Source of the DNA: an uncultured Geobacter sp.
GTDB lineage: Bacteria > Desulfobacterota > Desulfuromonadia > Geobacterales > Geobacteraceae
Assembly (NCBI GenBank): GCA_937886325.1
Contig: CALABV010000051.1
Location: 7,754 to 71,753, forward strand
Direction: 5' to 3'
Length of the DNA: 64,000 bases
In this document: in pieces, positions 1 to 64,000 of the stretch
Numbering within the stretch: position 1 is the stretch's first letter
Layout of the letters: the number at the start of each line of letters is the position of its first letter
Program-made: the position numbers and the translations under genes
Notes under the pieces: generated by a model
The model's input: the letters and a program-made list of their open reading frames with translations, nothing else
Told to the model about the DNA's origin: nothing
The model's database searches: none

Positions 1-87
1 TAAAGAATAGTCACCGGCGCCACGGATCGAAGGCGGTCGGGAAATCCCCGGCAAACAGTTCATATTCGCATACAAAAGGAGTAATCT

Positions 88-2112
88 ATGGGTATCTTCA
101 GCTTCCGGAAAACGCGGAACAACGGCGTCGGCGCCGTAGCCATCCAGAGCACCGCGGCGAGTCTGTCGGGCGAACTGCAAAAGATTCGCATCTCCCCCAC
201 CTTTGTCACCGCCTATGTGTCGCCCCATGTGGACATCGACCAGGTCGCGAAGACCATCGCATCCCGCTTCCCCGGGGTTCCCACGATGATCTGCTCCACT
301 GCCGGAGAACTGCACGCCGACGGCGGCCGGCTCTACTGCCCGACGGGCAGCCGCTGGGATCGCGTCGTAGTGCAGTGCTTCGACGCCTCCATCATAGCCG
401 AAGCCGAGATTGTCTCCGTTCCCCTGGGGTGTGAAGACCTGCGCCGGGGAAGCATCGACACGGGACTCAAGGACCGCGTGGACCGCATCGGCAAGGCAAT
501 CGCGGGACTCAAGGTGAACATGAAGATAGATTTCCGCGACACCCTGGCGTACGTCCTGTTCGACGGCCTGTCGGCCTCCGAATCATTCTTCATGGAAGCG
601 CTGTACGATTCCGGCCGTTTCCCCTGCCTGTTCGTGGGCGGCTCTGCCGGCGGGACCTTCGACTTCCGCAATACCTGGCTGCACGACGGCAGACGAAAAC
701 TGGAAAACCACGCCCTGATCGCCTTCATCAAGACAGCGCCGGGAGCGCGTTTCGGAGTGTTGAAGAGCCAGAATTTCGAACCGGCCGGGAGCAGTTTCCA
801 TGTCCTTTCCGCTTCGGTTGAGCAGCGCTATGTGAATCAGGTCATTGACGGTAATGGTCGCATCAGCTCCCTGGTGGATGCGCTGTGCAATGCCCTTGGC
901 TGCTCACCGTCCAACCTGGAGGCGAAACTGGCCGATTACTCGTTCGCCATTACCGTAGGGAAGGAACTCTTCGTCCGGTCCATATCACAGCTCAACATAG
1001 ACGCCGACAGAGTCCATTTCTACTGCGATATCGCCCCCGGAGAGGAACTGCACCTGGTGCGCAGGACCGGGCTGGTCAGCAACACGGAAAAGGATTTCCG
1101 ACGGTTCATGCAGGGGAAACCGGGCAACCCCGTAGCAGGCATTCTCAATGACTGCATCCTTCGTCGACTCTGCAACGAACGCGAGCTTTCCGATATGGGG
1201 AGGGTCATGTCGTGCGGCGCCATGGCCGATTTTTCAACCTTCGGCGAGATCCTCGGCCTGAATCTCAACCAGACGCTGACCGCGGTCTTCTTTTTCCGCG
1301 TACCGGCGGGCGCCCAGTTTCAGGATGAGTATGTGGACAACTTCGTCGCCCACTACGGGGAGTTCAAGGCATTTTTCCTGAGGAGGCAGATTTCGAAACT
1401 GAGCGGTCTGTCGCGGGTCGTCATCCGGCAGATTGACGATTTCAAGGGAAGACAGTATGAGAGCCGCCTGGACGCGTCCGGCCTTGAGCCGGCCATGGCC
1501 AGGCTTTTCGGCGGGTTGAACGATCTCGGGCAGGCACTGTACGAAGCTGACGCCCAGAGGGATACCCTGGCGGGTCAGCTTGAAACATGCGCCAACGATC
1601 TTTACGGCTCGGTCGACGACCTGGCCTCCCACATCGAGCAGCAGGTGCAGGCCATCCACCAGTTGGGCGGAAATTTCGCCTCCCTGACCCAGCAGGCCAA
1701 CACGTCGGCGGCAAGCGCCCATGAACTTGCCGAAGCCAGTCGACAGATCCAGAACGTGGTGGAGATAATCGAGCAGATCGCGGATCAGACCAACCTGCTG
1801 GCCCTCAACGCCGCCATCGAGGCCGCCCGCGCCGGCGAAAGCGGGCGCGGTTTCGCGGTCGTCGCCGACGAGGTGCGCAATCTTGCGGAAAAATCCCGCA
1901 CGAGCGCCATGGAGATCAGCACCAACATCTCCCGCCTGGCCTCCGAGATTGGCACCGTTGCCGGAGAGATTGAATCCCAGTCGGAAAACGTGGCCAGCCT
2001 CTCTTCCCTGCTGAGCGTCATCGAGGAATCGAGCGGCAGGACCGCCGACACGGCCGACCACACCAAGGGAGTTGCGGACACCCTGAAACAAATGACCCGG
2101 TTACATGCCTGA
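88..2112 (+). CDS. Cytoplasmic methyl-accepting chemotaxis protein with FIST-like N-terminal sensor region
   Basis: 674-aa ORF with AAGGAG upstream of the ATG. The C-terminal part carries the invariant MCP signalling hairpin ([37 protein letters not shown]). No hydrophobic TM segment or HAMP is seen. The N-terminal ~400 aa resemble FIST_N/FIST_C by recollection. Confidence 0.85.
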
Positions 2113-2375
2113 CGGCCTCTCGCCGTGAGTTTCGATTAATCCTATATTCGGCAGTTGAAGTCATCCTTCGTTCACTCCGAATGCCCTTCTTCTGCTGCTC
2201 TAGGCTCATTTCGCTACAGCCGATGAACTCACCCTGCGGGTTCGGACACCATCGGCTGTTAACGCTCTATTTCGCCAAGAGCAGCAACGAATCAGGTCGA
2301 AGTCGTTCTCTTCGGACGACTCCAACTGCCGTTTTCAGGTTAATTTCGCGAAATGCATTTTTGGTGACGGAATAG

Positions 2376-2405
2376 AAAAAGGGGTTAGCTGTTAAAGCTA
2401 ACCCC
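2376..2405 (-). terminator. Rho-independent terminator after tRNA-Ser
   Basis: Minus-strand hairpin GGGGTTAGCT/AGCTAACCCC (2381-2405) followed by a 5-U run (plus-strand A run 2376-2380), 10 nt beyond the tRNA 3' end. Confidence 0.7.
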
Positions 2406-2415
2406 TTGATTTTAA

Positions 2416-2505
2416 TGGCGGAGAGATAGGGATTCGAACCCTAGGAACGGCAAGCCGTTCAACAGATTTCGAGTCTGCCGCCTTCGACCTCTCGGCCATC
2501 TCTCC
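2416..2505 (-). tRNA. tRNA-Ser (anticodon CGA), class II with long variable arm, CCA encoded
   Basis: Reverse complement reads GGAGAGA-TG-GCCGAGAGGTCGAAGGC..GCAGA-CTCGAAA-TCTGT..TAGGG-TTCGAAT-CCCTA-TCTCTCC-G-CCA. It has a 7-bp acceptor stem, a canonical T loop and a long variable arm. Confidence 0.93.
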
Positions 2506-2679
2506 TCGATGCCCGCGCATTATCCGGGAATCCTTCCGGAATGTCAAGCCGGAGCTGTTCTAAAACAATCCTTCAAGCCCGTATTAAACTGGGATGAAGG
2601 GGATGCACGGGATACCTGCAAAAATCTGAACATAAGATCTATCCCCCTTACTCCCTTGTGTCCCTGTTGCTTCGATTTT

Positions 2680-3525
2680 TCATTTGTCGTAGCGTTCCGC
2701 ACGGTACGAGCTCCGCACGTAGGGGCCGCTCTCCACGTGCCGGAAACCCATGGACAGGGCCTTTTCCCGATGCCGGTCAAAGGCCTCGGGTGTAAGATAT
2801 TCCCGGACCGGGTAATGCCGTTTGCTCGGGGCCAGGTACTGGCCGATGCTCAGGTAACGGCATCCCCTTTCCAGCAGGTCGGCAAATACCCTCTCCACCT
2901 CTCCTGCTTCTTCACCCATCCCGAGCATTATTCCCGACTTTGTCCTCAGAGAGGGGTCCAACTCCCTGGCCGTGCCGAGCAGCGCGAGGGAACGGCGGTA
3001 GTCGGCGCCGGCTCGGATGTGATAGAGGCGGGGCACCGTTTCCAAGTTGTGACCGAGGATGTCCGGATGCGCCGAAACGACGATTTCAAGACTGCCCCTG
3101 TCCCCTCCGAAATCGGGTATCAGGAGTTCGATCGCCGTTTCCGGGGATGCGCCCCGCACGGCCCGCACCGTGTCGGCAAAGAAGGATGCGCCGCCGTCCG
3201 GAAGGTCGTCCCGCGTGGGGCTGGTAATCACGGCATGCTTGAGCCCAAGGAGGCGGATAGCCTCCGCCACCCGACCGGGTTCATCCCGGTCGGGTGGGAG
3301 AGGCTCCCTCTTGGTGACGTTGCAGAAGGAACACATACGGGTACAGGCGGTCCCGAGTATCAGAAAGGTCGCCCGACCGCTCCCGTAGCATTCCGAGATA
3401 TTGGGGCAGTGGGCCTCCCTGCACACGGTATGCAGCCTGAGACCATCCAGGAGAGCATCCATGTCCTGGTGGCCGGCGGGTGAGATCTTCTTCCGGAGCC
3501 ATTCGGGGCGGTGAGACGGACTCAT
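2680..3525 (-). CDS. lipA: Lipoyl synthase
   Basis: Radical-SAM CTRMCSFC motif plus the auxiliary cluster motif CPNISEC. The start is taken at MSPSHRPEWLRKK, whose ATG overlaps the upstream stop as ATGA (3522-3525). The longer ORF-track N-terminus looks spurious. Confidence 0.9.
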   Translation of the reverse strand: MSPSHRPEWLRKKISPAGHQDMDALLDGLRLHTVCREAHCPNISECYGSGRATFLILGTACTRMCSFCNVTKREPLPPDRDEPGRVAEAIRLLGLKHAVITSPTRDDLPDGGASFFADTVRAVRGASPETAIELLIPDFGGDRGSLEIVVSAHPDILGHNLETVPRLYHIRAGADYRRSLALLGTARELDPSLRTKSGIMLGMGEEAGEVERVFADLLERGCRYLSIGQYLAPSKRHYPVREYLTPEAFDRHREKALSMGFRHVESGPYVRSSYRAERYDK

Positions 3526-4334
3526 CCCTCCTCCATTCCGTGGTTCCATGCGTCCGAGAGATACTTGCGTTCCCGCAGACGGTTTGCCTCTTCCCGCTCT
3601 TCCCGGCTGGGGTCGCATGCGCGAAGCGTTATCCCGAGGTTTTTTTCAAAGGAAGCGACAAGAAATCCCTTCAGGCGCTCTTCGTCCGTGTCCGGCGCCA
3701 GGTCGGAAATCGAGCTCGCCCACCGCTCAGGGCCGGGCGGCTCTCCCCGGAGGAAAGGTATCATGCGGGAGAGGCGGTCGCGCAGGGGGATGGAACCGTG
3801 CTGGAAGATGATCCCCCGCGTGCGGCGCTGGGCGTTCCCGCCCAGTTTGCGGCCTCCGACAGTGATGTCGTACTCCTCCCGGCCCGCGAAACAGAGTGAG
3901 GTCCTTTCACCCAGACTCTCGTCTGCCCGGCGTGAATCGACGGCAAAGGCAGGGTCCAGGCCCATCCCGCGGTACGCTAGGATGAGAAAACCGCACAGCT
4001 TTCGGTACGATTCCTTGACGCCCCTGACCCCGTCGATATGCTCCGGGGAACAGATGATACTATAGGTCAGTTCATCCCCGTGAAAGATGCATCCGCCGCC
4101 CGTGACCCGCCTGACAACGGCGATCCCCTCCCGTGCGCATCGCTCCAGCTGGAGCACATCACCGGCCTGCTGGAATTTGCCGAGGGAAAACGCGGGCGGG
4201 GTCCACCCGTAGAGACGCAGCACCGGCTTCGACTTCGCCGGTTCGAAACAGGCGAGAAGGGCCTCATCAAGCGCCATGTTGGTCGGACCGTCCAGGGGGC
4301 CGGTGTCGATAAGGCGCCACTCCTTACTCATCAC
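3522..4334 (-). CDS. Lipoate-protein ligase / octanoyltransferase family protein (LplA/LipM-like catalytic domain)
   Basis: 270-aa ORF. The N-terminus WRLIDTGPLDGPTNMALDEALL...VLRLYGWTPPAFSLGKFQ...VVRRVTGGGCIFHG is typical of the BPL/LPL catalytic domain. Its start overlaps the gcvPB stop (ATGATG/TGA). Confidence 0.8.
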   Translation of the reverse strand: MMSKEWRLIDTGPLDGPTNMALDEALLACFEPAKSKPVLRLYGWTPPAFSLGKFQQAGDVLQLERCAREGIAVVRRVTGGGCIFHGDELTYSIICSPEHIDGVRGVKESYRKLCGFLILAYRGMGLDPAFAVDSRRADESLGERTSLCFAGREEYDITVGGRKLGGNAQRRTRGIIFQHGSIPLRDRLSRMIPFLRGEPPGPERWASSISDLAPDTDEERLKGFLVASFEKNLGITLRACDPSREEREEANRLRERKYLSDAWNHGMEEG

Positions 4335-5791
4335 CCCTCACTCCTCACTTCAGATGGGTAGCAGACCCGGATCTCCCGTGCAGCCCTGGTCTCGTCCAGA
4401 CGGGAAACCGGCGTGGTGCGCGGGGCCTGCAGCAGTTCCCCGGGATTCGTTTCGGCCAGTTCCGCCGCCTCGATCATGGCGTCGATAAAGGCGTCGAGGG
4501 TCTCCCTGCTTTCCGTCTCGGTGGGCTCGATCATAAGCGCTTCCTTGACGATCAACGGGAAGTAGACCGTGGGCGGATGGAATCCCCGGTCGATGAGGAA
4601 CTTGGCGATGTCGATGGCGTGGACGCCTTTTCCGGCCTGGCGGGCCGCGGACAGGACGCATTCGTGCATGCAGGGCTTGTCAAAGGGGATGTCATACCAC
4701 TCCTTGATACGACGCATGACATAGTTGGCGTTCAGCACCGCCATCTCGCTGACCTCGGTGAGGCCTTCCCGTCCGAGCATGGTGATGTAGGCGAGCGCCC
4801 TCACCAGCACCCCGAAGTTTCCGTAGAAGGCGGCAATGCGGCCGATGCTCTCCGGCCCTCCTTCCTCCACGATGAAATCGCCGGTATCCCGTTGCGTCAC
4901 GCGCGGCGAAGGAAGGAAGGGGACAAGATCGGCCTTCACCCCCACCGGCCCGCTCCCCGGACCGCCGCCGCCGTGGGGTGTTCCGAATGTCTTGTGGAGG
5001 TTCACATGGATGGCGTCGAAGCCGATATCGCCGGGCCGCACCTTTCCGAGGATTGCGTTGAGGTTGGCGCCGTCGCAGTACACCAGAGCGCCGTGGTCGT
5101 GGGCGATGGCGCAGATCTCGGCCACGTGGGGATTGAAGAGGCCGAGGGTATTGGGGCATGTCATCATTACCGCGGCCACCTCTTGGTTCATGGCGCCTTT
5201 GAAGGCGGCCAGGTCCATGTCTCCGTATGAGGCGGTCGGAACGGTAATCACCTCGTATCCGGTCATGGCCGCGGTGGCCGGATTCGTGCCGTGGGACGAG
5301 TCGGGCACCACCACGAAACGCTTCCGGTTGCCGTGCGCCCGATGGTAGGCGGCAATCATCATGATGCCGGTCATCTCCCCGTGCGCGCCGGCAAGGGGTG
5401 TGCAGGAGAATTCGTCCATGCCGGTGATCTCGGCCAGAAGCCGTGAAAGCGCATGGATTACCCCGAGGGAGCCCTGAACGAGCTTCCCGCCCGACGGCAG
5501 AAGGGGCAGCATGGGATGGGAATGGGAGAAGAGCCTCGCGGCATCCTCGCAGGCAGCGGGGTTGTATTTCATGGTGCAGGATCCGAGCGGGTAGAAGGTG
5601 GTGTCCACTCCCAGATTGCGGCGGGAGAGATTGGTGAAGTGCCGCACCACGTCCAGTTCGCTCATCTCGGGAAGCCCCGGCGGTTCTTTCCTGAGCAGAG
5701 CGTCCGGCAGGTCCGCGGCCCTCGGCACATCGGAACGGGGAACGTGGGCGCCGCGACGGCCGGCAACGGATTTTTCGAAGATCAGGTCCAT
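4331..5791 (-). CDS. gcvPB: Glycine dehydrogenase (aminomethyl-transferring) subunit 2
   Basis: 486 aa with N-terminus [40 protein letters not shown] characteristic of GcvPB. It sits in a gcv operon context. Confidence 0.92.
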
Positions 5792-7128
5792 AACGCCTCC
5801 TCCAACCCCCTCCCCAGCGCATCGATCTCTTCCCTGGTCCGCTTCTCGGTCACGGTTACCGTGAGGCAGCGCTTCATTCCCGGATAGTGGCCGCCAAGGG
5901 GTATGCCGGCGGCAATTCCTTTTACCAGAAGCCTCTCCGCCACATGTTCAGCGTCCTGAGGCAGAGTGAGGGTGAACTCGTTGAAGGTCGGTCCGTCCGT
6001 GAGCAACGATACGCCCCGCACCGTCGCAAGCACCTCCCTGGCATACCCGGCCTTGTCGTAATTGAGCCGCGCCAGGTCGGCAAAACCCTCCTTGCCGACC
6101 ACGGAAAGGAAAATCAGGCCGCGCAGTGCGCACAGGCTCTGGTTGCTGCAGATGTTGGAGGTTGCCCTGTGCCGCCGGATATGCTGCTCCCGGGCCTGGA
6201 GGGTGAGGACGAAGCCGCGTCTCCCTTCCCGGTCCACGGTCTCGCCCACGATCCTTCCCGGCAGGTTGCGGATATGCTCGCTGCGCACGGCGAGGAAACC
6301 GAAGGAGGGGCCTCCGAAGCTGACCGGATTCCCCAGGCTCTGGCCGTCCCCCACGGCCATATCCGCCCCCATTTCACCCGGGCTCTTGAGGATGCCCAGC
6401 GCGATTGGATAGACCGAGACGACAAGGAGCCCGCCACGGCGGTGGATCTCATCCGCCAGGTCGCTCAGGTCATCCACGGCGCCGAAGAAAGAGGGGTTCT
6501 GGGCAATCACCGCGGCAACGCCGTCGTCCAACCGGGTGAGGATCGCAGTCCGGTCACTCATTCCGTTGCTCGGAGATGTCTCCAGGACTTCGACATCGAG
6601 ATTGGCGAGGTAGGTTCGGACAATGCTCCGCGAGAACGGATTCACCGTACCGTCCAGGATAATCCGCCTTCTTCCCGTAATTCGGAGGCTCATGAGAGCA
6701 GCCTCGGCCAGGGCTGTGCCGCCGTCATAGAGCGAGGCGTTGGTCGCATCCATGCCGGTGAGCCGACAGATGGCGGTCTGGTACTCGTAAAGGGCCTGGA
6801 GGGTCCCCTGGGAACATTCGGGCTGGTAGGGGGTATAGGAGGTGGCGAATTCCGCCCTGGCCGCAAGGCGGTCGACCACGGACGGAATGACATGGTCGTA
6901 CCAGCCTCCGCCGATGAACGGGATGATGTCATGACGGTCCCCGGCCGCCAGTTCCCCAATCCTGCGCAGCATCTCGAACTCGGACATGCCCGGAGGAAGG
7001 TCGAACGACCGGGCGCGCAGTTCAGGGGGTATGCAGTCGAACAGTTCCGCGATCTCGGCGACTCCGATGACACCGAGCATCTCGCGGATCTGTTCCGGGG
7101 TATGGGGGCAATAGCCGGAACCGCTCAC
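5782..7128 (-). CDS. gcvPA: Glycine dehydrogenase (aminomethyl-transferring) subunit 1
   Basis: Conserved N-terminus starts at (V)[17 protein letters not shown]. The GTG at 7128 overlaps the gcvH stop as GTGA. The 448-aa length fits GcvPA. The upstream 30 codons of the track ORF are judged spurious. Confidence 0.88.
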
Positions 7129-7502
7129 GGGAGCACCCGCACGTAGTCGTCGTATTCCCCGCGCGTGAGAAGGGACTTCAGTCCCTCGGGTTCCGTAATC
7201 TCCATGCGGACCAGCCACCCTTCCTCATCAGGGCTCCGGTTGACAATCTCCGGCGCGGAATCAAGCGCCGCGTTGACCTCCATCACCGTGCCGGAGAGGG
7301 GGGCGTAGATATCGCTCGCAGCCTTTACCGACTCGATGGTACAGAGGATCTCCCCCTGGCGCACCTCCCTGCCGACCTTGGGGAGTTCGACAAAGGTGAT
7401 ATCCCCCAACTGCTCTGCGGCGTATCCGGTAATCCCGACGAATCCGCTCGTGCCGTTGATGCGAATCCACTCATGTTCCCTGGTGTAATAGGTATCCATC
7501 AT
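7125..7502 (-). CDS. gcvH: Glycine cleavage system H protein
   Basis: [48 protein letters not shown] (lipoyl-lysine motif). AGGAGGG lies directly upstream. The start could equally be 7499. The track ORF extension runs into a repeat element. Confidence 0.9.
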
Positions 7503-7517
7503 CCCTCCTGAATATCT

Positions 7518-7694
7518 CCTGAATCCGTGATGTCTGAATGCCGAGGCGAGCGGAATGCCGGGGTTTGAACGTCGCCGCTGCTGTGTCACGCCGGGTACGC
7601 TGGGTGAACGTCGTCGGGCCGATTCACCCCACGCCAATGCAGGAAACCGAGGCGTTCCGCGAAGGCGAAGGCGTGAAGGCGTCACGGACTCAGG
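7518..7694 (+). repeat. MITE-like repeat, full-length copy 1 (177 nt), in the gcvT-gcvH spacer
   Basis: Terminal inverted repeats CCTGAATCCGTGATG...CGTCACGGACTCAGG (14/15 pairable). Near-identical blocks (GAATGCCGGGGTTTGAACGTCGCCG, CGCGAAGGCGAAGGCGTGAAGGC) recur at 53912-54077 and, inverted, at 8874-8944. Confidence 0.75.
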
Positions 7695-7731
7695 TATGTA
7701 TGACGGCCGGCTAAACGCACACCGCCGGCCG

Positions 7732-8823
7732 CTATCTTCTCAGCGTTCCATCACGGTAAAACGGCAGCTCCACCACGGTCGCTTCAAGCGAAATCTCTTC
7801 GTGCCGAATCTCCAGGTGTGTACCGGTTTGCGAGCAATCCGGGCTCACATACCCCAATCCGATGCCGCAGCCGAGCATGGGAGAAAAGGCGCCGCTCGTC
7901 ACGGTTCCAACCGTTTCTCCCCGACACAGGATTTGATAGCCGTGACGGGGAGAGCGACGGGAAGAGACCCGGAACGCCGTCCGTACTCTCGACATGCCTT
8001 CCGTCTGTTGGCGGATAAGAGCATCCTTCCCCCTGAAATCCTTGGTGAGATCAACGAAACGATCCAGCCCTGCCTCAAGGGGGGTGGTGGTCTCATCCAG
8101 ATCGTTGCCGTAGAGGCTGTACCCCATCTCCAGGCGGAGGAGGTCCCTCGCCCCGAGCCCGGCGGGCGCGATGCGGCCGTCCTTCAGCAGGAGCCGCCAG
8201 AGATCGACGACCCGGTCATCTCCCAGGTAGATCTCGTACCCGAGTTCGCCGGTATAGCCGGTGCGGCTGACAATCGCCTCGGCTCCGAGAATGGTCATGC
8301 GCCTGAATCCGAAGAAGGGGATATCTTTCACCTCGTCGCCCGCCAACTCAGCGAGAACATCCCGGGAATGCGGTCCCTGGAGGTCCAGCTTGCCTGCATG
8401 CCCGGTGAGGTCTTCAAAGAGCGGGTTTCCGCCCAGCCCTGCCTGTATTGCGGCGAAGTCCTTTTTTTCGGGTCCGGCGTTGACCACCATCATCAGACGG
8501 TCGGCTGCCAGGCGGTAGACGGTCAGGTCGTCGAGGATCCCCCCCTGTTCGTTCAGGAGGAATCCGTACCGGCAACGGCCCACCGCTATCGTCTCGAGCC
8601 GGAAGGAAAAGAGCCGCTCGATGCCGGATGCTGCGATATCCCCGGCAAAAAGAAACCGGCCCATATGGCAGGTATCGAACAGGGCGGCAGACTCCCTGCA
8701 CCGGCGGTGCTCCGCCAGAATCCCGTCATACTGAATCGGCATGATCCATCCGCCGAAGGGCGCCATCCGTGCGCCGAGTCTTTCATGCTCGTGAAGAAGA
8801 GAGGTGGTTTTCAGGGTTTCCAT
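7732..8823 (-). CDS. gcvT: Glycine cleavage system aminomethyltransferase T
   Basis: METLKTTSLLHEHERLGARMAPFGGWIMPIQYDGILAEHRRCRESAALFDTCHMG is a typical GcvT N-terminus; 363 aa. There is no clear SD, so a GTG at 8874 is an alternative start. Confidence 0.9.
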   Translation of the reverse strand: METLKTTSLLHEHERLGARMAPFGGWIMPIQYDGILAEHRRCRESAALFDTCHMGRFLFAGDIAASGIERLFSFRLETIAVGRCRYGFLLNEQGGILDDLTVYRLAADRLMMVVNAGPEKKDFAAIQAGLGGNPLFEDLTGHAGKLDLQGPHSRDVLAELAGDEVKDIPFFGFRRMTILGAEAIVSRTGYTGELGYEIYLGDDRVVDLWRLLLKDGRIAPAGLGARDLLRLEMGYSLYGNDLDETTTPLEAGLDRFVDLTKDFRGKDALIRQQTEGMSRVRTAFRVSSRRSPRHGYQILCRGETVGTVTSGAFSPMLGCGIGLGYVSPDCSQTGTHLEIRHEEISLEATVVELPFYRDGTLRR

Positions 8824-8873
8824 GGGAGAGTCACCAGTCCGGTTCCGTAGGGATGTGTGCGCGCCGGGTACCA

Positions 8874-8944
8874 CCCGAATCCGTCATGCCTTCACGCCTT
8901 CGCCTTCGCGGAACGCCGCGGCATTCAGACATCACGAATTCAGG
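8874..8944 (-). repeat. MITE-like repeat, internally deleted copy 2 (71 nt), inverted relative to copy 1
   Basis: Sequence equals the reverse complement of both ends of copy 1 (..GCCTTCACGCCTTCGCCTTCGCGGAACGCC / GCGGCATTCAGACATCACGAATTCAGG) with the central ~105 nt missing. The deletion endpoints coincide with a CGCCTCGG direct repeat in copy 1. Confidence 0.7.
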
Positions 8945-9045
8945 TATCAGTATACCAGCATCCGGGAAAATGTCCGGAAGAGGCGGCGTCGACACATGCC
9001 GTCGTATTGAATCACGAATCCCCTGGAGCAGTGCCGACCGTGGGC

Positions 9046-9088
9046 AAAAAAGACAGGGAGGCCATCTTTGTCCGACGGCCTCCCTGTC
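9046..9088 (-). terminator. Rho-independent terminator of the htrA-like gene
   Basis: Perfect 12-bp stem GACAGGGAGGCC/GGCCTCCCTGTC with a 13-nt loop, followed on the minus strand by six U. It lies 57 nt after the stop codon. Confidence 0.85.
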
Positions 9089-9144
9089 TTCCTGTCCCAT
9101 CCATCATCTGTCGTCCAGCGGTTTCCGCCGGGAAAAAGACACCT

Positions 9145-10542
9145 CTATTCCACCTTCAGGGCAACGAAAAGCGACGAGTCTCCCCGACGCACGAGGAAAG
9201 GAACCGTCGCGCCCTTTTTCAGTGACGAAACCAGTTTCGCATATTCCTTGGTGTTCTTCACGGGAGTGGTGTTTATCTGCCTGATAATGTCACCCACCGA
9301 AATCCCCGCTTCGTCGGCCGCACTTCCCGGCTTCACCTCTGTTACGACAACGCCGGAGGTCTCCTGTATCCTCAGACGAGCCGCGATATCCTTCGTAAGA
9401 TCCGCGACGACGAGACCGAAGCGCGCCTCGGCCGACGCTTCCTTCTGCGTGCTTTGCCCGCTATCGGCCATCCGTTCGATGACCACGGTTTTTTCCAGGG
9501 TCTTGCCGTCCCTCAGCACCTTGACGGACGCTCTCTTGCCCACGGGAGTGACGGCGGCGAGCCGGGGAAGGTCATGCATATCCTTGATGGTTTTCCCGTC
9601 AAACTCGAGAATGATATCACCGGCATTCAGTCCGCCCTTTTCCGCCGGGCTGTCCTTCACCACCTCGGCTATCAGGGCGCCTTTTTCACCCTTCATCCCG
9701 AACGATGCGGCGAGCTCTGGAGTAACCGGCTGAACACTGACGCCGAGCCACCCTCTCGTCACCCTGCCCGTTTCCTTCAATTGGGTCAGCACGGCTTTTG
9801 CCATATTAATCGGAATGGCAAAGCCTATTCCCTGTCCCCCGGCGACAATGGCCGCATTGATACCGATCACCTCTCCTTTTGCGTTGAAGAGCGGACCTCC
9901 GGAATTGCCGGGATTGATGGAGGCGTCGGTCTGGAGATAATCATCGTAGGGTCCGCTGCCGATCCATCTTCCCTTGGCGCTGACGATCCCCGCTGTCACG
10001 GTCTGGGCAAGGCCGAACGGGTTGCCGATGGCCATAACCCATTCTCCCACCTCAAGGGCGTCACTGTCACCCAGCGGGGCAACCGGAAGGTTTTCCTTCG
10101 TTTCTATACTGATGAGCGCCAGGTCCAGCTTTTCATCGGCCCCCTTGACCTGCCCTTTGAACTCACGGCCGTCGGAAAGCTTCACCTTGATCTCGTCGGC
10201 GCCGGACACCACGTGGTTATTGGTGAAGATGTAACCGTCGCCGATGATGAACCCCGAACCCTGCCCTCTCTGCTTGAAGGGGCGCTGGGGCACATCCTTG
10301 AAAAACCTCTCGAAAAAATCCTCGAAGGGGTCGTTTCCGAAGGGATTAGCCTGCTGTCGGCGGGAAGGCTGCTGTTTGCCGATGACCTTGGTTGTGCTGA
10401 TATTCACAACAGCGGGCTTGAGCTTCTTCGCCAGCTCGACGAAATCCGGTGGAGCCGCCTTGGCTTCGGCATGATCGACGGAAATGAACGACAGAGATGC
10501 GGCCAGAAAGACGGCCAGAAAACGGAATACTTCTTTGCGCAT
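9145..10542 (-). CDS. htrA: Periplasmic serine endoprotease DegP/HtrA family (two PDZ domains)
   Basis: Signal peptide MRKEVFRFLAVFLAASLSFISVDHAEA. Catalytic triad contexts TNNHVV, DLALI and GNSGGPL. 465 aa. Confidence 0.9.
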   Translation of the reverse strand: MRKEVFRFLAVFLAASLSFISVDHAEAKAAPPDFVELAKKLKPAVVNISTTKVIGKQQPSRRQQANPFGNDPFEDFFERFFKDVPQRPFKQRGQGSGFIIGDGYIFTNNHVVSGADEIKVKLSDGREFKGQVKGADEKLDLALISIETKENLPVAPLGDSDALEVGEWVMAIGNPFGLAQTVTAGIVSAKGRWIGSGPYDDYLQTDASINPGNSGGPLFNAKGEVIGINAAIVAGGQGIGFAIPINMAKAVLTQLKETGRVTRGWLGVSVQPVTPELAASFGMKGEKGALIAEVVKDSPAEKGGLNAGDIILEFDGKTIKDMHDLPRLAAVTPVGKRASVKVLRDGKTLEKTVVIERMADSGQSTQKEASAEARFGLVVADLTKDIAARLRIQETSGVVVTEVKPGSAADEAGISVGDIIRQINTTPVKNTKEYAKLVSSLKKGATVPFLVRRGDSSLFVALKVE

Positions 10543-10586
10543 GAGATACCCCCTGCTCTGTAATCGGACAAAAAACTGCCCGTCTT

Positions 10587-10615
10587 ACTGTAATGTCGGG
10601 ATTGGTATTTGTCAA
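10587..10615 (-). promoter_or_regulatory. Candidate sigma-70 promoter for htrA
   Basis: Minus strand reads TTGACA-N17-TACAGT about 45 nt upstream of the ATG. Sequence match only. Confidence 0.35.
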
Positions 10616-10785
10616 CCTGGCGGAGAACAGGGGATGCTGATACGATTCGGGAGGAGAAAAAGCGGCGCTGGAGAAAACGGTAAGGAGTCTGAAGGAACGG
10701 CAGGCCGGGGAGCCCGTCCCGTGTGGAACGGACTCCCTGAGCGATGGTTTTCCATCCTTCGGCCCGCGTTGCGCGGGTCCGGTTA

Positions 10786-11460
10786 TTACTCTTCTTCCTT
10801 GAGGATGTAGCCGACTCCCCGCACCGTATGGATGAGCTTCTTGTCCGCATCACGGTCAATCTTCTTGCGGAGGTAGTTCACATACACGTCAATTATGTTG
10901 GTAAAGCTGTCGAAGATGTAATCCCAGACATTCTCGGCAATAGTTGTGCGGGTAAGCACCTGGTTCGGATTGCGCATGAAGAATTCAAGGAGGGAGTATT
11001 CCTTTGCCGTGAGATCGATTTCCTTGTCCTTGCGCCATACCTTGTGCGTAACCGGGTCGAGCCGCAGGTCGGCGAACCGGATCTCGGCGCCCCGCTCCTG
11101 CTCGGAACGGCGGAGGAGCGCCCGGACGCGTGCCAGCAGTTCGGCAAATGCGAACGGCTTGGTCAGGTAGTCGTCAGAACCGGAATTGAGACCGGCCACG
11201 ATGTCCTCCACCGTGTCTTTTGCGGTCAGCATCAGAACAGGCGTCAGGAGTTTCCGTGCGCGCAGTTCCTTGACCACCGACAATCCGTCCTTTTTCGGCA
11301 GCATCACATCGAGGATGATAAGGCTGTATGAACCGTCCAAGGACTTCTGCAAACCTTCGTCGCCGTCATACGTAACATCGACCTCGTACTTTTCCTCTTC
11401 AAGTCCTCGCTTGATGAAACTTGCGACCTTTTTTTCGTCTTCCACCACCAGAATCTTCAT
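10786..11460 (-). CDS. OmpR/PhoB-family response regulator (receiver + winged-helix)
   Basis: MKILVVEDEKK.., acceptor context LIILDVMLP, TAKD, KPF, and C-terminal trans_reg_C features (LTAKEYSLLEFFMRN..RGVGY). No cognate kinase is adjacent. Confidence 0.88.
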   Translation of the reverse strand: MKILVVEDEKKVASFIKRGLEEEKYEVDVTYDGDEGLQKSLDGSYSLIILDVMLPKKDGLSVVKELRARKLLTPVLMLTAKDTVEDIVAGLNSGSDDYLTKPFAFAELLARVRALLRRSEQERGAEIRFADLRLDPVTHKVWRKDKEIDLTAKEYSLLEFFMRNPNQVLTRTTIAENVWDYIFDSFTNIIDVYVNYLRKKIDRDADKKLIHTVRGVGYILKEEE

Positions 11461-11936
11461 GTCATCACCTCGTCATGTCGTTAAATTCTTCACACCCGAA
11501 ATGGATACGCAAAGCAAACCCTCCCGCGAAGCAGACACATGCCGCGGAATAAAAGGAGGCAAACCTGCCGATGGGTTCATCCAGGGCCTATGAGGAAAGA
11601 TATACCGCCTCACAGCGGAACAAGGAAAAAACTCATGAGGATTCTTATACCACATCAGCCTAAACATGCAATAAATAAAAACCGTTTATTAGGTGAACGG
11701 CTTCCGGGGAAAAAGCGGCCTTCGGAGGGGGCAACAACAATACCCCAAAGCCTATTTTAATGAAAATTACAACTCACATTTCGCACTTTGTCAAGGTTTT
11801 AATTGTAAACGCCTTTTTCTTCTGCTACGTTAGCAGTCATCCGGAATATCAGGAAAAGGGGGTTCACGTTCAATGGCCGCCATTGGAATAGAGAAAGCGC
11901 CCGCCATCCCGAAGCAATAAAACACAAGGAGACGGA

Positions 11937-12875
11937 ATGAAAAAAGAGTGGGCACAGGTATCCTGCGAGGTTCCTGCATCCATGGTTGACTCTCTGGCCG
12001 AATACCTGATTGAGCTCTCTTCCACCGGTGTGAGCATCGACAACATGACTCTCGACACCTTCTCCCTGGATACCGTTGAGGAGTCTCCAATCAAGACGGT
12101 GACCGCGTATTTTTCCGTTGATGATTCCCTCCGGGAAAGGATCCGGGAGATCGAATCCTACCTGGTCGAAAAGGGGCAGGCATACGACGGTTTTCAATTC
12201 AAAGCGCCGACAGTGGCACGTATAACGGAGGAAGACTGGAGCAGCAACTGGAAGGACCACTTCAAGCCTCTTCGGATTGGAAACCATCTCGTAATCAAGC
12301 CCACCTGGGAAACATTTCCGGCAACGGATGACGATATCATCATGGAACTGGACCCCGGGATGGCATTCGGCACGGGAACGCATCCGACAACCATGCTCTG
12401 CCTTTCCATCCTGGAAGGAATCTTTTCCGGCCGGGATGCTTCCGGACGCCCACACAAAAAGCCGCGGGCGGTTCTTGATGTGGGGACCGGTTCGGGTATA
12501 CTCAGCATAGCAGCCGCTCTGCTGGGCGCGGAGACCGTGAAAGCCGTCGACATCGACCCCGACGCGGTCCGAGTGGCGACGGAAAATTGTACCTTGAATA
12601 ATGTCACCCACCTTGTGTCCGTCTCCGACACACCTCTCCACATGGTCACGGGGAGCTTCGATGTCATCCTGGCCAACATCCTCGCGGAAGAACTGGTTCG
12701 ATTGGCGCCGGAGCTTGTCCGGAGGATATCGCGGGGCGGTTTTCTGATACTGTCGGGGATACTGACCGACAAGGAAGATCTCGTGGTCGGCGGCTTCACG
12801 AGCCTTGACGTCTCCCTGACGCGGATCGCCAGGGAAGAGGAATGGAGTTGCATCGTTTTTCAGGGGAATGGGTGA
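11937..12875 (+). CDS. prmA: Ribosomal protein L11 methyltransferase
   Basis: 312 aa with SD AAGGAG. Contains the SAM motif VLDVGTGSGILSI and PrmA-like FGTGTHPTT. Confidence 0.9.
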   Translation: MKKEWAQVSCEVPASMVDSLAEYLIELSSTGVSIDNMTLDTFSLDTVEESPIKTVTAYFSVDDSLRERIREIESYLVEKGQAYDGFQFKAPTVARITEEDWSSNWKDHFKPLRIGNHLVIKPTWETFPATDDDIIMELDPGMAFGTGTHPTTMLCLSILEGIFSGRDASGRPHKKPRAVLDVGTGSGILSIAAALLGAETVKAVDIDPDAVRVATENCTLNNVTHLVSVSDTPLHMVTGSFDVILANILAEELVRLAPELVRRISRGGFLILSGILTDKEDLVVGGFTSLDVSLTRIAREEEWSCIVFQGNG

Positions 12876-13616
12876 ATGCGGCGTTTCTTCATCGATGAGA
12901 ACGCCATTACAGACGATACGGCGCTCGTGACGGGTAACCTTTTTTGTCACATGACACGGGTACTGCGACTGAAAATCGGCACCCGGGTCATCCTTTCCGA
13001 TGGAACGGGCAAACGTCACGTCGGCTCAATCTCCACTATCGGGAAAGACTGCCTGACCGTCACAATAACGAAAAGCTCCGCCGAGCCCGAGAAAGTCTCC
13101 GGACCGCTGCTTACCCTCTACCAGGGGCTTCCCAAGGGAAGCAAGATGGAATTCATCTTGCAAAAGTGTACCGAATTGGGTGCGGACTCCTTTGTCCCCT
13201 ATATATCGGAACGATCCGTTGCCAAGCTTCCAAAAGATCGGGAAGCCGAGCGGATCGAGCGATGGCGCCGTATCATACGGGAAGCGGCGCGCCAATCAAA
13301 CAGGACATCGGTCCCCCTCCTCTCCCCGGTCAAAGATTTTTCCGAACTCGTCGGCACGGCTGACCAGGCGGTGAAACTTCTGCTCTGGGAGGAAGAAACG
13401 TCCAACAGGCTCAGATCCGTTCTCGGTTCCCTGCCGCGACCCGACAGTGTCGCCCTGCTTGTCGGACCGGAAGGCGGGCTCTCTCGTGAGGAAGCCGCTG
13501 CCGCCGAGGCTTCGGGATTCATTCCCGTGACCCTCGGCACGAGGATCCTCAGGACCGAAACGGCGGGAATTGCCCTCCTGGCCGTGCTGCAGTTCTACTG
13601 GGGGGACATGGGTTGA
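12876..13616 (+). CDS. rsmE: 16S rRNA (uracil1498-N3)-methyltransferase
   Basis: MRRFFID.. N-terminus and C-terminal LGTRILRTETAGIALL typical of RsmE. The ATG abuts the prmA stop. Confidence 0.88.
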   Translation: MRRFFIDENAITDDTALVTGNLFCHMTRVLRLKIGTRVILSDGTGKRHVGSISTIGKDCLTVTITKSSAEPEKVSGPLLTLYQGLPKGSKMEFILQKCTELGADSFVPYISERSVAKLPKDREAERIERWRRIIREAARQSNRTSVPLLSPVKDFSELVGTADQAVKLLLWEEETSNRLRSVLGSLPRPDSVALLVGPEGGLSREEAAAAEASGFIPVTLGTRILRTETAGIALLAVLQFYWGDMG

Positions 13617-13640
13617 AAAGGAATACGGGAGGTACGCGGC

Positions 13641-14381
13641 ATGAAATGCCCCAAATGCGGTTACAATAGCTTCGAATTTCTCGACAACTGCAAGAAATGC
13701 GGCGCGGAATTCGCTTCATTCAAGAAAACCCACCGAATCAACGCTGTCGTACTTACGCCGACTCCGGCACAGGATGCGCGGCCCGCGCCGGAGGAAACCG
13801 CGATCGCCTCTCCGCCTGTGCCTGACTCCGTTGCGGAAAGTCCCGCTGATGATTTCTCCTGGGACACGCCCGCCGAAACGAACATCAGCGACCGGGAAGA
13901 GAGCCCGTACAGCGGTTTCGATCTGGGCTTTCAGGATTCCGAAGATCTGACCCGGGACAAGGCTTTCACCGGTTTCTCCTTCTCCGATGAACCGGAGAAT
14001 GAACGTCCCGAACAGGTATCCGCTCCCGAGGGAGAAAGATTGGAAGATTTCTCCTTCGAGGAGGAAATCGAGAATGAAACCTCCCCTGTGGAATTGAAGG
14101 ATGCAACGTCGGAATCGGCGACGGAAGGATACGAGAGGTTGCTGGACATTGATTCTCTCGAAGTGAAGGAAGATACCGAAAAAGCTGTTTCCGGAGAGTT
14201 TGACGCGGATGATTTTTCATTCGCCCCCGAACCGGTGGCCGAAGATATCTTTCAGCTGAAAGAAGAGCCCGTGCCGCCGGCGCCTGAAAAAAAGGCGCAG
14301 CCGAACCTGTCGGACTTTGACAAGGAATTCGAGCAGATTTTCTCTTTCGGCGACGCCGAAGAAAAAGACACGAAATCGTAA
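13641..14381 (+). CDS. Zinc-ribbon protein with long acidic tail carrying repeated FSF/FSW motifs
   Basis: N-terminal CPKCG..CKKCG zinc ribbon, then a low-complexity D/E-rich region with DDFSW, GFSFSDE, EDFSFEEE, DDFSFAPE and IFSFGDAEE. SD is GGGAGG. Confidence 0.7.
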   Translation: MKCPKCGYNSFEFLDNCKKCGAEFASFKKTHRINAVVLTPTPAQDARPAPEETAIASPPVPDSVAESPADDFSWDTPAETNISDREESPYSGFDLGFQDSEDLTRDKAFTGFSFSDEPENERPEQVSAPEGERLEDFSFEEEIENETSPVELKDATSESATEGYERLLDIDSLEVKEDTEKAVSGEFDADDFSFAPEPVAEDIFQLKEEPVPPAPEKKAQPNLSDFDKEFEQIFSFGDAEEKDTKS

Positions 14382-14384
14382 ACG

Positions 14385-15521
14385 TCAGCGAAGCACTTCC
14401 AGGAGTTCGTCGCCGAACTCCCGTTTCCGCCAGCCTCGCAGGGCGGGAACGACGTCAAGTCCGGCGGCGTCCTTCGGGGCCTCCTTGGCCAGTACTTCCA
14501 GCAGGGCATTGTTGACAAGAAATCCGGCATCAATCCCCAGCGCCAGGGATTTGGCTTCCCGCCACTTCTTCAATTTCCTGAGTCTCTCATCTTTCAGGGC
14601 ATCCCGTTCAGGTCTTCCCGCGCGTGCGAACCGGGGGAGGAGTTCTTCCGGAATCGCACAACCATCGGCAACCCCTTTCATAATATCCCTCCCGTACCTT
14701 TCCGCGGAACGCGGCGGAAGACCGGGAATCCCCTGCAATTCCTGAAGTTTTCTCGGCTTTTTCTCCGCCAGCGCCCGAATCGTCTCATTGGAGAGCACCT
14801 TGAACGGCGGTTTGTCGGCAACACGAGCCCGCAGATCACGGAACCTGAGTAACTCCTCCAGCACGGCAAGCGTCCGAGGCTCCATCTTGCTCGCCCCCTT
14901 GAAACGACAAAAGAACGGCTCGCCCTCACGATCCGCCGCCCTCACCTCCGACAGATAATCCGATTCCTCCTCAACCCAGGAAAGCCTTCCCCGCTCCACA
15001 AGCTCCGCCTCCAGCTGACGGTACAGGGCAACGAGCAGCGACGTGTCAGCCGCGGCATAGGCGATCATGCCGGGGTCCAGCGGCCGCCTGCTCCAGTCGG
15101 CCTTCTGGTAGCGCTTGTCCAGTTCCACCCCGAATCTCTTCTTCAGCGCCGCCGCAAGACCAAACTCCTTCTCGCCCAGCAACTGGCAGGCGATCATGGT
15201 ATCGAACAGGTTGCGCACCTCCAGGGAAAAATCACGGTACAGGGAGCGGATATCGTAATCGGCGCCGTGAAATACCTTGCGGATGCCCGGATCCGCCAGC
15301 AGGGGGCCGAGAGCGGAGACATCGGTCACCGCCAGGGGGTCTACCAGAAACACCGCCTTCTCCGTTGCAACCTGGATGAGGCAGACCTTTTCCCGGTAGT
15401 GATGGAGCGAGTCGGCCTCCAGATCGAAGGCCAGCACCTTTTCGCACGACAGCCGTCCGGCCAGCCGGTCAAGGTCCATCGAATTTTCAATTATCTTCGG
15501 TATCTTCTGACGCTGTGTCAT
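14385..15521 (-). CDS. rnd: Ribonuclease D (DEDD 3'-5' exonuclease + HRDC)
   Basis: AFDLEADSLHHYREKVCLIQVAT, YAAADTSLL and a C-terminal HRDC-like region. The start is uncertain (15521 or 15479). The track ORF start at 15572 overlaps mqnC by 86 nt. Confidence 0.82.
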   Translation of the reverse strand: MTQRQKIPKIIENSMDLDRLAGRLSCEKVLAFDLEADSLHHYREKVCLIQVATEKAVFLVDPLAVTDVSALGPLLADPGIRKVFHGADYDIRSLYRDFSLEVRNLFDTMIACQLLGEKEFGLAAALKKRFGVELDKRYQKADWSRRPLDPGMIAYAAADTSLLVALYRQLEAELVERGRLSWVEEESDYLSEVRAADREGEPFFCRFKGASKMEPRTLAVLEELLRFRDLRARVADKPPFKVLSNETIRALAEKKPRKLQELQGIPGLPPRSAERYGRDIMKGVADGCAIPEELLPRFARAGRPERDALKDERLRKLKKWREAKSLALGIDAGFLVNNALLEVLAKEAPKDAAGLDVVPALRGWRKREFGDELLEVLR

Positions 15522-16641
15522 GTATCCCTTTCCCGCAAACCGAGGACGCATTGTTCCCCGGCGAATATTCATGAACTTTCACGATATCATAGACGGTGTT
15601 TCTCTGGGCGGCACGGAATCCCGCCGCCTCGATGCACCCCACCATTGCCTCCCTGCCCATGCGGAAGGAACACCCCGCGGCGGCGACTACGTTTTCTTCC
15701 AGCATCGTCCCTCCCAGGTCGTTCGCGCCGAAAAAGAGGGCAACCTGGGCCAGTTTCGCTCCCTGGGTAACCCAGCTCGCCTGAATGTTGGGCACATTGT
15801 CGAGAACAATCCGGGACAGGGCGAGCACCTTCAGATATTCGACCCCGGTTGCCGCCGCGCCGCCCAGTTCAGTGTTCCCCGGCTGATAGGTCCAGGGAAT
15901 GAAGGCTGTGAAGGACCCTCCGTCCTCCTGGAGTTCCCTGACGCGGAACAGGTGCTCAACGATGTCCTCGGGTCGCTCGCGGCTGCCGAACATCATGGTG
16001 GCGGTTGTCGGAAGCCCCTGCCCGGCCGCTTCCCGCATCACCGCCGCCCACTCTTCCCAACCGATCTTGCCGGGAGAAATCTCTTTCCGAACCCTGTCCA
16101 CCAGGATCTCCGCCCCCCCGCCGGGAAGGGAGTCGAGGCCCGCACGCCGAAGACGTTGCAGGGTCTCCGCCACGGTACTATCCGAAAGGGCGGAAATATG
16201 GACAATCTCGGCGGGAGAGAGGGAGTGGATATGGATGTGTGGAAAACGCTCCTTGACTCCCCTGAACAGGCCCTCGAAGAACTCGATCCCCAAGCCGGGA
16301 TGAAGCCCCCCCTGCATCAGGAGCTGGGTTCCACCCTGCTCCGCCAGCTCCCGGATCTTACGGAAGATTTCCTCACGTGTCAGCACATAGGCATCCGGAG
16401 AGCCCGTATCGCGGAAGAAGGCGCAGAAGCGGCACCGGGAGACGCAGATATTGGTGTAGTTCACGTTCCGGTCAACCACGTAGGTGACGACGTTTTCCGG
16501 ATGGAGCCTGCGGCGGATACGGTCGGCAAGCTTGCCGAGGGTCGTCGGTTCCGCTTCCCGGAAAAGTCGGAGGGCTTCTTCCCTGGTGAGGGGCATGTTA
16601 TTTTCGATGCGCTCCGCACATACCCGCGGAAATGGATTCAA
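15487..16641 (-). CDS. mqnC: Cyclic dehypoxanthinyl futalosine synthase (radical SAM, futalosine pathway)
   Basis: CVSRCRFCAF radical-SAM motif, with ATMMFG, FIPWTYQP and IQASWVTQG...GANDLGGTMLEENV matching my recollection of MqnC. TTG start preceded by GAGGAG. Confidence 0.78.
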   Translation of the reverse strand: MNPFPRVCAERIENNMPLTREEALRLFREAEPTTLGKLADRIRRRLHPENVVTYVVDRNVNYTNICVSRCRFCAFFRDTGSPDAYVLTREEIFRKIRELAEQGGTQLLMQGGLHPGLGIEFFEGLFRGVKERFPHIHIHSLSPAEIVHISALSDSTVAETLQRLRRAGLDSLPGGGAEILVDRVRKEISPGKIGWEEWAAVMREAAGQGLPTTATMMFGSRERPEDIVEHLFRVRELQEDGGSFTAFIPWTYQPGNTELGGAAATGVEYLKVLALSRIVLDNVPNIQASWVTQGAKLAQVALFFGANDLGGTMLEENVVAAAGCSFRMGREAMVGCIEAAGFRAAQRNTVYDIVKVHEYSPGNNASSVCGKGIHDTASEDTEDN

Positions 16642-16681
16642 GAAATTCTCCTCAACCGGTCCGGGAACAGATTCCCGGCGT

Positions 16682-17764
16682 TCAACTGTTTCTCACTTCG
16701 TTATAGAACGAATCACGCTCCACAGGATCCCTCCCCGCGGCACGAATCAGGCGGACGAGGTGCTGCCTCTCCATCCCCGGCGGAGAATCAGCGCCCGCTT
16801 CATGACCTATCTTCTCCTCGACCACCGTGCCGTCCAGGTCATCGGCGCCGAAAGTTAGCGCCACCTGGGCGATCCTTTCGCCGAGCATGACCCAGTATGC
16901 CTTGATGTGGGCGAAGTTGTCCAGAAAGAGGCGGGCGACGGCGATGGTCTTCAGGTCGTCCACCCCTCCGGGCGCCCGTGTACCTTCCTGTTTCAGCGGA
17001 GTATCCCCGGGCTGGAAGGGAAGCGCGACAAAGGCCTGGAACCCGCCGGTCCGGTCCTGGAGGTCACGGAGCCGGGACAGGTGGTCGACACGGTCGGCAT
17101 GGCTCTCCCGGTGGCCGTAGAGCATGGTGGCATTGGAGCGAAGCCCGCATCCATGGGCATGTTCCATGATTTCCAGCCATCGTTCGCCTGATATCTTGTC
17201 GCCGCATAGCTGTGTCCGCACGGACGGGGCAAAGATTTCAGCCCCACCGCCGGGCATGGAATCGAGGCCGGCGTCCCCGAGTCTTTGAAAGACCTCGTGC
17301 AGGCACAGACCGCTCACGCGCGCCATATGGTCGATCTCCACGGCGGTGAAGGCCTTCAGGTGAAGTCGGGGCGAGACGGATTTTACGGTGCGCAGCATCT
17401 CCTGATACGCCTCGAAGGGAAGCGACGGATGGAGCCCGCCCACCATGTGGATCTCGGTGGCTCCCCGCAGCAGCGCGTCTTCGGCCAGGGAGCGAATCTC
17501 CGCGGTATCAAGCAGATAGGCTCCCTGTTCGTCGGCGTCCCGGCGGAAGGCACAGAAACGGCAGCGGTTCACGCAGATATTGGTGTAATTCAGATGCCGG
17601 TTCACGTTGAAAAAGACCCGGCGGCCGTTCTTCCGCTCGTTGGCCCATGCCGCCATCTCTCCGATCTCCGCGAGTTCGTCGGAAGCGAACAGGCACAGTG
17701 CATCGTCATTGCTCAGACGTTCTCCCGCGCAGACCTTTGCCCTGACGGATGAGAGAGAATTCAT
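16682..17764 (-). CDS. mqnE: Aminodeoxyfutalosine synthase (radical SAM, futalosine pathway)
   Basis: FFNVNRHLNYTNICVNRCRFCAF, NATMLYGHRES, FQAFVALPFQPGDT. Start taken at MNSLSSVRAK, whose ATG overlaps the ubiX-like stop as ATGA (17761-17764). The upstream 94 codons of the track ORF are spurious. Confidence 0.78.
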   Translation of the reverse strand: MNSLSSVRAKVCAGERLSNDDALCLFASDELAEIGEMAAWANERKNGRRVFFNVNRHLNYTNICVNRCRFCAFRRDADEQGAYLLDTAEIRSLAEDALLRGATEIHMVGGLHPSLPFEAYQEMLRTVKSVSPRLHLKAFTAVEIDHMARVSGLCLHEVFQRLGDAGLDSMPGGGAEIFAPSVRTQLCGDKISGERWLEIMEHAHGCGLRSNATMLYGHRESHADRVDHLSRLRDLQDRTGGFQAFVALPFQPGDTPLKQEGTRAPGGVDDLKTIAVARLFLDNFAHIKAYWVMLGERIAQVALTFGADDLDGTVVEEKIGHEAGADSPPGMERQHLVRLIRAAGRDPVERDSFYNEVRNS

Positions 17765-18369
17765 GGCTGCTCCGGCGCCCCCCAGGCCCGGTAAAGCCGG
17801 TGCGCGATTCCAAGGGCGTCCATGGCCTTGCCGACCACGAAATTCACCAGGTCGTCCACGCTCCGGGGACCATGGTAGAAGGCTGGCATGGCGGGCACAA
17901 TCCGCGCCCCCATCCGGGCGAGCTTCAGCATGTTTTCCAGGTGGATCTCGGACAGGGGAGTCTCCCTCGGGACAAGGACCAGGGGTCGCCGCTCTTTCAG
18001 CATTACATCGGCGCACCTCTCCAGGAGGTTCCCGGAGTTTCCGCACGCTATCCTGGCCAGGGTACCCATGGAGCAGGGGCAGACAACCATGGCGTCCGGC
18101 GCCGCGGATCCACTGGCGATGGGGGCCAGGAGATTATTTTCCTCGTAGTAGCGCGCCTGTGACGCCTGAACGCCGAAATGGCCGCGGAACCGGTGGGAAA
18201 CATCTTCTTCCGTCCCGTGCCAGTCAAGGCCGGCTTCCGTTTTCAGAACGGAGAAACCGGACCTGCTGATGAGAAAGTCGAGGGAATGTCCGGCGACCAG
18301 GAGTTCTTCGCAGAGACGCAGCCCGTAAAGCGCGCCCGAGGCGCCGGTGATTGCCGAAACGATATGCAT
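17761..18369 (-). CDS. ubiX: Flavin prenyltransferase UbiX family (MqnL-like in a futalosine context)
   Basis: MHIVSAITGASGALYGLRL.. N-terminus; 202 aa, a typical UbiX/Pad1 length. Confidence 0.85.
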   Translation of the reverse strand: MHIVSAITGASGALYGLRLCEELLVAGHSLDFLISRSGFSVLKTEAGLDWHGTEEDVSHRFRGHFGVQASQARYYEENNLLAPIASGSAAPDAMVVCPCSMGTLARIACGNSGNLLERCADVMLKERRPLVLVPRETPLSEIHLENMLKLARMGARIVPAMPAFYHGPRSVDDLVNFVVGKAMDALGIAHRLYRAWGAPEQP

Positions 18370-18384
18370 GGAACTCTTCTCCTG

Positions 18385-19326
18385 TTACCGGATTAGGGTA
18401 TCCGTCAGGGCACATAGAAATACCGCGCAACTGATGTAACCGTTTGCGGTGAAAAAAGCCGTATTCAACCGGGACAGGTCTCCCTCACGAACCAGACTGT
18501 GCTCATACCCCAGGAGAACGGCCACGGCCCCGATCCCCACACGGTAGACGATGCCCAGGTCGGCGGCATAGGCCACGGCAGCAAGCATCCCCACGGTGAC
18601 AAGGTGGAACAGGCGCGCAGTCACCAGCGCGGCCCCCGCACCTATCCTCGCAGGAATGGAATGGAGTCCGGCTGAGCGGTCGAAATCCAGATCCTGGAGG
18701 GAATAGAGGATGTCAAACCCGGCAACCCAGAAGAGAACTGCGCCTCCCAGAAGCAGGGCCGCCGGTTCCACGTTTCCGCGAACGGCAATCCACGCCCCGA
18801 CCGGCGCCGCTGCCAGACAGAGGCCCAACACGATGTGGCACAGGGAGGTGAAGCGCTTGCAATAGGAATAGGACAGCAGCAGGAAAAGGGCGATCGGCGT
18901 CAGGGAGAAACAGAGCGGATTCAGCTGATACGCGGCAAACAGGAAAAGGGCGACGGCCACTCCTATCCAGACGGCAACCGACTTCTTGCGAAGGAGACCG
19001 GAGGGAATGGCCCGATCCTTCGTTCTCGGATTCTTCCCGTCTATCTCCGCGTCTATGAGGCGGTTCAGGCCCATGGCCGCGGTTCTGGCCCCGACCATGG
19101 CCATCAGGATCCAGAAAATGGTCGGGAAAGAAGGAATGCCTCGTGCCGCCAGCACCGCGCCGGTCAGCGCGAAGGGGAGCGCGAAGACAGTATGGGAAAA
19201 CCGTATCGTTTCCAGGAAGAGCCGAAGCGAAGCAAGGACTCCCGGCGTGTGCGGGGGCGCCGCCCATGGCCGGCTTGCATCGCCCTTTTTTGCCTCCATA
19301 CCCACGCCCTTTCGTCTTTCCCTCAT
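18385..19326 (-). CDS. UbiA-family aromatic prenyltransferase (MqnP-like)
   Basis: Polytopic membrane protein with NRLIDAEIDGKNPRTKDR (NxxxDxxxD). The start may be the internal MEAKKGD at 19299. Confidence 0.8.
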   Translation of the reverse strand: MRERRKGVGMEAKKGDASRPWAAPPHTPGVLASLRLFLETIRFSHTVFALPFALTGAVLAARGIPSFPTIFWILMAMVGARTAAMGLNRLIDAEIDGKNPRTKDRAIPSGLLRKKSVAVWIGVAVALFLFAAYQLNPLCFSLTPIALFLLLSYSYCKRFTSLCHIVLGLCLAAAPVGAWIAVRGNVEPAALLLGGAVLFWVAGFDILYSLQDLDFDRSAGLHSIPARIGAGAALVTARLFHLVTVGMLAAVAYAADLGIVYRVGIGAVAVLLGYEHSLVREGDLSRLNTAFFTANGYISCAVFLCALTDTLIR

Positions 19327-19493
19327 TCATACGCCGGACAACCGGATGAAACATTTTGTAGCACTTCAAGGGTGATCTGACAACGGTTTTTATTCCTTCC
19401 TTTCCGTGCTTCTGCTTTATATAGCTGTAGAATTAGAGACGGCTTTTTGATAGAAAGGAAGCGTTGAGATCACCAGACACGAGGAGTTCCTGT

Positions 19494-20459
19494 ATGAGGT
19501 CGTACTTCGCGGCAGTCCTTGCATGTTTCCTTCTCCTTTCATGCATATCCTGCGATACCGGGCGGACCGGGCCGATACATGCCGGTAAACTCAGAGTAAT
19601 CACTACACTCTTCCCCCTGTACGATTTCGCGCGGGCAATCGGAGGAGATCGGGCGGACGTGACGCTCCTGCTCCCTCCCGGCATGGAGGCCCACAGCTTC
19701 GAGCCGAAACCCGGCGACATCGTCCGTGTCGGCAAGGCCGACCTCTTTATCTATACGAACCGTAACATGGAACCGTGGGCCGTGGACATCATCAGCGGCA
19801 TAGACTCCAAAAAGACGATGGTCATTGACGCAAGCCGCGGCACGCGCATGCTGAAAACCGGAAAAAGCGCCGGGCACGATCACATCGGCAACGACCACGA
19901 TCGGGAAGACGCCCATAATCACGGAAAAGGGATGGACCCTCACTTGTGGCTCGATTTCGGGAACGCCCGCATCATGGTGGACAACATCCTTGCCGGCTTC
20001 ATTGCGCGGGACCCGAACAACAGTGGATGGTACTCCGCGAATGCGGCTGCCTACAAGGCAAGGCTGACGGAACTTGACGACCGCTATCGGGCCGGACTGG
20101 CCGTGTGCGACAAACGGATATTTCTCCACGGCGGACACTTCGCCTTCGGGTACCTGGCAAACCGCTACGGACTCCGCTATGAATCAGCGTACGCGGTCAG
20201 CGCGGATGCCGAGCCCTCTCCGGCGAAAATCGCAAACCTTATCAACCGGATGCGGGCAAACGGCCTGCGGTATATCTTTACCGAGGAACTGGTCGAACCG
20301 CGGGTAGCGGACACCATCGCCCGGGAAACCGGGGCGAGGATTCTCATGCTTCACGGCGCCCACAATATCAGCAGGGATGATCTGGCGTCCGGCGCCACCT
20401 TTTTCTCTCTCATGGAACGGAATCTGGGCAATCTCAGGATTGGAATGCAATGCCGATGA
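19494..20459 (+). CDS. znuA: Zinc ABC transporter substrate-binding lipoprotein (ZnuA/TroA fold) with His-rich loop
   Basis: Start at MRSYFAAVLACFLLLSC (GAGGAG 7 nt upstream; lipobox). Has a His/Asp-rich loop GHDHIGNDHDREDAHNHGKGMDPH. Confidence 0.85.
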   Translation: MRSYFAAVLACFLLLSCISCDTGRTGPIHAGKLRVITTLFPLYDFARAIGGDRADVTLLLPPGMEAHSFEPKPGDIVRVGKADLFIYTNRNMEPWAVDIISGIDSKKTMVIDASRGTRMLKTGKSAGHDHIGNDHDREDAHNHGKGMDPHLWLDFGNARIMVDNILAGFIARDPNNSGWYSANAAAYKARLTELDDRYRAGLAVCDKRIFLHGGHFAFGYLANRYGLRYESAYAVSADAEPSPAKIANLINRMRANGLRYIFTEELVEPRVADTIARETGARILMLHGAHNISRDDLASGATFFSLMERNLGNLRIGMQCR

Positions 20460-21202
20460 ATTCCATCTCAATAGAAGGACTTTCCTTCGACTATCACGGA
20501 AACGAGGTGCTGCGGGACATCACGTGCGACATCCGGCAGGGTGATTACGTCGGTATCGTCGGCCCCAACGGGTCCGGCAAAAGCACGCTGATACGCTGCA
20601 TCCTCGGTCTGAACAGGGTTGAGCACGGGACGATCACCCTGTTCGGGGTTCCCCAACCCGCATTCACCTCATGGGACCGCATCGGCTTCCTGCCCCAGGG
20701 GCTGCAACTCTTCAACCCAAACTTTCCGGCCACCGTGGAGGAGGTTGTCAGACTCGGCCGACTATCGAAGAAGCGCTTCCCCCGGCGCTTCGACGCATCC
20801 GATAGCGAGGCCGTGGAACGGGCCATGGATCTGATGGGGATATCATCCCTCGGCAAGCGACTGATAGGCGAACTCTCCGGCGGGTTGCGCCAGAGGGTGC
20901 TTCTGGCACGGGCGCTGGTAAACGATCCGGAGGTCCTCATCCTCGACGAACCAACCACCGCCCTCGACCCCGAAACCCGCGACAGTTTTTATGCGACCGT
21001 GCGCGACCTGAACGTCAATCGTGGAACGACGATTCTGCTGATCACCCACGACTCGTCCACAATCGGGCTCTATGCGTCGAAGCTCCTGTACCTTGACAAG
21101 CGGATAATCTTCTTTGGAACCTTCGAAGAGTTCTGCCATTCCTCAAACATGACCGAGGTTTTCGGCCACCACGGCCAGCACCTCATCTGCCGAAGACATT
21201 AA
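20450..21202 (+). CDS. znuC: Zinc ABC transporter ATP-binding protein
   Basis: Walker A GPNGSGKST, signature LSGGLRQR, Walker B LILDEPT. It overlaps the znuA stop (alternative ATGA start at 20456). Confidence 0.88.
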   Translation: MPMNSISIEGLSFDYHGNEVLRDITCDIRQGDYVGIVGPNGSGKSTLIRCILGLNRVEHGTITLFGVPQPAFTSWDRIGFLPQGLQLFNPNFPATVEEVVRLGRLSKKRFPRRFDASDSEAVERAMDLMGISSLGKRLIGELSGGLRQRVLLARALVNDPEVLILDEPTTALDPETRDSFYATVRDLNVNRGTTILLITHDSSTIGLYASKLLYLDKRIIFFGTFEEFCHSSNMTEVFGHHGQHLICRRH

Positions 21203-21213
21203 AGGGAGCCTGA

Positions 21214-22032
21214 ATGTCCTTTGCCGACATCATCCACTACGCATTTCTCCAACGGGCACTTCTTGCCGGGACACTCATAGCAATCCTGTGCTCCGTACTC
21301 GGCGTGTTTCTGGTGCTGCGCAGGCTCTCCCTCATCGGGGACGGACTTTCCCATGTGACATTCGGCAGCGTCGCCCTCGCCCTGCTGCTGCGCTTCCAGT
21401 CGGTCTACACCTCCCTCGCCGCGATTCCCTGCGTGCTCATCGCCGCCATCGGCATTCTGAAGATTGCCGACAAGGCCCGCATCTACGGCGACGCCGCCAT
21501 CGGCATCGTATCGTCACTGGGAATCGCCGTCGGCATCCTGCTCGCCAGCCTTGCCGGCGGCTTCAACGTCGACCTGTTCAGCTACCTCTTCGGCAACATC
21601 CTCTCCATCAGCCGCGCGGAGCTTGTGGTTACCGCCTGTCTGTTCATGGTCGTTCTGCTGAGCGTGGCGTTTTTCTATAACGAACTGTTTGCAATCACCT
21701 TTGACGAGGAACTTGCCGTGACATGCGGGGTCAGGGTGGAACGCATCAACGCGGTACTGGTGCTCCTTACGGCCCTGACGGTGGTGCTCGCCATGAAGGT
21801 CGTCGGGATCATGCTGATATCGGCGCTGCTGATCCTGCCGGCGGTCTCCGCACTGCAACTGGCGCGCGGCTTCAAGACCGCAATTCTCCTTTCTGCCTGC
21901 CTGGGAGTCGCCTCGGTGATCGGGGGGATCTTTCTCTCGTTCTTCATGGATCTCCCCACCGGCGCGACCATCATCATCATCAACTTTCTCCTGTTCGCAA
22001 CCTGCTTCATTCTGCGTACAACCAGAAAGTGA
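21214..22032 (+). CDS. znuB: Zinc ABC transporter permease
   Basis: 272-aa polytopic membrane protein of the ABC-3 type with SD AGGGAG. Operon position after znuA and znuC. Confidence 0.85.
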   Translation: MSFADIIHYAFLQRALLAGTLIAILCSVLGVFLVLRRLSLIGDGLSHVTFGSVALALLLRFQSVYTSLAAIPCVLIAAIGILKIADKARIYGDAAIGIVSSLGIAVGILLASLAGGFNVDLFSYLFGNILSISRAELVVTACLFMVVLLSVAFFYNELFAITFDEELAVTCGVRVERINAVLVLLTALTVVLAMKVVGIMLISALLILPAVSALQLARGFKTAILLSACLGVASVIGGIFLSFFMDLPTGATIIIINFLLFATCFILRTTRK

Positions 22033-22093
22033 GAAATTTCTCCTTGAATCTCGCTAGCGCGCGTGCTAAGGTTAGACCTCTTTCAAGATATGA

Positions 22094-22169
22094 GGACCGC
22101 TAGCTCAGCTGGTAGAGCAGGCGACTCTTAATCGTCAGGTCGTAGGTTCGACCCCTACGCGGTCCACCA
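22094..22169 (+). tRNA. tRNA-Lys (anticodon CTT), CCA encoded
   Basis: GGACCGC-TA-GCTC-AGCTGGTA-GAGC-A-GGCGA-CTCTTAA-TCGTC-AGGTC-GTAGG-TTCGACC-CCTAC-GCGGTCC-A-CCA. Confidence 0.93.
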
Positions 22170-22176
22170 ATACAGA

Positions 22177-22213
22177 CAAGGCTCAACGGTCCATTCCGTT
22201 GAGCCTTGTTTTC
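22177..22213 (+). terminator. Rho-independent terminator after tRNA-Lys
   Basis: 13-bp stem CAAGGCTCAACGG/CCGTTGAGCCTTG with a 6-nt loop, followed by TTTT. Confidence 0.8.
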
Positions 22214-22563
22214 TTATGACCGCTTTTCGAGAGCTTCGACCTCACCCCCTAATCCCCTGTTACTCCACTCCGCGCCATCTTTCCATGCAAAATATCTGAA
22301 TTTATTTATCCAACAATTCTAAACAATTACAGCATTCACTATTTTTTTGAGAGGGTCAAAATTTGCCTAGAACGGAAGCCCCTAGTATTATTAATGTGAA
22401 ACGGGTTTGCGCATGTCTGCCACCCCTCTGCAACTAATGCCTTTGCGTAGCCAAACGGGGAAAATGACCGCCATACACGGAAAGGCGCCACCACACAATT
22501 CCGAGAAGCCGCCAATAAAGACGAAAGCAGACCGGACATCGCACCGCTTAATAAAGGATTGGT

Positions 22564-23574
22564 ATGCACGGCTTTACGTTTACCGTTGACCGGAACCTCA
22601 TCATCCGCTCCGTCGACACAGGGGCAGTGAAAGGTGAAACGGGGTCATTGATTGCCGCGGGGATTGTGGGGCAGCCCTACCAGCGGTTCTTCCCGGTTTT
22701 ACTCAAGGGAAAGGTTGACGCGGTGGAAAAGGTTCTTCGAGAGGAAACACCCCTGTTCCTGAGGGCACACCAGATTGTCTGCTTCTGCGGAAATATTCAT
22801 GCCGACATTGCCATCACCCCTCTTCTGGATGCCGGCGGTTCCGTTGTCGGCGCGGAAATCACACGGGAAGTGGTTTCCGGGTGCGATATGCAGGATACGA
22901 TGTGGAGAGAAAGGCAGCTTATCGATATCGGCAGGAATTCCGCCGCGCTGGCTCACGGGGTGCGGAACCCGCTGAATGCCATTAAGGGAGCAGTGGTCTA
23001 CCTGAAGAACGCCTTTGGAAAAGAGCCGACCGTCGTTGAATTCGCCGGGATTATCGAAGAGGAAATCTCGAAACTTGACGGTTTTATCACGAAGTTTCTC
23101 AGTACTTCGCTGCTGGAATCGGAATTTGAGTCTCTCGACGTCAATCAGTTAATCCGTCGGATTCTTGCTGTAAGTTCGTTCCAGGCATGCGTGAAAAAAA
23201 TATCTTTCCACCCCGATCTCGGTGATGTTCCCGTCATCAGGGCAGATGATTTTCAGCTCGGCCATGCTGTGATGAATATAATCAATAATGCGATGGAGGC
23301 CATGGTCGAAGGGGGCTTCATCCGGTTGAAAACCGGCACGACCTTCCGCGACGGCCGCGATTTCGTCTTCATTGAGATTTCCGACAGCGGAGGGGGGATG
23401 AACCGGGCGGACTCCTCAGGGGTTTCGGATTCGCCCACCGGTTCCGACGGCAGGGGATTCGGGCTGTTCCTGACACGCGAGATAGTCCGGCACCATGGGG
23501 GGCTGCTGGAGATTGTCAGCAGAAAGAATCAGGGTACCAGCGTCGGCATTTTCCTTCCCGTTTCTTCACCATGA
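22564..23574 (+). CDS. Soluble sensor histidine kinase (PAS-like N-terminus, HisKA, HATPase_c)
   Basis: H-box AHGVRNPLNAIKG, N-box NIINNAMEA, G-boxes DSGGGM and GFGLFL. No TM segments. 336 aa. Confidence 0.85.
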   Translation: MHGFTFTVDRNLIIRSVDTGAVKGETGSLIAAGIVGQPYQRFFPVLLKGKVDAVEKVLREETPLFLRAHQIVCFCGNIHADIAITPLLDAGGSVVGAEITREVVSGCDMQDTMWRERQLIDIGRNSAALAHGVRNPLNAIKGAVVYLKNAFGKEPTVVEFAGIIEEEISKLDGFITKFLSTSLLESEFESLDVNQLIRRILAVSSFQACVKKISFHPDLGDVPVIRADDFQLGHAVMNIINNAMEAMVEGGFIRLKTGTTFRDGRDFVFIEISDSGGGMNRADSSGVSDSPTGSDGRGFGLFLTREIVRHHGGLLEIVSRKNQGTSVGIFLPVSSP

Positions 23575-25022
23575 ATGAATGCGCTCGGGTCAGGCGCGGA
23601 GCACGGGAAACAATGCGGGATATGGTCGGATATTCCGGCAATGAAACGGCTGTCCGGGAGGGAATGATGACAGGCAGAGCGGGCGGACAGATACTGCTTG
23701 TGGACGATGAACTGAATGCACTGAAAGTCCTGTCGGCCATTCTGCGGGAGGAAGGATACAAGGTATTTCAGGCACAGGATGTGGGTAGTGCACAGAAATT
23801 TCTCGTCGATGAGGATATCGATGTGGTGATTACCGACCTGAAAATGCCGGGAAAAGACGGGATGCAGCTGTTTGAGCACATCACCGACCACCATTCCGAA
23901 ATCCCGGTTATCTTCCTCACTGCCTACGGATCGGTCGATTCCGCGGTGCATGCCATTACACAGGGTGCTTTCTACTACTTCATCAAGCCGCCCGACTACA
24001 CGAAACTGAAAGGTATACTGGCCAGGGCGGTGGAGCAGAGATTGTTGAAGAAGGAGATCAGAATTCTCAAAAACAAACTGGCCGGAGAGAGGGAACCCGA
24101 GCGTATCATCGGAAAAACACCGCAGATGGTCCGGATATTCGAAACCATCAATGCAGTGAAGGATTCGGTGAGCAGCGTCCTGATTTACGGCGAGACAGGC
24201 ACCGGGAAGGAGGCCATAGCCCGCTCCCTCCACTATCAGAGCAACAGGCGGGACAAACCGTTCATTGCCGTCAACTGCGCCGCAATGCCGGGCGGGCTTC
24301 TTGAGTCGGAGCTTTTCGGGTATGAAAAGGGAGCGTTCACCGGCGCGACCTCCCGACGGATCGGCAGGTTCGAGGAGGCGGCGGACGGCACGATTTTCCT
24401 GGATGAAATCGGGGAACTGGAGTTGCTCCTCCAGGCAAAGCTTCTGCGTGTGCTGCAGGAGAAAGAGATCGAGAGGTTGGGCAGTAACCGGAAAGTGCGT
24501 ATCGACTTCCGCCTCATCTGCTCCACGAACAGGGATTTGAGCCGCGACATCAGCTCCGGTCATTTTCGGGAAGATCTCTTCTATCGGATAAATGTGGTTC
24601 GCATCAACCTGCCTCCTCTCCGCGAGCGAAAGGACGATATCCCTCTCCTGACATCCTCCTTTCTCAAGGAGTACTGCATCCGGGAAAACAAGGCTCTCGA
24701 GATATCTTCCGAAGTCATGAATCTCTTTCACACATTTCCATGGCCGGGGAATATACGGCAACTCAGGAATGTCATCGAGCGTGCGACCGTGCTGGCACGG
24801 GGGAAAGTAATAACGGTGCAGGAACTCTCCGATGAACTCCGCAATTTTGCCGAAGGTGTTCACCCGACGCCGAGGGGAGCCGTCAGGCCGCTCCGGGAAC
24901 TGGAAGAGGAGGCGATCCGGTCCGCCCTGTTCGAATATCGAGGCAACAAGTCCAAGGTAGCGACGATGCTCGGTATTTCCCGGAAGGCACTGTACAAGAA
25001 ATTACTCGATATGAACCGGTAG
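23571..25022 (+). CDS. Sigma-54-dependent response regulator (receiver + AAA+ + HTH); candidate PEP-CTERM-locus regulator (PrsR-like)
   Basis: ILLVDDE receiver, Walker A GETGTGKE, sigma-54 contact motif GAFTGA, C-terminal Fis-type HTH. ATGA overlap with the kinase stop at 23571. An alternative start is MMTGRAG at 23664, behind GGGAGGGA. Confidence 0.9.
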   Translation: MNECARVRRGARETMRDMVGYSGNETAVREGMMTGRAGGQILLVDDELNALKVLSAILREEGYKVFQAQDVGSAQKFLVDEDIDVVITDLKMPGKDGMQLFEHITDHHSEIPVIFLTAYGSVDSAVHAITQGAFYYFIKPPDYTKLKGILARAVEQRLLKKEIRILKNKLAGEREPERIIGKTPQMVRIFETINAVKDSVSSVLIYGETGTGKEAIARSLHYQSNRRDKPFIAVNCAAMPGGLLESELFGYEKGAFTGATSRRIGRFEEAADGTIFLDEIGELELLLQAKLLRVLQEKEIERLGSNRKVRIDFRLICSTNRDLSRDISSGHFREDLFYRINVVRINLPPLRERKDDIPLLTSSFLKEYCIRENKALEISSEVMNLFHTFPWPGNIRQLRNVIERATVLARGKVITVQELSDELRNFAEGVHPTPRGAVRPLRELEEEAIRSALFEYRGNKSKVATMLGISRKALYKKLLDMNR

Positions 25023-25500
25023 TCGAAACGCTTCTATCTCTGCCGTCGGCCGGACATTCCCCTCTCCTATTCCTGAGCGGTGAGGTGTGCCCGAAACTCT
25101 TCTTGTTCACATTATGCACTGCTCAATTTTTGATTGCTCAAACATCCACCAGCACACTGTCCCCTCCGGAAACACTCTCCTCCCCATAACCTGCCGTCAT
25201 TTTTAATTAATACGAAAAGTGTATCCATAAGAAACATTCTGCAGAGTCTTATTTTGCGCAATTTTTTTCGTATATGTAGACTAAGGAAACACTTCCTAAA
25301 AAGAAGGCTGAAACATGCGAGATTTTTGAATATGACATCAACAGCGCCATGCTCGGGAACACCATTTAAGGCCGAGAGAAACCTCTCTCAACGGACCATT
25401 TTATTTATTAAAATAACATCCATAACGCCGATGTTTCCACCATGTACAAAATCTTCATTTCAAGATAATGAGATCTGTTTTCATTTTGGCCATCACCATT

Positions 25501-25515
25501 TGGCATCCTCGTTGC
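25501..25515 (+). promoter_or_regulatory. Candidate sigma-54 (-24/-12) promoter
   Basis: TGGCAT-CCTCG-TTGC has exactly the consensus TGGCAC-N5-TTGC spacing. It lies in the 506-nt AT-rich spacer immediately downstream of the sigma-54 activator gene and 14 nt before the first ORF of the EPS operon. Confidence 0.55.
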
Positions 25516-25528
25516 TCTTGGGTAACTC

Positions 25529-25909
25529 ATGAAAACGAGAGACAAGATCCTCATTGTCGATGAAGCGGGCTTTTCCCGTGTCTGTTCGTCTATCCTCGCA
25601 GGTCAGGGGTTTCATGCCGAATGCATGATTCGCGAGGAGTGGGGAGTTTCCCCGCGCTTCATAAAGAAAGTGTCTCTCCTTATAACCAGCTACCCGTACG
25701 GAGCGCAAGTCCTGAAGATGATGCACGGTTTGTCCGTCCCCGTCATTGTGCTGGCCGACTACACGGGAAAAGACATTATCGAGATTCTCGAAGGGCTCGA
25801 AAACTCCTACTGCATGGTCAAGCCCATTAACTACGAGAGGTTCACCCTGCTGGTAAAGAATCTGGTAAACGAGACGTGTTTCCAACATGGAGGATACAGC
25901 ATTGTCTAG
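25529..25909 (+). CDS. Stand-alone receiver-like protein lacking the phospho-acceptor Asp (pseudo-receiver)
   Basis: ILIVDEAGF..LLITSYPYG..VIVLADY..MVKPI aligns to the CheY fold. Ser/Thr sits where D57 is expected, while K109 (VKP) is retained. No SD is present. Confidence 0.6.
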   Translation: MKTRDKILIVDEAGFSRVCSSILAGQGFHAECMIREEWGVSPRFIKKVSLLITSYPYGAQVLKMMHGLSVPVIVLADYTGKDIIEILEGLENSYCMVKPINYERFTLLVKNLVNETCFQHGGYSIV

Positions 25910-28556
25910 AGGATTTCTGATCGTCATGGTGCTGGTTCTGGCCCTTTCGGCGTGCAGCGGAAAGACCAAAGAAGAGTTGTATGGGGAGGGCCGCAAGCAG
26001 CTTCAGGCAGGCAACCCCAACGGAGCGATCGTGCTCCTCAAAAACGCGCTGGAAAAGGACCAGAATTACCTCGATGCCCGCTACCAGCTTGCTTTGGCGT
26101 ACAAGGCAAGCGGAAAGTATGAGCAGGCGGAAAGGGAATTGCGAAAGGTCCGGCGGCAAGACCCCTCGCGCAGGGAAATGCAGCTTGAACTGGCGAGAGT
26201 GTATGCCCTGATGGTCAAACCGGATCAGGTCATCACCGAAATCGAAGGGTATCTGAAAACAAACGCTGAAACCCCGGAAACACTGGAACTTCAGGGAAAA
26301 GCGTACGCCCAGATAAACCGGCTGGATATGGGAGAAAACCTACTGCGGAAGTCCGTGCGGGCGGATCCGAGGCGATGGCCGGCCAAGATAGCGCTTGCGG
26401 CTGTCTATGCCCAGAGCGGCAGGTCGAATGATGCCCTTGGTTTGTTGTACGACGCGCTCCACCTTGACGGCAAGAGCACGGAGGCCTGGCATATGATCGC
26501 CCGCATCGAGGCCCATCAGGGCAACAGGGACAAGGCGCTCGAAGCGTACAAGCGGATAACCGAGATACGTCCCGAAGACACGGAAGCGACATTCAAATCC
26601 GGTCTCATCTACCTTGAGAAGGGAGACCGGGATCGTGCGGCCGGCCTTGCCGACGGTCTCGTGACCAGGTTTCCAAAACGACCGGAAGGGTACCTTCTGA
26701 AAGGAATGGTGTACTATCACGGAAGAGACTTCAAGAAAGCAATCGTCGAGCTTCAGAATTCGCTGAAGATCATGCCCGATCCCCGCACCTACTATTACCT
26801 CGGCCTCAGCCACTACCAGAACAGGGAACTGGAGACCGCGCTCAGCCAGTTTCAGAAAGTTCTCGACGTAACCCCGACATTCACGCCCGCCCGGCTTATG
26901 GTTTCCCTGATACTGCTCAGCCAGAAGCGGGTGGACGATGCGCTCACCGAATCCGAAAAGGTTCTGAAGCAGAACGATAAAAACGCACTGGCCCACAATA
27001 TCCGCGGCAGCGCCTTGATGGCGAAGGGAATGTACGACGAAGCGATGGCCGAGTTCGACAAGGCCATCGCCCTGGATCCGAAGCTTACCGACGTTCACCT
27101 GAAAAAGGGGCTGTATTACCTGGGCAAGGGGATGCCGACCCAGGCGGAGTCCGAGTTGCAGACCGCCGTTCGTCTTTCTCCCGACACGCTCAACAGCAGG
27201 ACCGTACTTGCCGCCCATTTCCTGAAGCAGAAGAATTACCAGAAAGCCATCAGCATCCTGCAGCAGGGGATCAAGGGTGGGACAACGGATGCCGTTCTCT
27301 ATAACACCATGGCCGGCGCCTATTTCAGCCAGAACAAAACAACGGAAGGGCTTGATTCCCTCCGGAAAGCGAAAGAGGCCAATCCGGACTATATTGCGCC
27401 CTACATGAACCTCGGCGGATACTATCTGTCCAGGAAAGAATACGGAAAGGCGCTCGGAGAATACCAGGCGCTCCTGAAGCGCAATCCCAACAACATCAAG
27501 GCTTTGCTGGCGACCGCATCCACGTTCGCGGTCATGGGAAAGGATGCGGAGGCGCTCGACTACTTCAGGAAGGCGGCAAACACCCGCCAACTCGCCGGCT
27601 ACCTCGCCCTTGCGGAGTATCATGCCCGCAAGAAGGACACGGACAAGGCGCTGAGTGTGCTCGACGAAGCGATCAAAGCGGATTCGCGCAATGTTGCCGC
27701 GCTGGAGATAAAGGGCAAACTGCTCCTCTCACAGAAAAAATACCAGGAAGCGGCTCAGTCTTTCGAGGCGCTCGAAAAAAGCAACCCCGACAGGGCCCTG
27801 CCGCTCCTGGTCGGTACCTATGAACTCATGAAAGACACGACCAAGGCCGAAGAGGCCGCCCGGAAGATTATCGCCGGGAAGCCGGCTTCGACCCGGGGAT
27901 ACCTGGCGCTTGCGTCGGTCTACGCCGGCAGGAACGACCTGGACCGCGCCATCGATACGGTGAAGAAGGGGATCGATGCAACCGGTGGAAATATTGAAGC
28001 AAGAGTCGCCCTGGCCAAACTGTACGAGACGAAACGGCAGTTCCCGCAGGCTCTCGAAATCTATCAGGAGATCCAGAAACGAAATCCGGAGAATATTCCC
28101 GCCGCATTTGCTGAGGGCGCCGTGTACGAAAAGATGGGCTCGACGGAGAAGGCAATCGGGAAATACCGAGAAATTCTGGCGAAATCCGAGACGTACGTGC
28201 CTGCTCTCAACAATCTGGCATATCTCTATTCCGACGGCCCTGAGAACCTGAGACGCCAGGCCCTGCGGTTCTCCGCAAGGGCCTATCGGCTTGCGCCGAA
28301 CCATCCCGGCATAATGGACACCTACGGCTATGCCTTGCTGCGCAACGGGAAGAGCCGCGAAGCTGCTGCCGTTCTGGAAAAATCCGCAGCCCTGCTGCCG
28401 TCGAACCCGACCGTCAAGTACCACCTGGCGCTGGCGTATACCGCACACGGCGACAGGCAAAGGGCCGTTGCAACCCTTCAGCGCGCCCTGCAGGCAAAGG
28501 ATTTCCCCGATGAGGGCAAGGCGCGGCGCCTGCTCGATGAATTGAGCAGGAAATAG
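25887..28556 (+). CDS. prsT: TPR-repeat lipoprotein of the PEP-CTERM-system type (PrsT-like)
   Basis: 889 aa with lipobox LALSAC and TPR repeats throughout. Size, lipoprotein signal and position at the head of the locus match my recollection of the PEP-CTERM TPR lipoprotein family. Confidence 0.8.
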   Translation: MEDTALSRGFLIVMVLVLALSACSGKTKEELYGEGRKQLQAGNPNGAIVLLKNALEKDQNYLDARYQLALAYKASGKYEQAERELRKVRRQDPSRREMQLELARVYALMVKPDQVITEIEGYLKTNAETPETLELQGKAYAQINRLDMGENLLRKSVRADPRRWPAKIALAAVYAQSGRSNDALGLLYDALHLDGKSTEAWHMIARIEAHQGNRDKALEAYKRITEIRPEDTEATFKSGLIYLEKGDRDRAAGLADGLVTRFPKRPEGYLLKGMVYYHGRDFKKAIVELQNSLKIMPDPRTYYYLGLSHYQNRELETALSQFQKVLDVTPTFTPARLMVSLILLSQKRVDDALTESEKVLKQNDKNALAHNIRGSALMAKGMYDEAMAEFDKAIALDPKLTDVHLKKGLYYLGKGMPTQAESELQTAVRLSPDTLNSRTVLAAHFLKQKNYQKAISILQQGIKGGTTDAVLYNTMAGAYFSQNKTTEGLDSLRKAKEANPDYIAPYMNLGGYYLSRKEYGKALGEYQALLKRNPNNIKALLATASTFAVMGKDAEALDYFRKAANTRQLAGYLALAEYHARKKDTDKALSVLDEAIKADSRNVAALEIKGKLLLSQKKYQEAAQSFEALEKSNPDRALPLLVGTYELMKDTTKAEEAARKIIAGKPASTRGYLALASVYAGRNDLDRAIDTVKKGIDATGGNIEARVALAKLYETKRQFPQALEIYQEIQKRNPENIPAAFAEGAVYEKMGSTEKAIGKYREILAKSETYVPALNNLAYLYSDGPENLRRQALRFSARAYRLAPNHPGIMDTYGYALLRNGKSREAAAVLEKSAALLPSNPTVKYHLALAYTAHGDRQRAVATLQRALQAKDFPDEGKARRLLDELSRK

Positions 28557-28572
28557 GGTCAAGGAAAAAGCC

Positions 28573-29934
28573 ATGTCATTCGCAACCATCATACTTCTTC
28601 TCGGAGATTGCGCCTGTGCGGTTATTGCACTCCTTACGGGCCATTTCGTGCGTTTCGACACGGCGCCGGACCTCTATGAATTCTTTGTCGGAGACGGACT
28701 GGACCTTGCCTTTTTCATCGTCATCGTTACGTTTGCCTCATACCTGATGGAGTTGTACGATACACAGAAAAAGCTGAGGAAGAGGGAAATTTTCGTCAGG
28801 TCGCTGGTGGCGGCGGCGGTATCGTTCTTCCTGCTCTCATCGCTTTTCTACATCATGCCTTTCCTGAAGTTCGGCCGGGGATTACTGCTGCTTTCGCTGT
28901 TGAACTTCGTCTTTTTCCAGTTCCTGTGGCACATCATCCACAAATACGTCCATGAACTTTCCATCGAGCGGAGGGTCCTGGTAATCGGCACCGGTCCCTT
29001 GGCAAAGCTGATTGGCGGGCTTATCGTGACCACAAACCATACCCATAAGCTCGCCGGGTATTTCGGCTGCTGTCGGGAAACCATCGAGGTGCCCGGTGAA
29101 TGCATCATCGGTTCAGGCGAAGAGGGAATCGTTGAAGCAGCGCGGCGTGAAAACGCGGAAAAGATCGTGATATCGCTGACCGAACGGCGTGGAAGCATCC
29201 CTCTGAGAGATCTGATGGACTGCAAATTCAGCGGGATCGAGGTTACGGACGCGCCCTCTTTCTACGAGCAGGTCACGGGAAAACTGCTGCTGGAAAGCAT
29301 TACGCCCGGATGGTTCATCTTTTCAAACGGCTTCAAGGTGACGCGACCCGCCCGCGCCTTCAAGAGGATATTCGACAAGATTCTGTCGTGCATAGGCGTA
29401 ATTGTCACGCTGCCCCTTTTTCCGCTCATTGCCCTGGCAATCAAGGCAACCTCTCCCGGACCCGTGCTGTTCAGGCAGGTGAGGACCGGCAAGCATGAAA
29501 AGGAATTCGTGCTCTATAAATTCAGGACCATGCGTACAAACGCCGAGACGAACACGGGCGCCGTCTGGGCGCAGAAAGACGATCCCAGGGTCACACCTGT
29601 CGGCAAATTCCTGAGAAAATCGAGGCTCGATGAGCTGCCCCAGCTGTTCAATGTCCTGAAGGGCGACATGAGCTTCATCGGTCCGCGACCGGAGCGGCCC
29701 GAGTTTGTCGAGAAGTTGAAAGAGCGGATCCCCTACTATTCCCACAGGCATTTCGTCAAGCCGGGAATAACCGGATGGGCGCAGATAAAATATCCCTACG
29801 GCGCGTCCGTGGAAGATGCCCTCGAAAAATTGCGGTATGATTTGTACTATATTAAAAATTTATCAATCACACTTGATCTGCTGATATTTTTTGAGACCAT
29901 TAAGGTGATTCTGTACAGCAGGGGCGGAAGGTAA
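28573..29934 (+). CDS. Polyprenyl-phosphate glycosyl-1-phosphate transferase (bacterial sugar transferase, initiating enzyme)
   Basis: N-terminal TM bundle plus C-terminal domain KRIFDK..PLFPLIALAIKATSPGPVLFRQVRTGKHEKEFVLYKFRTM..DELPQLFNVLKGDMSFIGPRPERPEF. Confidence 0.9.
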   Translation: MSFATIILLLGDCACAVIALLTGHFVRFDTAPDLYEFFVGDGLDLAFFIVIVTFASYLMELYDTQKKLRKREIFVRSLVAAAVSFFLLSSLFYIMPFLKFGRGLLLLSLLNFVFFQFLWHIIHKYVHELSIERRVLVIGTGPLAKLIGGLIVTTNHTHKLAGYFGCCRETIEVPGECIIGSGEEGIVEAARRENAEKIVISLTERRGSIPLRDLMDCKFSGIEVTDAPSFYEQVTGKLLLESITPGWFIFSNGFKVTRPARAFKRIFDKILSCIGVIVTLPLFPLIALAIKATSPGPVLFRQVRTGKHEKEFVLYKFRTMRTNAETNTGAVWAQKDDPRVTPVGKFLRKSRLDELPQLFNVLKGDMSFIGPRPERPEFVEKLKERIPYYSHRHFVKPGITGWAQIKYPYGASVEDALEKLRYDLYYIKNLSITLDLLIFFETIKVILYSRGGR

Positions 29935-29940
29935 AAAGGC

Positions 29941-30018
29941 CAGGGTTCAAGGGGTCGAGGGTTCCAGGGTTCAAGTGAAAGCCCTAGACCCCTAGACCCC
30001 TCGCCCCCTCGAACCCTG
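29941..30018 (+). repeat. G-rich/C-rich arm hairpin repeat (empty version of the four-helix-bundle cassette arms)
   Basis: CAGGGTTCAAGGGGTCGAGGGTTCCAGGGTTCAAG - TGAAAG - CCCTAGACCCCTAGACCCCTCGCCCCCTCGAACCCTG. The left arm is ~90% identical over ~40 nt to 55241-55282. It is built of 8-nt AGGGKTCN units facing CCCTNGNN units. Confidence 0.8.
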
Positions 30019-30038
30019 CATTCAAAGAGGAGAACACC

Positions 30039-30845
30039 ATGAAAAGATTACTGTTTGCGGCACTGATTGTTCTGGCGCTTCCCTTTGCGGCGTCAGCGGC
30101 GGATGATGACTATGTCATCGGCGATGGCGACGGTCTGCAGATTGGCGTCTGGGGTGTCCCGGAAATGAGCGTGGCCGTAACGGTAAGACCCGACGGCAAG
30201 ATTACTCTTCCGGCAGCCGGTGACGTGACCGCCGCGGGTTTTACACCGCCGCAACTGGCGACGAAGCTCTCCGAAAGACTGAGCGAATTTGTCAAGAAGC
30301 CGATTGTAACGGTAACGGTGACCGGCATGACCAACAGCAAGATATACGTCATCGGCGGAGGGGTCGCTTCCGGCGTCTACAGCCTGCCCGGGAGGACGAC
30401 CCTGATGAAATTCCTGAGCAGATTCGGCAATTTCAACACGGCGGATCTGGATCACGCCTATATCGTCCGGGACGGGAAAAAATTGGATGTCAACTTCACG
30501 AAACTCCTGGTCAAGGGTGATTTCGCCTCCGACATCCCCCTCATGTCCGAGGATATCATCTTCATCCCCGACAACGAACTGAAGAAGATATATGTCATGG
30601 GCGCCGTGGCCAGCCCCAAGTATGTCTTCTACCGTGAAAACATCAGAATTCTCGATGCCATTCTTGAAGCCGGCGGATTCACGAAATTCGCGAAGGAGAA
30701 CAGTGTCATCGTTCAGCGAAAAACGCCGCAGGGGATGCAGGAGATCCCGGTGAAGGTCAAGGACCTGATGAAGGACGGCGACCTCAGCCAGAATATCCCC
30801 CTGCAACCCGGCGACTTCGTTATCGTTAAGGAAGGCATTTTCTAA
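30039..30845 (+). CDS. Polysaccharide export protein (Wza-like Poly_export + SLBB)
   Basis: Signal peptide, then YVIGDGDGLQIGVWGVPEMSVAVTVRPDGKITLPAAGDVTAAGFTPPQLATKL, typical of the Poly_export domain. Confidence 0.88.
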   Translation: MKRLLFAALIVLALPFAASAADDDYVIGDGDGLQIGVWGVPEMSVAVTVRPDGKITLPAAGDVTAAGFTPPQLATKLSERLSEFVKKPIVTVTVTGMTNSKIYVIGGGVASGVYSLPGRTTLMKFLSRFGNFNTADLDHAYIVRDGKKLDVNFTKLLVKGDFASDIPLMSEDIIFIPDNELKKIYVMGAVASPKYVFYRENIRILDAILEAGGFTKFAKENSVIVQRKTPQGMQEIPVKVKDLMKDGDLSQNIPLQPGDFVIVKEGIF

Positions 30846-30866
30846 GACGAGATTCGGGAGAGAACC

Positions 30867-32402
30867 ATGGAATCACCACGGAAGGAATTGGGAAAATACC
30901 TGGCAATGATAGTCAAGCGCCGTTATCTGTTTGTGGTTGTGGCGCTTGCCGTCATGTCGGTGTTCGCCTGGGGAGGGTATCTGCTTCCTACGAAATATGA
31001 GGCAAAAAGCACCATTTTCATCGAGAAGACCGTGATCGGCGAACTGGTGAAGGGGATTGCCATCTCCCCCTCCATTGCAGACAAGGTGCGGGTGCTCAGG
31101 TATGCGCTGCTCAGCCGGGGGCTCATCCTGCGGGTGATGAATGACCTGGACCTGGACGTCAAGGCCAAGACCCCCAAACAGCAGGAGCTGATGATTGAGG
31201 ACTTTCAGAAAAGAACCGAGATCAGCGTCAAGGGGAACGATCTCTTCATAGTCTCGATCCGGGACAAGGACCCGCGGCTTGCCACCAACTATGTGAATGC
31301 GCTGGTCAGACGGTACCTTGAAGAGAATGTTTCGGCCAAGAGGGAGGAATCCTACGGCGCCAACCGCTTCCTGGCGGAGCAACTTGCCCTCTTCAAGCAA
31401 AAGCTCAACAAGGCGGATGAAGAGGTGATCAAGTTCCGCCAGAAGCAGGGTGTGGCGGTGGCCATGGATGAGGAAGGCATCGTTAAGGAGATTAAGGTAT
31501 TTAAAGCCCAGATGGATGAAGGCCGCATGCGCAGAAATGAGCTTGCGAGCACCCTGAGAACCGTCAGGATTCAGATGAAAAGCGTCCAGCCCACGGTTTC
31601 CATCCTGAGCACCAAGGCGGGCGGAGGCAGTGTTCAGGCCCTTGAAAACAGGATAAAGCTGCTCCTGGTCAGCTACACGGAGAATTATCCCGAAATCGTG
31701 AAGCTGCGGGCCGAGATCGAAGCGATCAAGAAGCAGAACAAGGCCCCTGCCGCCGGCGGCGTAGCGTCCGAAGAAATGACCACAGTGAATCCCGTGTATC
31801 AGCAACTGGAACAGGCCGCCCTGCAGACCGAGGCGGAGATCCAGGCCCTCAATGCCAAGATCGGGCAGCTGGGCGGCCTGATAGCCGAGCGGGAGCGTGA
31901 ATTGAGGAATGTGCCGGCAAACAAGAAGTTGCTGGCCGACCTGGAGCAGGAAAGAAGCACCTACAAGAACATGTATGCCGAGTTGCAGGCCCGCGCCGGT
32001 GTTTCCGAGGTCTCCAAGCAGATGGAAGTGGGGGACAAGTCCGCGGCGTTCCGAATCGTCGATCCGGCCGTTGTGCCGGTGAAACCGGTGAGCCCCGACC
32101 GGGTGAAACTGATCCTCGCCGGAATTTTCCTCGGCATCGTGGGAGGGTTCGGCGGAGTGCTCCTGCGGGAAGCTCTCGATTCCTCCATCAAAGACCTTCA
32201 TACGCTGAAGGGATTGGGTGTTACCATTCTGGCCGTGATCCCGAAAATGACGAACGCCGCGGAGGAGCTGGAGGTACAAAAGCGAGACAGGAAGGTCTTC
32301 ATTGCGGCCGGTTGTTATTTCATGGTTATCTGTCTGCTCCTTGTACACGAAATGCTAAGCCTGACCTATGTGGACCACATATTCTCATTCCTGCAGCTCT
32401 GA
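30867..32402 (+). CDS. Polysaccharide chain-length determinant (Wzz/GumC-like, PEP-CTERM locus type)
   Basis: N-terminal TM + Wzz region, long coiled-coil, C-terminal TM (LILAGIFLGIVGGFGGVLL). 511 aa. Confidence 0.85.
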   Translation: MESPRKELGKYLAMIVKRRYLFVVVALAVMSVFAWGGYLLPTKYEAKSTIFIEKTVIGELVKGIAISPSIADKVRVLRYALLSRGLILRVMNDLDLDVKAKTPKQQELMIEDFQKRTEISVKGNDLFIVSIRDKDPRLATNYVNALVRRYLEENVSAKREESYGANRFLAEQLALFKQKLNKADEEVIKFRQKQGVAVAMDEEGIVKEIKVFKAQMDEGRMRRNELASTLRTVRIQMKSVQPTVSILSTKAGGGSVQALENRIKLLLVSYTENYPEIVKLRAEIEAIKKQNKAPAAGGVASEEMTTVNPVYQQLEQAALQTEAEIQALNAKIGQLGGLIAERERELRNVPANKKLLADLEQERSTYKNMYAELQARAGVSEVSKQMEVGDKSAAFRIVDPAVVPVKPVSPDRVKLILAGIFLGIVGGFGGVLLREALDSSIKDLHTLKGLGVTILAVIPKMTNAAEELEVQKRDRKVFIAAGCYFMVICLLLVHEMLSLTYVDHIFSFLQL

Positions 32403-32459
32403 ACGTGTTACGGGCCATATGAGGCCGGATGCGGAAACAACGGAAGAAAGGATGTCCCT

Positions 32460-33296
32460 ATGAGCAGAATCGAGAAAGCGCTCGAGAAAGCCGTACAGAT
32501 GCGGCAGGAGAAAGCCCCGGAAAGAACGCCGGAAAAAAGGGAGCCTGACGCACCGGTCCCGAAAGTGTTCGAAGCGGACCAGCATCCCGAGATAACGAGT
32601 CCCTACCTGATTACCGTTCAGGAGCCGGGATCTCCGGTGTCGGAAGAATACAGGAAACTCAAGTCCCTTATCGTCAGGATGACGCAGGATAAGTTTCTCA
32701 ACACCATCATGGTGACGAGCACCTGCAAGGGAGAAGGAAAAACCATTACCGCCCTGAATCTGGCCATTACCCTTGCCCAGGAATACGACCATACCGTGCT
32801 GCTGGTGGACGCGGACCTCCGCGCGCCGTCCATCACCAGGTATCTGGGCATCAAGGCGGATGCGGGCCTTTCCGACTGCCTTTCCAACGGCAGGGATATC
32901 GGGAGCGCCCTGGTGAAGACCGGCATCGGCAAGCTGGTGCTCTTCCCAGCCGGCGCCACGGTTTCGAACCCCGTGGAAATGCTGTCTTCCAGCCGCATGA
33001 AGCAGCTCGTGCAGGAATTGAAGAACAGGTACCGGGACCGCTACATCATCTTCGACACCCCGCCCGTCCTGCAATTCGCCGAGGCCCACGCCATCGGATC
33101 CTGTGTCGACGGGGTTGTATTCGTGGTCGGCGAAGGGCAGGCGCCGGTGAATGACGTGAAGGAAGCGTTCCGGTTGCTGAAGGATTGCGAAATGCTCGGC
33201 GTGGTCTTTAACAACGTCGCCTCGGCGCGTTTTACCGAGGGGTACAACTACCGGTACAGCTACAAGTACTACAAGAAAAGCTCCTATGGCGATTGA
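32460..33296 (+). CDS. BY-type tyrosine autokinase (CpsD/CapB-like)
   Basis: Walker A CKGEGKT, Walker A' VLLVDADLR, Walker B IIFDTPP, and a Tyr-rich tail GYNYRYSYKYYKKSSYGD. Confidence 0.88.
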   Translation: MSRIEKALEKAVQMRQEKAPERTPEKREPDAPVPKVFEADQHPEITSPYLITVQEPGSPVSEEYRKLKSLIVRMTQDKFLNTIMVTSTCKGEGKTITALNLAITLAQEYDHTVLLVDADLRAPSITRYLGIKADAGLSDCLSNGRDIGSALVKTGIGKLVLFPAGATVSNPVEMLSSSRMKQLVQELKNRYRDRYIIFDTPPVLQFAEAHAIGSCVDGVVFVVGEGQAPVNDVKEAFRLLKDCEMLGVVFNNVASARFTEGYNYRYSYKYYKKSSYGD

Positions 33297-33364
33297 TTTC
33301 CGGCCGGAAACCGGTTGCCGCCGTAGAGAGGGTCGATGGTAATCGGGAGAAAGGGTGAGGACAC

Positions 33365-34723
33365 ATGAACATTCCGAGAGTCAAGGTTTTACTTGCCGTG
33401 CTGGCGTTTTCCTTGGGGCTGTCTGCTGTCGCCCAAGCGGAGTTCCGGTTCTCACCGTACATCGGTATCAGGGAAGAGTACAACGACAACATCGACTCCT
33501 CCGCTACCGACAAACGAGAGGATTTCATCACGACCGTCAACCCGGGAATCAACATGTCCTACGGCGGGGAACTCCTTGATTTTTATCTGGACTACGGACT
33601 GCGCTACCTCATCTATGCCCGCAATACGAAAGAGAACGAGCTGTATAATAACGTCAATCTGCAGTCCACCATACGGCCGTTCAGGAAGTATTTCTTCATC
33701 AGGCTCTCGGATTTCTTTTCCCTGGTGCCCATCGACCAGAGACGTCCGGTGGGCTACGAAAACAATCTGACAAACCTGACCAATTCAAATATCTTTTCGG
33801 TCAACCCTTATTTCGAATACCCCCTGAGCGCGACTTTCACGGTCAAGGCCGGCTACGCCTACCAGAATTCCTGGTACGAGAGCAAGGACGGTGACGACAG
33901 CCAGGACCATACCATCACCGCGGGCGTGAGCAAGGAGTTCTCGTCCCGACTTGCGGCGTCTCTTTTCTACAATTATCAGTTCCACCGGCCTGAAATGAAA
34001 CTGGACGCCTACGACAGGCAGGGCGCGACACTTTCCCTGAATTACGGCCTGACCGAAAAGCTGTTCTTCGAAGGTTCAGTAGGCTGGACCATGTTCGATT
34101 ACACCAAACAGAACAGAGACTTCAGCGATATCCCCTGGAGCGCCAACGCGCGCTATATCCTGTCTCCGTCGCTGACGCTTCGGGCGGGCTACTCGAAGAG
34201 CTACAGTGACACATCGAGCCAGACGCCGGCAACGGCGGGCAGTTTTGCGCCCGCCTCGGAGGGCATCATCTACCCGGGCGAGTCCTATATTATCATCGAC
34301 GGGAAAGTCATTCCCGCATCCTCGGTGCGGCTCGACTCCATCGATGGGGGGCTCTACCGCAGCGAATCCTTCACGGTCGGGGTTGCCTATTCCGGAAAAA
34401 TGTCGGCCGGCCTTTCCGGGTTCCTGAACAAAAACAAATACATGGACATCGACAGGGATGACCGGTCCACCGGCGTTAATCTGTCAGTAATGGTACCGCT
34501 CACTTCCCTTATCACCGCAAATGTGAACGGCCTGTACAGCTACAACAAATATCGCCCCGATAACGAGAAAGTAAACCGTTACGGGGCACGCCTGGCCCTT
34601 GACTATGCCCTGAAAATCACCACCCTGACCCTGGGCTATGCTTTCAGCTGCGATGATTCCAATTTCGATGGAAATGATTACACCACAAATGTCGTCTGGA
34701 TCGGGGCACGCTTTGTATTCTGA
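33365..34723 (+). CDS. Outer-membrane beta-barrel protein of unknown function (PEP-CTERM-locus associated type)
   Basis: Signal peptide ..LGLSAVAQA, alternating beta-strand pattern rich in Y/N/S/G, and a C-terminal ..WIGARFVF aromatic terminus. Confidence 0.75.
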   Translation: MNIPRVKVLLAVLAFSLGLSAVAQAEFRFSPYIGIREEYNDNIDSSATDKREDFITTVNPGINMSYGGELLDFYLDYGLRYLIYARNTKENELYNNVNLQSTIRPFRKYFFIRLSDFFSLVPIDQRRPVGYENNLTNLTNSNIFSVNPYFEYPLSATFTVKAGYAYQNSWYESKDGDDSQDHTITAGVSKEFSSRLAASLFYNYQFHRPEMKLDAYDRQGATLSLNYGLTEKLFFEGSVGWTMFDYTKQNRDFSDIPWSANARYILSPSLTLRAGYSKSYSDTSSQTPATAGSFAPASEGIIYPGESYIIIDGKVIPASSVRLDSIDGGLYRSESFTVGVAYSGKMSAGLSGFLNKNKYMDIDRDDRSTGVNLSVMVPLTSLITANVNGLYSYNKYRPDNEKVNRYGARLALDYALKITTLTLGYAFSCDDSNFDGNDYTTNVVWIGARFVF

Positions 34724-34736
34724 GGGATATTCAACC

Positions 34737-35894
34737 ATGTATGAGAAATTCTTCGAACTGGAGAAAAAGCCCTTCGAACTGGTTCCGAATCCCGAGTTCC
34801 TGTTCCTGAGCAAATCCCATAAAAAGGCGATCGTCTACCTAGACTACGGCCTCAAGGAGCACTCCGGGTTTATCCTTGTAACCGGGGAGGTGGGGTCCGG
34901 AAAAACGACGATAGTCCGCAACCTGCTCAAAAACCTGGACGACACGGTAACCCTGTCCAAGGTTTTCAATACCAAAGTCACATCCGAACAACTCATCGCC
35001 ATGGTGAATGACGACTTCGGCCTGGATACCGCTCACAAGGACAAGATAACCCTGTTGCGGGAACTGACCGACTTTCTCATCGACCAGCATGCCGCGGGCC
35101 GCTGGCCGACCCTTATCATCGATGAGGCGCAGAACCTCTCCGGCGAGTTGCTTGAAGAAGTCCGGATGCTGTCCAATCTGGAAACCGACACCAGCAAGCT
35201 GTTGCAGATAATTCTAGTCGGCCAGCCGGAATTGAGAAAAACCCTGGCCCAGCCGGAATTGAGACAGCTCAGGCAGCGCATCAGCATCAGCTGTCATTTG
35301 ATGCCCTTGTCGAGACAGGAAACCGAGGACTATATTTTCCACCGGCTCGAGATAGCCGGCAACCGTAACGCGGTTTCCTTTGACGACGGAAGCATCGACA
35401 TCATCTACAGCTTCAGCAGGGGGATACCAAGGCTGGTCAATATCATCTGCGACTTTCTCATGCTCTCAGCCTTCGCGGAAGAGACAAGGCGGATGACAAA
35501 GGAACTGGTGCAGGAAGTGATCGGTGAAATAGAAATCGAGAATGCCTATTGGAATGACGTTACCCCTGAAGGCTCGTTTCCGGGGAACAGGACGTTCCTG
35601 TTCGACATCAACGAAAGGCTGTCCCGGCTGGAAGAGTTCGTCGCCCATACCGGCATCACGGAAAAAGAGAAGCTGAATCTTCATGACAGCGTAGCGGGCA
35701 TGGAAAAACATGTATCCACTTTCATGGCAAAGTCGCAAGCCGATATGGCCGTCCTTGACGCCCAGATTAAGGATGCTCTGCGGGAATTCGACGAGCTCAA
35801 AATGAGCGCCTGGATCAACAACGCACGCTCAACGATAGATGTCGCGAGGGCGGAGCCTGAAAAGAAGCGTCTCTGGGGAAGGCTTTTCGGCTGA
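34737..35894 (+). CDS. ExeA-like AAA ATPase (putative secretion ATPase of PEP-CTERM loci)
   Basis: Start at MYEKFFELEKKPFELVPNPEFLF. Walker A GEVGSGKTT, Walker B LIIDEAQNL. The upstream 33 codons of the track ORF overlap the previous gene. Confidence 0.85.
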   Translation: MYEKFFELEKKPFELVPNPEFLFLSKSHKKAIVYLDYGLKEHSGFILVTGEVGSGKTTIVRNLLKNLDDTVTLSKVFNTKVTSEQLIAMVNDDFGLDTAHKDKITLLRELTDFLIDQHAAGRWPTLIIDEAQNLSGELLEEVRMLSNLETDTSKLLQIILVGQPELRKTLAQPELRQLRQRISISCHLMPLSRQETEDYIFHRLEIAGNRNAVSFDDGSIDIIYSFSRGIPRLVNIICDFLMLSAFAEETRRMTKELVQEVIGEIEIENAYWNDVTPEGSFPGNRTFLFDINERLSRLEEFVAHTGITEKEKLNLHDSVAGMEKHVSTFMAKSQADMAVLDAQIKDALREFDELKMSAWINNARSTIDVARAEPEKKRLWGRLFG

Positions 35895-36004
35895 CCCCCC
35901 GCATTGCTGGAAGCGAAAGGTTTTGTATGCGCCGCAGCGTAGGAGTGCACGTCATGCGCACGTTGTTCATGAGTGGTGGAGAGCTATGAGAAGGGGGCCT
36001 GAAA

Positions 36005-36514
36005 ATGCGCACCGAAACTGGAAACTGGTATGCCCTCCATGTCAAGCCTCGCCATGAGTTCGCGACCGACAGCGAGCTGACCCGCAAGGGCATAGCAACC
36101 TGTCTGCCCGCTGTCACAAGGCTCAGGCAGTGGAAAGATCGGAAAAAACTGGTCGATTTCCCCCTCTTCCCCGGATATCTTTTTGTCCGCGTCGAACCAT
36201 GTCATGAAGATTTCAATCGCGTGCTCCGGACTCCCGGCGCGCTGACCCTGCTTTCCACGGTTCCGGGCACGCCGACACCCATCCCCCCCCACGAGATTCA
36301 TTCGCTCATGCTCCTGGTGGAAAAAGCGGGAGACATCGATGTCTACCCTCACCTGACGCCGGGGACCAGGGTACGGGTCCGGAGAGGGATCTTCACGGGG
36401 GCGGAGGGTGTCCTGGTGAAGAAGGAAAGCCATCTGCTGTTTGTCGTCAGCATCAACATCCTGAGCCGGAGTGTGGGCGTGAGGATGTACGCAGATGATC
36501 TGGAAGCGGCCTGA
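36005..36514 (+). CDS. NusG-paralogue transcription antiterminator (UpxY/RfaH-like specialised NusG)
   Basis: NGN domain WYALHVKPRHEF..DFPLFPGYLFVRVE and KOW motif GTRVRVRRGIFTGAEGVLV. 169 aa, preceded by a 110-nt spacer. Confidence 0.85.
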   Translation: MRTETGNWYALHVKPRHEFATDSELTRKGIATCLPAVTRLRQWKDRKKLVDFPLFPGYLFVRVEPCHEDFNRVLRTPGALTLLSTVPGTPTPIPPHEIHSLMLLVEKAGDIDVYPHLTPGTRVRVRRGIFTGAEGVLVKKESHLLFVVSINILSRSVGVRMYADDLEAA

Positions 36515-36637
36515 GGCGGTATTCCGGTCGCTGCATTGCAGGAGAATCGGACCAAAAAAGTGCAATAATCCTTGTCGGTTACGAACGCTCCTGTAACCGA
36601 GGGGGCGGAGCCGTATCACACGCCGGCGCACGTCGCA

Positions 36638-37447
36638 ATGGAAACAGCCATATCTCCCCACTTCAAAATCCTTTTCATTACCCAGGACGACCCCTTCTAC
36701 GTCAGGCTGTTCTTCGAGGAATTCTTTTCAGCCTGTGACGACAGGGAGGAGATCGCGGGGGTGGTGCTGGCCGCGCCCATGGGCAAGAAGAACGCCGCCG
36801 CGCTGGCCCGCCGGATGCTGGACTTCTATGGACCGCTGGATTTCCTGCGGGTCGGTTCTCGCTATGCCGCGTATCGTCTCGGGGACACGATGGCCGGCCT
36901 GACTGGGTGCAGGAAGTCCTTCAGCATCGGGCGACTCTGCAAGGGGTACGGCATTCCCGTTCTTCGGGAAAGCAGGGTCAACTCACCTGAATTCCTGCAA
37001 AAGGTCGCGGAAATCGCGCCGGACCTGATCATTTCCGTGGCCGCGCCGATGGTCTTCAAAAAAGAGCTGCTCGCCGCGCCGCGGTGCGGGTGCATCAATA
37101 TCCACCACGGCATGCTCCCCCGCTACCGGGGGATGCTGCCCAATTTCTGGCAGATGTACCACGGCGAAAAACGGGCGGGCATTACGGTCCATGAAATGAG
37201 CGAGAAACTGGACGACGGAGGGATAATCATCCAGGAAGAGGTGGAGATAGGGTCGGACGAGACGCTGGACGCCCTTATCCGGCGAACCAAGCGGCTGGGC
37301 GCACGGGTCATGATCCGGGCAATCGGCCTCATCAAGGCGGGCGAGGTCTCCTATCGCCCGAACCGCGCGGAGCAGGCTTCGTACTTCACGTTCCCGTCGC
37401 GACGGGATGTGCTGGAATTCAGGCGCAGGGGAAAGAGGATCCTATGA
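36638..37447 (+). CDS. Formyltransferase-family protein (Fmt/ArnA N-domain-like)
   Basis: INIHHGMLPRYRGMLP matches the N-x-H-x-SLLP-x-x-RG formyltransferase motif. Start taken at METAISPHFKILFITQDD; the TTG at 36572 is an alternative. Confidence 0.8.
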   Translation: METAISPHFKILFITQDDPFYVRLFFEEFFSACDDREEIAGVVLAAPMGKKNAAALARRMLDFYGPLDFLRVGSRYAAYRLGDTMAGLTGCRKSFSIGRLCKGYGIPVLRESRVNSPEFLQKVAEIAPDLIISVAAPMVFKKELLAAPRCGCINIHHGMLPRYRGMLPNFWQMYHGEKRAGITVHEMSEKLDDGGIIIQEEVEIGSDETLDALIRRTKRLGARVMIRAIGLIKAGEVSYRPNRAEQASYFTFPSRRDVLEFRRRGKRIL

Positions 37448-39426
37448 GCCGGGGCATGTTCGGCATAGTCGACTTCACCACTCCGGTCGATGAGCGCGAC
37501 GCAACAGCCATGGAAGCCTTTCTCGACCGTAATACCGGCCGCGAAGAAAAGACTGCCGTTGCCTGCGGCACACACTACTTCCTTGCCATGAAGCGGCCCG
37601 CTGGCGAGGTCCCCCGGCGACAGCGCGAAATCGCCGGGAACCGGGAGACAGGGACTGCCTGCATCATCAACGGCGAGATACATAATTGCCCGGAGCTATG
37701 GGACGAACTGGGCGAGGATGCTTCCTCCCACGCCGGCGACCTCGACCTTGCCCTGCTTCTCTATCTCCGCCACGGCCGGGACTTCGCGAAAAAGATCAAC
37801 GGCCTCTTTTCCCTCGGCGTTCTGGACAGCCGGGATCCGTCGTTCCGGCTCTACGCGGACCGCTTCGGCATGGCCCGACAGGTGTACTGGACCACGGTCG
37901 GGACCAGGCTCTTTTTCGCCACCCATCTCAAGACGCTGCTGGCCTGTCCCGGCGTCGGGAAAGAGCTGGACCCCGAGGGCCTGAACCTGTTCCTGAAATA
38001 CGCCTACATCACCTCGCCGTGGAGCATCTTCAAAGGCATCAGAAAACTGCAACCCGGCCACCTGCTAACCTTTCGCAAGGGAAAGGCAGAGGAGGTTCCC
38101 TGGTGGGATTTCTCCGCGGCAACGACCACCGTCTCCGACTGGGACGATGCCGTCAGCCGCTACCGGGAAATCCTCCGGAGGTCCATTGAACGGCGGCTCG
38201 GCGACCCGTTACGCACCGGCATCCTGCTGAGCGGCGGCCTCGATTCCAGCGCCAACGTGGCGCTGGCCGCCCGCTGCACCGACCGGCAGCTCACCACCTT
38301 CGCCATCGGTTTCGAGGACCCGCGCTTCGACGAGCGGCCCTATGCCCGCATCGTGGCCGATTATTTCGGGGCGAGGCATCACGAATACACCATCACCGGC
38401 AACGAGATAGAGGATCTGCCGACGCTGCTCTGGCACATGGAGGAGCCCTATTTCGAATTCGGGCTTTTCCTCACCTACCGCGGCCTTGCCGCGGCGGCCC
38501 CGGAGGTTGACGCGGTCATCGGCGGCGAGGGCGCCGATCAGATGTTCGGCACGGGCGGCTTTGCCGGGGCACGGCCGGCCGCTGCCCAGTATCTGTTGCG
38601 CAGGTCCGGGCTCATGGGAGCGGCCCGCCGGTTCGGGCGACTCCTGCGAGGCCCCTTTTTCTATGACCGGGACACCTGGGCCTTCAAGCTCAGGCTTTTC
38701 TGGAACCGGGCAACCGACCTGAACGACTGGTACTTCTACGGCTACGATGAGCATGAACTTCTCCGGGCCTGCCGGAACCCCGACATGGCCCGGGTGCCGC
38801 GCATCTTCGACGGACAGCAGGTGGATGCCTCGTCATTCGCGGCCCTGTACCGCAATACCCAGATCCACCAGGACATCCGCCACTACGTCAATGAAAACGT
38901 CATGGTGAAATCGGGCCGCATGGCCGATATGCTCGGTATTACCCTGCACGAGTCCTTTCTCGATACCGAGGTTGCGGACTTTCTGGTGGGCCTCGAATTT
39001 TCCTACAAGCGCGGCGGTGATCTGGTCGATCACCTGCGGGGGCGGGCCGTATCCAAACTGCTGCACCGCAGGGCTATGGCGGGGATCCTCCCCGAGGAAA
39101 TCCTGCACAAGCCGAAACAGGGGGGATTCGTGCCGGTGATGCTCTTCCTCCGTGACGGGAGCCTGCGGCGGAAAATCTACGACTACCTCCTTCGCTCCAG
39201 GGTCATGGAAGAATATTTCAGGAACGACTACCTGAAATTCCTGTTCGCCTCCTACGAGGAACACCAGTCGAAACCGGTATCCTGGGCCAACTTTCTCAAC
39301 TCCAAGGCCAACCGCATCCTCTTTCTCCTCACCTTCGACATCTGGCATCGGTATTACCTGGAAAACGACCCGCTACAAGTGGAAGTGACAACCTTGAGCG
39401 AGTATCTGGGATCGGCGAACGGCTGA
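37444..39426 (+). CDS. Asparagine synthase (AsnB) family amidoligase lacking the N-terminal Cys nucleophile
   Basis: PP-loop GILLSGGLDSS and an AsnB-like C-domain are intact. The N-terminus reads MSRGMFGIVDF instead of MCGI. ATGA overlap with the formyltransferase stop. Confidence 0.85.
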   Translation: MSRGMFGIVDFTTPVDERDATAMEAFLDRNTGREEKTAVACGTHYFLAMKRPAGEVPRRQREIAGNRETGTACIINGEIHNCPELWDELGEDASSHAGDLDLALLLYLRHGRDFAKKINGLFSLGVLDSRDPSFRLYADRFGMARQVYWTTVGTRLFFATHLKTLLACPGVGKELDPEGLNLFLKYAYITSPWSIFKGIRKLQPGHLLTFRKGKAEEVPWWDFSAATTTVSDWDDAVSRYREILRRSIERRLGDPLRTGILLSGGLDSSANVALAARCTDRQLTTFAIGFEDPRFDERPYARIVADYFGARHHEYTITGNEIEDLPTLLWHMEEPYFEFGLFLTYRGLAAAAPEVDAVIGGEGADQMFGTGGFAGARPAAAQYLLRRSGLMGAARRFGRLLRGPFFYDRDTWAFKLRLFWNRATDLNDWYFYGYDEHELLRACRNPDMARVPRIFDGQQVDASSFAALYRNTQIHQDIRHYVNENVMVKSGRMADMLGITLHESFLDTEVADFLVGLEFSYKRGGDLVDHLRGRAVSKLLHRRAMAGILPEEILHKPKQGGFVPVMLFLRDGSLRRKIYDYLLRSRVMEEYFRNDYLKFLFASYEEHQSKPVSWANFLNSKANRILFLLTFDIWHRYYLENDPLQVEVTTLSEYLGSANG

Positions 39427-39432
39427 ACCGCA

Positions 39433-40257
39433 ATGAACCGTCTCACCCAACCGGCCAAGGGGCCGAGAGTCCCCATCCTCATGTATCACCAGGTCGTAGA
39501 GGACGGCGAACGGAACAGAAAGGCACGGCGTACCAATCCCGCTTATACGGTGACTATCGACCGTTTCCGGGAACAGATGGGCTGGCTGGCCGAAAACGGC
39601 TACCGCTCGCTGACGCTGGATGACGTGTTGGCTCCGGGCTGCCCGCTGGAAAAGGGCGTGGTCATCACCTTCGACGACGGCTGGGCCGACAATTTCTCCC
39701 ATGCCCTGCCGATCCTCGGGGAGTTCGGACTGGGCGCAACGGTCTTTGTCGTTACCGGTTTTGTCGGCACGACGGGCTACCTGGACTGGGAGCGGCTGCG
39801 GGAAATGTCCGGGTGCGGCATCTCTCTCCAGTCGCACACGGTCAGCCATCGGCCCCTGGAGGAGTTGGGAGACGATGAGGTGGCGGAAGAACTGGGCGCG
39901 TCGAAGAAAGCCCTGGAAGACCGTCTGGGGACCGCGGTTGATTTCGTAAGCATGCCCCAGGGGTCGTGGAACCGGAGAATTCTGGGAGCGGCCCGGGCGG
40001 CCGGGTACCGCGGCGTCTGCACGTCGGAACCGGGCTTCCGCCATTCCCTCGGCACGCCCGCGGTCTTCTCCCGCATCAATGTGGCGGACAGCATTCCGAT
40101 TTCGTTCTTTGCCCGGATAGCGCGCATGGATCGAAGCTTCATTCTGCCGGTCCTCGCCGCCACCAAATTCAAACGGGCGGTGCGGTCTCTCGTGGGATAC
40201 CGAATGTATCGACTCCTGTACCGGCTCCGTTACCGCATCAATGAGGAAGGGCGATGA
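39433..40257 (+). CDS. Polysaccharide deacetylase (NodB homology domain), paralogue 1
   Basis: ILMYHQV.., VITFDDGWADN, LQSHTVSHRPL. Confidence 0.85.
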   Translation: MNRLTQPAKGPRVPILMYHQVVEDGERNRKARRTNPAYTVTIDRFREQMGWLAENGYRSLTLDDVLAPGCPLEKGVVITFDDGWADNFSHALPILGEFGLGATVFVVTGFVGTTGYLDWERLREMSGCGISLQSHTVSHRPLEELGDDEVAEELGASKKALEDRLGTAVDFVSMPQGSWNRRILGAARAAGYRGVCTSEPGFRHSLGTPAVFSRINVADSIPISFFARIARMDRSFILPVLAATKFKRAVRSLVGYRMYRLLYRLRYRINEEGR

Positions 40258-40338
40258 GCCCAAAAAGGGCAACCACACGGGGTTGCCCCTACACGAGAGG
40301 CCATCCGGAACGTAACATCGAATGAGAAGCGCACCGAC

Positions 40339-41322
40339 ATGAAAACAGCCCTTACCTACAGCGCGACCACCGACTATCCGGCCCATCGGGAAGGGATGCT
40401 CGACCTGTATCAAAGGTCCTACGGCAAGGAAAACCAGGCATTCTACGACTCATTCTATGCCGGCAACCCCTTGGGGGAACCGTTCCTCTTTCTCTGCCAC
40501 GACGGGAACACCCTCGTGGGCCAGGAGAATTACCTGCGCCAGTCAGTTGCCTGCGACGGCAGGCTCCTCTCCGCGGGACTCGGGGTCAACACCCTCGTGG
40601 ATTCTCGCTACCGTCTCCTGCACGGGGTTTTCGGCAGGCTCTGCGCACTTTCCCTGGAAAGACTGGCGGGAGAGTTCGACATGCTGTGCGCGTTCGCCAA
40701 CGAGGAATCGAAGAAATACTATCTGAAAAACTACGGCTGGCAGGTTGTCGCAAAGGTGCAGGTATACAAGAAGGCAACCAGGTTCTCCGGGTTGCGCGCG
40801 GAAAGCCTTCTTTCCCTGCTCCGGCCGGGCGGCAGACGCACCGGGCTCAGGCTGGCGCGGACCGATGAGTTCGACCCTTCCCTGCTCGATCCGGTCATCG
40901 AACACTGCCGGGCAGGCTCCCGGTACATCTGCTTCCACAAGACAGCGGCCTTCCTGAACTGGAAATTCCTGCGCAACACCCACTACCTGATACACGGCTA
41001 CTACATCATGTCCGGGGACCGGATCAGCGGCTACTGCCTGACCTATGACAGCGGCATCGAGCGGAGGGTCATCGATCTTCGCATTGAGGGTGATGATAGC
41101 GTACTCATGGACAAGACAGTGGCGACACTCTCGTCCATGACCAGGGAAGACGGGTTGTCGCGCCTCGTCATCCACGCCGTTCCGGGTTGCTGGTACGAAA
41201 AGACCCTCAAACGCCGCTTCTTCATCCGCCGCTGGGAATACGATTGTATCGCCCGTCCTGTGAGGGAAGAGCTCCCGTCCGGGGACTGGGTCATCCAGTT
41301 GGGAGATTTCGACATGTTCTGA
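40339..41322 (+). CDS. FemAB/GNAT-like acyl- or aminoacyl-transferase
   Basis: 327 aa; size and position before the ACP/ligase pair match my recollection of the PEP-CTERM-associated FemAB-related family. GNAT-like core ..CAFANEESKKYYLKNYGW. Confidence 0.6.
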   Translation: MKTALTYSATTDYPAHREGMLDLYQRSYGKENQAFYDSFYAGNPLGEPFLFLCHDGNTLVGQENYLRQSVACDGRLLSAGLGVNTLVDSRYRLLHGVFGRLCALSLERLAGEFDMLCAFANEESKKYYLKNYGWQVVAKVQVYKKATRFSGLRAESLLSLLRPGGRRTGLRLARTDEFDPSLLDPVIEHCRAGSRYICFHKTAAFLNWKFLRNTHYLIHGYYIMSGDRISGYCLTYDSGIERRVIDLRIEGDDSVLMDKTVATLSSMTREDGLSRLVIHAVPGCWYEKTLKRRFFIRRWEYDCIARPVREELPSGDWVIQLGDFDMF

Positions 41323-41373
41323 ACGGGAGAGGATGGTCCCGGTTTTCCACACATTCCGAAGAGGTGAAATTGC

Positions 41374-41610
41374 ATGAGCATCGAGGAACAGCTGACAACC
41401 TATTTTCGCGAAAACTTTGCCGCTGATGTGGATGGCGAGACCGCGCTTATCGAATCCGGCCTCATCGACTCCATGGGGGTGATGGAGCTTGTGGAGTACC
41501 TGGAACGGTCGTTCGGCATCGAGATGGACATGGACGACCTGACCGTGGACCGGTTCGGCACCATCACGGCAATCAAACAGCTGATAACCGAGAAACAGGA
41601 GGCGATGTGA
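41374..41610 (+). CDS. Acyl carrier protein
   Basis: 78 aa, acidic, with phosphopantetheine-site context GLIDSMGVMELV. SD is GAGGTG. Confidence 0.85.
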   Translation: MSIEEQLTTYFRENFAADVDGETALIESGLIDSMGVMELVEYLERSFGIEMDMDDLTVDRFGTITAIKQLITEKQEAM

Positions 41611-43166
41611 GCATGCGTCCGGCACTGGTGCACCACCTGATTGAGCGGACCGCGGCGCGGCTGCCGGACAAGGTTGCCGTGCGCCATCTGGGCAGGGACA
41701 CAACCTATGGAGAACTCCTGGAAGAATCCCGCCGCATGAAGGAATTCCTCCTGGATGAGGGAATCCGAACCGGTGATCGCATCGGCATTTTCCTGGAGAA
41801 GTCGGTCGAACAGCTGACAGCCATGTTCGCCGTTTCCATGGCGGGCTGCGTGTTCGTGTTCATCAACCCCATCCTCCGGCAGGAGCAGATAGACTACATC
41901 GTCAGGGACTGCGACATACGGCTGCTCGTCACCACCGGCGCCCTGGCCCGGAAGAACAGCCTTACAAGCCCCGGCACGCTGCTGTATGTGGATGAGAACG
42001 GTCCGGGCGGGTTTCCCTGCTGGCCGCGGATCAGGGACCGCTTTCCCGCGGTTCCGGGAACGGTGCGCCGCATTCCCGACGACACTGCCTGCCTCATCTA
42101 CACCTCCGGTTCCACCGGCATGCCCAAGGGGGTGGTGGTGCCGCACCGCACCGTGGTCGAAGGCGCGGAAATCGTGAGCGGCTACCTGGGGATCACCGAA
42201 AACGACCGCATCGTGAGCGTGCTCCCCTTCAATTTCGACTACGGACTCAACCAGGCGACCACCTCGATCCTGCACGGCGCCACGCTCGTCATGCACCAGT
42301 TCATTTTCGCCAAGGACCTGTTGAACCTTCTCCGGGACGAGGAGATCACCGGCTTTGCCGGGATGACCCCCATCTGGGCCAAACTGTTCGGCGGCAAACA
42401 CACGCTGAAGGCGGAGATGAGCTTTCCCGGGCTCCGCTATATCACCAACACCGGCGGCAAGGTTCCGCGGATCGTGGTGGAGCGGATCCGGGCGTTTTTC
42501 CCGGACACAAAGTTATTCCTCATGTACGGCCTGACCGAGGCTTTTCGCTCCACATTCCTCCCTCCCGAGGAGATAGAGCGGCGGCCCGACTCCATCGGCA
42601 GGGCCATCCCGAACGTGGAGATCCTGGTCGTAAACGAGAAGGGGGAGGAGTGCGCTCCGGGAGTCCCGGGAGAACTGGTCCACCGGGGCGCGCTGATAAC
42701 CCGTGGCTACTGGAACGACCCCGAGAAGACGAGGCAGGTGTTCCGGAGAAACCCCCTTCTGAACGGCCGGGAACACCTGAACGAGACGGTCGTCTACTCG
42801 GGCGATCTGGTGAAAAAGGACGAGGACGGCTTTCTCTACTTCATCTCGCGCAGGGACGAGATGATCAAGACATCGGGGTACCGGGTCAGCCCCACCGAGG
42901 TGGAGGAGATCCTGGTGGAGATACCGGGCGTGAGCAATGCGGTGGTGTTCGGCCGCGAACTGGAGAGCGGGGACCAGGGCATCATCGCCGTGGTGGAGAC
43001 GGACAGCTCCGACACGAAACATCTTCTCGCCGAATGCCGCAGGCGGCTGCCCGCCTACATGGTTCCCCACGAGATCAACTGCGAACCGGAGTTCCCGAAA
43101 ACCGCAAACGGCAAGATAGACCGCTCGTTCCTGAAGAGCAAGTGGCAGGGAGGCATGGACGGGTAA
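41607..43166 (+). CDS. AMP-forming acyl-CoA/acyl-ACP ligase (adenylate-forming superfamily)
   Basis: AMP-binding motif LIYTSGSTGMPKGVVV, SGDLV..DGF, and a C-terminal K in TANGKIDR. The GTG overlaps the ACP stop (GTGA). Confidence 0.9.
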   Translation: MSMRPALVHHLIERTAARLPDKVAVRHLGRDTTYGELLEESRRMKEFLLDEGIRTGDRIGIFLEKSVEQLTAMFAVSMAGCVFVFINPILRQEQIDYIVRDCDIRLLVTTGALARKNSLTSPGTLLYVDENGPGGFPCWPRIRDRFPAVPGTVRRIPDDTACLIYTSGSTGMPKGVVVPHRTVVEGAEIVSGYLGITENDRIVSVLPFNFDYGLNQATTSILHGATLVMHQFIFAKDLLNLLRDEEITGFAGMTPIWAKLFGGKHTLKAEMSFPGLRYITNTGGKVPRIVVERIRAFFPDTKLFLMYGLTEAFRSTFLPPEEIERRPDSIGRAIPNVEILVVNEKGEECAPGVPGELVHRGALITRGYWNDPEKTRQVFRRNPLLNGREHLNETVVYSGDLVKKDEDGFLYFISRRDEMIKTSGYRVSPTEVEEILVEIPGVSNAVVFGRELESGDQGIIAVVETDSSDTKHLLAECRRRLPAYMVPHEINCEPEFPKTANGKIDRSFLKSKWQGGMDG

Positions 43167-44407
43167 TGGAGCTCAACGAGCGTAACGGAAAGCTCTGCGT
43201 GGGGGATGCCTCCTTCGAAGAAATCGCCGAACGCTTCGGCACACCGTTCTACCTCTACGACCTGGACGGGGTGCGGGAACGGGCAGCCGCGGTTAAACAG
43301 GCCTTCGGCCAGGGAATCGAACTCCTGTTCGCGGTCAAGGCAAACCCCAACACGGAATTGCTGCGGGGTATCCGGGACAGCGTGGACGGCCTCGACATCG
43401 CTTCGACCGGGGAACTGCACCGGGCTTTGGAAGCCGGATTCCGCCCGGACACGATCAGCTTTGCCGGGCCGGGCAAGACGCGGGCAGAACTGCGCGAGTC
43501 GCTCCGGCTCGGGGTCGGCATCATCAGCGTCGAATCGGTGCGCGAGCTGCGTGATCTCAAGGAACTCTCAGAAACGGAGGGCGTTCGGGCGCCCGTCACC
43601 ATCCGCATCAATCCGGCCCTGACGGTAAAGGAGTTCGCCGTCAAGATGGGCGGCAAGGCGACACAGTTCGGCATTGATGAAGAGGATGCGGGCGAGGCGG
43701 CGGACTTTATCAAGGGCAACCCACACTGTTTCGACGTGCTCGGCATCCACGTCTACGCCGGCACCCAGTGCCTCGACGAGCAGGCCCTGGCAGCCGGCCT
43801 TGCCGACACCCTGCGCATAGCCGCAGAGATGCGGGAGCGGCACGGCATCGAATGCCGGGCCATCAACGTCGGCGGAGGGTTCGGCGTCTCCTACTATGAC
43901 GAGGGACGGGCGCTCGACCTGGGACTGCTCGCCCGATTATATACCGACGAGCTTGATCGGTACCGCCGCGAAACGGGAACCAACCCGCGCTTTCTCCTGG
44001 AACTGGGGAGGTACCTGGTAGCCGAAGCCGGCATCTACGTGGCGCGGGTCGTCAGCGAGAAGCGGTCGCGGGGGGAGCAGTTCTATGTCCTCGACGGCGG
44101 CATGAATCACCACCTGGCCGCTTCGGGCAATCTCGGAGCGACGCTCCGGAAGAACTACCTGGTCCGGAATCTTTCCCGGCCCGGCGCGGAAAAGAAAACC
44201 TGCACCCTTGTCGGACCGCTCTGTACGCCCCTGGACCTGATGGGAAAAGGGGTTACCGTCGAATCGCCGGAGGTGGGAGACCTGGTGGGTTTCCTCAACT
44301 CGGGCAGCTACGGGTACAGCGCCAGCCCCCTGTTGTTTCTGGGGCATGAGCCGCCGAAAGAAATCATAGGTTTTGGCGGAAGCCTCAAAGTGGATGACGC
44401 TGAATAA
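43166..44407 (+). CDS. PLP-dependent decarboxylase, Orn/DAP/Arg decarboxylase fold (group IV)
   Basis: Start MELNERNGK at the TAATG overlap with the ligase stop. PLP-lysine motif FAVKANPN. Also GGGFGV and a C-terminal beta-barrel domain. Confidence 0.88.
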   Translation: MELNERNGKLCVGDASFEEIAERFGTPFYLYDLDGVRERAAAVKQAFGQGIELLFAVKANPNTELLRGIRDSVDGLDIASTGELHRALEAGFRPDTISFAGPGKTRAELRESLRLGVGIISVESVRELRDLKELSETEGVRAPVTIRINPALTVKEFAVKMGGKATQFGIDEEDAGEAADFIKGNPHCFDVLGIHVYAGTQCLDEQALAAGLADTLRIAAEMRERHGIECRAINVGGGFGVSYYDEGRALDLGLLARLYTDELDRYRRETGTNPRFLLELGRYLVAEAGIYVARVVSEKRSRGEQFYVLDGGMNHHLAASGNLGATLRKNYLVRNLSRPGAEKKTCTLVGPLCTPLDLMGKGVTVESPEVGDLVGFLNSGSYGYSASPLLFLGHEPPKEIIGFGGSLKVDDAE

Positions 44408-45653
44408 TCACGCCATTGAAATGGTGTGCTCGAAGGCCGGCATGGATACCGAATCCGTACCTGACATGTACGACGAAGTATTTCGATGCGACGACTCGTA
44501 CAGTGTCGGGATAATACGTTCATGGGATCGGTTCCTGGCTCTGCGGGAAACGTGGGACACCCTGGTTGAGCAACACGGGAGCCACTATCCGTTTCTTTGC
44601 CATGACTGGTTCCGCATATGGCTTAAACATTTTCAGGGAACGGCCGGACTTTGTATCGCACTGGTTACAAGGCACCACATACCGACGCTCATAGCTCCGT
44701 TGCTAACAAAGATTGATAAATACAAGAATATTGCGAATGTTAGGAAGATCGAGTTCATAGGGAATCACCATTCTCCCATAAAGTGCTTTATTTTTGGAGA
44801 AAATGAAAAGTCACAGAGAACTGATTCACTTATAGCTTTGTTTCGTTTTTTTGAATTTAATTACAAAAATTGGGACATCCTTGAACTTGATTCAATCCCG
44901 GTTGAAACGTTCCCATGCAGTAACTTGAAAGACATTGCATATAGTTATGGGTTTTCTGTACGTGACTTTGTGAGTTATAACAACTGGTATTTTGATGGAA
45001 TGAATCATTCATCGCAAGCATATTTTTCTAATTTACCTAAAAAAATCCGAGATGAATTGAAAAGACGACAAAAAAGGCTGGAAGAGTCTGGTTCCGTTAA
45101 TTTTATTATTGGCAGTAGCCTGTATGACTTTCCCCGACATATGGATCTCTATGATTGCGTAAGAGCTAGAAGCTGGAAACACCCTGAAAAAAACAAGGAT
45201 TTTCTCTGGGAAACGAGAGAAATGTATGCCTCTAAAGGATTGCTCCGGTTTTGTTTTGTTACTATTGATGATACACCTATCGCGGCTCAGTTAAGAATCG
45301 TATCCAACAGGACCGCATATTTCATGGAAGCACTTCATGACAAGCGTTATAACAACTTTGGACCTGGGAACCTGCTCAGATGGAAAGTTATCCAGCATCT
45401 TCTGGATATAGAGAAAGTATCATCAATTGACCAAATAAGAGGAGATGAAGATTACAAGGAATACTGGACACCTTTCAAGCGAAATAGAATAGGAGTAACT
45501 GTATTTAACACCTCACTAAAGGGGCAATTTTTCAGGATGCTTATGATGGCAGCAGTACCAGTAACCAAGAAAATCAAAATGTTTCTAAAACCAATCAAGC
45601 AAGTGATTCAACGGAATCAAATCACTACTGATTCACTACAAAGACTGGATTAG
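44394..45653 (+). CDS. CelD/BioF2-like GNAT (FemAB-related) acyltransferase, copy A
   Basis: ..FLCHDWFRIWLKHF.. and ..IDQIRGDEDYKEYW.. are shared with the next ORF. Composition becomes AT-rich from about 44.6 kb. Confidence 0.7.
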   Translation: MTLNNHAIEMVCSKAGMDTESVPDMYDEVFRCDDSYSVGIIRSWDRFLALRETWDTLVEQHGSHYPFLCHDWFRIWLKHFQGTAGLCIALVTRHHIPTLIAPLLTKIDKYKNIANVRKIEFIGNHHSPIKCFIFGENEKSQRTDSLIALFRFFEFNYKNWDILELDSIPVETFPCSNLKDIAYSYGFSVRDFVSYNNWYFDGMNHSSQAYFSNLPKKIRDELKRRQKRLEESGSVNFIIGSSLYDFPRHMDLYDCVRARSWKHPEKNKDFLWETREMYASKGLLRFCFVTIDDTPIAAQLRIVSNRTAYFMEALHDKRYNNFGPGNLLRWKVIQHLLDIEKVSSIDQIRGDEDYKEYWTPFKRNRIGVTVFNTSLKGQFFRMLMMAAVPVTKKIKMFLKPIKQVIQRNQITTDSLQRLD

Positions 45654-45654
45654 T

Positions 45655-46824
45655 ATGTCTTCAATACATATCAATTCAATTGATCTGTATGCAACAAATG
45701 GTTTGATAAATTTTGACAATTTATCCTCCATTGAACCTTTATGGGGAATATGCATCGACAAAGAGGCCCCGTATTCACCATATTCTACCTGTGAATGGTA
45801 CAAGCTTTGGCTAACATATTTTATAAAAAATAACACAGCAAGATTATTGTCATTTCATGATGATAATAATGTAAATATAATAGTTCCACTGTTATACTCT
45901 AAATTTAAATACAGAGGTATATTTATATCAAAATATGAACCTATAGGCAATGTATATTCTCCGATACGCAATATGGCTATATACAGTAATTGTAGTTTTA
46001 TTGATAATATTGATATTGTATTTGAACAAATCATAAGCAATGAGAATAAATGGGATATCATCGACATTTGTGAGGTTTCTAACGAGAGCAATTGGTTCTC
46101 TTCAGCATCAGAATTCTTCATCAGGAAAGGATTAGATATCAGGGAATATGATTGTTACGAAAATTGTTATTCAGACTGCATAACTGGAACAAGTGAGGGG
46201 TACTTCAACAACAGATCAAAAAGTTTCAGATTGAGCATTAGAAAGAACTACAACAGGTTGTCAAAAGCCGGCGATATCAGCTTCAGGGTGATCACCGGGG
46301 TGGCCGATTGTTCTGACTATTACGATTTATACAGCAGCATATATTCAAAGAGCTGGAAACGGAGAGAGAGTATCGGACTAGACTTCTTTCCTGACATGCT
46401 CAGATATGCCGAGAAGAATAATTGGCTGAGAATTGGTATTGTGTATCTTAACGAGTGCCCGATTGCAACTGTATTTGTGGTTGTTGCAGGGAAGCATGCC
46501 TATTTCGAAAAAGTTGCTTTCGACGAAGAATTTCGGAACTTCGGCGCAGGGTCGGTGTGCCTTTATGAGATGATTAAATATGTAATAGATGTCGACAAGG
46601 TGTCCGTTATCGATTTCCTGAGAGGCGCTGATGAATACAAGAAGCATTGGGTTGCTAAATGCAGAAAAAGAAAAGGGATGATGATCTACAACAATACGAT
46701 TCGAGGCAAATATCTATCCTTTGTAGACAATAAAATAGCACCTTTTGTCAACAATAACAAATTTTTGTCAAATATAAAAAGAATAGTGGTATCGACTTAC
46801 AAAAATGCAGGCAATGTTGAATAG
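45655..46824 (+). CDS. CelD/BioF2-like GNAT (FemAB-related) acyltransferase, copy B
   Basis: ..STCEWYKLWLTYF.. and ..IDFLRGADEYKKHW.. parallel copy A. Very AT-rich. Confidence 0.7.
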   Translation: MSSIHINSIDLYATNGLINFDNLSSIEPLWGICIDKEAPYSPYSTCEWYKLWLTYFIKNNTARLLSFHDDNNVNIIVPLLYSKFKYRGIFISKYEPIGNVYSPIRNMAIYSNCSFIDNIDIVFEQIISNENKWDIIDICEVSNESNWFSSASEFFIRKGLDIREYDCYENCYSDCITGTSEGYFNNRSKSFRLSIRKNYNRLSKAGDISFRVITGVADCSDYYDLYSSIYSKSWKRRESIGLDFFPDMLRYAEKNNWLRIGIVYLNECPIATVFVVVAGKHAYFEKVAFDEEFRNFGAGSVCLYEMIKYVIDVDKVSVIDFLRGADEYKKHWVAKCRKRKGMMIYNNTIRGKYLSFVDNKIAPFVNNNKFLSNIKRIVVSTYKNAGNVE

Positions 46825-48034
46825 GATAGGAGGAAGATCTGCTGCTTCACTGTGCAGCTATTTATGCAGACGTGATAGATTTAATCAATTCCCGTTTCCT
46901 CTCAACAATGCTGGAGAAATGTATTATTTCAGCGCACGATATGCACTTTCGGCTGGGATACAAGCCCTTGGAATTAAAAAAGGTGAGACTGTCTTGTTGC
47001 CTGCGTATAATTGCGGAATAGAAATTGAGCCGTTTCATTATTTAGAAGTCAATATTGATTTTTATCGAGTAAATTATGACTTAACTTTTGACATTGAAGA
47101 TATTACTAGACGAATGCGGAAAGGAGTTAAAGCTGTTTTGATAACGCATTACCTGGGTTTTCCGCAAGCCGTAGAAGAAATCCGTGAACTTTGCAACAAA
47201 TGGAATGCGTATCTGATTGAAGACTGCGCACATGCGCTGCTTAGTTCAAGCAACGGGAAAGACCTCGGAACGACTGGTGACATCTCGGTTTTCAGCCTGT
47301 TGAAGACTCTCCCGGTGCCGAACGGTGGAGTGCTGGTAATCAATAACCCGAAAACCAGGGTTCAGAGAGAAGAGTGCAGACCCAGCGTCTTTTCGACACT
47401 TTACTACCTTGCCGATCTGAAGAGACAGAAAACCAGTTCCGACAACCTCGCCACGGCCCTTATGGAATATCTGGTCTCCTCACTATTCTGGCATGGGGTA
47501 AACGTGGCAAAGCTTGCAGCTGCGGCAGTTGCCAAAGTAACCGGTAGAAAGATAGTGTCCTTCGTACGGCCCGATTCATACGTTTTCAAATCTGAAATCC
47601 TGAATTGGGGGATGTCGCCCCTCTCAATCAACATCATTAACACAACAAATTTCGATCTGTTAAAGGAAAGAAGGAGGGATAATTTCAAACACCTTCTGAA
47701 AAGGCTCTTTCAGTCAGAAATCCGGCAAGAATTCGGTTTCCCCATCGAAACCCTTCCCAATGGGGTTTGTCCGCTCTTCTTTCCCCTTCTCGTCAAGGAA
47801 GACGGCAAGCGTGAATACCTGTACCTGGCGCTGAAGGAACAGGGGATTGCGTCTCACCCCTGGTGGGACAGGTTTCACCCCGCGGTTCCGTGGGAGGAAT
47901 TTCCGGAAGCGGTCACTCTCAAGGAGAGGCTGCTCGGGATCCCGATCCACCAGGATCTCACGTTCGAGCACCTGGATCGCATAATCCTGGAACTGGAAAA
48001 AATTTGTCGCACCTTGCGCACAAGCAATGTCTGA
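46805..48034 (+). CDS. DegT/DnrJ/EryC1/StrS-family PLP enzyme (sugar aminotransferase/dehydratase-like)
   Basis: ..LLPAYNCGIEIEP.., ..LITHYLGFP.., IEDCAHAL, and GDISVFSLLKTLPVPNGG (PLP Lys context). Confidence 0.75.
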   Translation: MQAMLNRIGGRSAASLCSYLCRRDRFNQFPFPLNNAGEMYYFSARYALSAGIQALGIKKGETVLLPAYNCGIEIEPFHYLEVNIDFYRVNYDLTFDIEDITRRMRKGVKAVLITHYLGFPQAVEEIRELCNKWNAYLIEDCAHALLSSSNGKDLGTTGDISVFSLLKTLPVPNGGVLVINNPKTRVQREECRPSVFSTLYYLADLKRQKTSSDNLATALMEYLVSSLFWHGVNVAKLAAAAVAKVTGRKIVSFVRPDSYVFKSEILNWGMSPLSINIINTTNFDLLKERRRDNFKHLLKRLFQSEIRQEFGFPIETLPNGVCPLFFPLLVKEDGKREYLYLALKEQGIASHPWWDRFHPAVPWEEFPEAVTLKERLLGIPIHQDLTFEHLDRIILELEKICRTLRTSNV

Positions 48035-49496
48035 TATCAAGGTACTGATAAAGCAGTCATCCCACTATTTTGCCGGACAGGCCGCGATACTGGCAGCGGG
48101 GTTCCTCTCCTTTCCCATCCTGACACGTATTTTCTCGGTAAGCGATTACGGGCTCATGAGCCTTGTCACAACCACGCTGTTCATCGCGGTGGCCATCGTC
48201 AAGTTCGGAATGCCTACCTCGATAGTGCGATTCTATGCCGAGTACCGTGCCTCCGGCAAGCTTTCCTCCTTCATGACAACGATTTTTCTCGGAGTCTCAA
48301 GCTTTGCGATACTTGCAGGCGCATTCCTTGTCCTAGGCATTCAGCTTTTCGGGGATCTTTTTCACGACAAGAATCTGACGGCTATGATTCCCATAGTGTC
48401 TCTGCTGATTGTTTCTGGCTCCATGAACGATATTTTCATGAGTTTCATGAGAGCCGAACAGAGGACAAGACTCTATAATATCATTGCAATCTGTAGAAGG
48501 TACATGACTCTGGCATTTGGCATCACCTTCACTCTGTATCTGATACAGGGTGTAAGAGGATTTTTTGTCGGTCAATTGTTATCCGGAATCATCATTTTTG
48601 TGGTTTTGCTCTTTCTTGCAAAGAAAATGTTTGTATTAAAGAAAGTATATTTCTCGAAGGATATTTTCAAGACTTCACTTAAATTCGGGTTTCCCTTAGT
48701 ATGGGCTGAATTCGGCCACCTGATCCTGAACTATGTCGACAGATACCTCATTCAGTTCTTTCTCGGAGCAGGCGCACTCGGAATGTATACAGCAGGCTAT
48801 AACCTCGCAACACACATAACCGAAGCAATAATCTACCCCATCAACTATGCAATGACACCGGTGTACATGTCTATTCTGGTAAATAAGGGAGAGACTGAAA
48901 CGAAAGTGTTTTTTACAAAGATGTTCAGGTATTTCATTCTTGTGCTGCTGCCGGTGGTGTTCGGAAGCATTGCCGTGGGAAGGGATCTGATCTCCATCCT
49001 GGCGTCAAAGAAATACCTTGAGTCTTACACCGTCCTTTCCTACGTGCTGATAGGCCAGGCGGTGTACGCCTGCACCATTATCCTCAACAGCGGCCTGTTC
49101 ATCAACAAGAAGACGCATGTGCTGAACAATATCATGATTGCAACATGCGGTATCAATGTGCTGCTCAATATGGCGCTGATACCACGCTTCGGAATCGTCG
49201 GCGCGGCCCAGGCGACTCTCCTTTCCTATATTCTGTATGCAATCGTGGTTGTTTTCTTCTCGTTCAGGGAATTCAGTTTCCATATCGATTTTCGCCGTAT
49301 CCTCCTGTACACAGGCTCGTCGTTCCTCATGTTTTTTACGGTAAAGACAATCGACGCAGGAAACAGCCTGCTGAATGTACTCATGCAGATTGTGGCAGGC
49401 GCCGCCGTTTACATCACAACGGTGGTGCTGTTCGACACGGAGATACGCCGCACCCTGTCGGCATCCATGGCAACCATACGGAATCGGGGTTCCTAG
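48027..49496 (+). CDS. wzx: Wzx-type polysaccharide flippase (MOP superfamily)
   Basis: 489 aa, ~12-14 hydrophobic helices, N-terminus typical of polysaccharide biosynthesis proteins (SHYFAGQAAILAAGFLSFPILTRIFS). Confidence 0.8.
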   Translation: MSDIKVLIKQSSHYFAGQAAILAAGFLSFPILTRIFSVSDYGLMSLVTTTLFIAVAIVKFGMPTSIVRFYAEYRASGKLSSFMTTIFLGVSSFAILAGAFLVLGIQLFGDLFHDKNLTAMIPIVSLLIVSGSMNDIFMSFMRAEQRTRLYNIIAICRRYMTLAFGITFTLYLIQGVRGFFVGQLLSGIIIFVVLLFLAKKMFVLKKVYFSKDIFKTSLKFGFPLVWAEFGHLILNYVDRYLIQFFLGAGALGMYTAGYNLATHITEAIIYPINYAMTPVYMSILVNKGETETKVFFTKMFRYFILVLLPVVFGSIAVGRDLISILASKKYLESYTVLSYVLIGQAVYACTIILNSGLFINKKTHVLNNIMIATCGINVLLNMALIPRFGIVGAAQATLLSYILYAIVVVFFSFREFSFHIDFRRILLYTGSSFLMFFTVKTIDAGNSLLNVLMQIVAGAAVYITTVVLFDTEIRRTLSASMATIRNRGS

Positions 49497-49500
49497 GGTG

Positions 49501-50520
49501 ATGAAAAAGCTGGTCAAGCAAGTCCTCTACCTGGTCGTGTACTATTCCGGCATGCTCCGCTTGCTGATAGCGCTTTGCGGAAGGCCCGGAAAAAACCATC
49601 GCGCAGTGTTCCTCTTCTACCACCGTTTCCGCCGCCCCGGCGAAGGCGCGAAGGACCTCCTGCCGCGACTGGATTGCGAAGAGTTCGACCGGCAAATGGC
49701 ATACCTGAAAAAAACCTACGAAATCGTGAGTCTCGATGACTCGGCAACCCTGCTTCGGGAGGGAAAGGGTTTCAGGCGACCTTCCATCATCCTGAGCATA
49801 GATGACGGGTACAGGGACAACTATACGCTGGCGTACCCGATTATCAGAAAACATGACCTGCCGATCACCATCTTCCTCACTGCCGGCTTCATCGGCGGGG
49901 ATGCGGGTCTCTGGCTTGACGACATCGAATACGCGCTCCGGAGCACGGCCTGTCAAGGTTTCAGTCTTGAGAAGGTCCTGGGGAAGGAACGGGTTGACAT
50001 CTCAAACCAAGAGGGGAAGAAAGACGCCGAAAAAAAATTATACGCCGCACTGGTGAAAAAAGGGAAACGGGAGAGGCAGGATGCCCTGCGGGAGCTGTTC
50101 TCCGTCCTGGATGTTCCCGAGCCGTCCGTTTCCGGCCGTGAGCGCATCATGATGAACTGGGAAGAAGTGAACGAGATGGCGGCAAACGGTGTAGATTTCG
50201 GGGCGCACTCCGTGTCGCACTCGTTCCTCCCCGCCATGCCTCCTGACGAGGCGAAACGGGAAATCCTGGACTCGAAACGGATTATCGAGGAAAAGACGGG
50301 GAGAACGGTGCGTCACTTCGCCATTCCCAACGGCAAGAACGATGATTTCTCCCTGGAATTGACGGAATTCTGCAAGGAAGCGGGTTTCGATACGGTCGTC
50401 ACCACCGAACCGGGAGTCGTTGGATGTTTTTCGGATCCCTATTCCCTTGCGAGAATACTTCCGCCACCTCCCACCTATTATTTTGCCTGCGAACTGGCAA
50501 GATACATGCTCAGGAGGTAA
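49501..50520 (+). CDS. Polysaccharide deacetylase (NodB domain), paralogue 2
   Basis: Start MKKLVKQV just after the wzx stop. Contains LSIDDGYRDN and FGAHSVSHSFL. Confidence 0.82.
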   Translation: MKKLVKQVLYLVVYYSGMLRLLIALCGRPGKNHRAVFLFYHRFRRPGEGAKDLLPRLDCEEFDRQMAYLKKTYEIVSLDDSATLLREGKGFRRPSIILSIDDGYRDNYTLAYPIIRKHDLPITIFLTAGFIGGDAGLWLDDIEYALRSTACQGFSLEKVLGKERVDISNQEGKKDAEKKLYAALVKKGKRERQDALRELFSVLDVPEPSVSGRERIMMNWEEVNEMAANGVDFGAHSVSHSFLPAMPPDEAKREILDSKRIIEEKTGRTVRHFAIPNGKNDDFSLELTEFCKEAGFDTVVTTEPGVVGCFSDPYSLARILPPPPTYYFACELARYMLRR

Positions 50521-50522
50521 AT

Positions 50523-51977
50523 GTGAAAAGCATCTCAACGAAAAACATCGGAAATAGCCCGGGATATTCGAATGATGAAGGCTATGCGGTACTGCTTGTG
50601 TTCCTTGTATGTATTGCTCTCTGTATTTTCAGTTTTCGGAATGTCATTGCTGCTGAAACAGCGAAGTCCCCTGTACCGAAAGAAGAGGGACATCGGGATA
50701 GGTATATCGTAGATGATCTGACGTTCTATTCGGTACCCGATGTTCCGAGACCCGCAAAAGGTGTTCCGTATCGTAATCCGGTCTTTGGAACAAGCATTAC
50801 CCGTATAACGGATGCTCCAGTGGATGTGCCCGGACGCCGTTTCAAATATGCGCAGGCAGGATATCCGAAGCACGACATTGAGAATGCCGACGGCACAAAG
50901 CTCATTATACAGAGTCTTTCGGCTTCAGGATGGAGCGTCTGGAATGCGAGACCGCCGTTCGATAAGCTGCATGATATTTCTTCCAGACTGATAGGTTGGG
51001 CAAGTCCGTTGGATGCCCGCTGGAGCATGAACGATCCCGCTATTCTGTATTACACATATCTGAAAAAGTTCTGGCGGTATAATGTCAACAGCAAAGAAGC
51101 GGAAGCAGTGCATGATTTCTATCAAGACTTCCCACCCCGGCCTGGAGAAAAATATCCCAGTTGCAGTCCCTCCATGGAGGAAGAGGGAACTCAGTCCGAC
51201 GACAACCGGTATTGGCCATTCACGATAAAGTGCTACGACCCCTCTCGAAAACAGAAAAATCTCGATGCTTGGTATCAGGCCGCGCAGATCGTTTTTGATC
51301 TTGAACAGAAAAAGATTGTTGCCGCACTTCCCGCTGGGGATCCGTATTTCAAACATGCAAATGCAATCATGGTATCACCGCGGGGAAACTATCTCATCAT
51401 CGGCGCGCCACCCTGTTTCGTGTACGACAGGAAGTGGAAATTCCTCTACAGGGCCGAGACGCACGGACACTACGACCTCGCCCTGGATGACGAGGGAAGG
51501 GAGGTCATCGTTACGGTCGGCCGCTACTACGGGCCCACCGGGATGAAAGACATGGGGGAGTGGGTGAAAATGATCGATCTCGAAACCGGGAAGACCCAGT
51601 GGCTTGCTCCACTCGACAACACCCTGTACCACGTCTCGGGCAATTGCACCGACAAACCGGGCTGGGCAGTCGTCTCAACCTATGCGCCATCCGACTTCAG
51701 AAAATCGGCAAGATGGAGTGACGATTCGGTCATCATGTACGAACTTACGCGACGCATACCTAAGCCTGACAGGGCTCATCATGCCTTGGTATGGCGGCTG
51801 GCGCACACGCACATGGTGAAAAAGAGCTACGGTGACGATCCGTTCGCCAAAACAAACAAAAAAGGGACGAAAGTTTGGTTCGGGTCTGGATGGGGCAATT
51901 CTTTTCGGGACGGACAATATGACGTCTATCAGATAGATCTTCCTGAAAACTGGGAGAAACAGATCAGAAAAAAATAA
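50523..51977 (+). CDS. Membrane-anchored hypothetical protein (no family recognised)
   Basis: GTG start 5 nt after AGGAGG. N-terminal anchor YAVLLVFLVCIALCIFSF. The rest is rich in W/Y/D/G, suggestive of a beta-rich extracytoplasmic domain. Confidence 0.6.
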   Translation: MKSISTKNIGNSPGYSNDEGYAVLLVFLVCIALCIFSFRNVIAAETAKSPVPKEEGHRDRYIVDDLTFYSVPDVPRPAKGVPYRNPVFGTSITRITDAPVDVPGRRFKYAQAGYPKHDIENADGTKLIIQSLSASGWSVWNARPPFDKLHDISSRLIGWASPLDARWSMNDPAILYYTYLKKFWRYNVNSKEAEAVHDFYQDFPPRPGEKYPSCSPSMEEEGTQSDDNRYWPFTIKCYDPSRKQKNLDAWYQAAQIVFDLEQKKIVAALPAGDPYFKHANAIMVSPRGNYLIIGAPPCFVYDRKWKFLYRAETHGHYDLALDDEGREVIVTVGRYYGPTGMKDMGEWVKMIDLETGKTQWLAPLDNTLYHVSGNCTDKPGWAVVSTYAPSDFRKSARWSDDSVIMYELTRRIPKPDRAHHALVWRLAHTHMVKKSYGDDPFAKTNKKGTKVWFGSGWGNSFRDGQYDVYQIDLPENWEKQIRKK

Positions 51978-52078
51978 GATGATAACAAATAGTCATCAGA
52001 TTTTGAGCCATGGCATGTGATGTACTGCCTGTGACAGGCAGTGGATAGGAACAAAGGGTAAGTTAGGAGGATGATTCC

Positions 52079-52534
52079 ATGACAAGAATACTATTTCTAC
52101 TCTTCGTGATGATGTTTCTCCAATCAACAATCACCTTTTCACAACAACACAATATCGCCGAGATTCCGAGAATCAACGCCTGGGTTGCATACAAAAAATT
52201 CATGAAAGGAGACATACTCATTGTCGATGCGATGAACGAACGCACGTACGCGAAATACCACATAGTAGGAGCGATAAGCCTTCCGGGAGATGGCGTTGAT
52301 GATCTTGCACGTATTGAAGCAGCAGATCTGCAGATACCTTTCAACAAAGAGATCCTTGTCTATTGTGATTGAGCTGGTGAAGGTACCAGTGCCAGTGTGG
52401 CGCTGATTCTCAAGAAAAAAGGCTACGAGAAGGTTGAAGTTGTTAAAGGGGGGTGGAAGGCGATGACAAAGGCCGGCTTCCCTTATTTTTGGGAGGGAAG
52501 ACTCCGAATGCCGAAAACCGGGAAAAAATACTAG
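52079..52534 (+). CDS. Secreted single-domain rhodanese interrupted by in-frame TGA at 52370-52372 (candidate selenoprotein, or pseudogene)
   Basis: SD AGGAGGA and signal peptide MTRILFLLFVMMFLQSTITFSQQ. The ORF stops at ..KEILVYCD-TGA. The same frame continues AGEGTSASVALILKKKGYEKVEVVKGGWKAM..., the rest of a rhodanese fold, up to the TAG at 52532-52534. Confidence 0.55.
52387..52405 (+). other. Candidate SECIS-like hairpin downstream of the in-frame TGA
   Basis: CAGUGCC-AGUGU-GGCGCUG (7 bp including one G-U, GU in the loop) begins 15 nt after the UGA. A competing hairpin CUGGU-GAAGGU-ACCAG lies at 52374-52389. Confidence 0.3.
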
Positions 52535-52560
52535 CTTATTAATCCAGGAGAACCTGTTCC

Positions 52561-53931
52561 ATGCTTACACATTTTGCTCCTCTTGCCCTTTACATTCTTT
52601 CGATACCGGTGATGCTGGTTACGATCTTTCGTGTGGAAATCGGCATCCTGTTCTTTATGACATTTGTTCCCGTTATTGCCCTCATGAAGAAGATCGCCGA
52701 ACTGCCGGGAGGTAACAACTTCGCCGACTATCTTCTTGTCGCAATCGTCATCGGATGGTTGTTCAGTGCCGCCAGGGAGGACAAACCGTTGTTCATCAGC
52801 TCGCCGTTGAACGCCATTGTCATCATCGTCTGCATCGGGAGCCTTTTCAACCTGATCCGTGGCTACACATACATGTCCATGCCAGGCGAGATCAACCTGA
52901 CCCGTCTCATGGCATGGAAGAACTACATGATCCTCCCCCTGCTTTACTTCATCGGCGTCAACAACCTGGACACGGAAAAAAAGGTCCGGTGGGTCATCAT
53001 CTGCTTGCTCGTGACGTTGCTGGCAATGGATTTCAACTTTTACAGCACGTTCCGCTGGATGAGGGCCGAGCATTACAGTGATTCCATCAGGATAGAAGGG
53101 GCATTCAGTTTCCTGGGGCCCAACGAACTCGGCGTTTTCTATGCGATGTACACCATGCTGCTGTTCGGCATCTCCTACTTTGTGGAAGAGAAAAAGCTCA
53201 GGTACGCCATTTTCGCCGTGTGCGCCTGCAATCTCTACCCCATCCTCTTTTCCTATTCACGCGCCGCGTATATCAGCATCATGGCCGGCCTCCTGGCGCT
53301 CGGCATCCTCAAGGACAGGCGTATCCTGCTCGCAATCGTTGTCATCGTTCTTTTCTACCGCTTCATTCTCCCTGTCTCGGTCGTGGAGCGGATTGACATG
53401 ACCTTTCTCGAAAAGGAGTCCGTGAGTGAGCAGGCGGAACAATCGAGCGCCATGGACATCGGCGGTGTCGAGGTCGATACCGTCGGCAGGAAAGAGCTGT
53501 GGGAGAAAGCCAAGATGTATTTTGCCGAGCAGCCGCTGTTCGGCATCGGATTCGATACCTTCCGACACAAGGAAGGGATGATCACCCACAGCCTGTACAT
53601 GAAGATACTTGCCGAGCAAGGGCTGTTCGGCCTTGCCATTTTCATTCTCTTTATCGGAGCGCTCCTCAGGAAATCCTATATTTTGTTCAAAAAATCGGGG
53701 AGCAGTCTCGGCCGGGGAATCGGACTCGGTTTCTTCCTCTGCGTCGTCACCCACCTAGCCGGAAGCATCAGCGGCGACCAGTCACTCTACTACAACCTGA
53801 TGGCCATCTTCTGGCTCTTCATGGGAGTTGTGGCGAGCTTTACGGTCAAATTCGTCACGGCCGGAGAATCGGCTCAGGACGCCCCACACTTCGCAGGGAG
53901 AAATACGGAAACCTTGATCCGTAACGCCTGA
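52561..53931 (+). CDS. O-antigen ligase/polymerase family membrane protein (Wzy_C-like)
   Basis: ~11 TM helices. Periplasmic loop RIEGAFSFLGPNELGVFYAM and ..SYSRAAYIS.. are typical of Wzy_C/O-antigen ligase-like proteins. Confidence 0.8.
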   Translation: MLTHFAPLALYILSIPVMLVTIFRVEIGILFFMTFVPVIALMKKIAELPGGNNFADYLLVAIVIGWLFSAAREDKPLFISSPLNAIVIIVCIGSLFNLIRGYTYMSMPGEINLTRLMAWKNYMILPLLYFIGVNNLDTEKKVRWVIICLLVTLLAMDFNFYSTFRWMRAEHYSDSIRIEGAFSFLGPNELGVFYAMYTMLLFGISYFVEEKKLRYAIFAVCACNLYPILFSYSRAAYISIMAGLLALGILKDRRILLAIVVIVLFYRFILPVSVVERIDMTFLEKESVSEQAEQSSAMDIGGVEVDTVGRKELWEKAKMYFAEQPLFGIGFDTFRHKEGMITHSLYMKILAEQGLFGLAIFILFIGALLRKSYILFKKSGSSLGRGIGLGFFLCVVTHLAGSISGDQSLYYNLMAIFWLFMGVVASFTVKFVTAGESAQDAPHFAGRNTETLIRNA

Positions 53932-54077
53932 ATGCCGAAGGGAGCGGAATGCCGGGGTTTGAACGTCGCCGATGCCGGTACGCCGGGAGAACTTCGTCGG
54001 ACCGGTTCACCCCACGGGAATGCAAGAAACCGAGGCGTACCGCGAAGGCGAAGGCGTGAAGGCATCGCGAATTCAGG
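53912..54077 (+). repeat. MITE-like repeat, copy 3 (166 nt)
   Basis: Aligns end to end with 7518-7694 (e.g. GAATGCCGGGGTTTGAACGTCGCCG, ACCGAGGCGT.CCGCGAAGGCGAAGGCGTGAAGGC). It overlaps the last 6 codons and the stop of the Wzy-like gene. Confidence 0.75.
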
Positions 54078-54098
54078 GGAGAAGGAAGCAAACACATC

Positions 54099-55238
54099 AT
54101 GGTCACATTCATTTTCTGGTCCGCACTCCTGATCGTCGCGTATACCTATGTCGGGTACACGGTTCTGATTCCGGCAATCGCCCTGTTCTTCAGGAAACCG
54201 GTAGCCTTCAGTGATTGCGAACCCCGTGTAACCTTCCTCATCACCGCCTACAACGAAGAAAAGAACATCCGCGCCAAGCTGGAACAGGTGCTTTCCCTTG
54301 ACTACCCCCATGACAGTCTGGAGGTCATGGTCGCCTCCGACGGCTCCACCGATCGGACAGACGACATCGTGCGCGAGTTCGGCGACCGCGGGGTTATCCT
54401 GAAACGGGTGGAAGGAAGGGTCGGCAAGACCGCCACCCAGAACGAGGCCGTGAAAGACGCGAGCGGCGAGGTGGTTATCTTTTCCGATGCAACCACGGTC
54501 TATGAAAAGGACGCAATCCGGAAAATTGTCCGCAACTACGCGGATCCCGAAGTGGGCGCGGTGAGCGGCCGCTACGAGTATGTCAACCCGACCGGCGCGC
54601 CGGTGGGTACAGGCACCATCCTGTTCTGGAAATACGAAAACTTCATCAAGAGCATGCAGACCCGCATCAGGACCATTACCGGCTGTTGCGGCTGCATCTA
54701 TTCGGTGCGGCGGTCCGCCTACGTGCCCCTGCCGCCCGACATCATCAGCGACCTGATCGAGCCGCTCAAGATCATCGAAACCGGCTACCGGGTGGTGTTC
54801 GAGCCCGAGGCGGTGGCCTACGAGGAAACCACGGAAAAGCCTGCCGAGGAGTTCGGCATGCGGGTGCGGGTCATCACCCGCGCCATGCGGGGTATTCTCT
54901 ATGTAAAATCGCTCCTCAACCCGTTCCGCTACCCCTTTGTCTCCTTCCAGCTCATCTCTCACAAGGTCCTGCGCTGGATGATCCCGTTCTTCCTGATTGC
55001 GCTTCTTGTCTCGAATGCGTTTCTCCTTGGCGCCTGGTTCTATAATCTCGCCTTTGCCCTGCAACTTGCATTTTATCTGGCAGCCCTTACGGGGCTTGCC
55101 TCCGACCGTTTCGGTGTGAAAATCCGCCTGTTTGCAATCCCTCTCTACTTCTGCGTGGTGAACGCCGCTTCCATGGTTGCCTTCCGGAAGACACTGAAGG
55201 GGCAGAAGATGGTGACGTGGGAGACGGTGAGAAAGTAG
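54099..55238 (+). CDS. Family-2 glycosyltransferase with C-terminal TM helices
   Basis: VTFLITAYNEE, ASDGSTDRTD, VIFSDAT (DxD-like), and 3-4 C-terminal TM helices. Confidence 0.88.
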   Translation: MVTFIFWSALLIVAYTYVGYTVLIPAIALFFRKPVAFSDCEPRVTFLITAYNEEKNIRAKLEQVLSLDYPHDSLEVMVASDGSTDRTDDIVREFGDRGVILKRVEGRVGKTATQNEAVKDASGEVVIFSDATTVYEKDAIRKIVRNYADPEVGAVSGRYEYVNPTGAPVGTGTILFWKYENFIKSMQTRIRTITGCCGCIYSVRRSAYVPLPPDIISDLIEPLKIIETGYRVVFEPEAVAYEETTEKPAEEFGMRVRVITRAMRGILYVKSLLNPFRYPFVSFQLISHKVLRWMIPFFLIALLVSNAFLLGAWFYNLAFALQLAFYLAALTGLASDRFGVKIRLFAIPLYFCVVNAASMVAFRKTLKGQKMVTWETVRK

Positions 55239-55244
55239 TAAAGG

Positions 55245-55321
55245 CAGGGTTCAAGGGGTCGAGGGTTCCAGGGGTCTAGTGAAAAGACAGAAAGAAAGGG
55301 GCGAGGATTCCGGGGTTTCAG
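55245..55321 (+). repeat. G-rich arm of the four-helix-bundle cassette
   Basis: CAGGGTTCAAGGGGTCGAGGGTTCCAGGGGTCTAG...GGGGCGAGGATTCCGGGGTTTCAG. The first ~35 nt are near-identical to 29941-29975. Confidence 0.8.
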
Positions 55322-55357
55322 TGAAGAAGGTGAAAAGCAAAGGGGCAAGGAGGGTGC

Positions 55358-55732
55358 ATGCTCAAGAATTACAAGGAACTTCAGGTATGGCAGAAAGCGT
55401 ATCAGGTTTGCCTGGAAATATACCGGCTGACAAAATCCTTTCCGCAAGATGAGCGGTATGGTTTGACATCTCAAATCCGCAGGGCCGCGGTTTCGGTCCC
55501 ATCCAATATCGCTGAAGGGTATGGCAGAAAAACGACGAACGAATACATTCAGGCGCTTTACATAGCGTACGGTTCCACATGCGAGATTGAAACCCAGGCG
55601 CTCCTTGCCGGTGATTTAAAGTACGTAGGAGTAGAAGAGTTGCAGAAACTTCTTCTGGAAATCGGCGATCTTGAGCGAATGCTGAAAGGGCTGATAAATT
55701 CATTGAAGAGTAAGGTCCAAAAAGATCCATGA
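55358..55732 (+). CDS. Four-helix-bundle protein (23S rRNA intervening-sequence protein family)
   Basis: 124 aa: MLKNYKELQVWQKAYQVCLEIYRLTKSFPQDERYGLTSQIRRAAVSVPSNIAEGYGR..Y..A.GS..E..TQ is the hallmark of this family. SD is AAGGAGGG. Confidence 0.9.
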   Translation: MLKNYKELQVWQKAYQVCLEIYRLTKSFPQDERYGLTSQIRRAAVSVPSNIAEGYGRKTTNEYIQALYIAYGSTCEIETQALLAGDLKYVGVEELQKLLLEIGDLERMLKGLINSLKSKVQKDP

Positions 55733-55768
55733 TGTGCGACCTATCACTCGGCCCCTTGGACAATGGAT

Positions 55769-55832
55769 CCCTCGACTCCTCAACCCTTCAACCCCTAGAA
55801 TCCTTGACCCCTAGAACCCATGAACCCTAGAA
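55769..55832 (+). repeat. C-rich arm of the four-helix-bundle cassette
   Basis: CCCTCGAC TCCTCAAC CCTTCAAC CCCTAGAA TCCTTGAC CCCTAGAA CCCATGAA CCCTAGAA: eight 8-nt units complementary in pattern to the G-rich arm. It contains the ATG of the next gene. Confidence 0.8.
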
Positions 55833-56668
55833 TTATCAACGGCCTCAGCTTTGATATCGAAGACTGGTTCCAGGTGGAGAACCTGAAAGGCGCCATCTCG
55901 GCGGACAGCTGGGATCGGTGCGACCTGCGGGTAGTGGAAAATACCCGGCGGATCCTTCGCATCCTTGAAAGAAGCGATACCAAGGCCACGTTCTTCATCC
56001 TCGGCTGGATTGCGGAACGATGCGCGGGGCTGGTGGAGGAAATTGCCGCGGCCGGCCACGAAATCGCAAGCCACGGCTACAGCCACGAACTCATCTACAA
56101 ACTGGATGCGTCTGCATTCGCCCGGGACCTGGGTAGGTCGAAGAGCGTCATCGAAGCAATCACCGGCCGTCCGGTGCGCGGCTACCGCGCCCCCTCCTTC
56201 TCCCTCACCCCGGAAACGGGTTGGGCGCTGGACGTCCTCCGTGAACTTGATTTTTCCTATGATTCCAGCGTATTTCCCACGTCGTTTCATGACCGCTACG
56301 GTTTCAAGGGTTCCTCGCGCTTCCCGTTCCGCCACCGGAACGGGCTGGTCGAGCTTCCCCTGTCCACGGTCAGGATCCGTCGCTTCAACCTTCCGGCAGC
56401 GGGTGGAGGGTATTTTAGGCTGTTCCCCTATATCCTCTTCCGTCACCTGGGACTGAGTATCAACCGGGAAGGCAAGCCGATGATTTTCTACCTCCACCCA
56501 TGGGAGCTGGACCCCGGTCAGCCGCGTCTGCCGATCCGGCGCGATTACCGCTTCCGTCATTACGTGAACCTGGACCGCACCGAACCGAGGCTTGAAAGGC
56601 TCCTGAAGGAATTTCCGTTCGAACCTCTCGGAGACCTTGCGGAACGGTTTTTCTCTACCGCGGGGTAA
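55820..56668 (+). CDS. Polysaccharide deacetylase of the XrtA/PEP-CTERM-locus type (NodB-like + DUF3473-like C-terminus), paralogue 3
   Basis: MNPRIINGLSFDIEDWFQVENL.., FFILGWIAE, ASHGYSH, and C-terminal ..YLHPWELDP. Confidence 0.85.
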   Translation: MNPRIINGLSFDIEDWFQVENLKGAISADSWDRCDLRVVENTRRILRILERSDTKATFFILGWIAERCAGLVEEIAAAGHEIASHGYSHELIYKLDASAFARDLGRSKSVIEAITGRPVRGYRAPSFSLTPETGWALDVLRELDFSYDSSVFPTSFHDRYGFKGSSRFPFRHRNGLVELPLSTVRIRRFNLPAAGGGYFRLFPYILFRHLGLSINREGKPMIFYLHPWELDPGQPRLPIRRDYRFRHYVNLDRTEPRLERLLKEFPFEPLGDLAERFFSTAG

Positions 56669-56697
56669 AGAGGCGAAGACACGTTTTCGTTACGGAT

Positions 56698-57846
56698 ATG
56701 GAAAAACACTATAGGATAGATGAAACAATCTTGCGGCTGCTCATGTGGTTCGGGGCGATTCTGATCCTCCATGCGCTCTTCGGATGCGCTTCCCCGCGCA
56801 GTGCCGCCGGGCCCGAGGATGAGCAGTACGGGAAATATCTGCGGCTGGTTCGCGCCCAGTTCAAGGAGGATCCGCTGATCGGCATCTGGCAGGGGAGCAA
56901 GGGAGGCCGTCCGGTGCTTCTGGCCGTGGTTCTGAATGACGAAGGCGGCTCGGAAAAGCTGAAGGCGGTGATCATCAACGGCGATGAATATGCCTTCGGC
57001 TACAGCAACGGGGACCCGTGGTTGTACGTTTCGCCCCTGGCGCAGAGGGGCGTGTATGCGGGCAAGGTTTCCCACAAGCCGCTGCTGTGGACCGAATGGT
57101 ATCCGACGAAAGTGTCGCTCAACAACTACAACCAGTTCACGGAGTACGACGATTTCCCCGCCAATGTCAAGGCGGTCGGCGGCAAAGTCACCACCTACCT
57201 GCGCAAGGAGCCGCGCATCGTCGCCATCGACACGCTCCTCCGGGCCGGGGGGAGCGGTTTTCTCCTGTGGAATTCCGCGTATATTGTGACGGCGAATCAC
57301 GTGCTCGGGAAGGCCGCGAAGGTGTCAGCGCGCTTTCCCGACGGAACCGTGTACCCGGCGGAGCCGGTGGCGAGAGATGCGCGTCTGGACCTGGCAGTCC
57401 TGAAGCTTGAAGGGTTTACCGCTTCCGGGGAGAGGGGACTGCGCATCCAGAGATCGCCCGCGGTCGCGGCCGGCGAGACCGTGCATGCCATCGGCTATCC
57501 GCTCGGCGCGGCCCTGAGCAAGGACCCGAGCATCGTGTCCGGCCAGGTGAGCGCCACGTCCGGTCTCCACGACGCGGCCCATCAGTTCAGGTTGACAGCG
57601 CCCATCAACCCCGGCAACAGCGGGGGACCGATCCTCAATACGCACGGCGCCGTGGTCGGTGTGGCCCTGGCGGTCATCCGTCAGCCGAAGATTGAAGGCG
57701 TTGCCTTCGGCATCAAGATCGGATCGTATCTGCCGATGCTGGAGAAACTCCCCTACACCTTCCCGGACGTTTCCGATCAGGAGATGGGGGCGGAAGAGGT
57801 CTTCCGGGCCTGTTCCCGCGATGTGGTTTTTCTTTTCGGAAAATAG
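56698..57846 (+). CDS. Lipoprotein with C-terminal trypsin-like (S1C) serine protease domain
   Basis: Lipobox LHALFGC. Triad contexts TANHVL, DLAVLKL, GNSGGPIL. The N-terminal ~190 aa match no family I recognise. Confidence 0.8.
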   Translation: MEKHYRIDETILRLLMWFGAILILHALFGCASPRSAAGPEDEQYGKYLRLVRAQFKEDPLIGIWQGSKGGRPVLLAVVLNDEGGSEKLKAVIINGDEYAFGYSNGDPWLYVSPLAQRGVYAGKVSHKPLLWTEWYPTKVSLNNYNQFTEYDDFPANVKAVGGKVTTYLRKEPRIVAIDTLLRAGGSGFLLWNSAYIVTANHVLGKAAKVSARFPDGTVYPAEPVARDARLDLAVLKLEGFTASGERGLRIQRSPAVAAGETVHAIGYPLGAALSKDPSIVSGQVSATSGLHDAAHQFRLTAPINPGNSGGPILNTHGAVVGVALAVIRQPKIEGVAFGIKIGSYLPMLEKLPYTFPDVSDQEMGAEEVFRACSRDVVFLFGK

Positions 57847-57884
57847 CGACCTGAAAAGCAAGGCTCTTCAATTCGATGACCATT

Positions 57885-58070
57885 TAGAGCTTGTTCGTAA
57901 ATAACGTTACGAGAGATCGCGCCCGGATTTATGACAGACTTGGCCGGGCTGATTGAGCAAAACCGCAAACGTAGCAGGGCTACGTCGAGGATTTTGTGAT
58001 TGAGGCACGGTCAAAGATGGCGTGAAGACGGGATGCGACCCTGGAATGTTTATTTACGAACAAACTCTTA
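57885..58070. repeat. Inverted-repeat-flanked non-coding element (~186 nt)
   Basis: Left arm TTAGAGCTTGTTCGTAAATAAC and right arm GTTTATTTACGAACAAACTCTTA (14-nt perfect core TTGTTCGTAAATAA, ~19/21 overall) flank ~136 nt holding two small hairpins (GCCCGG..CCGGGC and CGTAGC..GCTACG). Confidence 0.6.
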
Positions 58071-58114
58071 GTCAAAGTGCGCATTACCATTGCCTGCAGG
58101 GGAAAAGATACGAC

Positions 58115-59143
58115 ATGAATTTTCTTAAGCGGATGTTTTTCTTCCTGTTGTGGCTACTGCAGGTTCACCACTTCTGCAGATATGTACATCGCCGTAAAGT
58201 AGTTGTTCTCGCATACCATGGAGTTGTAGATGATGACGACGGTGGTCTCTGGACGTTGCTTCCCGCACGCCGTTTCAGGGAACAGATAGAATATTTGAAC
58301 AAATATTATTCGGTGATCTCTATCGACATGCTTGCCGATTTTGTTGAGGGAAAGGCCACGATTCCCGACAACAGTGTTGTCATAACATTTGATGACGGTT
58401 ATCGGAACAACCATGATATTGCATTCCCGGTTCTGCTTGAATACAAAACCCCTGCAACGATTTTTGTGACCAGCGGGATTATAGACAGACAGGAACTGTC
58501 GTGGTTCGATGAGATAGCAGTTTCTTTGGAAACCTACAAAGGGAAGCTTGAATTGCCGCCACTGGAAATGGCGGTATCAGTAACCGACACCAATCGGCAG
58601 ATTGTCACCGAAATGCTTATCCAGAGGACGAAAAGACTTTGTCCGGACCTTCGTTCCACAGTTCTTTCGGTTGTAAGAGATTTGCCCGCCAGCGGGGAAG
58701 CAAAAAGGCATCGCATGAAGGAGAATCTGATGCCATTGAACTGGAACCAGGTACGAACGTTGAACGCCTCCCCGCTTATTACCATTGGAGCTCATACATC
58801 CGATCACACGATCCTCACCACATGCTCCCTTGAATACGCACGCGAGCAGATTCTAGAATCTAAACGCAGCATCGAACGGAATATCAATGAGCATGTCGAC
58901 TATTTCGCCTATCCGAACGGAACTCATCGGGACTTCGACGAGGATATACAAAACTGCCTGAAGGGGCATGATTTCAGGCTTGCATGCACGACAATCAAGA
59001 AATTCGTTGACAAGGGGACTAATCCTCTTGAGGTTGGCAGGTTCTGTGTGGGAAACGACCTGACGTCCTGGCTTCCCTATTTCAGTTTGAATTTGTCAGG
59101 ATTCAGCAGAATGCCTAGTTGTAGAAAACGTGTTGCGGTCTGA
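58115..59143 (+). CDS. Polysaccharide deacetylase (NodB domain), paralogue 4
   Basis: Start MNFLKRMFFFLLWLL (TM anchor). Contains VLAYHGV, VITFDDGYRNN and GAHTSDHTIL. Confidence 0.82.
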   Translation: MNFLKRMFFFLLWLLQVHHFCRYVHRRKVVVLAYHGVVDDDDGGLWTLLPARRFREQIEYLNKYYSVISIDMLADFVEGKATIPDNSVVITFDDGYRNNHDIAFPVLLEYKTPATIFVTSGIIDRQELSWFDEIAVSLETYKGKLELPPLEMAVSVTDTNRQIVTEMLIQRTKRLCPDLRSTVLSVVRDLPASGEAKRHRMKENLMPLNWNQVRTLNASPLITIGAHTSDHTILTTCSLEYAREQILESKRSIERNINEHVDYFAYPNGTHRDFDEDIQNCLKGHDFRLACTTIKKFVDKGTNPLEVGRFCVGNDLTSWLPYFSLNLSGFSRMPSCRKRVAV

Positions 59144-59211
59144 AAGTGAGCCTTTTGCAGTTTCATCAGGTCCGGAGATCATTGGACAAATAATGGAAGG
59201 CGGCCCCGCTG

Positions 59212-60336
59212 ATGGGTAAAACCGGAATTCTCTATATCATTCCATTGCTTTCCGGGTACGCAGGAACGGAAAGGCATCTGCTGGCATTGACAAGCAACCT
59301 GGATCGCAGCCGGTTTACTCCCCATGTGGCTTGCTTCCGCAGCAGTACCAAAGTCATACAGGCTTTTCAGGCGGCTGGAGTTCCGTGCACCACCTTTGAA
59401 ATGACAAGGATCTACGGCATCGACGCAGTGAAAAACGCTCTGAAAATACGGCGCTATATCATGGAGAACAACATAAGGATCCTTCAGACATTTCACCCAA
59501 AGGCCGATATGTATTGCCCTCTTGTCGGGAAACTGAGTTCCGTCCCACACATTATCTCAAGTCGAAGAGATCTTGGGTATAATCGCAGTAACATAGTAGT
59601 ACAGAAATTTATCAATCGCTTCGTGGATTGGTTTATTGCACCTTCAAACAAAGTCAGAGAATTCACGATGCGCCAGGAGAAGGTGCCTGAATCTATGTTT
59701 CGCATCATTTATAATGGAGTGGATACAGATCATTACAAACCGTTGGAAAACAAGAAGGATATGAGGTTGAAGTTGGGTCTGCCTGAGAAAGGCACTATCG
59801 TAGTCATTGTCTCCAATCTTTACAAGATCAAGGGTGTTGATTTCTTCATTAGAGCGGCACGCTCTGTGGCTGAAGTTATCTCCAATACTTTTTTCGTCAT
59901 CATCGGAGATGGCAGGGAGAAGCAGAATCTACTCGACTTGACTGCAGAACTTGGTATGGGAGATAGAATCATTTTTACCGGTAACATTGCAAACGTGGTC
60001 GAATACCTCGGATCTGCTGATCTGTATGTTTGCTCCTCCCTTTCAGAAGGATTTTCTAACAGCATCCTCGAAGCCATGGCCATGGGATTGCCCGTCGTAG
60101 CTACTGACGTAGGCGGAAATCCTGAGGCCGTTACTGACGGTGTGACGGGATTTCTCGTGGAAAAGGGGCATGTTACGGATATTGCTGAAAAAATCATCTC
60201 CATTCTCCGGGACCCGGAACTCGGGCTCTCTTTAGGAAGGTGCGGCAGAAGAGTTACGGAAGAAAAATACAGCCTCAAGAAAATGATCCGTGAATATGAG
60301 GGACTTTATGCGGAACTGATTCATGGATCCAGATAG
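59212..60336 (+). CDS. Family-4 (GT-B) glycosyltransferase
   Basis: C-terminal EGFSNSILEAMAMGLPVVATDVGGNPEAV..G.L motif. 374 aa. Confidence 0.88.
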   Translation: MGKTGILYIIPLLSGYAGTERHLLALTSNLDRSRFTPHVACFRSSTKVIQAFQAAGVPCTTFEMTRIYGIDAVKNALKIRRYIMENNIRILQTFHPKADMYCPLVGKLSSVPHIISSRRDLGYNRSNIVVQKFINRFVDWFIAPSNKVREFTMRQEKVPESMFRIIYNGVDTDHYKPLENKKDMRLKLGLPEKGTIVVIVSNLYKIKGVDFFIRAARSVAEVISNTFFVIIGDGREKQNLLDLTAELGMGDRIIFTGNIANVVEYLGSADLYVCSSLSEGFSNSILEAMAMGLPVVATDVGGNPEAVTDGVTGFLVEKGHVTDIAEKIISILRDPELGLSLGRCGRRVTEEKYSLKKMIREYEGLYAELIHGSR

Positions 60337-60339
60337 GAC

Positions 60340-61902
60340 GTGGCGATGACTGTAAAGGATCTTTCAGCGTATGTGGAACAGGCTCACAAAATGTGCGGAA
60401 AAAGGGCCAAGTCCACCATTCTCGACATGCTGGAAAAATCGAGGATATCCATACCTGACGTCCAGGTTTTTTTTGAAAGACCAGAGCAGAACATGGGACC
60501 CTTCAACAGCCTTCCGCTTTCAATGAGGAATTCTTTCCGGGAATCAGCTCTTTTCCATCTACAGGAACAATACTGTCTGACGTCTCGTATTCTTGCCTGG
60601 CTATCGTACGGACCAATGTTCATATTCGGCGTCACGCTCGTGCGATGTGGAAAATATCTGAGGAACATTTACGGATGGAATCGATCGCGGCACATCATGT
60701 GTCTGACCGGCAAGTTCATTAGCTTTTCCGGGAAATGCCTTATTCGCGGTATGCAATACACTGCTGAAGCGATACTGCATACATTACGCTTTACCAGACT
60801 CTATGCCATGCCGCCACTGTTTGCTCTGTGGCGGTTTGCCGATGTTGATGCTGACAGACTGCTTTATCATTACATTACCGGGATCCCCAGCGATCCGAGG
60901 ATTACCCCCGTTTTCAAGACAACGTCTTCTCATGTTGAGGGGTGCGGATTGATAGGTATCGATTTGCTCCCCTCAGACGGTAAACTGTATTTCCTGGAAA
61001 GCAACTGGAACCCAGCCCTGCGAGATATACGATTGGACTTGTACCCCGATGGAGACCCGGTCTGCGGTCACCTTTTGGATTATGCGGCACAACGCAGTTT
61101 CCGGAAGATAATCTTCCACCCCTACAATTTCCTCATGTGTTTCGAAGAGCGGTCCGAACGTGCATGGCATAAGCTTGCGAAAGAGCGGGGTATTGCACTT
61201 GAGATAATTGATGATCCCTTGTTCAGTTCCCCTTTCCCGCGTAAGAGCCATTTCTTCGTCGACCCGGTGGGATATGAAGATACTCTTTTTGTAACAGGCA
61301 GATATTTCAAGTCAAATCCCCTCACGAGACTGGTAGCGCAAAAAGGGTTCCTTGAGGAAATCATACGGGAAAAAAAAGATTCCAGTGATACCGGAAATGC
61401 CGTGTCCGTACCGAAATCAGTCGTCTCTGATGCCGATATCCCTGCCGTTTCGGATGAATCTCTCTATCCAAACCTGATAGTAAAAGATGTATGTACCGAT
61501 TGTGCGAAAGGAATCAGACTTTTCAAGACCAGGGAACTACCCCCTGGCGTAAACACTTGGCCTTTCAAGGCATACGAGTATGTAAGAACCGATACCGTTC
61601 GATGCGGACAGAATGATACCGGTGACGAGCATGTCAGGATCTTCAGGTCTCACCTTCTCATCACCCCTCTTGGTCCAGTGTATCTGGGCGCGCACGCCGT
61701 TGTAGCACGGACATCGATTCCGAAGACTCTCGAATACGGCGAAGTGGAAGACATATCTCCCTATATTGCGAATTTCTCCGCGGGTGCACGTTATGAAAGG
61801 GTTTCCAAAGACGAAGATAACGCTTGCAGAAGCACTACCATTGCAATTGGCCGGATAGTTGACGGATTTCTTAGAACAAAGATGAATATCGAATGCACAT
61901 GA
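60340..61902 (+). CDS. Hypothetical 520-aa protein with possible degenerate ATP-grasp-like segments
   Basis: No family recognised. GLIGIDLLPSDGKLYFLESNWNPAL resembles the E-x-N metal-binding strand of ATP-grasp enzymes. Start is GTG 60340 or ATG 60346. Confidence 0.55.
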   Translation: MAMTVKDLSAYVEQAHKMCGKRAKSTILDMLEKSRISIPDVQVFFERPEQNMGPFNSLPLSMRNSFRESALFHLQEQYCLTSRILAWLSYGPMFIFGVTLVRCGKYLRNIYGWNRSRHIMCLTGKFISFSGKCLIRGMQYTAEAILHTLRFTRLYAMPPLFALWRFADVDADRLLYHYITGIPSDPRITPVFKTTSSHVEGCGLIGIDLLPSDGKLYFLESNWNPALRDIRLDLYPDGDPVCGHLLDYAAQRSFRKIIFHPYNFLMCFEERSERAWHKLAKERGIALEIIDDPLFSSPFPRKSHFFVDPVGYEDTLFVTGRYFKSNPLTRLVAQKGFLEEIIREKKDSSDTGNAVSVPKSVVSDADIPAVSDESLYPNLIVKDVCTDCAKGIRLFKTRELPPGVNTWPFKAYEYVRTDTVRCGQNDTGDEHVRIFRSHLLITPLGPVYLGAHAVVARTSIPKTLEYGEVEDISPYIANFSAGARYERVSKDEDNACRSTTIAIGRIVDGFLRTKMNIECT

Positions 61903-61907
61903 ACTGA

Positions 61908-63011
61908 ATGTGGGAGTGCGGAATGATCTTCTCTTCTCTGATTAACAAGCTTTTGCTCAGAGCCAGAAAAATAGGGAAAAATGAGATAAATGTGTATTCT
62001 CTTGAGAATTCCTTCTACGCATTTGAAGCGAAGAAGATGGGAATGCGTTCACAACTGCTGGCAGGGGATATCCTGCAGGTGCAAAACGGTTGCCAGTCAT
62101 TCAATATCTGGCATTGCGGTACTGATTTTGACGGCTGGGGCTCTCTCAAACTGGCCGGCGACAAGTCGCATTGCTATGCACGGTTGAGACAAGAAGGCAT
62201 CCCCATCCCCACCCATGCCGTCCTCAAGTCGGGTGATTACCATGGAGTAATGAAATTCAGGCAATCAATCAACAACTCCCCCGTCGTCATCAAGCCGGCA
62301 AGAGAGACCGGCGACGGCGACGGTGTGTGCATCAAGCCCGAAGGCCACCTCGAGACACTGTTCGCAGTGTTTTTTGCAGGGTCATTCGGCAGACAGATTA
62401 TTGTGGAAGAATTCCGCGAAGGAGAGAACTACCGCCTTCTCTATTGCAGGGGAAAGTTCCTCGCCGCCAGTTCCCGAAATCCCGCGACCGTCGAGGGAGA
62501 TGGAGTGCATACGATTCGCCGGCTGATTGAAAGAATGAACCAGGGGAGACGGAAAGTCGGTGACATTGTTGCCTATTGTCCGGAAACTCGACCGATATTG
62601 TACAAGGTTCCCCTTACAAGGGAAACCGCGAGGTCTTTGGCGAAACAGCGTTATTCCCTTGATTCGATTCCTCCGCGTGGCACCATTGTTCGCCTGCAGG
62701 ATATCTGTCACTGGTTGCGCGGCGGGCACTACCGTGATGTCAGCGATGTCATTTCTCCCGAAATCATCGAAATGGGAAGGAGAGCAGCTCATGCCGTCGG
62801 CATTCATTTGGCCGGAGTGGATGTGATTGCGGAGAGCATTACGCATCCCTTCAGTAATCGCTTTGTCATCAACGAAGTCAACACCACGCCCGGTATTCTT
62901 ATTCATTATGAAATTATAAACCCGTCATGCAGACGACCGGTCGCGAAAAAACTGCTGGAAAGCTTCATGTACGGATCCGACTACTCCGCAGGCGGAGGGT
63001 TCCAGTCATGA
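61908..63011 (+). CDS. ATP-grasp ligase resembling the N-terminal domain of cyanophycin synthetase / RimK-type ligases
   Basis: VVIKPARETGDGDGV, IVEEFREGENYRLLYCRGKFLAASSR, VEGDGVHTIRRLIERMN, GVDVIAE...FVINEVNTTPGILIH. An internal ATG at 61923 has the better SD. Confidence 0.75.
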   Translation: MWECGMIFSSLINKLLLRARKIGKNEINVYSLENSFYAFEAKKMGMRSQLLAGDILQVQNGCQSFNIWHCGTDFDGWGSLKLAGDKSHCYARLRQEGIPIPTHAVLKSGDYHGVMKFRQSINNSPVVIKPARETGDGDGVCIKPEGHLETLFAVFFAGSFGRQIIVEEFREGENYRLLYCRGKFLAASSRNPATVEGDGVHTIRRLIERMNQGRRKVGDIVAYCPETRPILYKVPLTRETARSLAKQRYSLDSIPPRGTIVRLQDICHWLRGGHYRDVSDVISPEIIEMGRRAAHAVGIHLAGVDVIAESITHPFSNRFVINEVNTTPGILIHYEIINPSCRRPVAKKLLESFMYGSDYSAGGGFQS

Positions 63012-63697
63012 CAATTCCGATTTACGGGAGAGTACGCTGGCTCCTCTCGTCCATTTTTTCATGCAGAGTCGTGCTGATACATTCACTCTCGTGCAGAAAC
63101 GAAATGCCGGCAAGCGACGCGGAAGGCAGCTACCGTTTTTCAAAGCTGACGGAATCTGATATTCCTGATCTCATGCATTTCCACGACACCTTCATCACGA
63201 AATGGAACAACATCTTTTCGCGGGACGATGTTTCCGCAAGATTGCGAAAAGGCCACCGGTGTTATCTTGCTCGGAAGAACGGCGAAATTGTTGGGTGTTA
63301 CTGGGTTGCATTCGATTCAGTGTACTCGCCTGACCTGAGATGCATCTTTGTTCTGAGCGAAGGATGCTTCGCAGACTATAATTTATTCGCCCGACCAGAC
63401 TGCCGTGGAGAGGGAATCACGCAAATACTCCGAGGAAAGGCCTTCACGGAACTGCGTCAGGAAGGCTATGAAACTTGCTATGATTACCTGAGTTCCAGAA
63501 ACACGCCTATCATCAAATGCAACAAAAAGTCCGGAGCCGTCACTGTCGGAAAAATCTATTACGGCTACCTTTTCGGCTGTTACTATCTTTTGTCTGTCAT
63601 CCCCAGGAAAGAAGGTATCAGGGTCGGCCGCGTTGAAGATTGTTTTTTTCGCTGGCGTAAGTTATTGAAGAAGCGATGCAGAGGTAGTCATACTTAA
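63008..63697 (+). CDS. GNAT-family N-acetyltransferase
   Basis: ATGA overlap with the ATP-grasp stop. ..GEIVGCYWVAF..LFARPDCRGEGITQILRGKAFTEL.. is a GNAT motif-A-like context (R-x-x-G-x-G). Confidence 0.65.
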   Translation: MTIPIYGRVRWLLSSIFSCRVVLIHSLSCRNEMPASDAEGSYRFSKLTESDIPDLMHFHDTFITKWNNIFSRDDVSARLRKGHRCYLARKNGEIVGCYWVAFDSVYSPDLRCIFVLSEGCFADYNLFARPDCRGEGITQILRGKAFTELRQEGYETCYDYLSSRNTPIIKCNKKSGAVTVGKIYYGYLFGCYYLLSVIPRKEGIRVGRVEDCFFRWRKLLKKRCRGSHT

Positions 63698-63786
63698 AAG
63701 TCTCCCTTGTAAAGTATATTTCCATTTCACCTTACTTCATGTAAAATTTATATCTTGTTATTCTACACATCTGATCGGATGTAGTG

Positions 63787-64000
63787 ATGAACACGATAAC
63801 ATTCATTAACAACTTAAGATTTACTGTATTGTTCAATATCAAACATCTCATAGCAGGTATTTACCATCTACTAATAATTTATTTTTGTAAAGATAAACAT
63901 TCATTCAATTTATGGAAAAACATATTTCATTTTTGCACTATAAATATTGTAAACGGAATCACCATAAAAGAATATCTTGAATTTAACATGACATCGTCTC
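63787..64000 (+). CDS. Partial ORF running off the window in a very AT-rich segment (hypothetical)
   Basis: Open frame from ATG 63787 (or GTG 63784) to the window end: MNTITFINNLRFTVLFNIKHLIAGIYHLLIIYF... No stop and no homology recognised. Confidence 0.3.
   Translation, partial: MNTITFINNLRFTVLFNIKHLIAGIYHLLIIYFCKDKHSFNLWKNIFHFCTINIVNGITIKEYLEFNMTSS

Follow-up and report, generated by a model that had tools for sequence, protein, structure and literature searches.

The four genes described here lie head to tail inside a long operon, which is set in a Geobacter-type XrtA/PEP-CTERM exopolysaccharide locus of the window, i.e., the whole 64-kb stretch of DNA that was analysed. In family searches, many XrtA/PEP-CTERM marker families score above cut-off in this locus; on sequence grounds, it is a Wzx/Wzy-type XrtA locus. 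All four ORFs of the cassette are present as the preliminary description had placed them, on the plus strand (Table 1).

Table 1. Genes of the cassette and of its surroundings, by position in the window.
Feature	Position	Strand	Evidence
NusG-like (UpxY-type) protein, first in the run of closely spaced genes	36005..36514	+	NusG domain 68.9 bits
Formyltransferase-like protein, 291 aa, with which the enzyme genes of the conserved block begin	36572..37447	+	
Asparagine-synthase-like (AsnB-like) amidotransferase, 660 aa, same operon	37444..39426	+	
CE4 polysaccharide deacetylase, 274 aa	39433..40257	+	Polysacc_deac_1 94.8 bits
Tandem-GNAT acyltransferase, 327 aa	40339..41322	+	Acetyltransf_9 24.3 bits (below cut-off) and predicted fold
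Stand-alone carrier protein, 78 aa, DSMG phosphopantetheine serine	41374..41610	+	PP-binding match
ANL-superfamily adenylating ligase	41607..43166	+	TIGR03098
Alanine-racemase-fold PLP decarboxylase, 413 aa	43166..44407	+	TIGR03099
Acetyltransf_6 (BioF2/FemAB-related) GNAT number 1	44442..45653	+	PF13480 81.3 bits
Acetyltransf_6 GNAT number 2	45655..46824	+	PF13480 92.5 bits
DegT/DnrJ/EryC1-like PLP enzyme, 409 aa	46805..48034	+	PF01041 95.4 bits

From 36572 to 46824, the cassette genes and their neighbours overlap or are separated by gaps of at most 81 nt, and terminator-like sites are not enriched across 35500-50600 (13 found versus 16.4 expected). At the carrier/ligase junction, the GTG (41607-41609) and the TGA (41608-41610) share the tetranucleotide GTGA. 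An alternative in-frame ATG for the ligase occurs at 41613, with AGGAGG ahead of it at 41597-41602, and by its sequence context this start appears equally good or better. With the GTG as start (ligase of 519 aa) the two genes overlap by 4 nt, with the ATG (517 aa) they stand 2 nt apart; the GTGA overlap reported earlier is real, but use of the ATG would replace it by this gap. The ligase and decarboxylase genes are joined by TAATG (TAA 43164-43166, ATG 43166-43168). With ORFs, motifs and both junctions verified, the earlier account of carrier protein, ligase and decarboxylase as one tightly coupled unit holds.

In the carrier protein, we read GLIDSMGVMELV with its DSMG serine; it matches PP-binding with 30.6 bits (cut-off 20.8), its top PDB sequence matches are peptidyl and D-alanyl carrier proteins, and it has a weak similarity to DltC. 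The ligase, in which CLIYTSGSTGMPKG is read, scores 675 bits with TIGR03098 (E 5e-203, cut-off 592), and the decarboxylase, with the motif FAVKANPN, 496 bits with TIGR03099 (E 7e-149, cut-off 478); both scores lie far above anything expected by chance. The two models, passed here by adjacent proteins, are "hypothetical equivalogs" described as exosortase A system-associated, with no assigned reaction, in agreement with the earlier remark that the trio is catalogued only under that association.

The best single-domain PDB match of the ligase is VinN (3WVN, 224 bits), which also leads over the specificity-pocket segment (64.8 bits; next match 32). VinN loads 3-methylaspartate (3-MeAsp) or L-Asp onto the stand-alone ACP VinL (PMC11284099), the route being the side-chain carboxyl of either amino acid. 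In VinN, contact with the beta-amino group is made by D230, both F231 and S299 are larger than their counterparts in alpha-amino-acid domains, and the beta13-beta14 loop, on which K330 and R331 sit, is shorter by one residue (PMC11253843). An ungapped alignment pairs D-Y of the window ligase with D230-F231, TNT with TNS (S299) and TEAFRS with TECKRI: the ligase has D, Y and T at the positions of D230, F231 and S299, keeps R331, and carries Phe instead of K330, as does its family; its loop is identical in length to that of VinN. D230 is retained in 75 of 77 family ligases, and R331 equally so (75 of 77). At positions 231, 234 and 299, the ligase is the same as the mutase-linked ligases of the sister loci described below (Y/N/T), an identity that does not discriminate between Asp and 3-MeAsp. 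The ligase is predicted to charge the carrier protein with an acidic amino acid via the side-chain carboxyl, and the "acyl-CoA ligase" label of TIGR03098 is probably misleading.

For the decarboxylase, the top PDB match is BtrK (7RU7/2J66, 296 bits), as against 176 bits for the best diaminopimelate (DAP) decarboxylase, and the BtrK alignment spans its full length, PLP lysine included. BtrK is the L-glutamyl-[BtrI ACP] decarboxylase, which converts Glu-S-BtrI to GABA-S-BtrI (PMC7857480); the sole solved close relative thus acts on Glu, not Asp. The comparison was made with solved structures, and VinO, which has none, hence falls outside it; this PLP enzyme acts on the amino acid once it is bound to the ACP and does not decarboxylate it in free form (PMC11284099). 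The window decarboxylase is likewise predicted to act on a carrier-bound amino acid.

Related loci, identified by their decarboxylase, were surveyed by simple ORF calling and BLAST clustering; at least 541 loci matched, and the counts given here refer to the best 80 of them. The ligase is retained in 74 of these best 80, in many phyla, and a carrier-protein homologue adjoins ligase or decarboxylase in 65, the genes being mostly contiguous and on the same strand; this profiling bears out the co-conservation of the trio. Gene order and overlaps are kept across many phyla, and lineages such as Saccharibacteria, Margulisiibacteriota, cyanobacteria and Planctomycetes have close relatives as well. 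XrtA-type markers lie within 10 kb in a minority of the best 80 loci: the exosortase association noted earlier is true of the window, but the cassette is distributed far more widely than XrtA-type loci.

In 48 of the best 80 loci, the trio has a GNAT-fold gene at its side; these genes fall into four types, and most of the 23 loci with the GNAT type of the window have the order GNAT-ACP-ligase-decarboxylase. In acidobacterial loci with two modules, each module has a separate GNAT type. Sixteen sister loci of the best 80 keep the same order with genes for methylaspartate mutase S, mutase E and GlmL inserted between ligase and decarboxylase; mutase S (154.9 versus 110) and mutase E (413 versus 390) pass the curated cut-offs, and this gene order matches the logic of the vicenistatin pathway. 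No glutamate mutase was found within the 64-kb window, which leaves Asp, 3-MeAsp and Glu as candidate amino acids.

The Acetyltransf_9 score of the upstream transferase is just short of the cut-off (25 bits), and searches returned no NCBIfam or PDB sequence match and none to TIGR03019 or Pfam FemAB. Its AF2 model (pLDDT 92.3, pTM 0.90) resembles, in Foldseek, Eis-family and other tandem GNATs and a glucosamine N-acetyltransferase (TMq 0.58-0.70), and FemX is absent from the top 50. By its modelled fold, the enzyme is an Eis-like tandem GNAT and not FemAB-like; of the FemAB/GNAT-like transferases claimed for both sides of the trio, the downstream pair stands (PF13480), while the upstream one is a GNAT of another kind. 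It is homologous to the ORF cluster c6 (hhalign probability 98.5%, E 2e-15). Eis enzymes N-acylate the amines of amino sugars, and the usual acyl donor of GNAT enzymes is acyl-CoA; the upstream GNAT is proposed to take an aminoacyl group from the carrier protein.

The Geobacter relatives L001, L002 and L024, like G. metallireducens GS-15, have the CE4 deacetylase in this position too; the analogy with VimE (PMC7468200) makes it a candidate for unmasking, on an N-acetyl amino sugar, the amine that would serve as acceptor. The AsnB-like protein matches TIGR03108 (202 bits) and asn_synth_AEB (201 bits), both below cut-off, and its gene is close to the trio in 19 of the best 80 loci. The formyltransferase-like protein matches formyltransferase, Fmt and ArnA N-domain models, all below cut-off; the position of its gene is kept in G. 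metallireducens. Downstream, the mechanical ORF of GNAT number 1 begins at TTG 44373, and ATG 44442 agrees with the start of the homologue L024:11271. This protein has no NCBIfam match; the GC content of its gene is 0.40, that of GNAT number 2 is 0.36 and that of the decarboxylase gene is 0.63. Homologues of GNAT number 1 are close to the trio in 16 of the best 80 loci, some of them between carrier protein and ligase. The family-model match of the DegT-like protein is limited to residues 44-185, and a homologue accompanies Acetyltransf_6 genes in nine of the best 80 loci and in G. metallireducens. The whole block from the formyltransferase-like to the DegT-like gene has an identical gene order in G. 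metallireducens GS-15.

We consider it fairly probable that the cassette builds a carrier-bound beta-amino acid and then decorates the exopolysaccharide with it. The ligase would take an acidic alpha-amino acid, adenylate its side-chain carboxyl and join it as a thioester to the phosphopantetheine arm of the carrier protein, with the free alpha-amino acid end left exposed; in the pocket, the conserved Asp would grip the amine and the conserved Arg the alpha-carboxylate. The substrate in the source organism would most likely be L-aspartate, or possibly 3-methylaspartate if a glutamate mutase is encoded elsewhere in the genome. The BtrK-like decarboxylase would then strip the alpha-carboxyl from the tethered amino acid to give beta-alanyl-S-carrier (3-aminoisobutyryl-S-carrier in the mutase-linked sister loci). 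These two steps are proposed because of homology to biochemically characterised enzymes and gene context. For the third step, we infer that the adjacent Eis-like tandem GNAT would hand the aminoacyl group to an acceptor, most likely an amino-sugar amine de-N-acetylated by the neighbouring CE4 deacetylase and carried on a nucleotide- or lipid-linked repeat-unit precursor prior to Wzx/Wzy export. The resulting polysaccharide would bear a primary amine. The evidence favours the earlier suggestion that an amino acid is decarboxylated while tethered to the carrier and is afterwards passed on by a GNAT, and "unknown substrate" was too pessimistic: VinN/VinL/VinO, BtrI/BtrK and the mutases of the sister loci point to a side-chain-loaded acidic amino acid.

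Among the closest known systems are the starter-unit enzymes of vicenistatin and fluvirucin (VinN/VinL/VinO with the glutamate mutase VinH/VinI; FlvN for L-Asp). The Vin system and the window have in common an ANL adenylation enzyme and a carrier, each a stand-alone protein, and a PLP decarboxylase, which in the window is predicted to act as VinO does; the two ligases have the same Asp and Arg in the pocket and the same short loop, though K330 is not shared, and the mutase genes of the sister loci add to the likeness. In family searches of the scanned window ORFs, the second ligase VinM, the acyltransferase VinK, the peptidase VinJ and a PKS were not found; unlike the Vin system, the window has a tandem GNAT in a Wzx/Wzy locus as the downstream partner and no mutase.

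In butirosin biosynthesis, BtrK acts on an amino acid held by the 87-aa carrier BtrI (the window carrier has 78 aa), and the product is ultimately passed to an amino sugar. The loader there is the ATP-grasp enzyme BtrJ, in the window an ANL ligase, and no family match for the transferase, gamma-glutamyl cyclotransferase or monooxygenase was found in the scanned window ORFs; the substrate in the window is probably of the Asp type rather than the Glu of butirosin. A glutamate version, with gamma-carboxyl loading of L-Glu to yield 4-aminobutyryl-S-carrier for transfer, is unlikely. That BtrK uses gamma-Glu-S-BtrI, that the window contains no mutase and that many type-A ligases have Ala, not Tyr, at 231, which could admit a longer chain, all speak for it, but the window ligase is nearest to VinN, which activates Asp-type substrates, has its shortened pocket loop, and carries Tyr231 like the mutase-linked (3-MeAsp) ligases, and a neighbour-joining tree without support values places the decarboxylase as the sister of the mutase-linked clade.

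Transfer of an amino acid to a surface sugar has a parallel in Wbp/Vim, the linking-sugar pathway of the type IX secretion system, where the deacetylase VimE, the GNAT VimA and the amidotransferase WbpS swap a sugar N-acetyl for an aminoacyl group, the free amine of which takes the C terminus of the sorted protein; VimA moves serine or glycine, and that study did not establish which donor supplies the amino acid (PMC7468200). The CE4, GNAT and AsnB-like enzymes that the window operon encodes beside the trio are of these three kinds; a dedicated carrier protein, ligase and decarboxylase, all present in the window, are not described for Wbp/Vim, and the window GNAT does not match TIGR03019. The Wbp/Vim amine attaches proteins; for the window, attachment of PEP-CTERM proteins would be hypothetical. 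DltA/DltC likewise pair a stand-alone ANL ligase with a small carrier to supply an amino acid for a cell-surface polymer (teichoic acids), but the window ligase reaches 175 bits on the DltA model (cut-off 560), and the Dlt system has no decarboxylase and transfers via MBOAT/DltD, not a cytoplasmic GNAT.

Lipids, proteins and small molecules are also conceivable as acceptors. It is quite improbable that the aminoacyl group on the carrier goes not to a polysaccharide but to another product, such as an amino lipid or a small secreted metabolite, or directly onto PEP-CTERM proteins: the acceptor of the window cassette is putative, the top NCBIfam matches of the carrier protein, all far under cut-off, are ornithine-lipid and small-molecule pathway carriers, and GNAT-fold N-acyl synthases that make lipids from acyl-ACP exist, but the recognisable neighbours across phyla are polysaccharide genes (GT4 glycosyltransferases, polyprenyl-phosphate glycosyl-phosphotransferases, O-antigen-ligase/Wzy-like, Wzx, CE4 deacetylases, DegT-like), and no PKS, NRPS or lipid-synthesis genes are among the recurrent clusters of the best 80 loci. 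Ordinary housekeeping paralogues brought together by chance (a fatty-acyl-CoA ligase, a LysA-type DAP decarboxylase and a fatty-acid ACP), a reading raised in the preliminary description and already disfavoured, are highly improbable: generic long-chain-fatty-acid-CoA ligase models (292 bits) and the lysA model (285 bits, cut-off 297.9) do match, and relatives of the decarboxylase are often annotated "diaminopimelate decarboxylase", but both generic matches are below cut-off where TIGR03098 and TIGR03099 are passed, BtrK is ahead of every DAP decarboxylase by 120 bits, the nearest relative of the ligase is the amino-acid adenylating VinN, with the amine-binding Asp and the carboxylate-binding Arg retained, and gene order and overlaps are preserved.

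The chemistry itself is already known from antibiotic pathways; we found no paper describing carrier-tethered decarboxylation in Wzx/Wzy polysaccharide loci, and its use there seems undescribed. To our knowledge, no polysaccharide with a beta-alanyl or 3-aminoisobutyryl substituent has been described. Genes that have so far had a catalogue name only thus receive a testable prediction: they probably place a beta-alanine-like amine group on a surface polysaccharide.

The ligase and decarboxylase genes of the cassette are adjacent, their stop and start codons overlapping (TAATG, 43164-43168) exactly as the preliminary description had it; its GTGA junction between the carrier and ligase genes is equally exact, and each of the three motifs it had named (see the table) was found in the ORF translations. 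As a ligase start, the GTG has an equal or better rival in the in-frame ATG at 41613 (AGGAGG upstream at 41597-41602), and the carrier and ligase genes thus have either a 4-nt overlap or 2 nt between them.

Genes of the cassette in the window, and the surveyed loci of type B architecture
Feature	Position	Strand	Evidence
Tandem GNAT, 327 aa	40339-41322	+	ORF
Carrier protein, 78 aa	41374-41610	+	ORF, DSMG motif
Ligase, 519 aa	41607-43166	+	ORF, motif LIYTSGSTGMPKG
Decarboxylase, 413 aa	43166-44407	+	ORF, motif FAVKANPN
Type B loci	L003-L015, L018, L019, L061; example L011:4069-11221		

In whole-protein scores, the ligase reaches 675.2 bits against TIGR03098 (cut-off 592.35) and the decarboxylase 496.2 bits against TIGR03099 (cut-off 478.45). 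Both models are classed as "hypothetical equivalogs" and owe their names solely to an association with exosortase A, as the preliminary description had correctly stated. Judged by such scores, the cassette is a member of TIGR03098/TIGR03099, and LysA, DltA and FemAB identities are all excluded. The ligase fails membership of DltA (175.4 bits; cut-off 559.85), and on scores it is not a fatty-acyl-CoA ligase either. The decarboxylase stays below the LysA cut-off (TIGR01048; 285.4 bits versus 297.9), and BtrK outscores all diaminopimelate decarboxylases as its match.

The best single-domain PDB match of the ligase is 3WVN (224 bits), which, like 3WV4 and 3WV5, is a structure of VinN (PMC11253843); gramicidin synthetase tops the list only through the summing of two adenylation domains. 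A search with just the segment of the specificity pocket gives 64.8 bits for VinN and 32 for the next protein. The substrate of VinN is (2S,3S)-3-methylaspartate or, less well, L-aspartate, loaded onto the stand-alone carrier VinL (PMC11284099). In its pocket, the beta-amino group is bound by D230, the residues F231 and S299 exceed their counterparts in alpha-amino-acid domains in bulk, and the beta13-beta14 loop (K330, R331) is one residue shorter (PMC11253843, review). In an ungapped alignment with the window ligase, D230-F231 corresponds to D-Y, TNS (S299) to TNT and TECKRI to TEAFRS: the two enzymes have in common the pocket Asp (D230), the Arg (R331) and the shortened loop, while F231 is replaced by Tyr, S299 by Thr and K330 by Phe. 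D230 and R331 are each kept in 75 of 77 ligases. Aspartate and 3-methylaspartate are inseparable by pocket residues, since the mutase-linked ligases described below are identical to the window ligase at positions 230, 231, 234, 299 and 329-331.

Against all PDB sequences, the decarboxylase matches BtrK (7RU7, 2J66) with 295-296 bits over the full length, PLP lysine included, and the best diaminopimelate decarboxylase with 176; the deposition title of 7RU7 is "L-glutamyl-[BtrI acyl-carrier protein] decarboxylase". BtrK converts Glu-S-BtrI into GABA-S-BtrI on an 87-aa carrier protein (PMC7857480), and the PLP enzyme VinO decarboxylates the carrier-bound form of its substrate, such that thioester formation must precede (PMC11284099). 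With BtrK as the closest solved relative (VinO is without a PDB entry), the window decarboxylase would, by homology, act on a carrier-bound amino acid. A PLP alpha-decarboxylase requires a free alpha-carboxylate and a free alpha-amine, and, therefore, the tethered substrate would hang from its side-chain carboxyl, a presentation common to VinN and the Btr system. The predicted substrate is an acidic amino acid loaded via its side chain, in this case most likely aspartate, and a beta-alanyl-type thioester is the predicted product. Many relatives of the decarboxylase are labelled "diaminopimelate decarboxylase" in public sources, likely a systematic misannotation. Some members of the decarboxylase family also pass the cut-off of the LysA model TIGR01048 (305.9 bits versus 297.9 for the one in locus L056 of our survey, L056:9953-11248), their TIGR03099 scores being much higher.

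The transferases flanking the trio had been taken for FemAB-like enzymes. Neither TIGR03019 nor Pfam FemAB matches the upstream GNAT or either of the two downstream GNATs, and Acetyltransf_6 (PF13480) is the sole match of the downstream pair. The tandem GNAT upstream has a sub-threshold match to Acetyltransf_9 and matches neither NCBIfam models nor PDB sequences. Its AlphaFold2 model, built with 47 homologues, is confident (pLDDT 92.3, pTM 0.90), and Foldseek retrieved Eis-family and uncharacterised tandem GNATs, a glucosamine N-acetyltransferase and N-myristoyltransferases (TMq 0.58-0.70), with no Fem protein among the top 50 matches. The module that was first noticed is real and its interpretation was largely right, except that the upstream FemAB-like protein has to be replaced by an Eis-like tandem GNAT. 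Eis enzymes N-acylate the amines of amino sugars, and a CE4 deacetylase gene is located directly upstream of the tandem GNAT gene; from this combination, we infer an amino sugar stripped of its N-acetyl group as the acceptor to which the GNAT would pass the aminoacyl group.

The cassette is part of a longer gene string, in the order NusG-like (36005), formyltransferase-like, AsnB-like, CE4 deacetylase, GNAT, carrier, ligase and decarboxylase, followed by the two Acetyltransf_6 GNATs, a DegT-like gene and Wzx. From 36572 (formyltransferase-like) to 46824 (second Acetyltransf_6 gene), the genes overlap or are separated by gaps of at most 81 nt, and the string shows no enrichment of terminator-like sites. 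The DegT-like protein (46805-48034) matches the aminotransferase family over residues 44-185 of 409 only; homologues with the same partial match accompany Acetyltransf_6 genes in nine other loci and in Geobacter metallireducens. A parallel between this Acetyltransf_6 and DegT-like set and the Myxococcus spore-coat genes ExoG/H/I was dropped, a literature search on it having found nothing.

The surroundings of the gene string are a canonical XrtA/PEP-CTERM exopolysaccharide locus. In the window, PrsT, the TIGR03013 glycosyltransferase, TIGR03027, TIGR03007, TIGR03018, the TIGR03016 outer-membrane protein, the TIGR03015 ATPase and the TIGR03006 deacetylase all score above curated cut-offs, and the XrtA-locus markers that pass include an export protein, a chain-length determinant and a tyrosine kinase. 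For xrtA, the exosortase gene, family searches of the scanned window ORFs gave no match; it may be situated outside the window, as the locus extends to the window end. Two ORFs inside the polysaccharide locus (50424-51977, 517 aa; 60340-61902, 520 aa) have zero Pfam or NCBIfam matches. Directly 3' of the TIGR03006 deacetylase gene, 56698-57846 encodes a 382-aa protein with a trypsin/HtrA-like protease as its sole domain (residues ~180-340), in a position where a FemAB-related gene is often annotated in XrtA loci.

The nearest relatives are from Geobacteraceae. In G. metallireducens GS-15, where the orthologues lie in CP000148.1 at 2248867-2270126, the gene order from the formyltransferase-like through the DegT-like gene matches that of the window, so that a cultured, genetically tractable organism has the cassette. 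The NusG-like (UpxY-type) gene at 36005-36514 heads the enzyme operon of the window; in the G. metallireducens locus, no NusG-like gene was called between the ATPase and formyltransferase-like genes. The GC content changes directly after the decarboxylase stop codon (44407-48034): it is 0.63 in the decarboxylase gene, 0.40 and 0.36 in the Acetyltransf_6 genes and 0.47 in the DegT-like gene. A matching drop occurs in G. hydrogenophilus (L001) and is absent from two other Geobacter relatives (L024, L002). The position of the drop puts the four-gene cassette at the margin of the conserved portion of this locus; the drop itself suggests horizontal exchange of the section 3' of the cassette, the genes of which look like an exchangeable section with gene types conserved nonetheless.

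Relatives of the cassette were surveyed with a decarboxylase-alignment scan over one genome per species, which gave at least 541 relatives; the best 80 loci were examined by simple ORF calling and BLAST single-linkage clustering. The decarboxylase tree carries no support values. The best 80 loci come from Geobacter, Burkholderiales, Acidobacteriota, Myxococcota, Nitrospira, Planctomycetota (Scalindua, Blastopirellula), cyanobacteria, Spirochaetales, Chloroflexota, Actinomycetota, Margulisiibacteriota, Omnitrophota and Patescibacteria bins. The ligase is present in 74 and the carrier protein in 65 of these best 80 of at least 541; where enough flanking DNA is available (62 loci), 58 have the ligase and 53 both ligase and carrier. 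A GNAT-fold neighbour of some type occurs in 48 of the 80. The tandem GNAT of the window is homologous to ORF cluster c6 of the survey (hhalign probability 98.5%), and most of the 23 loci among the best 80 with a c6-type GNAT show the order GNAT, carrier, ligase, decarboxylase. The other types (clusters c22 and c10 and the Acetyltransf_6 group) have no demonstrable kinship to the window GNAT beyond weak GNAT-domain matches.

Two architectures were distinguished. In type A, that of the window, carrier, ligase and decarboxylase are contiguous; in type B (16 of the best 80 loci), a GNAT, the carrier and the ligase are followed by methylaspartate mutase S, mutase E, a GlmL-like gene and the decarboxylase. 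Type B is found chiefly in Burkholderiales, Acidobacteriaceae, Methylococcaceae, Competibacteraceae and Nitrosospira. Both mutase proteins exceed their cut-offs, S with 154.9 bits (cut-off 110) and E with 413 (cut-off 390). The type B ligase and decarboxylase fall short of the cut-offs of TIGR03098 and TIGR03099, with 509 and 421 bits, from which it follows that the catalogued families correspond to type A, with the window a true member; the module with the mutase seems to form a subfamily without a catalogue entry. A glutamate mutase beside a VinN-like ligase, a carrier and a decarboxylase follows the logic by which the vicenistatin starter unit is made, and is the strongest single argument for aspartate-type substrates in the family. 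In the window, tblastn with mutase S, E and L found nothing better than E 0.69.

Five acidobacterial loci (L005, L012, L013, L018, L061) combine a type B with a type A module, next to each other and with a separate GNAT type for each, as expected if the GNAT is the dedicated transferase of its module. The mutase-linked modules there have a GNAT of ~240 aa, and the mutase-free modules, on the opposite strand, a tandem GNAT of ~340 aa. The ligases of these five mutase-free modules mostly have Ala in place of Tyr where VinN has F231, a hint of another substrate.

The cassette resembles the opening reactions of the Vin/Flv and Btr pathways and is not a member of either, since it lacks the later enzymes, the mutase and also the ATP-grasp ligase. 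In the Vin pathway, a glutamate mutase supplies the 3-methylaspartate, whereas none is encoded in the window and the 16 sister loci have one. The second ligase, acyltransferase, peptidase and polyketide synthase for a Vin-type macrolactam were not found by family searches of the window ORFs scanned, and the cassette's neighbours are polysaccharide genes. In the Btr pathway, the loader is the ATP-grasp enzyme BtrJ, whereas the window's is an AMP-binding (ANL) ligase; the only ATP-grasp gene of the window (61908-63011, cyanophycin-synthetase-like) is 17 kb away from the cassette. That gene overlaps a GNAT gene (62927-63697) whose product is weakly similar to the GNAT of the mutase-linked modules (tblastn E 0.002), and the pair (61908-63697) may be a second amino-acid-adding unit of the locus.

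With a beta-alanyl or 3-aminoisobutyryl group put by the cassette on an exopolysaccharide sugar, a further step, improbable on present evidence, would be that the free primary amine of this group is the long-sought nucleophile that receives the cleaved C termini of PEP-CTERM proteins from exosortase A. Sortase A uses a pentaglycine bridge, and such a role would parallel both this bridge and the N-seryl/N-glycyl linking sugar of the type IX secretion sortase. The Wbp/Vim pathway, whose set of deacetylase, GNAT and AsnB-like enzyme resembles the genes beside the window cassette, yields that sugar, and type IX secretion cargo is attached to it by an amide bond (PMC7468200). The same authors raised the speculation that the acceptor in exosortase systems is an amino-acid-modified sugar (PMC7468200). 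If true, the exosortase role would explain why these genes are catalogued as exosortase-A-associated, and would provide a concrete candidate for the exosortase acceptor.

Carrier-based beta-amino-acid chemistry is already established in macrolactam and aminoglycoside antibiotic pathways. In the literature searched, we found no paper on such chemistry in Wzx/Wzy loci across many phyla or on the mutase-containing sister module, no mention of TIGR03098 or TIGR03099 by name or accession, and no paper that has exosortase/PEP-CTERM together with glutamate mutase; these genes also go unmentioned in the original PEP-CTERM paper. Both the ligase and the decarboxylase family are catalogued by name, with the reaction unassigned. 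If the route from a carrier-bound acidic amino acid to an exopolysaccharide amino sugar is right, the labels "diaminopimelate decarboxylase" and "acyl-CoA ligase" are probably wrong for these proteins, and carrier-based beta-amino-acid chemistry would also be a widespread decoration route for bacterial surface polysaccharides. The exopolysaccharides of Geobacter, Acidobacteria, nitrifiers, anammox bacteria and some candidate phyla would then bear beta-alanyl or 3-aminoisobutyryl amines, which would alter surface charge and the binding of metals and minerals, with relevance to Geobacter biofilms and wastewater flocs.

Follow-up and report, generated by a model that had tools for sequence, protein, structure and literature searches.

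Intervening sequences (IVSs) of rRNA reside in 23S (or 16S) rRNA genes, typically in helix 9, 25 or 45, and RNase III removes them from the precursor RNA, which is not re-ligated. An ORF-bearing 23S rRNA IVS was reportedly described in Leptospira by Ralph and McClelland in 1993. A further protein of related interest, the DGR accessory protein Avd (bAvd, PDB 4DWL), works on nucleic acid in concert with RNA elements in cis. In Coxiella burnetii, the helix-45 IVS carries an S23p ORF and forms a 28-bp stem which RNase III cuts mid-stem (Warrier et al. 2016, PMC4990558). Short repeats of another kind have been reported from Geobacter metallireducens, where paired tandem hepta-/octanucleotide repeats were termed 'global regulator binding sites' (Aklujkar et al. 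2009, PMC2700814). The repeats come in intergenic pairs, each partner with 3-5 tandem 7-9-nt units; the partners lie on opposite strands at a variable distance from each other, and were interpreted as binding sites of IHF/HU-type proteins (PMC2700814). Neither the text of that study nor its 17 supplementary files link the repeats to four-helix-bundle or GxxExxY genes, and our searches of the literature, Rfam and PADLOC returned no description of such arms around PF05635 genes lying outside rRNA.

The window analysed here (a 64,000-nt stretch of a contig from an uncultured Geobacter sp.) contains a PF05635 gene inserted, in sense orientation, between the stop codon of a GT2 glycosyltransferase gene and the start codon of a DUF3473/polysaccharide deacetylase gene (Table 1). 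A sequence-only reading had proposed that this 124-aa gene is carried between G-rich and C-rich arms able to pair over tens of nucleotides. Every feature it named was found in place, and the arms taken alone fold far better than their shuffled versions (-82.5 kcal/mol vs -49.1 +/- 4.6; z = -7.3; 0/300 shuffles as good); for the entire 605-nt region, z = -4.2 against shuffles. The 5' arm contains AGGGKTCN units at 55246-55279, followed by a second copy that is 77% identical over 55295-55325 (direct-repeat family D1), while eight CCCTNGAA-type units make up positions 55768-55832 of the 3' arm. In the predicted fold, the cassette is enclosed by a long stem of about 56 bp composed of two helices: the outer one pairs 55245-55275 with 55791-55822 (29 bp, 2 G.U), and the inner one pairs 55296-55332 with 55753-55788 (about 27 bp).

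Table 1. Coordinates (window numbering) of the cassette, its flanking genes and an ORF-less hairpin of the same octamer family.
Feature	Coordinates	Strand	Basis
ORF-less hairpin of the cassette's octamer family, between sugar-transferase stop and Wza-like exporter start	29937..30017	+	78 nt; fold
GT2 glycosyltransferase gene	54099..55238	+	Pfam PF00535, E 1.3e-24
Outer 5' arm: leader AAAGGC, then AGGGTTCA AGGGGTCG AGGGTTCC AGGGGTCT AG	55242..55279	+	sequence, repeats, fold
Second 5'-arm copy, degenerate (inner helix, 5' strand)	55295..55332	+	pairs with 55753-55788 in MFE fold
Cargo Shine-Dalgarno sequence AAGGAGGG, within an arm-like purine-rich unit	55347..55354	+	read from sequence; 4 nt 5' of ATG 55358
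Cargo gene, 124-aa four-helix-bundle protein ('23S rRNA IVS protein', Avd relative)	55358..55732	+	PF05635 / TIGR02436
3' arm: inner-helix strand 55753-55788; outer helix 55791-55822 (to 55828)	55753..55832	+	sequence, repeats, fold
DUF3473 / polysaccharide deacetylase gene	55820..56668	+	Pfam; ATG 55820-55822 at stem base

The GT2 stop codon (TAG, 55236-55238) lies 4-7 nt 5' of the stem base, and the deacetylase frame, after a stop at 55805-55807, offers a sole in-frame start, the ATG at 55820. This ATG sits in a mutated arm unit (CCCATGAA in place of CCCTAGAA), and no Shine-Dalgarno sequence precedes it. Its U and G, together with the preceding 14 nt, are paired with a probability of at least 0.9 in the predicted fold, which buries the start codon in the stem base, as anticipated by the earlier proposal that arm pairing would occlude the deacetylase start. 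Among the deacetylase orthologues of related genomes, the N-termini vary up to a conserved NGLSFDIEDWF. No match to Rfam was obtained in 54800-56200, no terminator-like site was found at the cassette, and the only promoter-like signals detected for it are hexamers within the 3' arm. The latter, sigma-70-like hexamers created by the arm units themselves (TTGACC-18-TAGAAT, 10/12; + strand, window 55772-55833), are probably a by-product of the repeat, since the second hexamer ends past the deacetylase ATG. Integron attC and CRISPR array readings of the arms were considered and rejected, as arms are present on both sides and there are no spacers.

The cargo protein matches PF05635 (E 1.8e-39; 134.7 bits, cut-off 33.8; over 1-106/106) and TIGR02436 (132 bits, cut-off 24) at full length and above the curated cut-offs, and also exceeds the cut-off of NF008911 (150.5 bits, cut-off 137). 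By sequence similarity, the closest solved structure is 2GSC (XCC0516; E 3.7e-24, residues 5-118), a pentamer of four-helix bundles. The only other Pfam family matched is bAvd (PF22296), with 27.7 bits against a cut-off of 40. Identity of the cargo as a DGR Avd was rejected at 27 bits versus the Avd model cut-off of 80 (27.3 bits with the equivalog model NF033474). PADLOC defence-system models include none for PF05635 or GxxExxY cargo, and no relative was found in phage records. Plasmid-borne relatives are mostly cyanobacterial (33 records); the copy on plasmid gamma of Nostoc sp. PCC 7120 (NC_003267.1:15088-15438) adjoins a transposase and has heptamer-like arrays, ACTTCAA-type 5' and CCTCTGC-type 3', that are non-complementary. 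Among the proteins of the genus, the cargo protein is an outlier in the protein tree. Closest to it are a protein from a Desulfosarcina MAG, at 68% identity and likewise flanked by the octamer arms, and 80 loci from unrelated metagenomes (60-76% identity).

Comparison with same-genus genomes revealed three states of the GT2/deacetylase junction: empty, filled with the PF05635 cassette (the window's genome) or filled with a GxxExxY cassette. In the empty state, found in genomes G010, G015 and G003, the GT2 stop codon and the deacetylase ATG are 4-5 nt apart; the deacetylase of G010 is 91% identical to that of the window. In G009 and G001, the junction is instead occupied by a (CACRGAGA)n array, a gene for a 131-aa TIGR04256 GxxExxY protein (PD-(D/E)XK-type) and a (TCTCTGTG)n array. 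More distant DUF3473 orthologues are likewise directly preceded by a PF05635 gene (G004, G005, G014) or by a GxxExxY gene (G007). At empty sites the arms and the cargo are missing together. Since the same gap is empty or differently filled in close relatives, the window cassette is to be regarded as a mobile unit rather than a part of the operon; the junction must have seen either repeated insertion or precise loss, and each of these means mobility. The sporadic presence of the cassette among close relatives is also the pattern expected of a horizontally acquired IVS. No target-site duplication is visible when filled and empty junctions are compared, the insert taking the place of a 4-19-nt spacer, so that the hallmark of a classical TIR transposon or MITE is not seen, and we know of no transposition mechanism for such cassettes. 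The genome comparison thus lends good support to the initial suggestion of an IVS-like mobile element, as do the family-wide architecture and the range of hosts (35-68% GC) described below.

Short tandem arrays adjoin every PF05635 gene of the window's genome, with units that differ from gene to gene (GTGAAAA, GGGGCTG, GGCTGAA, AAGGACNN), and four of these genes have an array on the 5' side and its reverse complement on the 3' side. We then sought inverted 7-8-nt arrays at the PF05635 and GxxExxY loci of 20 same-genus genomes, and complementary arrays (z >= 3.5 vs shuffles) were present at 24/28 and 25/30 of them, respectively. Beyond the genus, arms at z >= 4 were identified at 52/76 PF05635 loci from many phyla, including archaea, as opposed to 1/147 positional controls (windows displaced by 650 nt). 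Not one of 40 PF05635 loci sampled across phyla adjoins rRNA, and no known RNA families were detected at the sampled cassettes. The arm units are mostly 7-mers for PF05635 and mostly 8-9-mers for GxxExxY. Both arms share the same period in 62/63 cassettes, and in 75/96 the purine content of the 5' arm exceeds that of the 3' arm. The lengths of the two arrays are only weakly correlated (Spearman 0.30). A reading of stop codons within arms as translational insulators was set aside, their enrichment over shuffles being no more than modest.

Several individual loci are worth recording. A fifth PF05635 match in the window's genome (G000:C198:48463-49201) is a 200-aa ORF with a weak score of 24.5 bits, below the cut-off; its (AAGGACNN)n / (GGTCCTTN)n hairpin has both arms 5' of the gene and does not bracket it. 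A (GGCTGAA)n-armed PF05635 cassette is split over two contig ends (G000:C92:1-393 and G000:C166:70856-71349). It begins right after an ORF fragment resembling the N-terminal SAM-like domain of a tyrosine recombinase/integron-type integrase (...YLSFLAVKSRVAASTQNQAF) and is followed on its 3' side by further (GGCTGAA)n and (GGGGCTG)n arrays. A GTGAAAA-armed paralogue of the cargo gene is located at G000:C207:7137-7451. Cassettes also cluster: two PF05635 cassettes flanking sugar-nucleotide genes lie 1.8 kb apart in G000:C207:7000-9400, two PF05635 genes and one GxxExxY gene are found within 3 kb in G013:C438:900-3700, and seven PF05635 matches (two of them fragments) plus one GxxExxY gene within 40 kb in G011:C9:118000-156000.

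With neighbour genes called using a codon-usage model trained on the window's genome, cassettes of the genus are co-directional with the upstream gene in 51/52 cases, with the downstream gene in 46/50 and with both in 43/47. The 5' arm abuts the upstream stop codon (median +1 nt; 28/37 within -20..+10), and the first downstream start is no more than 30 nt from the end of the 3' arm in 22/33 cases. In 38/50 loci of the broad set and 19/36 of the metagenome set, the arm is met by the stop of an ORF that runs in the same direction and has 100 codons or more. Polysaccharide and sugar-nucleotide genes dominate among the neighbours in the genus: the 97 neighbour genes include 13 for GDP-mannose dehydratase/epimerase, 8 for UDP-glucose dehydrogenase, 7 for DUF3473 and 6 for GT2 proteins. 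Eight of the 97 encode TP_methylase (tetrapyrrole-methylase-family) proteins, a recurrent insertion context unrelated to polysaccharides.

At least two AGGRKTYN units are present in the 5' flank of 63/72 usable metagenome relatives (60-76% identity to the cargo protein). The same holds for 7/78 loci of the broad PF05635 set and for 11/193 windows taken as controls from the same contigs; for units in both flanks, the figures are 44/72 relatives and 3/78 of the broad set. The host flanks of these relatives span 35 to 68% GC, from which it follows that the G+C-rich unit travels with the protein subclade. The octamer is conserved well beyond neutral expectation within the subclade of the cargo. 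In the protein tree, cassettes with an identical unit cluster together. Family-wide, a common unit is shared by 6/7 protein pairs at >=80% identity, 2/8 pairs at 65-80% and about 7% of pairs below 45%. Proteins that are 65-80% identical thus often have different units, and protein-arm specificity is therefore not universal: it is clear for the subclade of the cargo, not for PF05635 as a whole.

The sequence-only reading had also implied that the arms should recur elsewhere, and their octamer family is indeed found at five sites in the window's genome. One of these, within the window, is a hairpin lacking an ORF (Table 1), which folds at -47.4 kcal/mol vs -24.4 +/- 3.4 for shuffles and whose 5' arm, the AAAGGC leader included, is nearly identical to that of the cassette. 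The orthologous junction has a hairpin of the octamer family in G010 and G009; in G003, G015, G001 and G004 it has none. More generally, about 68 tandem 7-8-nt arrays are scattered through the window's genome, some of which bracket or adjoin ordinary genes; hepta-/octamer arrays can be cargo-free and sometimes single-armed, for instance beside folA-like and yfiH-like genes. Their units include (GTGAAAA)n, (GGGCAAA)n, (GGCTGAA)n and (GTGATGA)n, and examples of the arrays are located at C6:1-58, C40:31-122, C154:8023-8241 and C200:34691-34846 (G000). Such arrays break the assembly, as several contigs end inside them. No (GGGCAAA)n-armed cassette was found in the window's assembly, and one is present in G016. 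An abundance of (GTGAAAA)n arrays is confined to the four genomes of the genus with a GTGAAAA/GTGATRA-armed cassette, whereas G008, G014 and G010 have (GGTTTTA)n arrays despite lacking a cognate cassette. A REPIN-like master-copy relation between arrays and cassettes is thus possible; it is not established, because the association is clean for GTGAAAA and not for GGTTTTA.

Whether the arms act as RNA or as DNA is less easily read from their substitutions. Over three data sets, transition mismatches between the arms comprise 219 G.U and 211 A.C, and transversions outnumber either. The genus set alone shows a slight excess of G.U (106 vs 78, p 0.046), and the broad set shows the reverse (57 vs 81). 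Given this neutral ratio and the weak correlation of array lengths, nothing singles out pairing in the sense RNA as the selected property. A sense-over-antisense advantage in the duplex energy of whole flanks (35/45 loci) was set aside, composition being a confounder. An RNA-level function, including RNase III processing of a polycistronic mRNA, is nevertheless plausible in view of the operon-sense placement, the lack of a terminator and the precedent of the PF05635-bearing Coxiella IVS (PMC4990558). Genes for RNase III are present in the window's genome.

On balance, and with slightly better than even confidence, we regard the window cassette as a non-rRNA, IVS-type selfish mobile cassette residing in an EPS operon, co-transcribed with it and forming a stem that bridges the stop codon of one gene and the ATG of the next. 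What the sequences show is the insertion, its sense orientation, the linkage of arm unit and cargo and the predicted masking of the ATG; how the cassette would be transcribed, cleaved, coupled to translation and bound by its protein we infer. The unit, of roughly 580 bp, is made up of a purine-rich array of 8-nt units on the 5' side, a PF05635 gene preceded by a Shine-Dalgarno sequence of its own, and the array's reverse complement. It has been inserted, in sense orientation, precisely into the 4-5-nt spacer that separates the GT2 stop from the deacetylase start. Its expression would depend on read-through transcription of the EPS operon. In the transcript, the arms would form the stem of about 56 bp, placing the GT2 stop and the deacetylase ATG side by side, and this ATG, supplied by a mutated arm unit and devoid of a Shine-Dalgarno sequence, would be masked. 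Two routes of unmasking can be envisaged. The stem base might be melted by a ribosome that terminates at the GT2 stop and has a footprint reaching the first 8-10 bp of the stem (a stem-bridged form of translational coupling); alternatively, the ATG might be freed through stem cleavage by RNase III, of the kind known from rRNA IVSs. By either route the operon would be able to tolerate the insertion. The cargo protein, for its part, probably acts on its own (AGGGGTCN)n arms, as RNA or as DNA, given that the octamer unit is specific to its subclade.

A different account would place the element at the DNA level. As hairpins or cruciforms, the inverted arrays would be sites of replication slippage, recombination or single-strand transposition in the manner of MITEs or REPINs, mobilised by the cargo protein or a host factor, and the RNA stem would be a by-product. 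We consider this unlikely, though by no means negligible. It would sit well with the missing bias of G.U over A.C in the arms, with the dispersal of ORF-less hairpins of the cassette's octamer in the window's genome, with the restriction of abundant (GTGAAAA)n to the four genomes of the genus having a GTGAAAA/GTGATRA-armed cassette, with the affiliation of the alternative cargo, GxxExxY, to a nuclease superfamily, and with the retention of the unit in the protein subclade despite very different host GC. However, a DNA transposon has no need of the strong operon-sense orientation and the exact stop-to-start placement, nor does one expect the polarity of the arms to be tied to the coding strand, as it is in the 75/96 cassettes with a purine-richer 5' arm. 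Moreover, no target-site duplication is visible, transposase activity has been demonstrated for neither cargo family, and the (GGTTTTA)n arrays of G008, G014 and G010 lack a cognate cassette.

It is more improbable still that the cassette is a domesticated module of the EPS operon, in which protein and stem would tune the deacetylase, for example as an attenuator or translational switch particular to this pathway. The location of the deacetylase ATG inside the stem, without a Shine-Dalgarno sequence, and the concentration of genus cassettes in polysaccharide and sugar-nucleotide loci might be read in this way, yet in the closest relatives the operon does without the cassette, its junction being empty or occupied by an unrelated cargo, the same architecture is seen beside unrelated genes in many phyla, and relatives of the cargo reside in hosts of 35-68% GC. 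Finally, a gene might simply happen to fall between two arrays in a genome holding about 68 of them, some around ordinary genes. We give this coincidence hardly any credence, and it is effectively refuted by the arrays beside every PF05635 gene of the genome, by the contrast between 52/76 loci and 1/147 positional controls across phyla, by the specificity of the octamer to the protein subclade and by the joint absence of arms and cargo from empty sites.

PF05635, a very large family without an assigned function, owes its name to a rare location (compare the 0/40 sampled loci in rRNA), and intergenic hepta-/octamer arrays lack an explanation in many bacteria. The GT2/deacetylase junction provides a natural three-state series (empty, four-helix-bundle cassette, GxxExxY cassette), and this series, along with a unit that travels with its protein subclade, ties the two puzzles together in a testable manner. 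As a tentative generalisation, which we hold to be rather doubtful in its full breadth, PF05635 proteins and, in parallel, GxxExxY proteins could be the trans-acting partners of widespread inverted hepta-/octamer-array hairpin elements. Each subclade would recognise its own unit, ORF-bearing cassettes would be autonomous, ORF-less arrays would be their derivatives, and rRNA IVSs would represent a special case. Candidate ORF-less derivatives under such a scheme are the Geobacter 'global regulator sites' and, possibly, the STRR heptamers of cyanobacteria. For genome annotation, it is of consequence that arms can supply the stop or start codons of neighbouring genes. Tandem arms may also be mis-called as CRISPR-like arrays; part of a large clustering study (PMC10910872) names '23S rRNA IVP' among CRISPR-array-associated proteins.

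Set against the known systems, the window cassette combines traits of several. With DGR Avd it shares a cargo of the homologous four-helix-bundle fold. Like the G. metallireducens repeats, it has pairs of units on opposite strands, and the EPS loci of the two bacteria are of a similar kind. As in REP/REPIN elements with their RAYTs, a single ORF lies between inverted copies of a repeat that is also found as ORF-less intergenic hairpins, and the repeat type is tied to the subclade of the cargo. It differs from them in that the cargo does not belong to the Y1 (IS200/IS605-like) transposases, that the arms are built of tandem short units, and that the abundance of arrays tracks the cognate cassette for GTGAAAA and not for GGTTTTA. 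The resemblance to the rRNA IVSs of Coxiella burnetii and Leptospira extends to a PF05635 cargo in an element of a few hundred nt, to terminal inverted repeats giving a long stem, to a sporadic distribution among close relatives that implies horizontal movement, and to a sense-oriented position within what would be the host transcript. In contrast to these IVSs, the window cassette is inserted not in rRNA but between protein-coding genes, at the GT2-deacetylase mRNA junction, its arms consist of tandem 8-nt units rather than a unique 28-bp repeat, and the following gene takes its start codon from the 3' arm.

Follow-up and report, generated by a model that had tools for sequence, protein, structure and literature searches.

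Eukaryotic glutathione synthetase is reportedly the classic circularly permuted ATP-grasp enzyme; glutathione and homoglutathione synthetase and the fungal ligase Cp1B produce cytosolic thiols or a protease inhibitor rather than surface polymers. The catalytic residues R139, D141, E163 and N165 of Cp1B lie N-terminal to its ATP-binding domains, and Cp1B activity requires the R-x-D Arg, which YgiC also has. YgiC and YjfC of E. coli, encoded in the tolC-ygiB region or linked to polyamine or thiol metabolism, reportedly join peptide C-termini to spermidine (NCBI product name; Pederick 2023). Cyanophycin synthetase CphA1 carries an ATP-grasp (G) domain together with N and M domains, and the roles of its active-site residues have been described (PMC9427784), while the N-acetylglutaminylglutamine amide (NAGGN) synthetase Ngg (TIGR03103) is a fusion of a GNAT and an ATP-grasp that works with the amidotransferase AsnO. 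In surface polysaccharides a precedent is Cj1438 of Campylobacter jejuni, in which a C-terminal TupA-like ATP-grasp domain (PF14305), fused to a glycosyltransferase, amidates the glucuronate of the capsule (PMC11800379); the amines are serinol phosphate or ethanolamine phosphate, the amide is formed on the sugar ahead of chain extension, and a single ligase acts without GNATs. Elsewhere, linkage of ATP-grasp with GNAT genes has been taken to mean that several ligations are made in turn and the product is then capped by an acyl group (PMC4431377).

Near its end, the stretch of 64,000 nt analysed here (the window) carries three plus-strand ORFs that an initial annotation had described as a tightly coupled terminal module of an orphan protein, a CphA-like ATP-grasp ligase and a GNAT (Table 1). 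All three ORFs were recovered, as were the strings quoted from their translations (VEGDGVHTIRRLIERMN, FVINEVNTTPGILIH and YFLESNWNP), the 5-nt gap between the orphan TGA and the next ATG, and the overlap of the ATP-grasp stop with the GNAT start (ATGA at 63008-63011). The alternative ATG at 61923, which leaves a 20-nt gap, is the start called for the middle gene on the near-identical contigs L013 and L014 (362 aa). Gene calls on the same contigs start the orphan at ATG 60346, which is probably its true start (518 aa); the GTG at 60340 follows the stop of the preceding GT4 gene by only 3 nt.

The two contigs are 97% identical to, and collinear with, positions 57802-64000 of the window. The terminal position of the module proved to be an artefact of the window edge: the ORF from ATG 63787 continues past it, and its translation (MNTITFINNLRFTVLFNIKHL...) matches the N-terminus of a 384-aa protein of L014 (phmmer, 1.5e-33) that scores 137 bits on PF14397. 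Beyond this gene L013 and L014 encode GNAT2 and an ATP-grasp-like protein of 389 aa, followed by exosortase EpsH/XrtA and EpsI. When window and contigs are taken together, a cassette of six or more ligase and acyltransferase genes thus stands between the GT4 gene and the exosortase gene. The three genes first described (orphan ligase, CphA-G-like ligase and GNAT1) are its first half, and ATPgrasp_ST, GNAT2 and the gene of the further ATP-grasp-like protein follow. The fourth gene is a true member of Pfam ATPgrasp_ST, a family whose name already points to sugar transfer; neither the orphan nor the CphA-like protein belongs to it, the latter matching with 14 bits. The lower GC content ascribed to this region is real (0.41-0.53 across 57.5-64 kb against 0.58-0.63 in the locus core), but the cassette is not at the edge of the locus: it lies inside it, adjoining XrtA. 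The locus is of the XrtA/PEP-CTERM exopolysaccharide type, with models exceeding curated cutoffs, which bears out the setting first proposed. The neighbouring GT4 scores 179 bits against TIGR03088, under the cutoff of 409.

Table 1. Features of the ligase cassette and its upstream neighbours in the window
Feature	Position	Strand	Length or residues	Basis or remark
CE4 polysaccharide deacetylase	58022..59143	+		PF01522, 77 bits; first gene of the low-GC cassette
GT4 glycosyltransferase, PEP-CTERM 'stp2'-like	59212..60336	+		PF00534, 145 bits
Orphan, predicted circularly permuted ATP-grasp carboxylate-amine ligase	60340..61902	+	520 aa	AF2 model, Foldseek
Orphan, N-terminal all-helical domain	60340..60804	+	residues ~1-155	DSSP on model
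Orphan, Mg/acyl-phosphate hairpin GIDLLPSDGKLYFLESN	60955..61005	+	G206, D208, E220, N222	Conservation, RimK C-terminal motif
Orphan, ATP-binding half	61342..61647	+	K335 (helix lysine), PNLIVK382, hinge YEYV 412-415, R436	
Middle protein, stand-alone cyanophycin synthetase G-domain homolog	61908..63011	+	367 aa	Classical order, G-omega-like insert
GNAT1, divergent GNAT acyltransferase	63008..63697	+	229 aa	PF00583, 26.4 bits (cutoff 20.7)
ATPgrasp_ST ('sugar-transfer associated'), 5' end	63787..64000	+		Cut by window end

The name 'orphan' is apt insofar as no curated family model matches the protein: searches of Pfam, NCBIfam and PDB sequence models returned nothing, and sequence-profile comparison gave no link to any named family. 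Relatives, however, are plentiful. Because homologs align along its full length (31-41% identity) and a profile search of 1.84e9 representatives found 208 relatives, the gene is real; it turned out to be neither a pseudogene nor a known glycosyltransferase, the outcomes that the initial annotation had raised against its own proposal. The AlphaFold (AF2) model (pLDDT 90.1, pTM 0.89) matched 3k1t, YjfC, 3n6x, YgiC and yeast glutathione synthetase in Foldseek with probability 1.0, and YgiC/YjfC and the synthetase domain of glutathionylspermidine synthetase (7uk6, 7uk8, 7uka) were among the top matches at that value. All matches at E <= 4.1e-3 were carboxylate-amine ligases or ligase-like proteins, homoglutathione synthetase and Cp1B included, although TM-scores were low (0.26-0.30, query-normalised); for glutathione and homoglutathione synthetase (1m0w, 3kal) and Cp1B (9cjn) they were only ~0.25-0.30, at 8-13% identity. 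On the strength of the model, the orphan is a predicted soluble member of the ATP-grasp superfamily, of the glutathionylspermidine-synthetase-like or eukaryotic glutathione-synthetase type, with a permuted motif order and an additional N-terminal helical domain, and it represents an unnamed, rearranged family of putative amide-bond ligases. A role for the helical domain as a membrane anchor was ruled out: no transmembrane segment was predicted in the orphan, and the maximal 19-residue hydropathy of 1.45 is not conserved in the family. The domain is missing from distant members (~440 aa), which align only from profile position ~176. Distant members adjoin Zn transporters, a laccase-like gene, a symporter or BacA, not exopolysaccharide genes.

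The E-x-N strand of the orphan had been likened to a second, degenerate ATP-grasp. It does belong to a true ATP-grasp Mg-binding hairpin, on which weak RimK C-terminal motif matches land, but degenerate it is not. The hairpin is the final motif of classical ATP-grasp enzymes; in the orphan it stands upstream of the ATP-binding half, which is the order of YgiC and the reverse of that in the adjoining, classical middle protein. In protein P0138 the RimK C-terminal motif likewise comes first and the ATP-grasp central-domain model matches downstream. YgiC and the orphan share the succession of D...E-x-N hairpin, helix lysine, xVVK strand and hinge (YgiC: RLD..LLENN at 100-117, K267, K302 and 335; orphan: 206-222, 335, 382 and 412), and the hairpins agree in position and spacing. 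The chemistry would be alike, an amine attacking a carboxylate acyl-phosphate. Sequence similarity to YgiC and YjfC is nevertheless undetectable, the orphan reads G-I-D where YgiC reads R-L-D, and it adds the ~155-residue helical domain and a C-terminal N-x3-G-A segment with a helix; its context is polysaccharide loci.

Among 122 relatives of the orphan, reaching E ~1e-9, D208 and N222 are conserved in 100%, K382 in 99%, R436 in 97%, and E220 and K335 in 95%. Because these six residues are so conserved, the orphan is not degenerate; it is a circularly permuted ATP-grasp that is predicted to be catalytically intact. It is highly improbable that it is instead a dead ATP-grasp that helps the neighbouring ligase as a scaffold or by binding substrate. 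Such a role would suit the absence of any ATP-grasp model that matches at sequence level, the Gly that replaces the R-x-D Arg in 98% of the family, and an extra helical domain through which the protein might contact others, but the three residues of the Mg triad, the two lysines and R436 show the pattern of an active enzyme, and tandem arrays of paralogs without a partner ligase occur in three loci (L003, L024 and L026).

The middle protein is, as first proposed, homologous to the G domain of cyanophycin synthetase (7lg5, 7wac). It aligns with residues 155-472 of 7lg5 (Gcore, Glid and G-omega; ~30% identity, E 8e-31) and scores 177 bits on NF010623 over positions 178-472. A D-Ala-D-Ala ligase of cell-wall synthesis was rejected as its identity, the score on TIGR01205 being 35 bits. 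Its catalytic K129, R176, D305, E323 and N325, equivalent to K261, R309, D431, E450 and N452 of CphA1, are invariant in 21 homologs, whereas residues for aspartate recognition are changed (N394H, S396L and R458L), as is H267 (H267D), and the changes are held across the family. From these residues we predict a catalytically intact G-domain homolog with a pocket remodelled for the incoming amine. Because the N and M domains are absent, the aspartate-recognition residues are replaced and the NF010623 score falls far below the cutoff of 877, the protein is not an aspartate polymerase, and a cyanophycin-like poly-amino acid is unlikely as its product.

More broadly, the cassette might make a free poly-amino acid or small peptide, whether cyanophycin-like, a NAGGN-like osmolyte or a glutathione-like thiol, its position among exopolysaccharide genes being incidental. 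Among named families the middle protein does match cyanophycin synthetase, NAGGN synthetase and GshAB best; the ATP-grasp half of Ngg is homologous to it (100 bits, E 1.5e-28), AsnB-like amidotransferases in several related loci recall the combination of GNAT, ATP-grasp and AsnB-like protein in the NAGGN trio, and glutathione synthetases are among the structural neighbours of the orphan. We nonetheless consider a free product decidedly improbable. The TIGR03103 score, too, is far under its cutoff (569), the GNAT here is a separate gene, in reverse order and without a match to the Ngg model, and the context is not an osmolyte operon: unrelated lineages repeatedly carry the cassette amid genes for GT4, Wzx, Wzy and deacetylases, and one copy is fused to a GT4.

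The third protein is a GNAT, as annotated, scoring above the Pfam cutoff, and orthologs of GNAT1 lie directly upstream of an orphan homolog in L001 (E 1e-61), L004 (1e-56) and L015 (4e-40). The orphan, the CphA-like ligase and two GNAT types co-occur, in shuffled order and with further ATP-grasp paralogs, in five independent polysaccharide loci. The order is orphan, CphA-like, GNAT1, ST, GNAT2 in the window, L013, L014 and L018; GNAT2, an ATP-grasp-GT4 fusion, CphA-like, GNAT1, orphan in L004; CphA-like, GNAT2, ATP-grasp and, after a gap, GNAT1, orphan, ATP-grasp in L001; GNAT1, orphan and, 5.6 kb on, CphA-like, GNAT2 and three more ATP-grasps in L015; and orphan then CphA-like in L011. GT4 genes border the cassette in L001, L004, L015 and L016, and homologous deacetylases adjoin the CphA-like ligase in L004, L016 and L017. 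In about half of the orphan loci, neither a CphA-like ligase nor GNAT1 was seen within 8-10 kb.

In L013 and L014 the cassette stops directly at XrtA and EpsI, and an exosortase-like match lies near the L005 homolog, so that the enzymes might, for instance, attach amino acids or amines to PEP-CTERM proteins, or might make the acceptor that XrtA uses; the peptide-spermidine ligation ascribed to YgiC and YjfC would offer a structural parallel. We regard protein modification as improbable, since most loci with the orphan or CphA-like gene have Wzx, Wzy, glycosyltransferases and AsnB but no exosortase, L004 has an ATP-grasp joined to a glycosyltransferase, and no PEP-CTERM substrate gene adjoins the cassette.

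The ligases and GNATs probably build, stepwise and at the expense of ATP, an N-acylated substituent, an amino acid or a short peptide, on an exopolysaccharide sugar. Each ATP-grasp enzyme would phosphorylate a carboxylate with ATP and hand the acyl group to an amine; the ligases, acting one after another in the cytoplasm, would assemble the substituent on a sugar of the lipid- or nucleotide-linked repeat unit, the GNATs would cap free amines by N-acylation, and the decorated unit would be flipped, polymerised and exported via Wzx and the PEP-CTERM machinery. The family of ligases is new, but the theme is already known: like the ATP-grasp-GT4 protein of L004, Cj1438 joins a glycosyltransferase to an ATP-grasp, although none of the three window proteins matches PF14305.

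The most likely point of attachment would be a sugar amine. CE4 deacetylases and DegT aminotransferases generate sugar amines; the locus encodes four of the former and one of the latter, and the deacetylase at the head of the cassette could be a source of the free amine. Locus content thus favours a sugar amine over the uronic acid initially proposed, which has no specific support: no model for UDP-sugar 6-dehydrogenase matched any of the 42 scanned ORFs of the window, although such a gene could exist elsewhere in the genome. Ligation of amino acids to a C6 carboxylate, in which the sugar would supply the carboxylate that is phosphorylated and the amino acid would be the nucleophile, therefore seems rather unlikely, also because the CphA-like enzyme lacks R458, which in CphA1 binds the alpha-carboxylate of the incoming amino acid. 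In its favour stand the direct precedent of Cj1438 (PMC11800379), an ATPgrasp_TupA gene beside the orphan homolog in L008, and Cp1B, which is of the same structural class and able to activate non-amino acids.

Against the reading as a whole we count the low TM-scores, the lack of a profile link from the orphan to any named family, the Gly in place of the R-x-D Arg, the non-universal partnership, the neighbours of distant members and the weakly conserved acetyl-CoA loop of GNAT1. CE4 deacetylases, moreover, are frequently extracytoplasmic, where ATP-dependent ligation is impossible. In favour of the reading, genes for amino-acid supply lie in related loci: an alanine racemase in L010 and Glu/Leu-type dehydrogenases in L003 and L015.

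The three closely spaced genes at the end of the window, encoding a 520-aa orphan protein, a CphA-like ligase (the middle protein) and the acetyltransferase-family protein GNAT1, form the first half of a longer cassette, with six genes or more, between a GT4 gene and the exosortase XrtA, since two near-identical contigs carry further genes after GNAT1. Both contigs (L013 and L014) are 97% identical to and collinear with window positions 57802-64000, and continue with genes for ATPgrasp_ST (PF14397, 137 bits), a second GNAT and a 389-aa protein that has relatives among the other ATP-grasp paralogs, and then with exosortase EpsH/XrtA, EpsI and another GT4. XrtA and EpsI lie 2.9 kb past the window end on these contigs; the window itself is without them. 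The initial annotation had described the module as terminal, but an ORF from ATG 63787, which matches a 384-aa protein of L013 and L014 at its N-terminus, runs past the window end, so the module continues. This ORF is absent from ORF lists because it has no stop codon inside the window.

The layout of the three genes was otherwise as annotated. All three ORFs were found in place on the plus strand, the orphan's TGA lies 5 nt ahead of ATG 61908 and 20 nt ahead of the alternative ATG 61923, the ligase and GNAT genes overlap in an ATGA at 63008-63011, the peptide strings quoted earlier occur in the translations, and the GC content of the cassette is lower (0.41-0.53 vs about 0.60 in the locus core). 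Upstream, the stop codon of the GT4 gene is only 3 nt ahead of the orphan's GTG. Gene calls of the near-identical contigs use ATG 60346 for the orphan and ATG 61923 for the CphA-like ligase. Promoter and terminator scans for operon signals performed no better than on shuffled sequence.

Positions of the cassette genes, active-site motifs, neighbouring window genes and related features in the comparison loci (L numbers; fetched loci with homologs of the cassette proteins)
Feature	Source	Position	Strand	Remarks
Orphan, 520 aa	window	60340-61902	+	
CphA-like ligase, 367 aa	window	61908-63011	+	
GNAT1, 229 aa	window	63008-63697	+	
Fourth gene, ATPgrasp_ST N-terminus	window	63787-64000	+	89 nt after GNAT1; open at window end
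Orphan motifs	protein	hairpin GID208...E220-S-N222; helix Lys K335; xVVK strand Lys K382; hinge YEYV 412-415		predicted permuted order
YgiC motifs	protein	hairpin RLD...LLENN 100-117; helix Lys K267; xVVK strand Lys K302; hinge 335		
CphA-like ligase motifs	protein	hairpin D305, E323, N325; helix Lys K86; strand Lys K129; hinge 166		classical order
ZnuABC-type transporter	window	19464-22032		upstream of PrsT
Histidine kinase and sigma-54 response regulator	window	22564-25022		just upstream of PrsT
ORF, 585 aa	window	42650-44407		overlaps AMP-binding gene 41607-43166
FemAB-like Acetyltransf_6 genes, tandem pair	window	44373-45653, 45655-46824		second low-GC cassette
DegT aminotransferase	window	46805-48034		second low-GC cassette
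Wzx flippase	window	48027-49496		second low-GC cassette
Trypsin-like protease, HtrA-type, no PDZ	window	56698-57846	+	between XrtA-system deacetylase (TIGR03006) and next deacetylase
Conserved protein, ~335 aa, no Pfam match	L001; L015; L016; L017	328-1326; 6819-7838; 6848-7843; 13344-14387		pairwise E 1e-30 to 1e-99
Tandem orphan-family paralogs, two or three	L003; L024; L026	8001-9629 and 11038-12687; 9646-13197; 6470-11506		
CphA-like fragments	L001/L002	6249-7172		three ORF fragments, different frames; directly upstream of GNAT1 and orphan
ATP-grasp-GT4 fusion, 788 aa	L004	3796-6162		ATP-grasp CPSase_L_D2-type, paralog family X
Large proteins, ~940-1040 aa, PcRGLX_2nd (rhamnogalacturonan-lyase-like) matches	L001; L015; L016	13761-16592; 18256 onward; 139-3054		

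The orphan is predicted from its structural model to be a member of the ATP-grasp superfamily with the three-domain fold and, by extension, ligase chemistry. Profile searches and Foldseek on the model, both proposed in the initial annotation, gave different answers: structure matched ATP-grasp ligases, and no sequence profile matched significantly. The AF2 model (pLDDT 90.1, pTM 0.89, from a 16-sequence alignment) had as its eight best PDB matches (E 2.3e-6 to 4.1e-3, probability 0.93-1.0) ligases of the glutathione-synthetase or glutathionylspermidine-synthetase type and relatives; all matches at E <= 4.1e-3 belong to one structural class, carboxylate-amine ligase or ligase-like. They include 3k1t and 3n6x from Methylobacillus, Escherichia coli YjfC and YgiC, yeast glutathione synthetase, soybean homoglutathione synthetase and the fungal ligase Cp1B. 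TM-scores normalised to the query were low (0.25-0.30), which could be explained by the unmatched N-terminal domain and by domain movements.

At the sequence level, phmmer and profile searches of Pfam, NCBIfam and PDB sequences returned nothing significant for the orphan, the PDB profile search yielding noise, and the Pfam families GSP_synth, CP_ATPgrasp_1/2 and eukaryotic GSH synthetase were absent for 16/16 members even at E <= 10. For ten distant members, matches in Pfam and NCBIfam were confined to RimK and PRK06849 fragments below threshold, and hhalign of the family against YgiC and the CphA-like family gave no significant result, only suggestive D/E-x-N hairpin alignments. The orphan is still a genuine, conserved protein and defines a rare family, with 208 profile matches among 1.84 billion representatives, 15 homologs over the full length in a set of 5.8 billion clusters and 11 loci in the metagenome collection; a pattern-based scan of 185,579 species genomes found 3 loci, a lower bound because it required an exact peptide pattern and missed an L015-type homolog.

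The initial annotation likened a strand of the orphan to a degenerate ATP-grasp, and an inactive scaffold was one of the alternatives we weighed. Across 122 family members, however, the best-conserved residues are those needed for catalysis, with roles set by motif analogy rather than a ligand-bound structure: D208 and N222 (100% each), K382 (99%), R436 (97%), E220 and K335 (95% each). Because of this conservation, the orphan appears not to be degenerate. A feature compatible with a scaffold is the R-x-D motif. Its Arg, two positions ahead of the leading Mg-binding Asp (R139 in Cp1B, where mutagenesis showed it to be needed for activity; R100 in YgiC), is Gly (G206) in 98% of the family; R231 (89%) and R436 (97%) are candidate substitutes.

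As read from the sequence, the motif order in the orphan is circularly permuted, the Mg hairpin preceding the strand that carries the ATP-binding lysine. After its hinge come R436 and N478, whereas its classical neighbour, the CphA-like ligase, has the hairpin last. The order is also reversed in a distant relative (P0138), where a RimK C-terminal motif match (158-195) lies ahead of an ATP-grasp central-domain match (298-381). Glutathione and glutathionylspermidine synthetases are known to have the permuted ATP-grasp topology, which has been tied to thiol and polyamine metabolism; the classic example is eukaryotic glutathione synthetase, reportedly described by Polekhina in 1999. Besides the Gly, the orphan differs from its structural neighbours in an extra helical N-terminal domain of ~155 residues, which is missing from distant members of about 440 aa. 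A role of this domain as a membrane anchor was ruled out, as it contains no conserved hydrophobic segment, and the same observation predicts a soluble enzyme of the cytoplasm.

In alignment, the middle protein corresponds to the cyanophycin synthetase G domain (7lg5 residues 155-472, E 8e-31). Mapped through this alignment, the CphA1 catalytic residues K261, R309, D431, E450 and N452 correspond to K129, R176, D305, E323 and N325, invariant in 21/21 homologs. In contrast, CphA1 N394, S396, R458 and the P-loop H267 are replaced by H268, L270, L331 and D136, which are the majority residues of the family; in CphA1, N394, S396 and R458 hold the incoming aspartate, and R458 binds its alpha-carboxylate (PMC9427784). 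The protein scores 177 bits against NF010623 (cutoff 877) and 168 against TIGR02068 (cutoff 850), covers profile positions 178-472 only and has neither N nor M domain. Scores, architecture and substrate residues together rule out cyanophycin synthetase, and NAGGN synthetase was rejected on the same grounds. A grouping with D-Ala-D-Ala ligases, raised in the initial annotation as a possible outcome, was also rejected (TIGR01205, 35 bits vs 245.65; PF07478, 24.7 bits vs a cutoff of 24, but over the first 85 positions only). Since the aspartate-holding residues are replaced and the N and M domains are missing, the middle protein is probably a CphA-like catalyst with a different nucleophile, perhaps one without a free alpha-carboxylate.

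GNAT1 matches PF00583 over residues 70-170 (26.4 bits vs a gathering cutoff of 20.7). Its acyl-CoA loop (Q/R-x-x-G-x-G/A) reads R133-G-E-G-I-T and is poorly conserved, R133 alone being invariant among six homologs. Searches of PDB sequences gave no significant match, the homolog search returned one 93%-identical copy only, and the AF2 model, from a two-sequence alignment, has a pLDDT of 38, too low to be of use.

When six-frame ORFs of all fetched loci were searched with profiles of the three proteins, the cassette genes were found to recur together in varying order. L004 reads GNAT2 (the second GNAT type), ATP-grasp-GT4 fusion, CphA-like ligase, GNAT1, orphan; L001 and L002 read GT4, CphA-like ligase, GNAT2, ATP-grasp, frameshifted CphA-like fragments, GNAT1, orphan, ATP-grasp, AsnB; L015 has GT4, GNAT1 and orphan and, 5.6 kb on, GT4, CphA-like ligase, GNAT2 and three more ATP-grasp paralogs; L011 has DegT, a FemAB-like protein, orphan and CphA-like ligase; and L018 is arranged as in the window. 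In three independent loci GNAT1 directly precedes the orphan, and in two the CphA-like ligase is followed by GNAT2. Because the neighbourhood is retained despite this shuffling, it is good evidence for functional coupling. The additional ATP-grasps form two recurring paralog families, and four of the loci with the CphA-like ligase cassette share a conserved protein of ~335 aa. The L001/L002 fragments look like a frameshifted CphA-like pseudogene; an intact copy adjoins GNAT2 3 kb upstream, which suggests a duplicated, decaying ligase-GNAT pair.

The coupling is not universal. About half of the orphan loci lack the CphA-like and GNAT partners. Some of these carry a different ATP-grasp, which is TupA-like in L008, ATPgrasp_Ter-like in L005 and a family-X paralog in L019, and some carry tandem orphan paralogs (L003, L024 and L026). 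The CphA-like ligase in turn is found in loci that have no orphan: in L016 GNAT1 and GNAT2 come after it, and in L017 it is flanked by a deacetylase and two FemAB-like genes. The most distant orphan-family members are in loci unrelated to EPS. Possible amino-acid supply genes (Glu/Leu-type dehydrogenases, alanine racemase) are nearby in several loci, and the PcRGLX_2nd proteins recurring at cassette edges could be polymer-processing enzymes. The tandem orphan-family array of L024 includes an apparent 1183-aa ORF, which could reflect either a fusion or an artefact of a frameshift.

As a whole, the window is a textbook case of an XrtA/PEP-CTERM exopolysaccharide locus, in which nine components exceed their curated cutoffs: PrsT, TIGR03013 (priming transferase), TIGR03027, TIGR03007 and TIGR03018 (export protein, chain-length determinant and tyrosine kinase), TIGR03016 (outer-membrane protein), TIGR03015 (ATPase), TIGR03099 (decarboxylase) and TIGR03006 (deacetylase). 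The locus further encodes an AsnB-like amidotransferase, a formyltransferase, an AMP-binding ligase, two FemAB-like Acetyltransf_6 proteins, a DegT aminotransferase, a Wzx flippase and four CE4 deacetylases in all.

Two ATP-grasp ligases with intact catalytic residues and different topology are thus tightly packed with a GNAT in one transcriptional direction, at least two more ATP-grasp-type genes and a second GNAT come after them, and the cassette sits inside a polysaccharide locus, an association conserved in unrelated lineages. In line with how linked ATP-grasp and GNAT genes have generally been read (PMC4431377), we propose that each ligase would form an acyl-phosphate whose acyl group is then taken up by an amine. 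Working one after another in the cytoplasm, the ligases would build a side chain consisting of an amino acid or a short peptide on a repeat-unit sugar, and the GNATs may cap amines. There is experimental precedent in Campylobacter jejuni Cj1438, whose ATP-grasp domain amidates capsule glucuronate ahead of chain extension (PMC11800379); the L004 fusion physically joins ligation to sugar transfer, as Cj1438 does.

The weakest link is the attachment point. The initial annotation proposed uronic acids, and uronate amidation would follow the Cj1438 precedent. We favour a sugar amine, because deacetylases are many, an aminotransferase is present, no sugar dehydrogenase was seen and the alpha-carboxylate-binding Arg is lost in the CphA-like enzyme; among the scanned window ORFs none is a UDP-sugar 6-dehydrogenase, and those at 2509-3483, 7555-8850, 11799-13019 and 50424-51977 stayed without annotation. 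The earlier interpretation was right in direction and wrong in several particulars; its observations were largely right apart from the boundaries. Release of a free peptide or polymer would suit the likeness to cyanophycin synthetase, and sits less well with the polysaccharide setting of the cassette. Modification of protein is a further alternative, one form of which draws on the adjacent XrtA: by analogy with sortase, which joins proteins to the FemAB-built peptidoglycan cross-bridge, the cassette might equip the exopolysaccharide with an amine-bearing peptide stem, which would be the exosortase's long-sought acceptor for PEP-CTERM proteins. We consider this acceptor role improbable; if true, the permuted family would be the ATP-dependent counterpart of the FemAB-family protein of XrtA loci.

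That surface-polysaccharide loci encode ATP-grasp ligases is already known. What is new here is a distinct ligase family without a curated model, set apart by an added domain and a changed active-site motif; the tie of this permuted ligase family to polysaccharide loci; and a recurring cassette with as many as five ATP-grasp ligases plus two or three GNATs, found in surface-polysaccharide loci of mostly uncultured anaerobes and here directly beside XrtA. Should a side chain on a sugar be confirmed, polysaccharides would carry peptide-like side chains made without ribosomes, NRPS or Mur ligases, and enzymes for the amino-acid decoration of glycans, common in O-antigens but for the most part not yet assigned, would become directly testable. 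The cassette represents a concrete entry into the chemistry of PEP-CTERM/XrtA-associated polymers, and a cultured host is possible, as the contig of one homologous cassette carries a protein named as Desulfonatronovibrio hydrogenovorans.

Several minor features of the locus were also recorded. A second cassette (44373-49496), of even lower GC (0.35-0.42), adds more amide-forming and amino-sugar genes, and L011 repeats the adjacency of DegT and a FemAB-like gene, followed by the orphan. The kinase and response regulator are probably PrsK/PrsR-type regulators of the locus. In the 585-aa ORF the decarboxylase match begins only at residue 176, so that the true start is probably near 43175 and the listed ORF over-extended. 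Long minus-strand ORFs, for example 55811-56560 and 56560-57300, overlap well-supported plus-strand genes in a region of 60% GC and almost certainly arise as artefacts of the GC content. The related locus L017 likewise has a Trypsin-family gene at its border (17793 onward), and a Znu-type transporter flanks a distant orphan homolog in L021 too.
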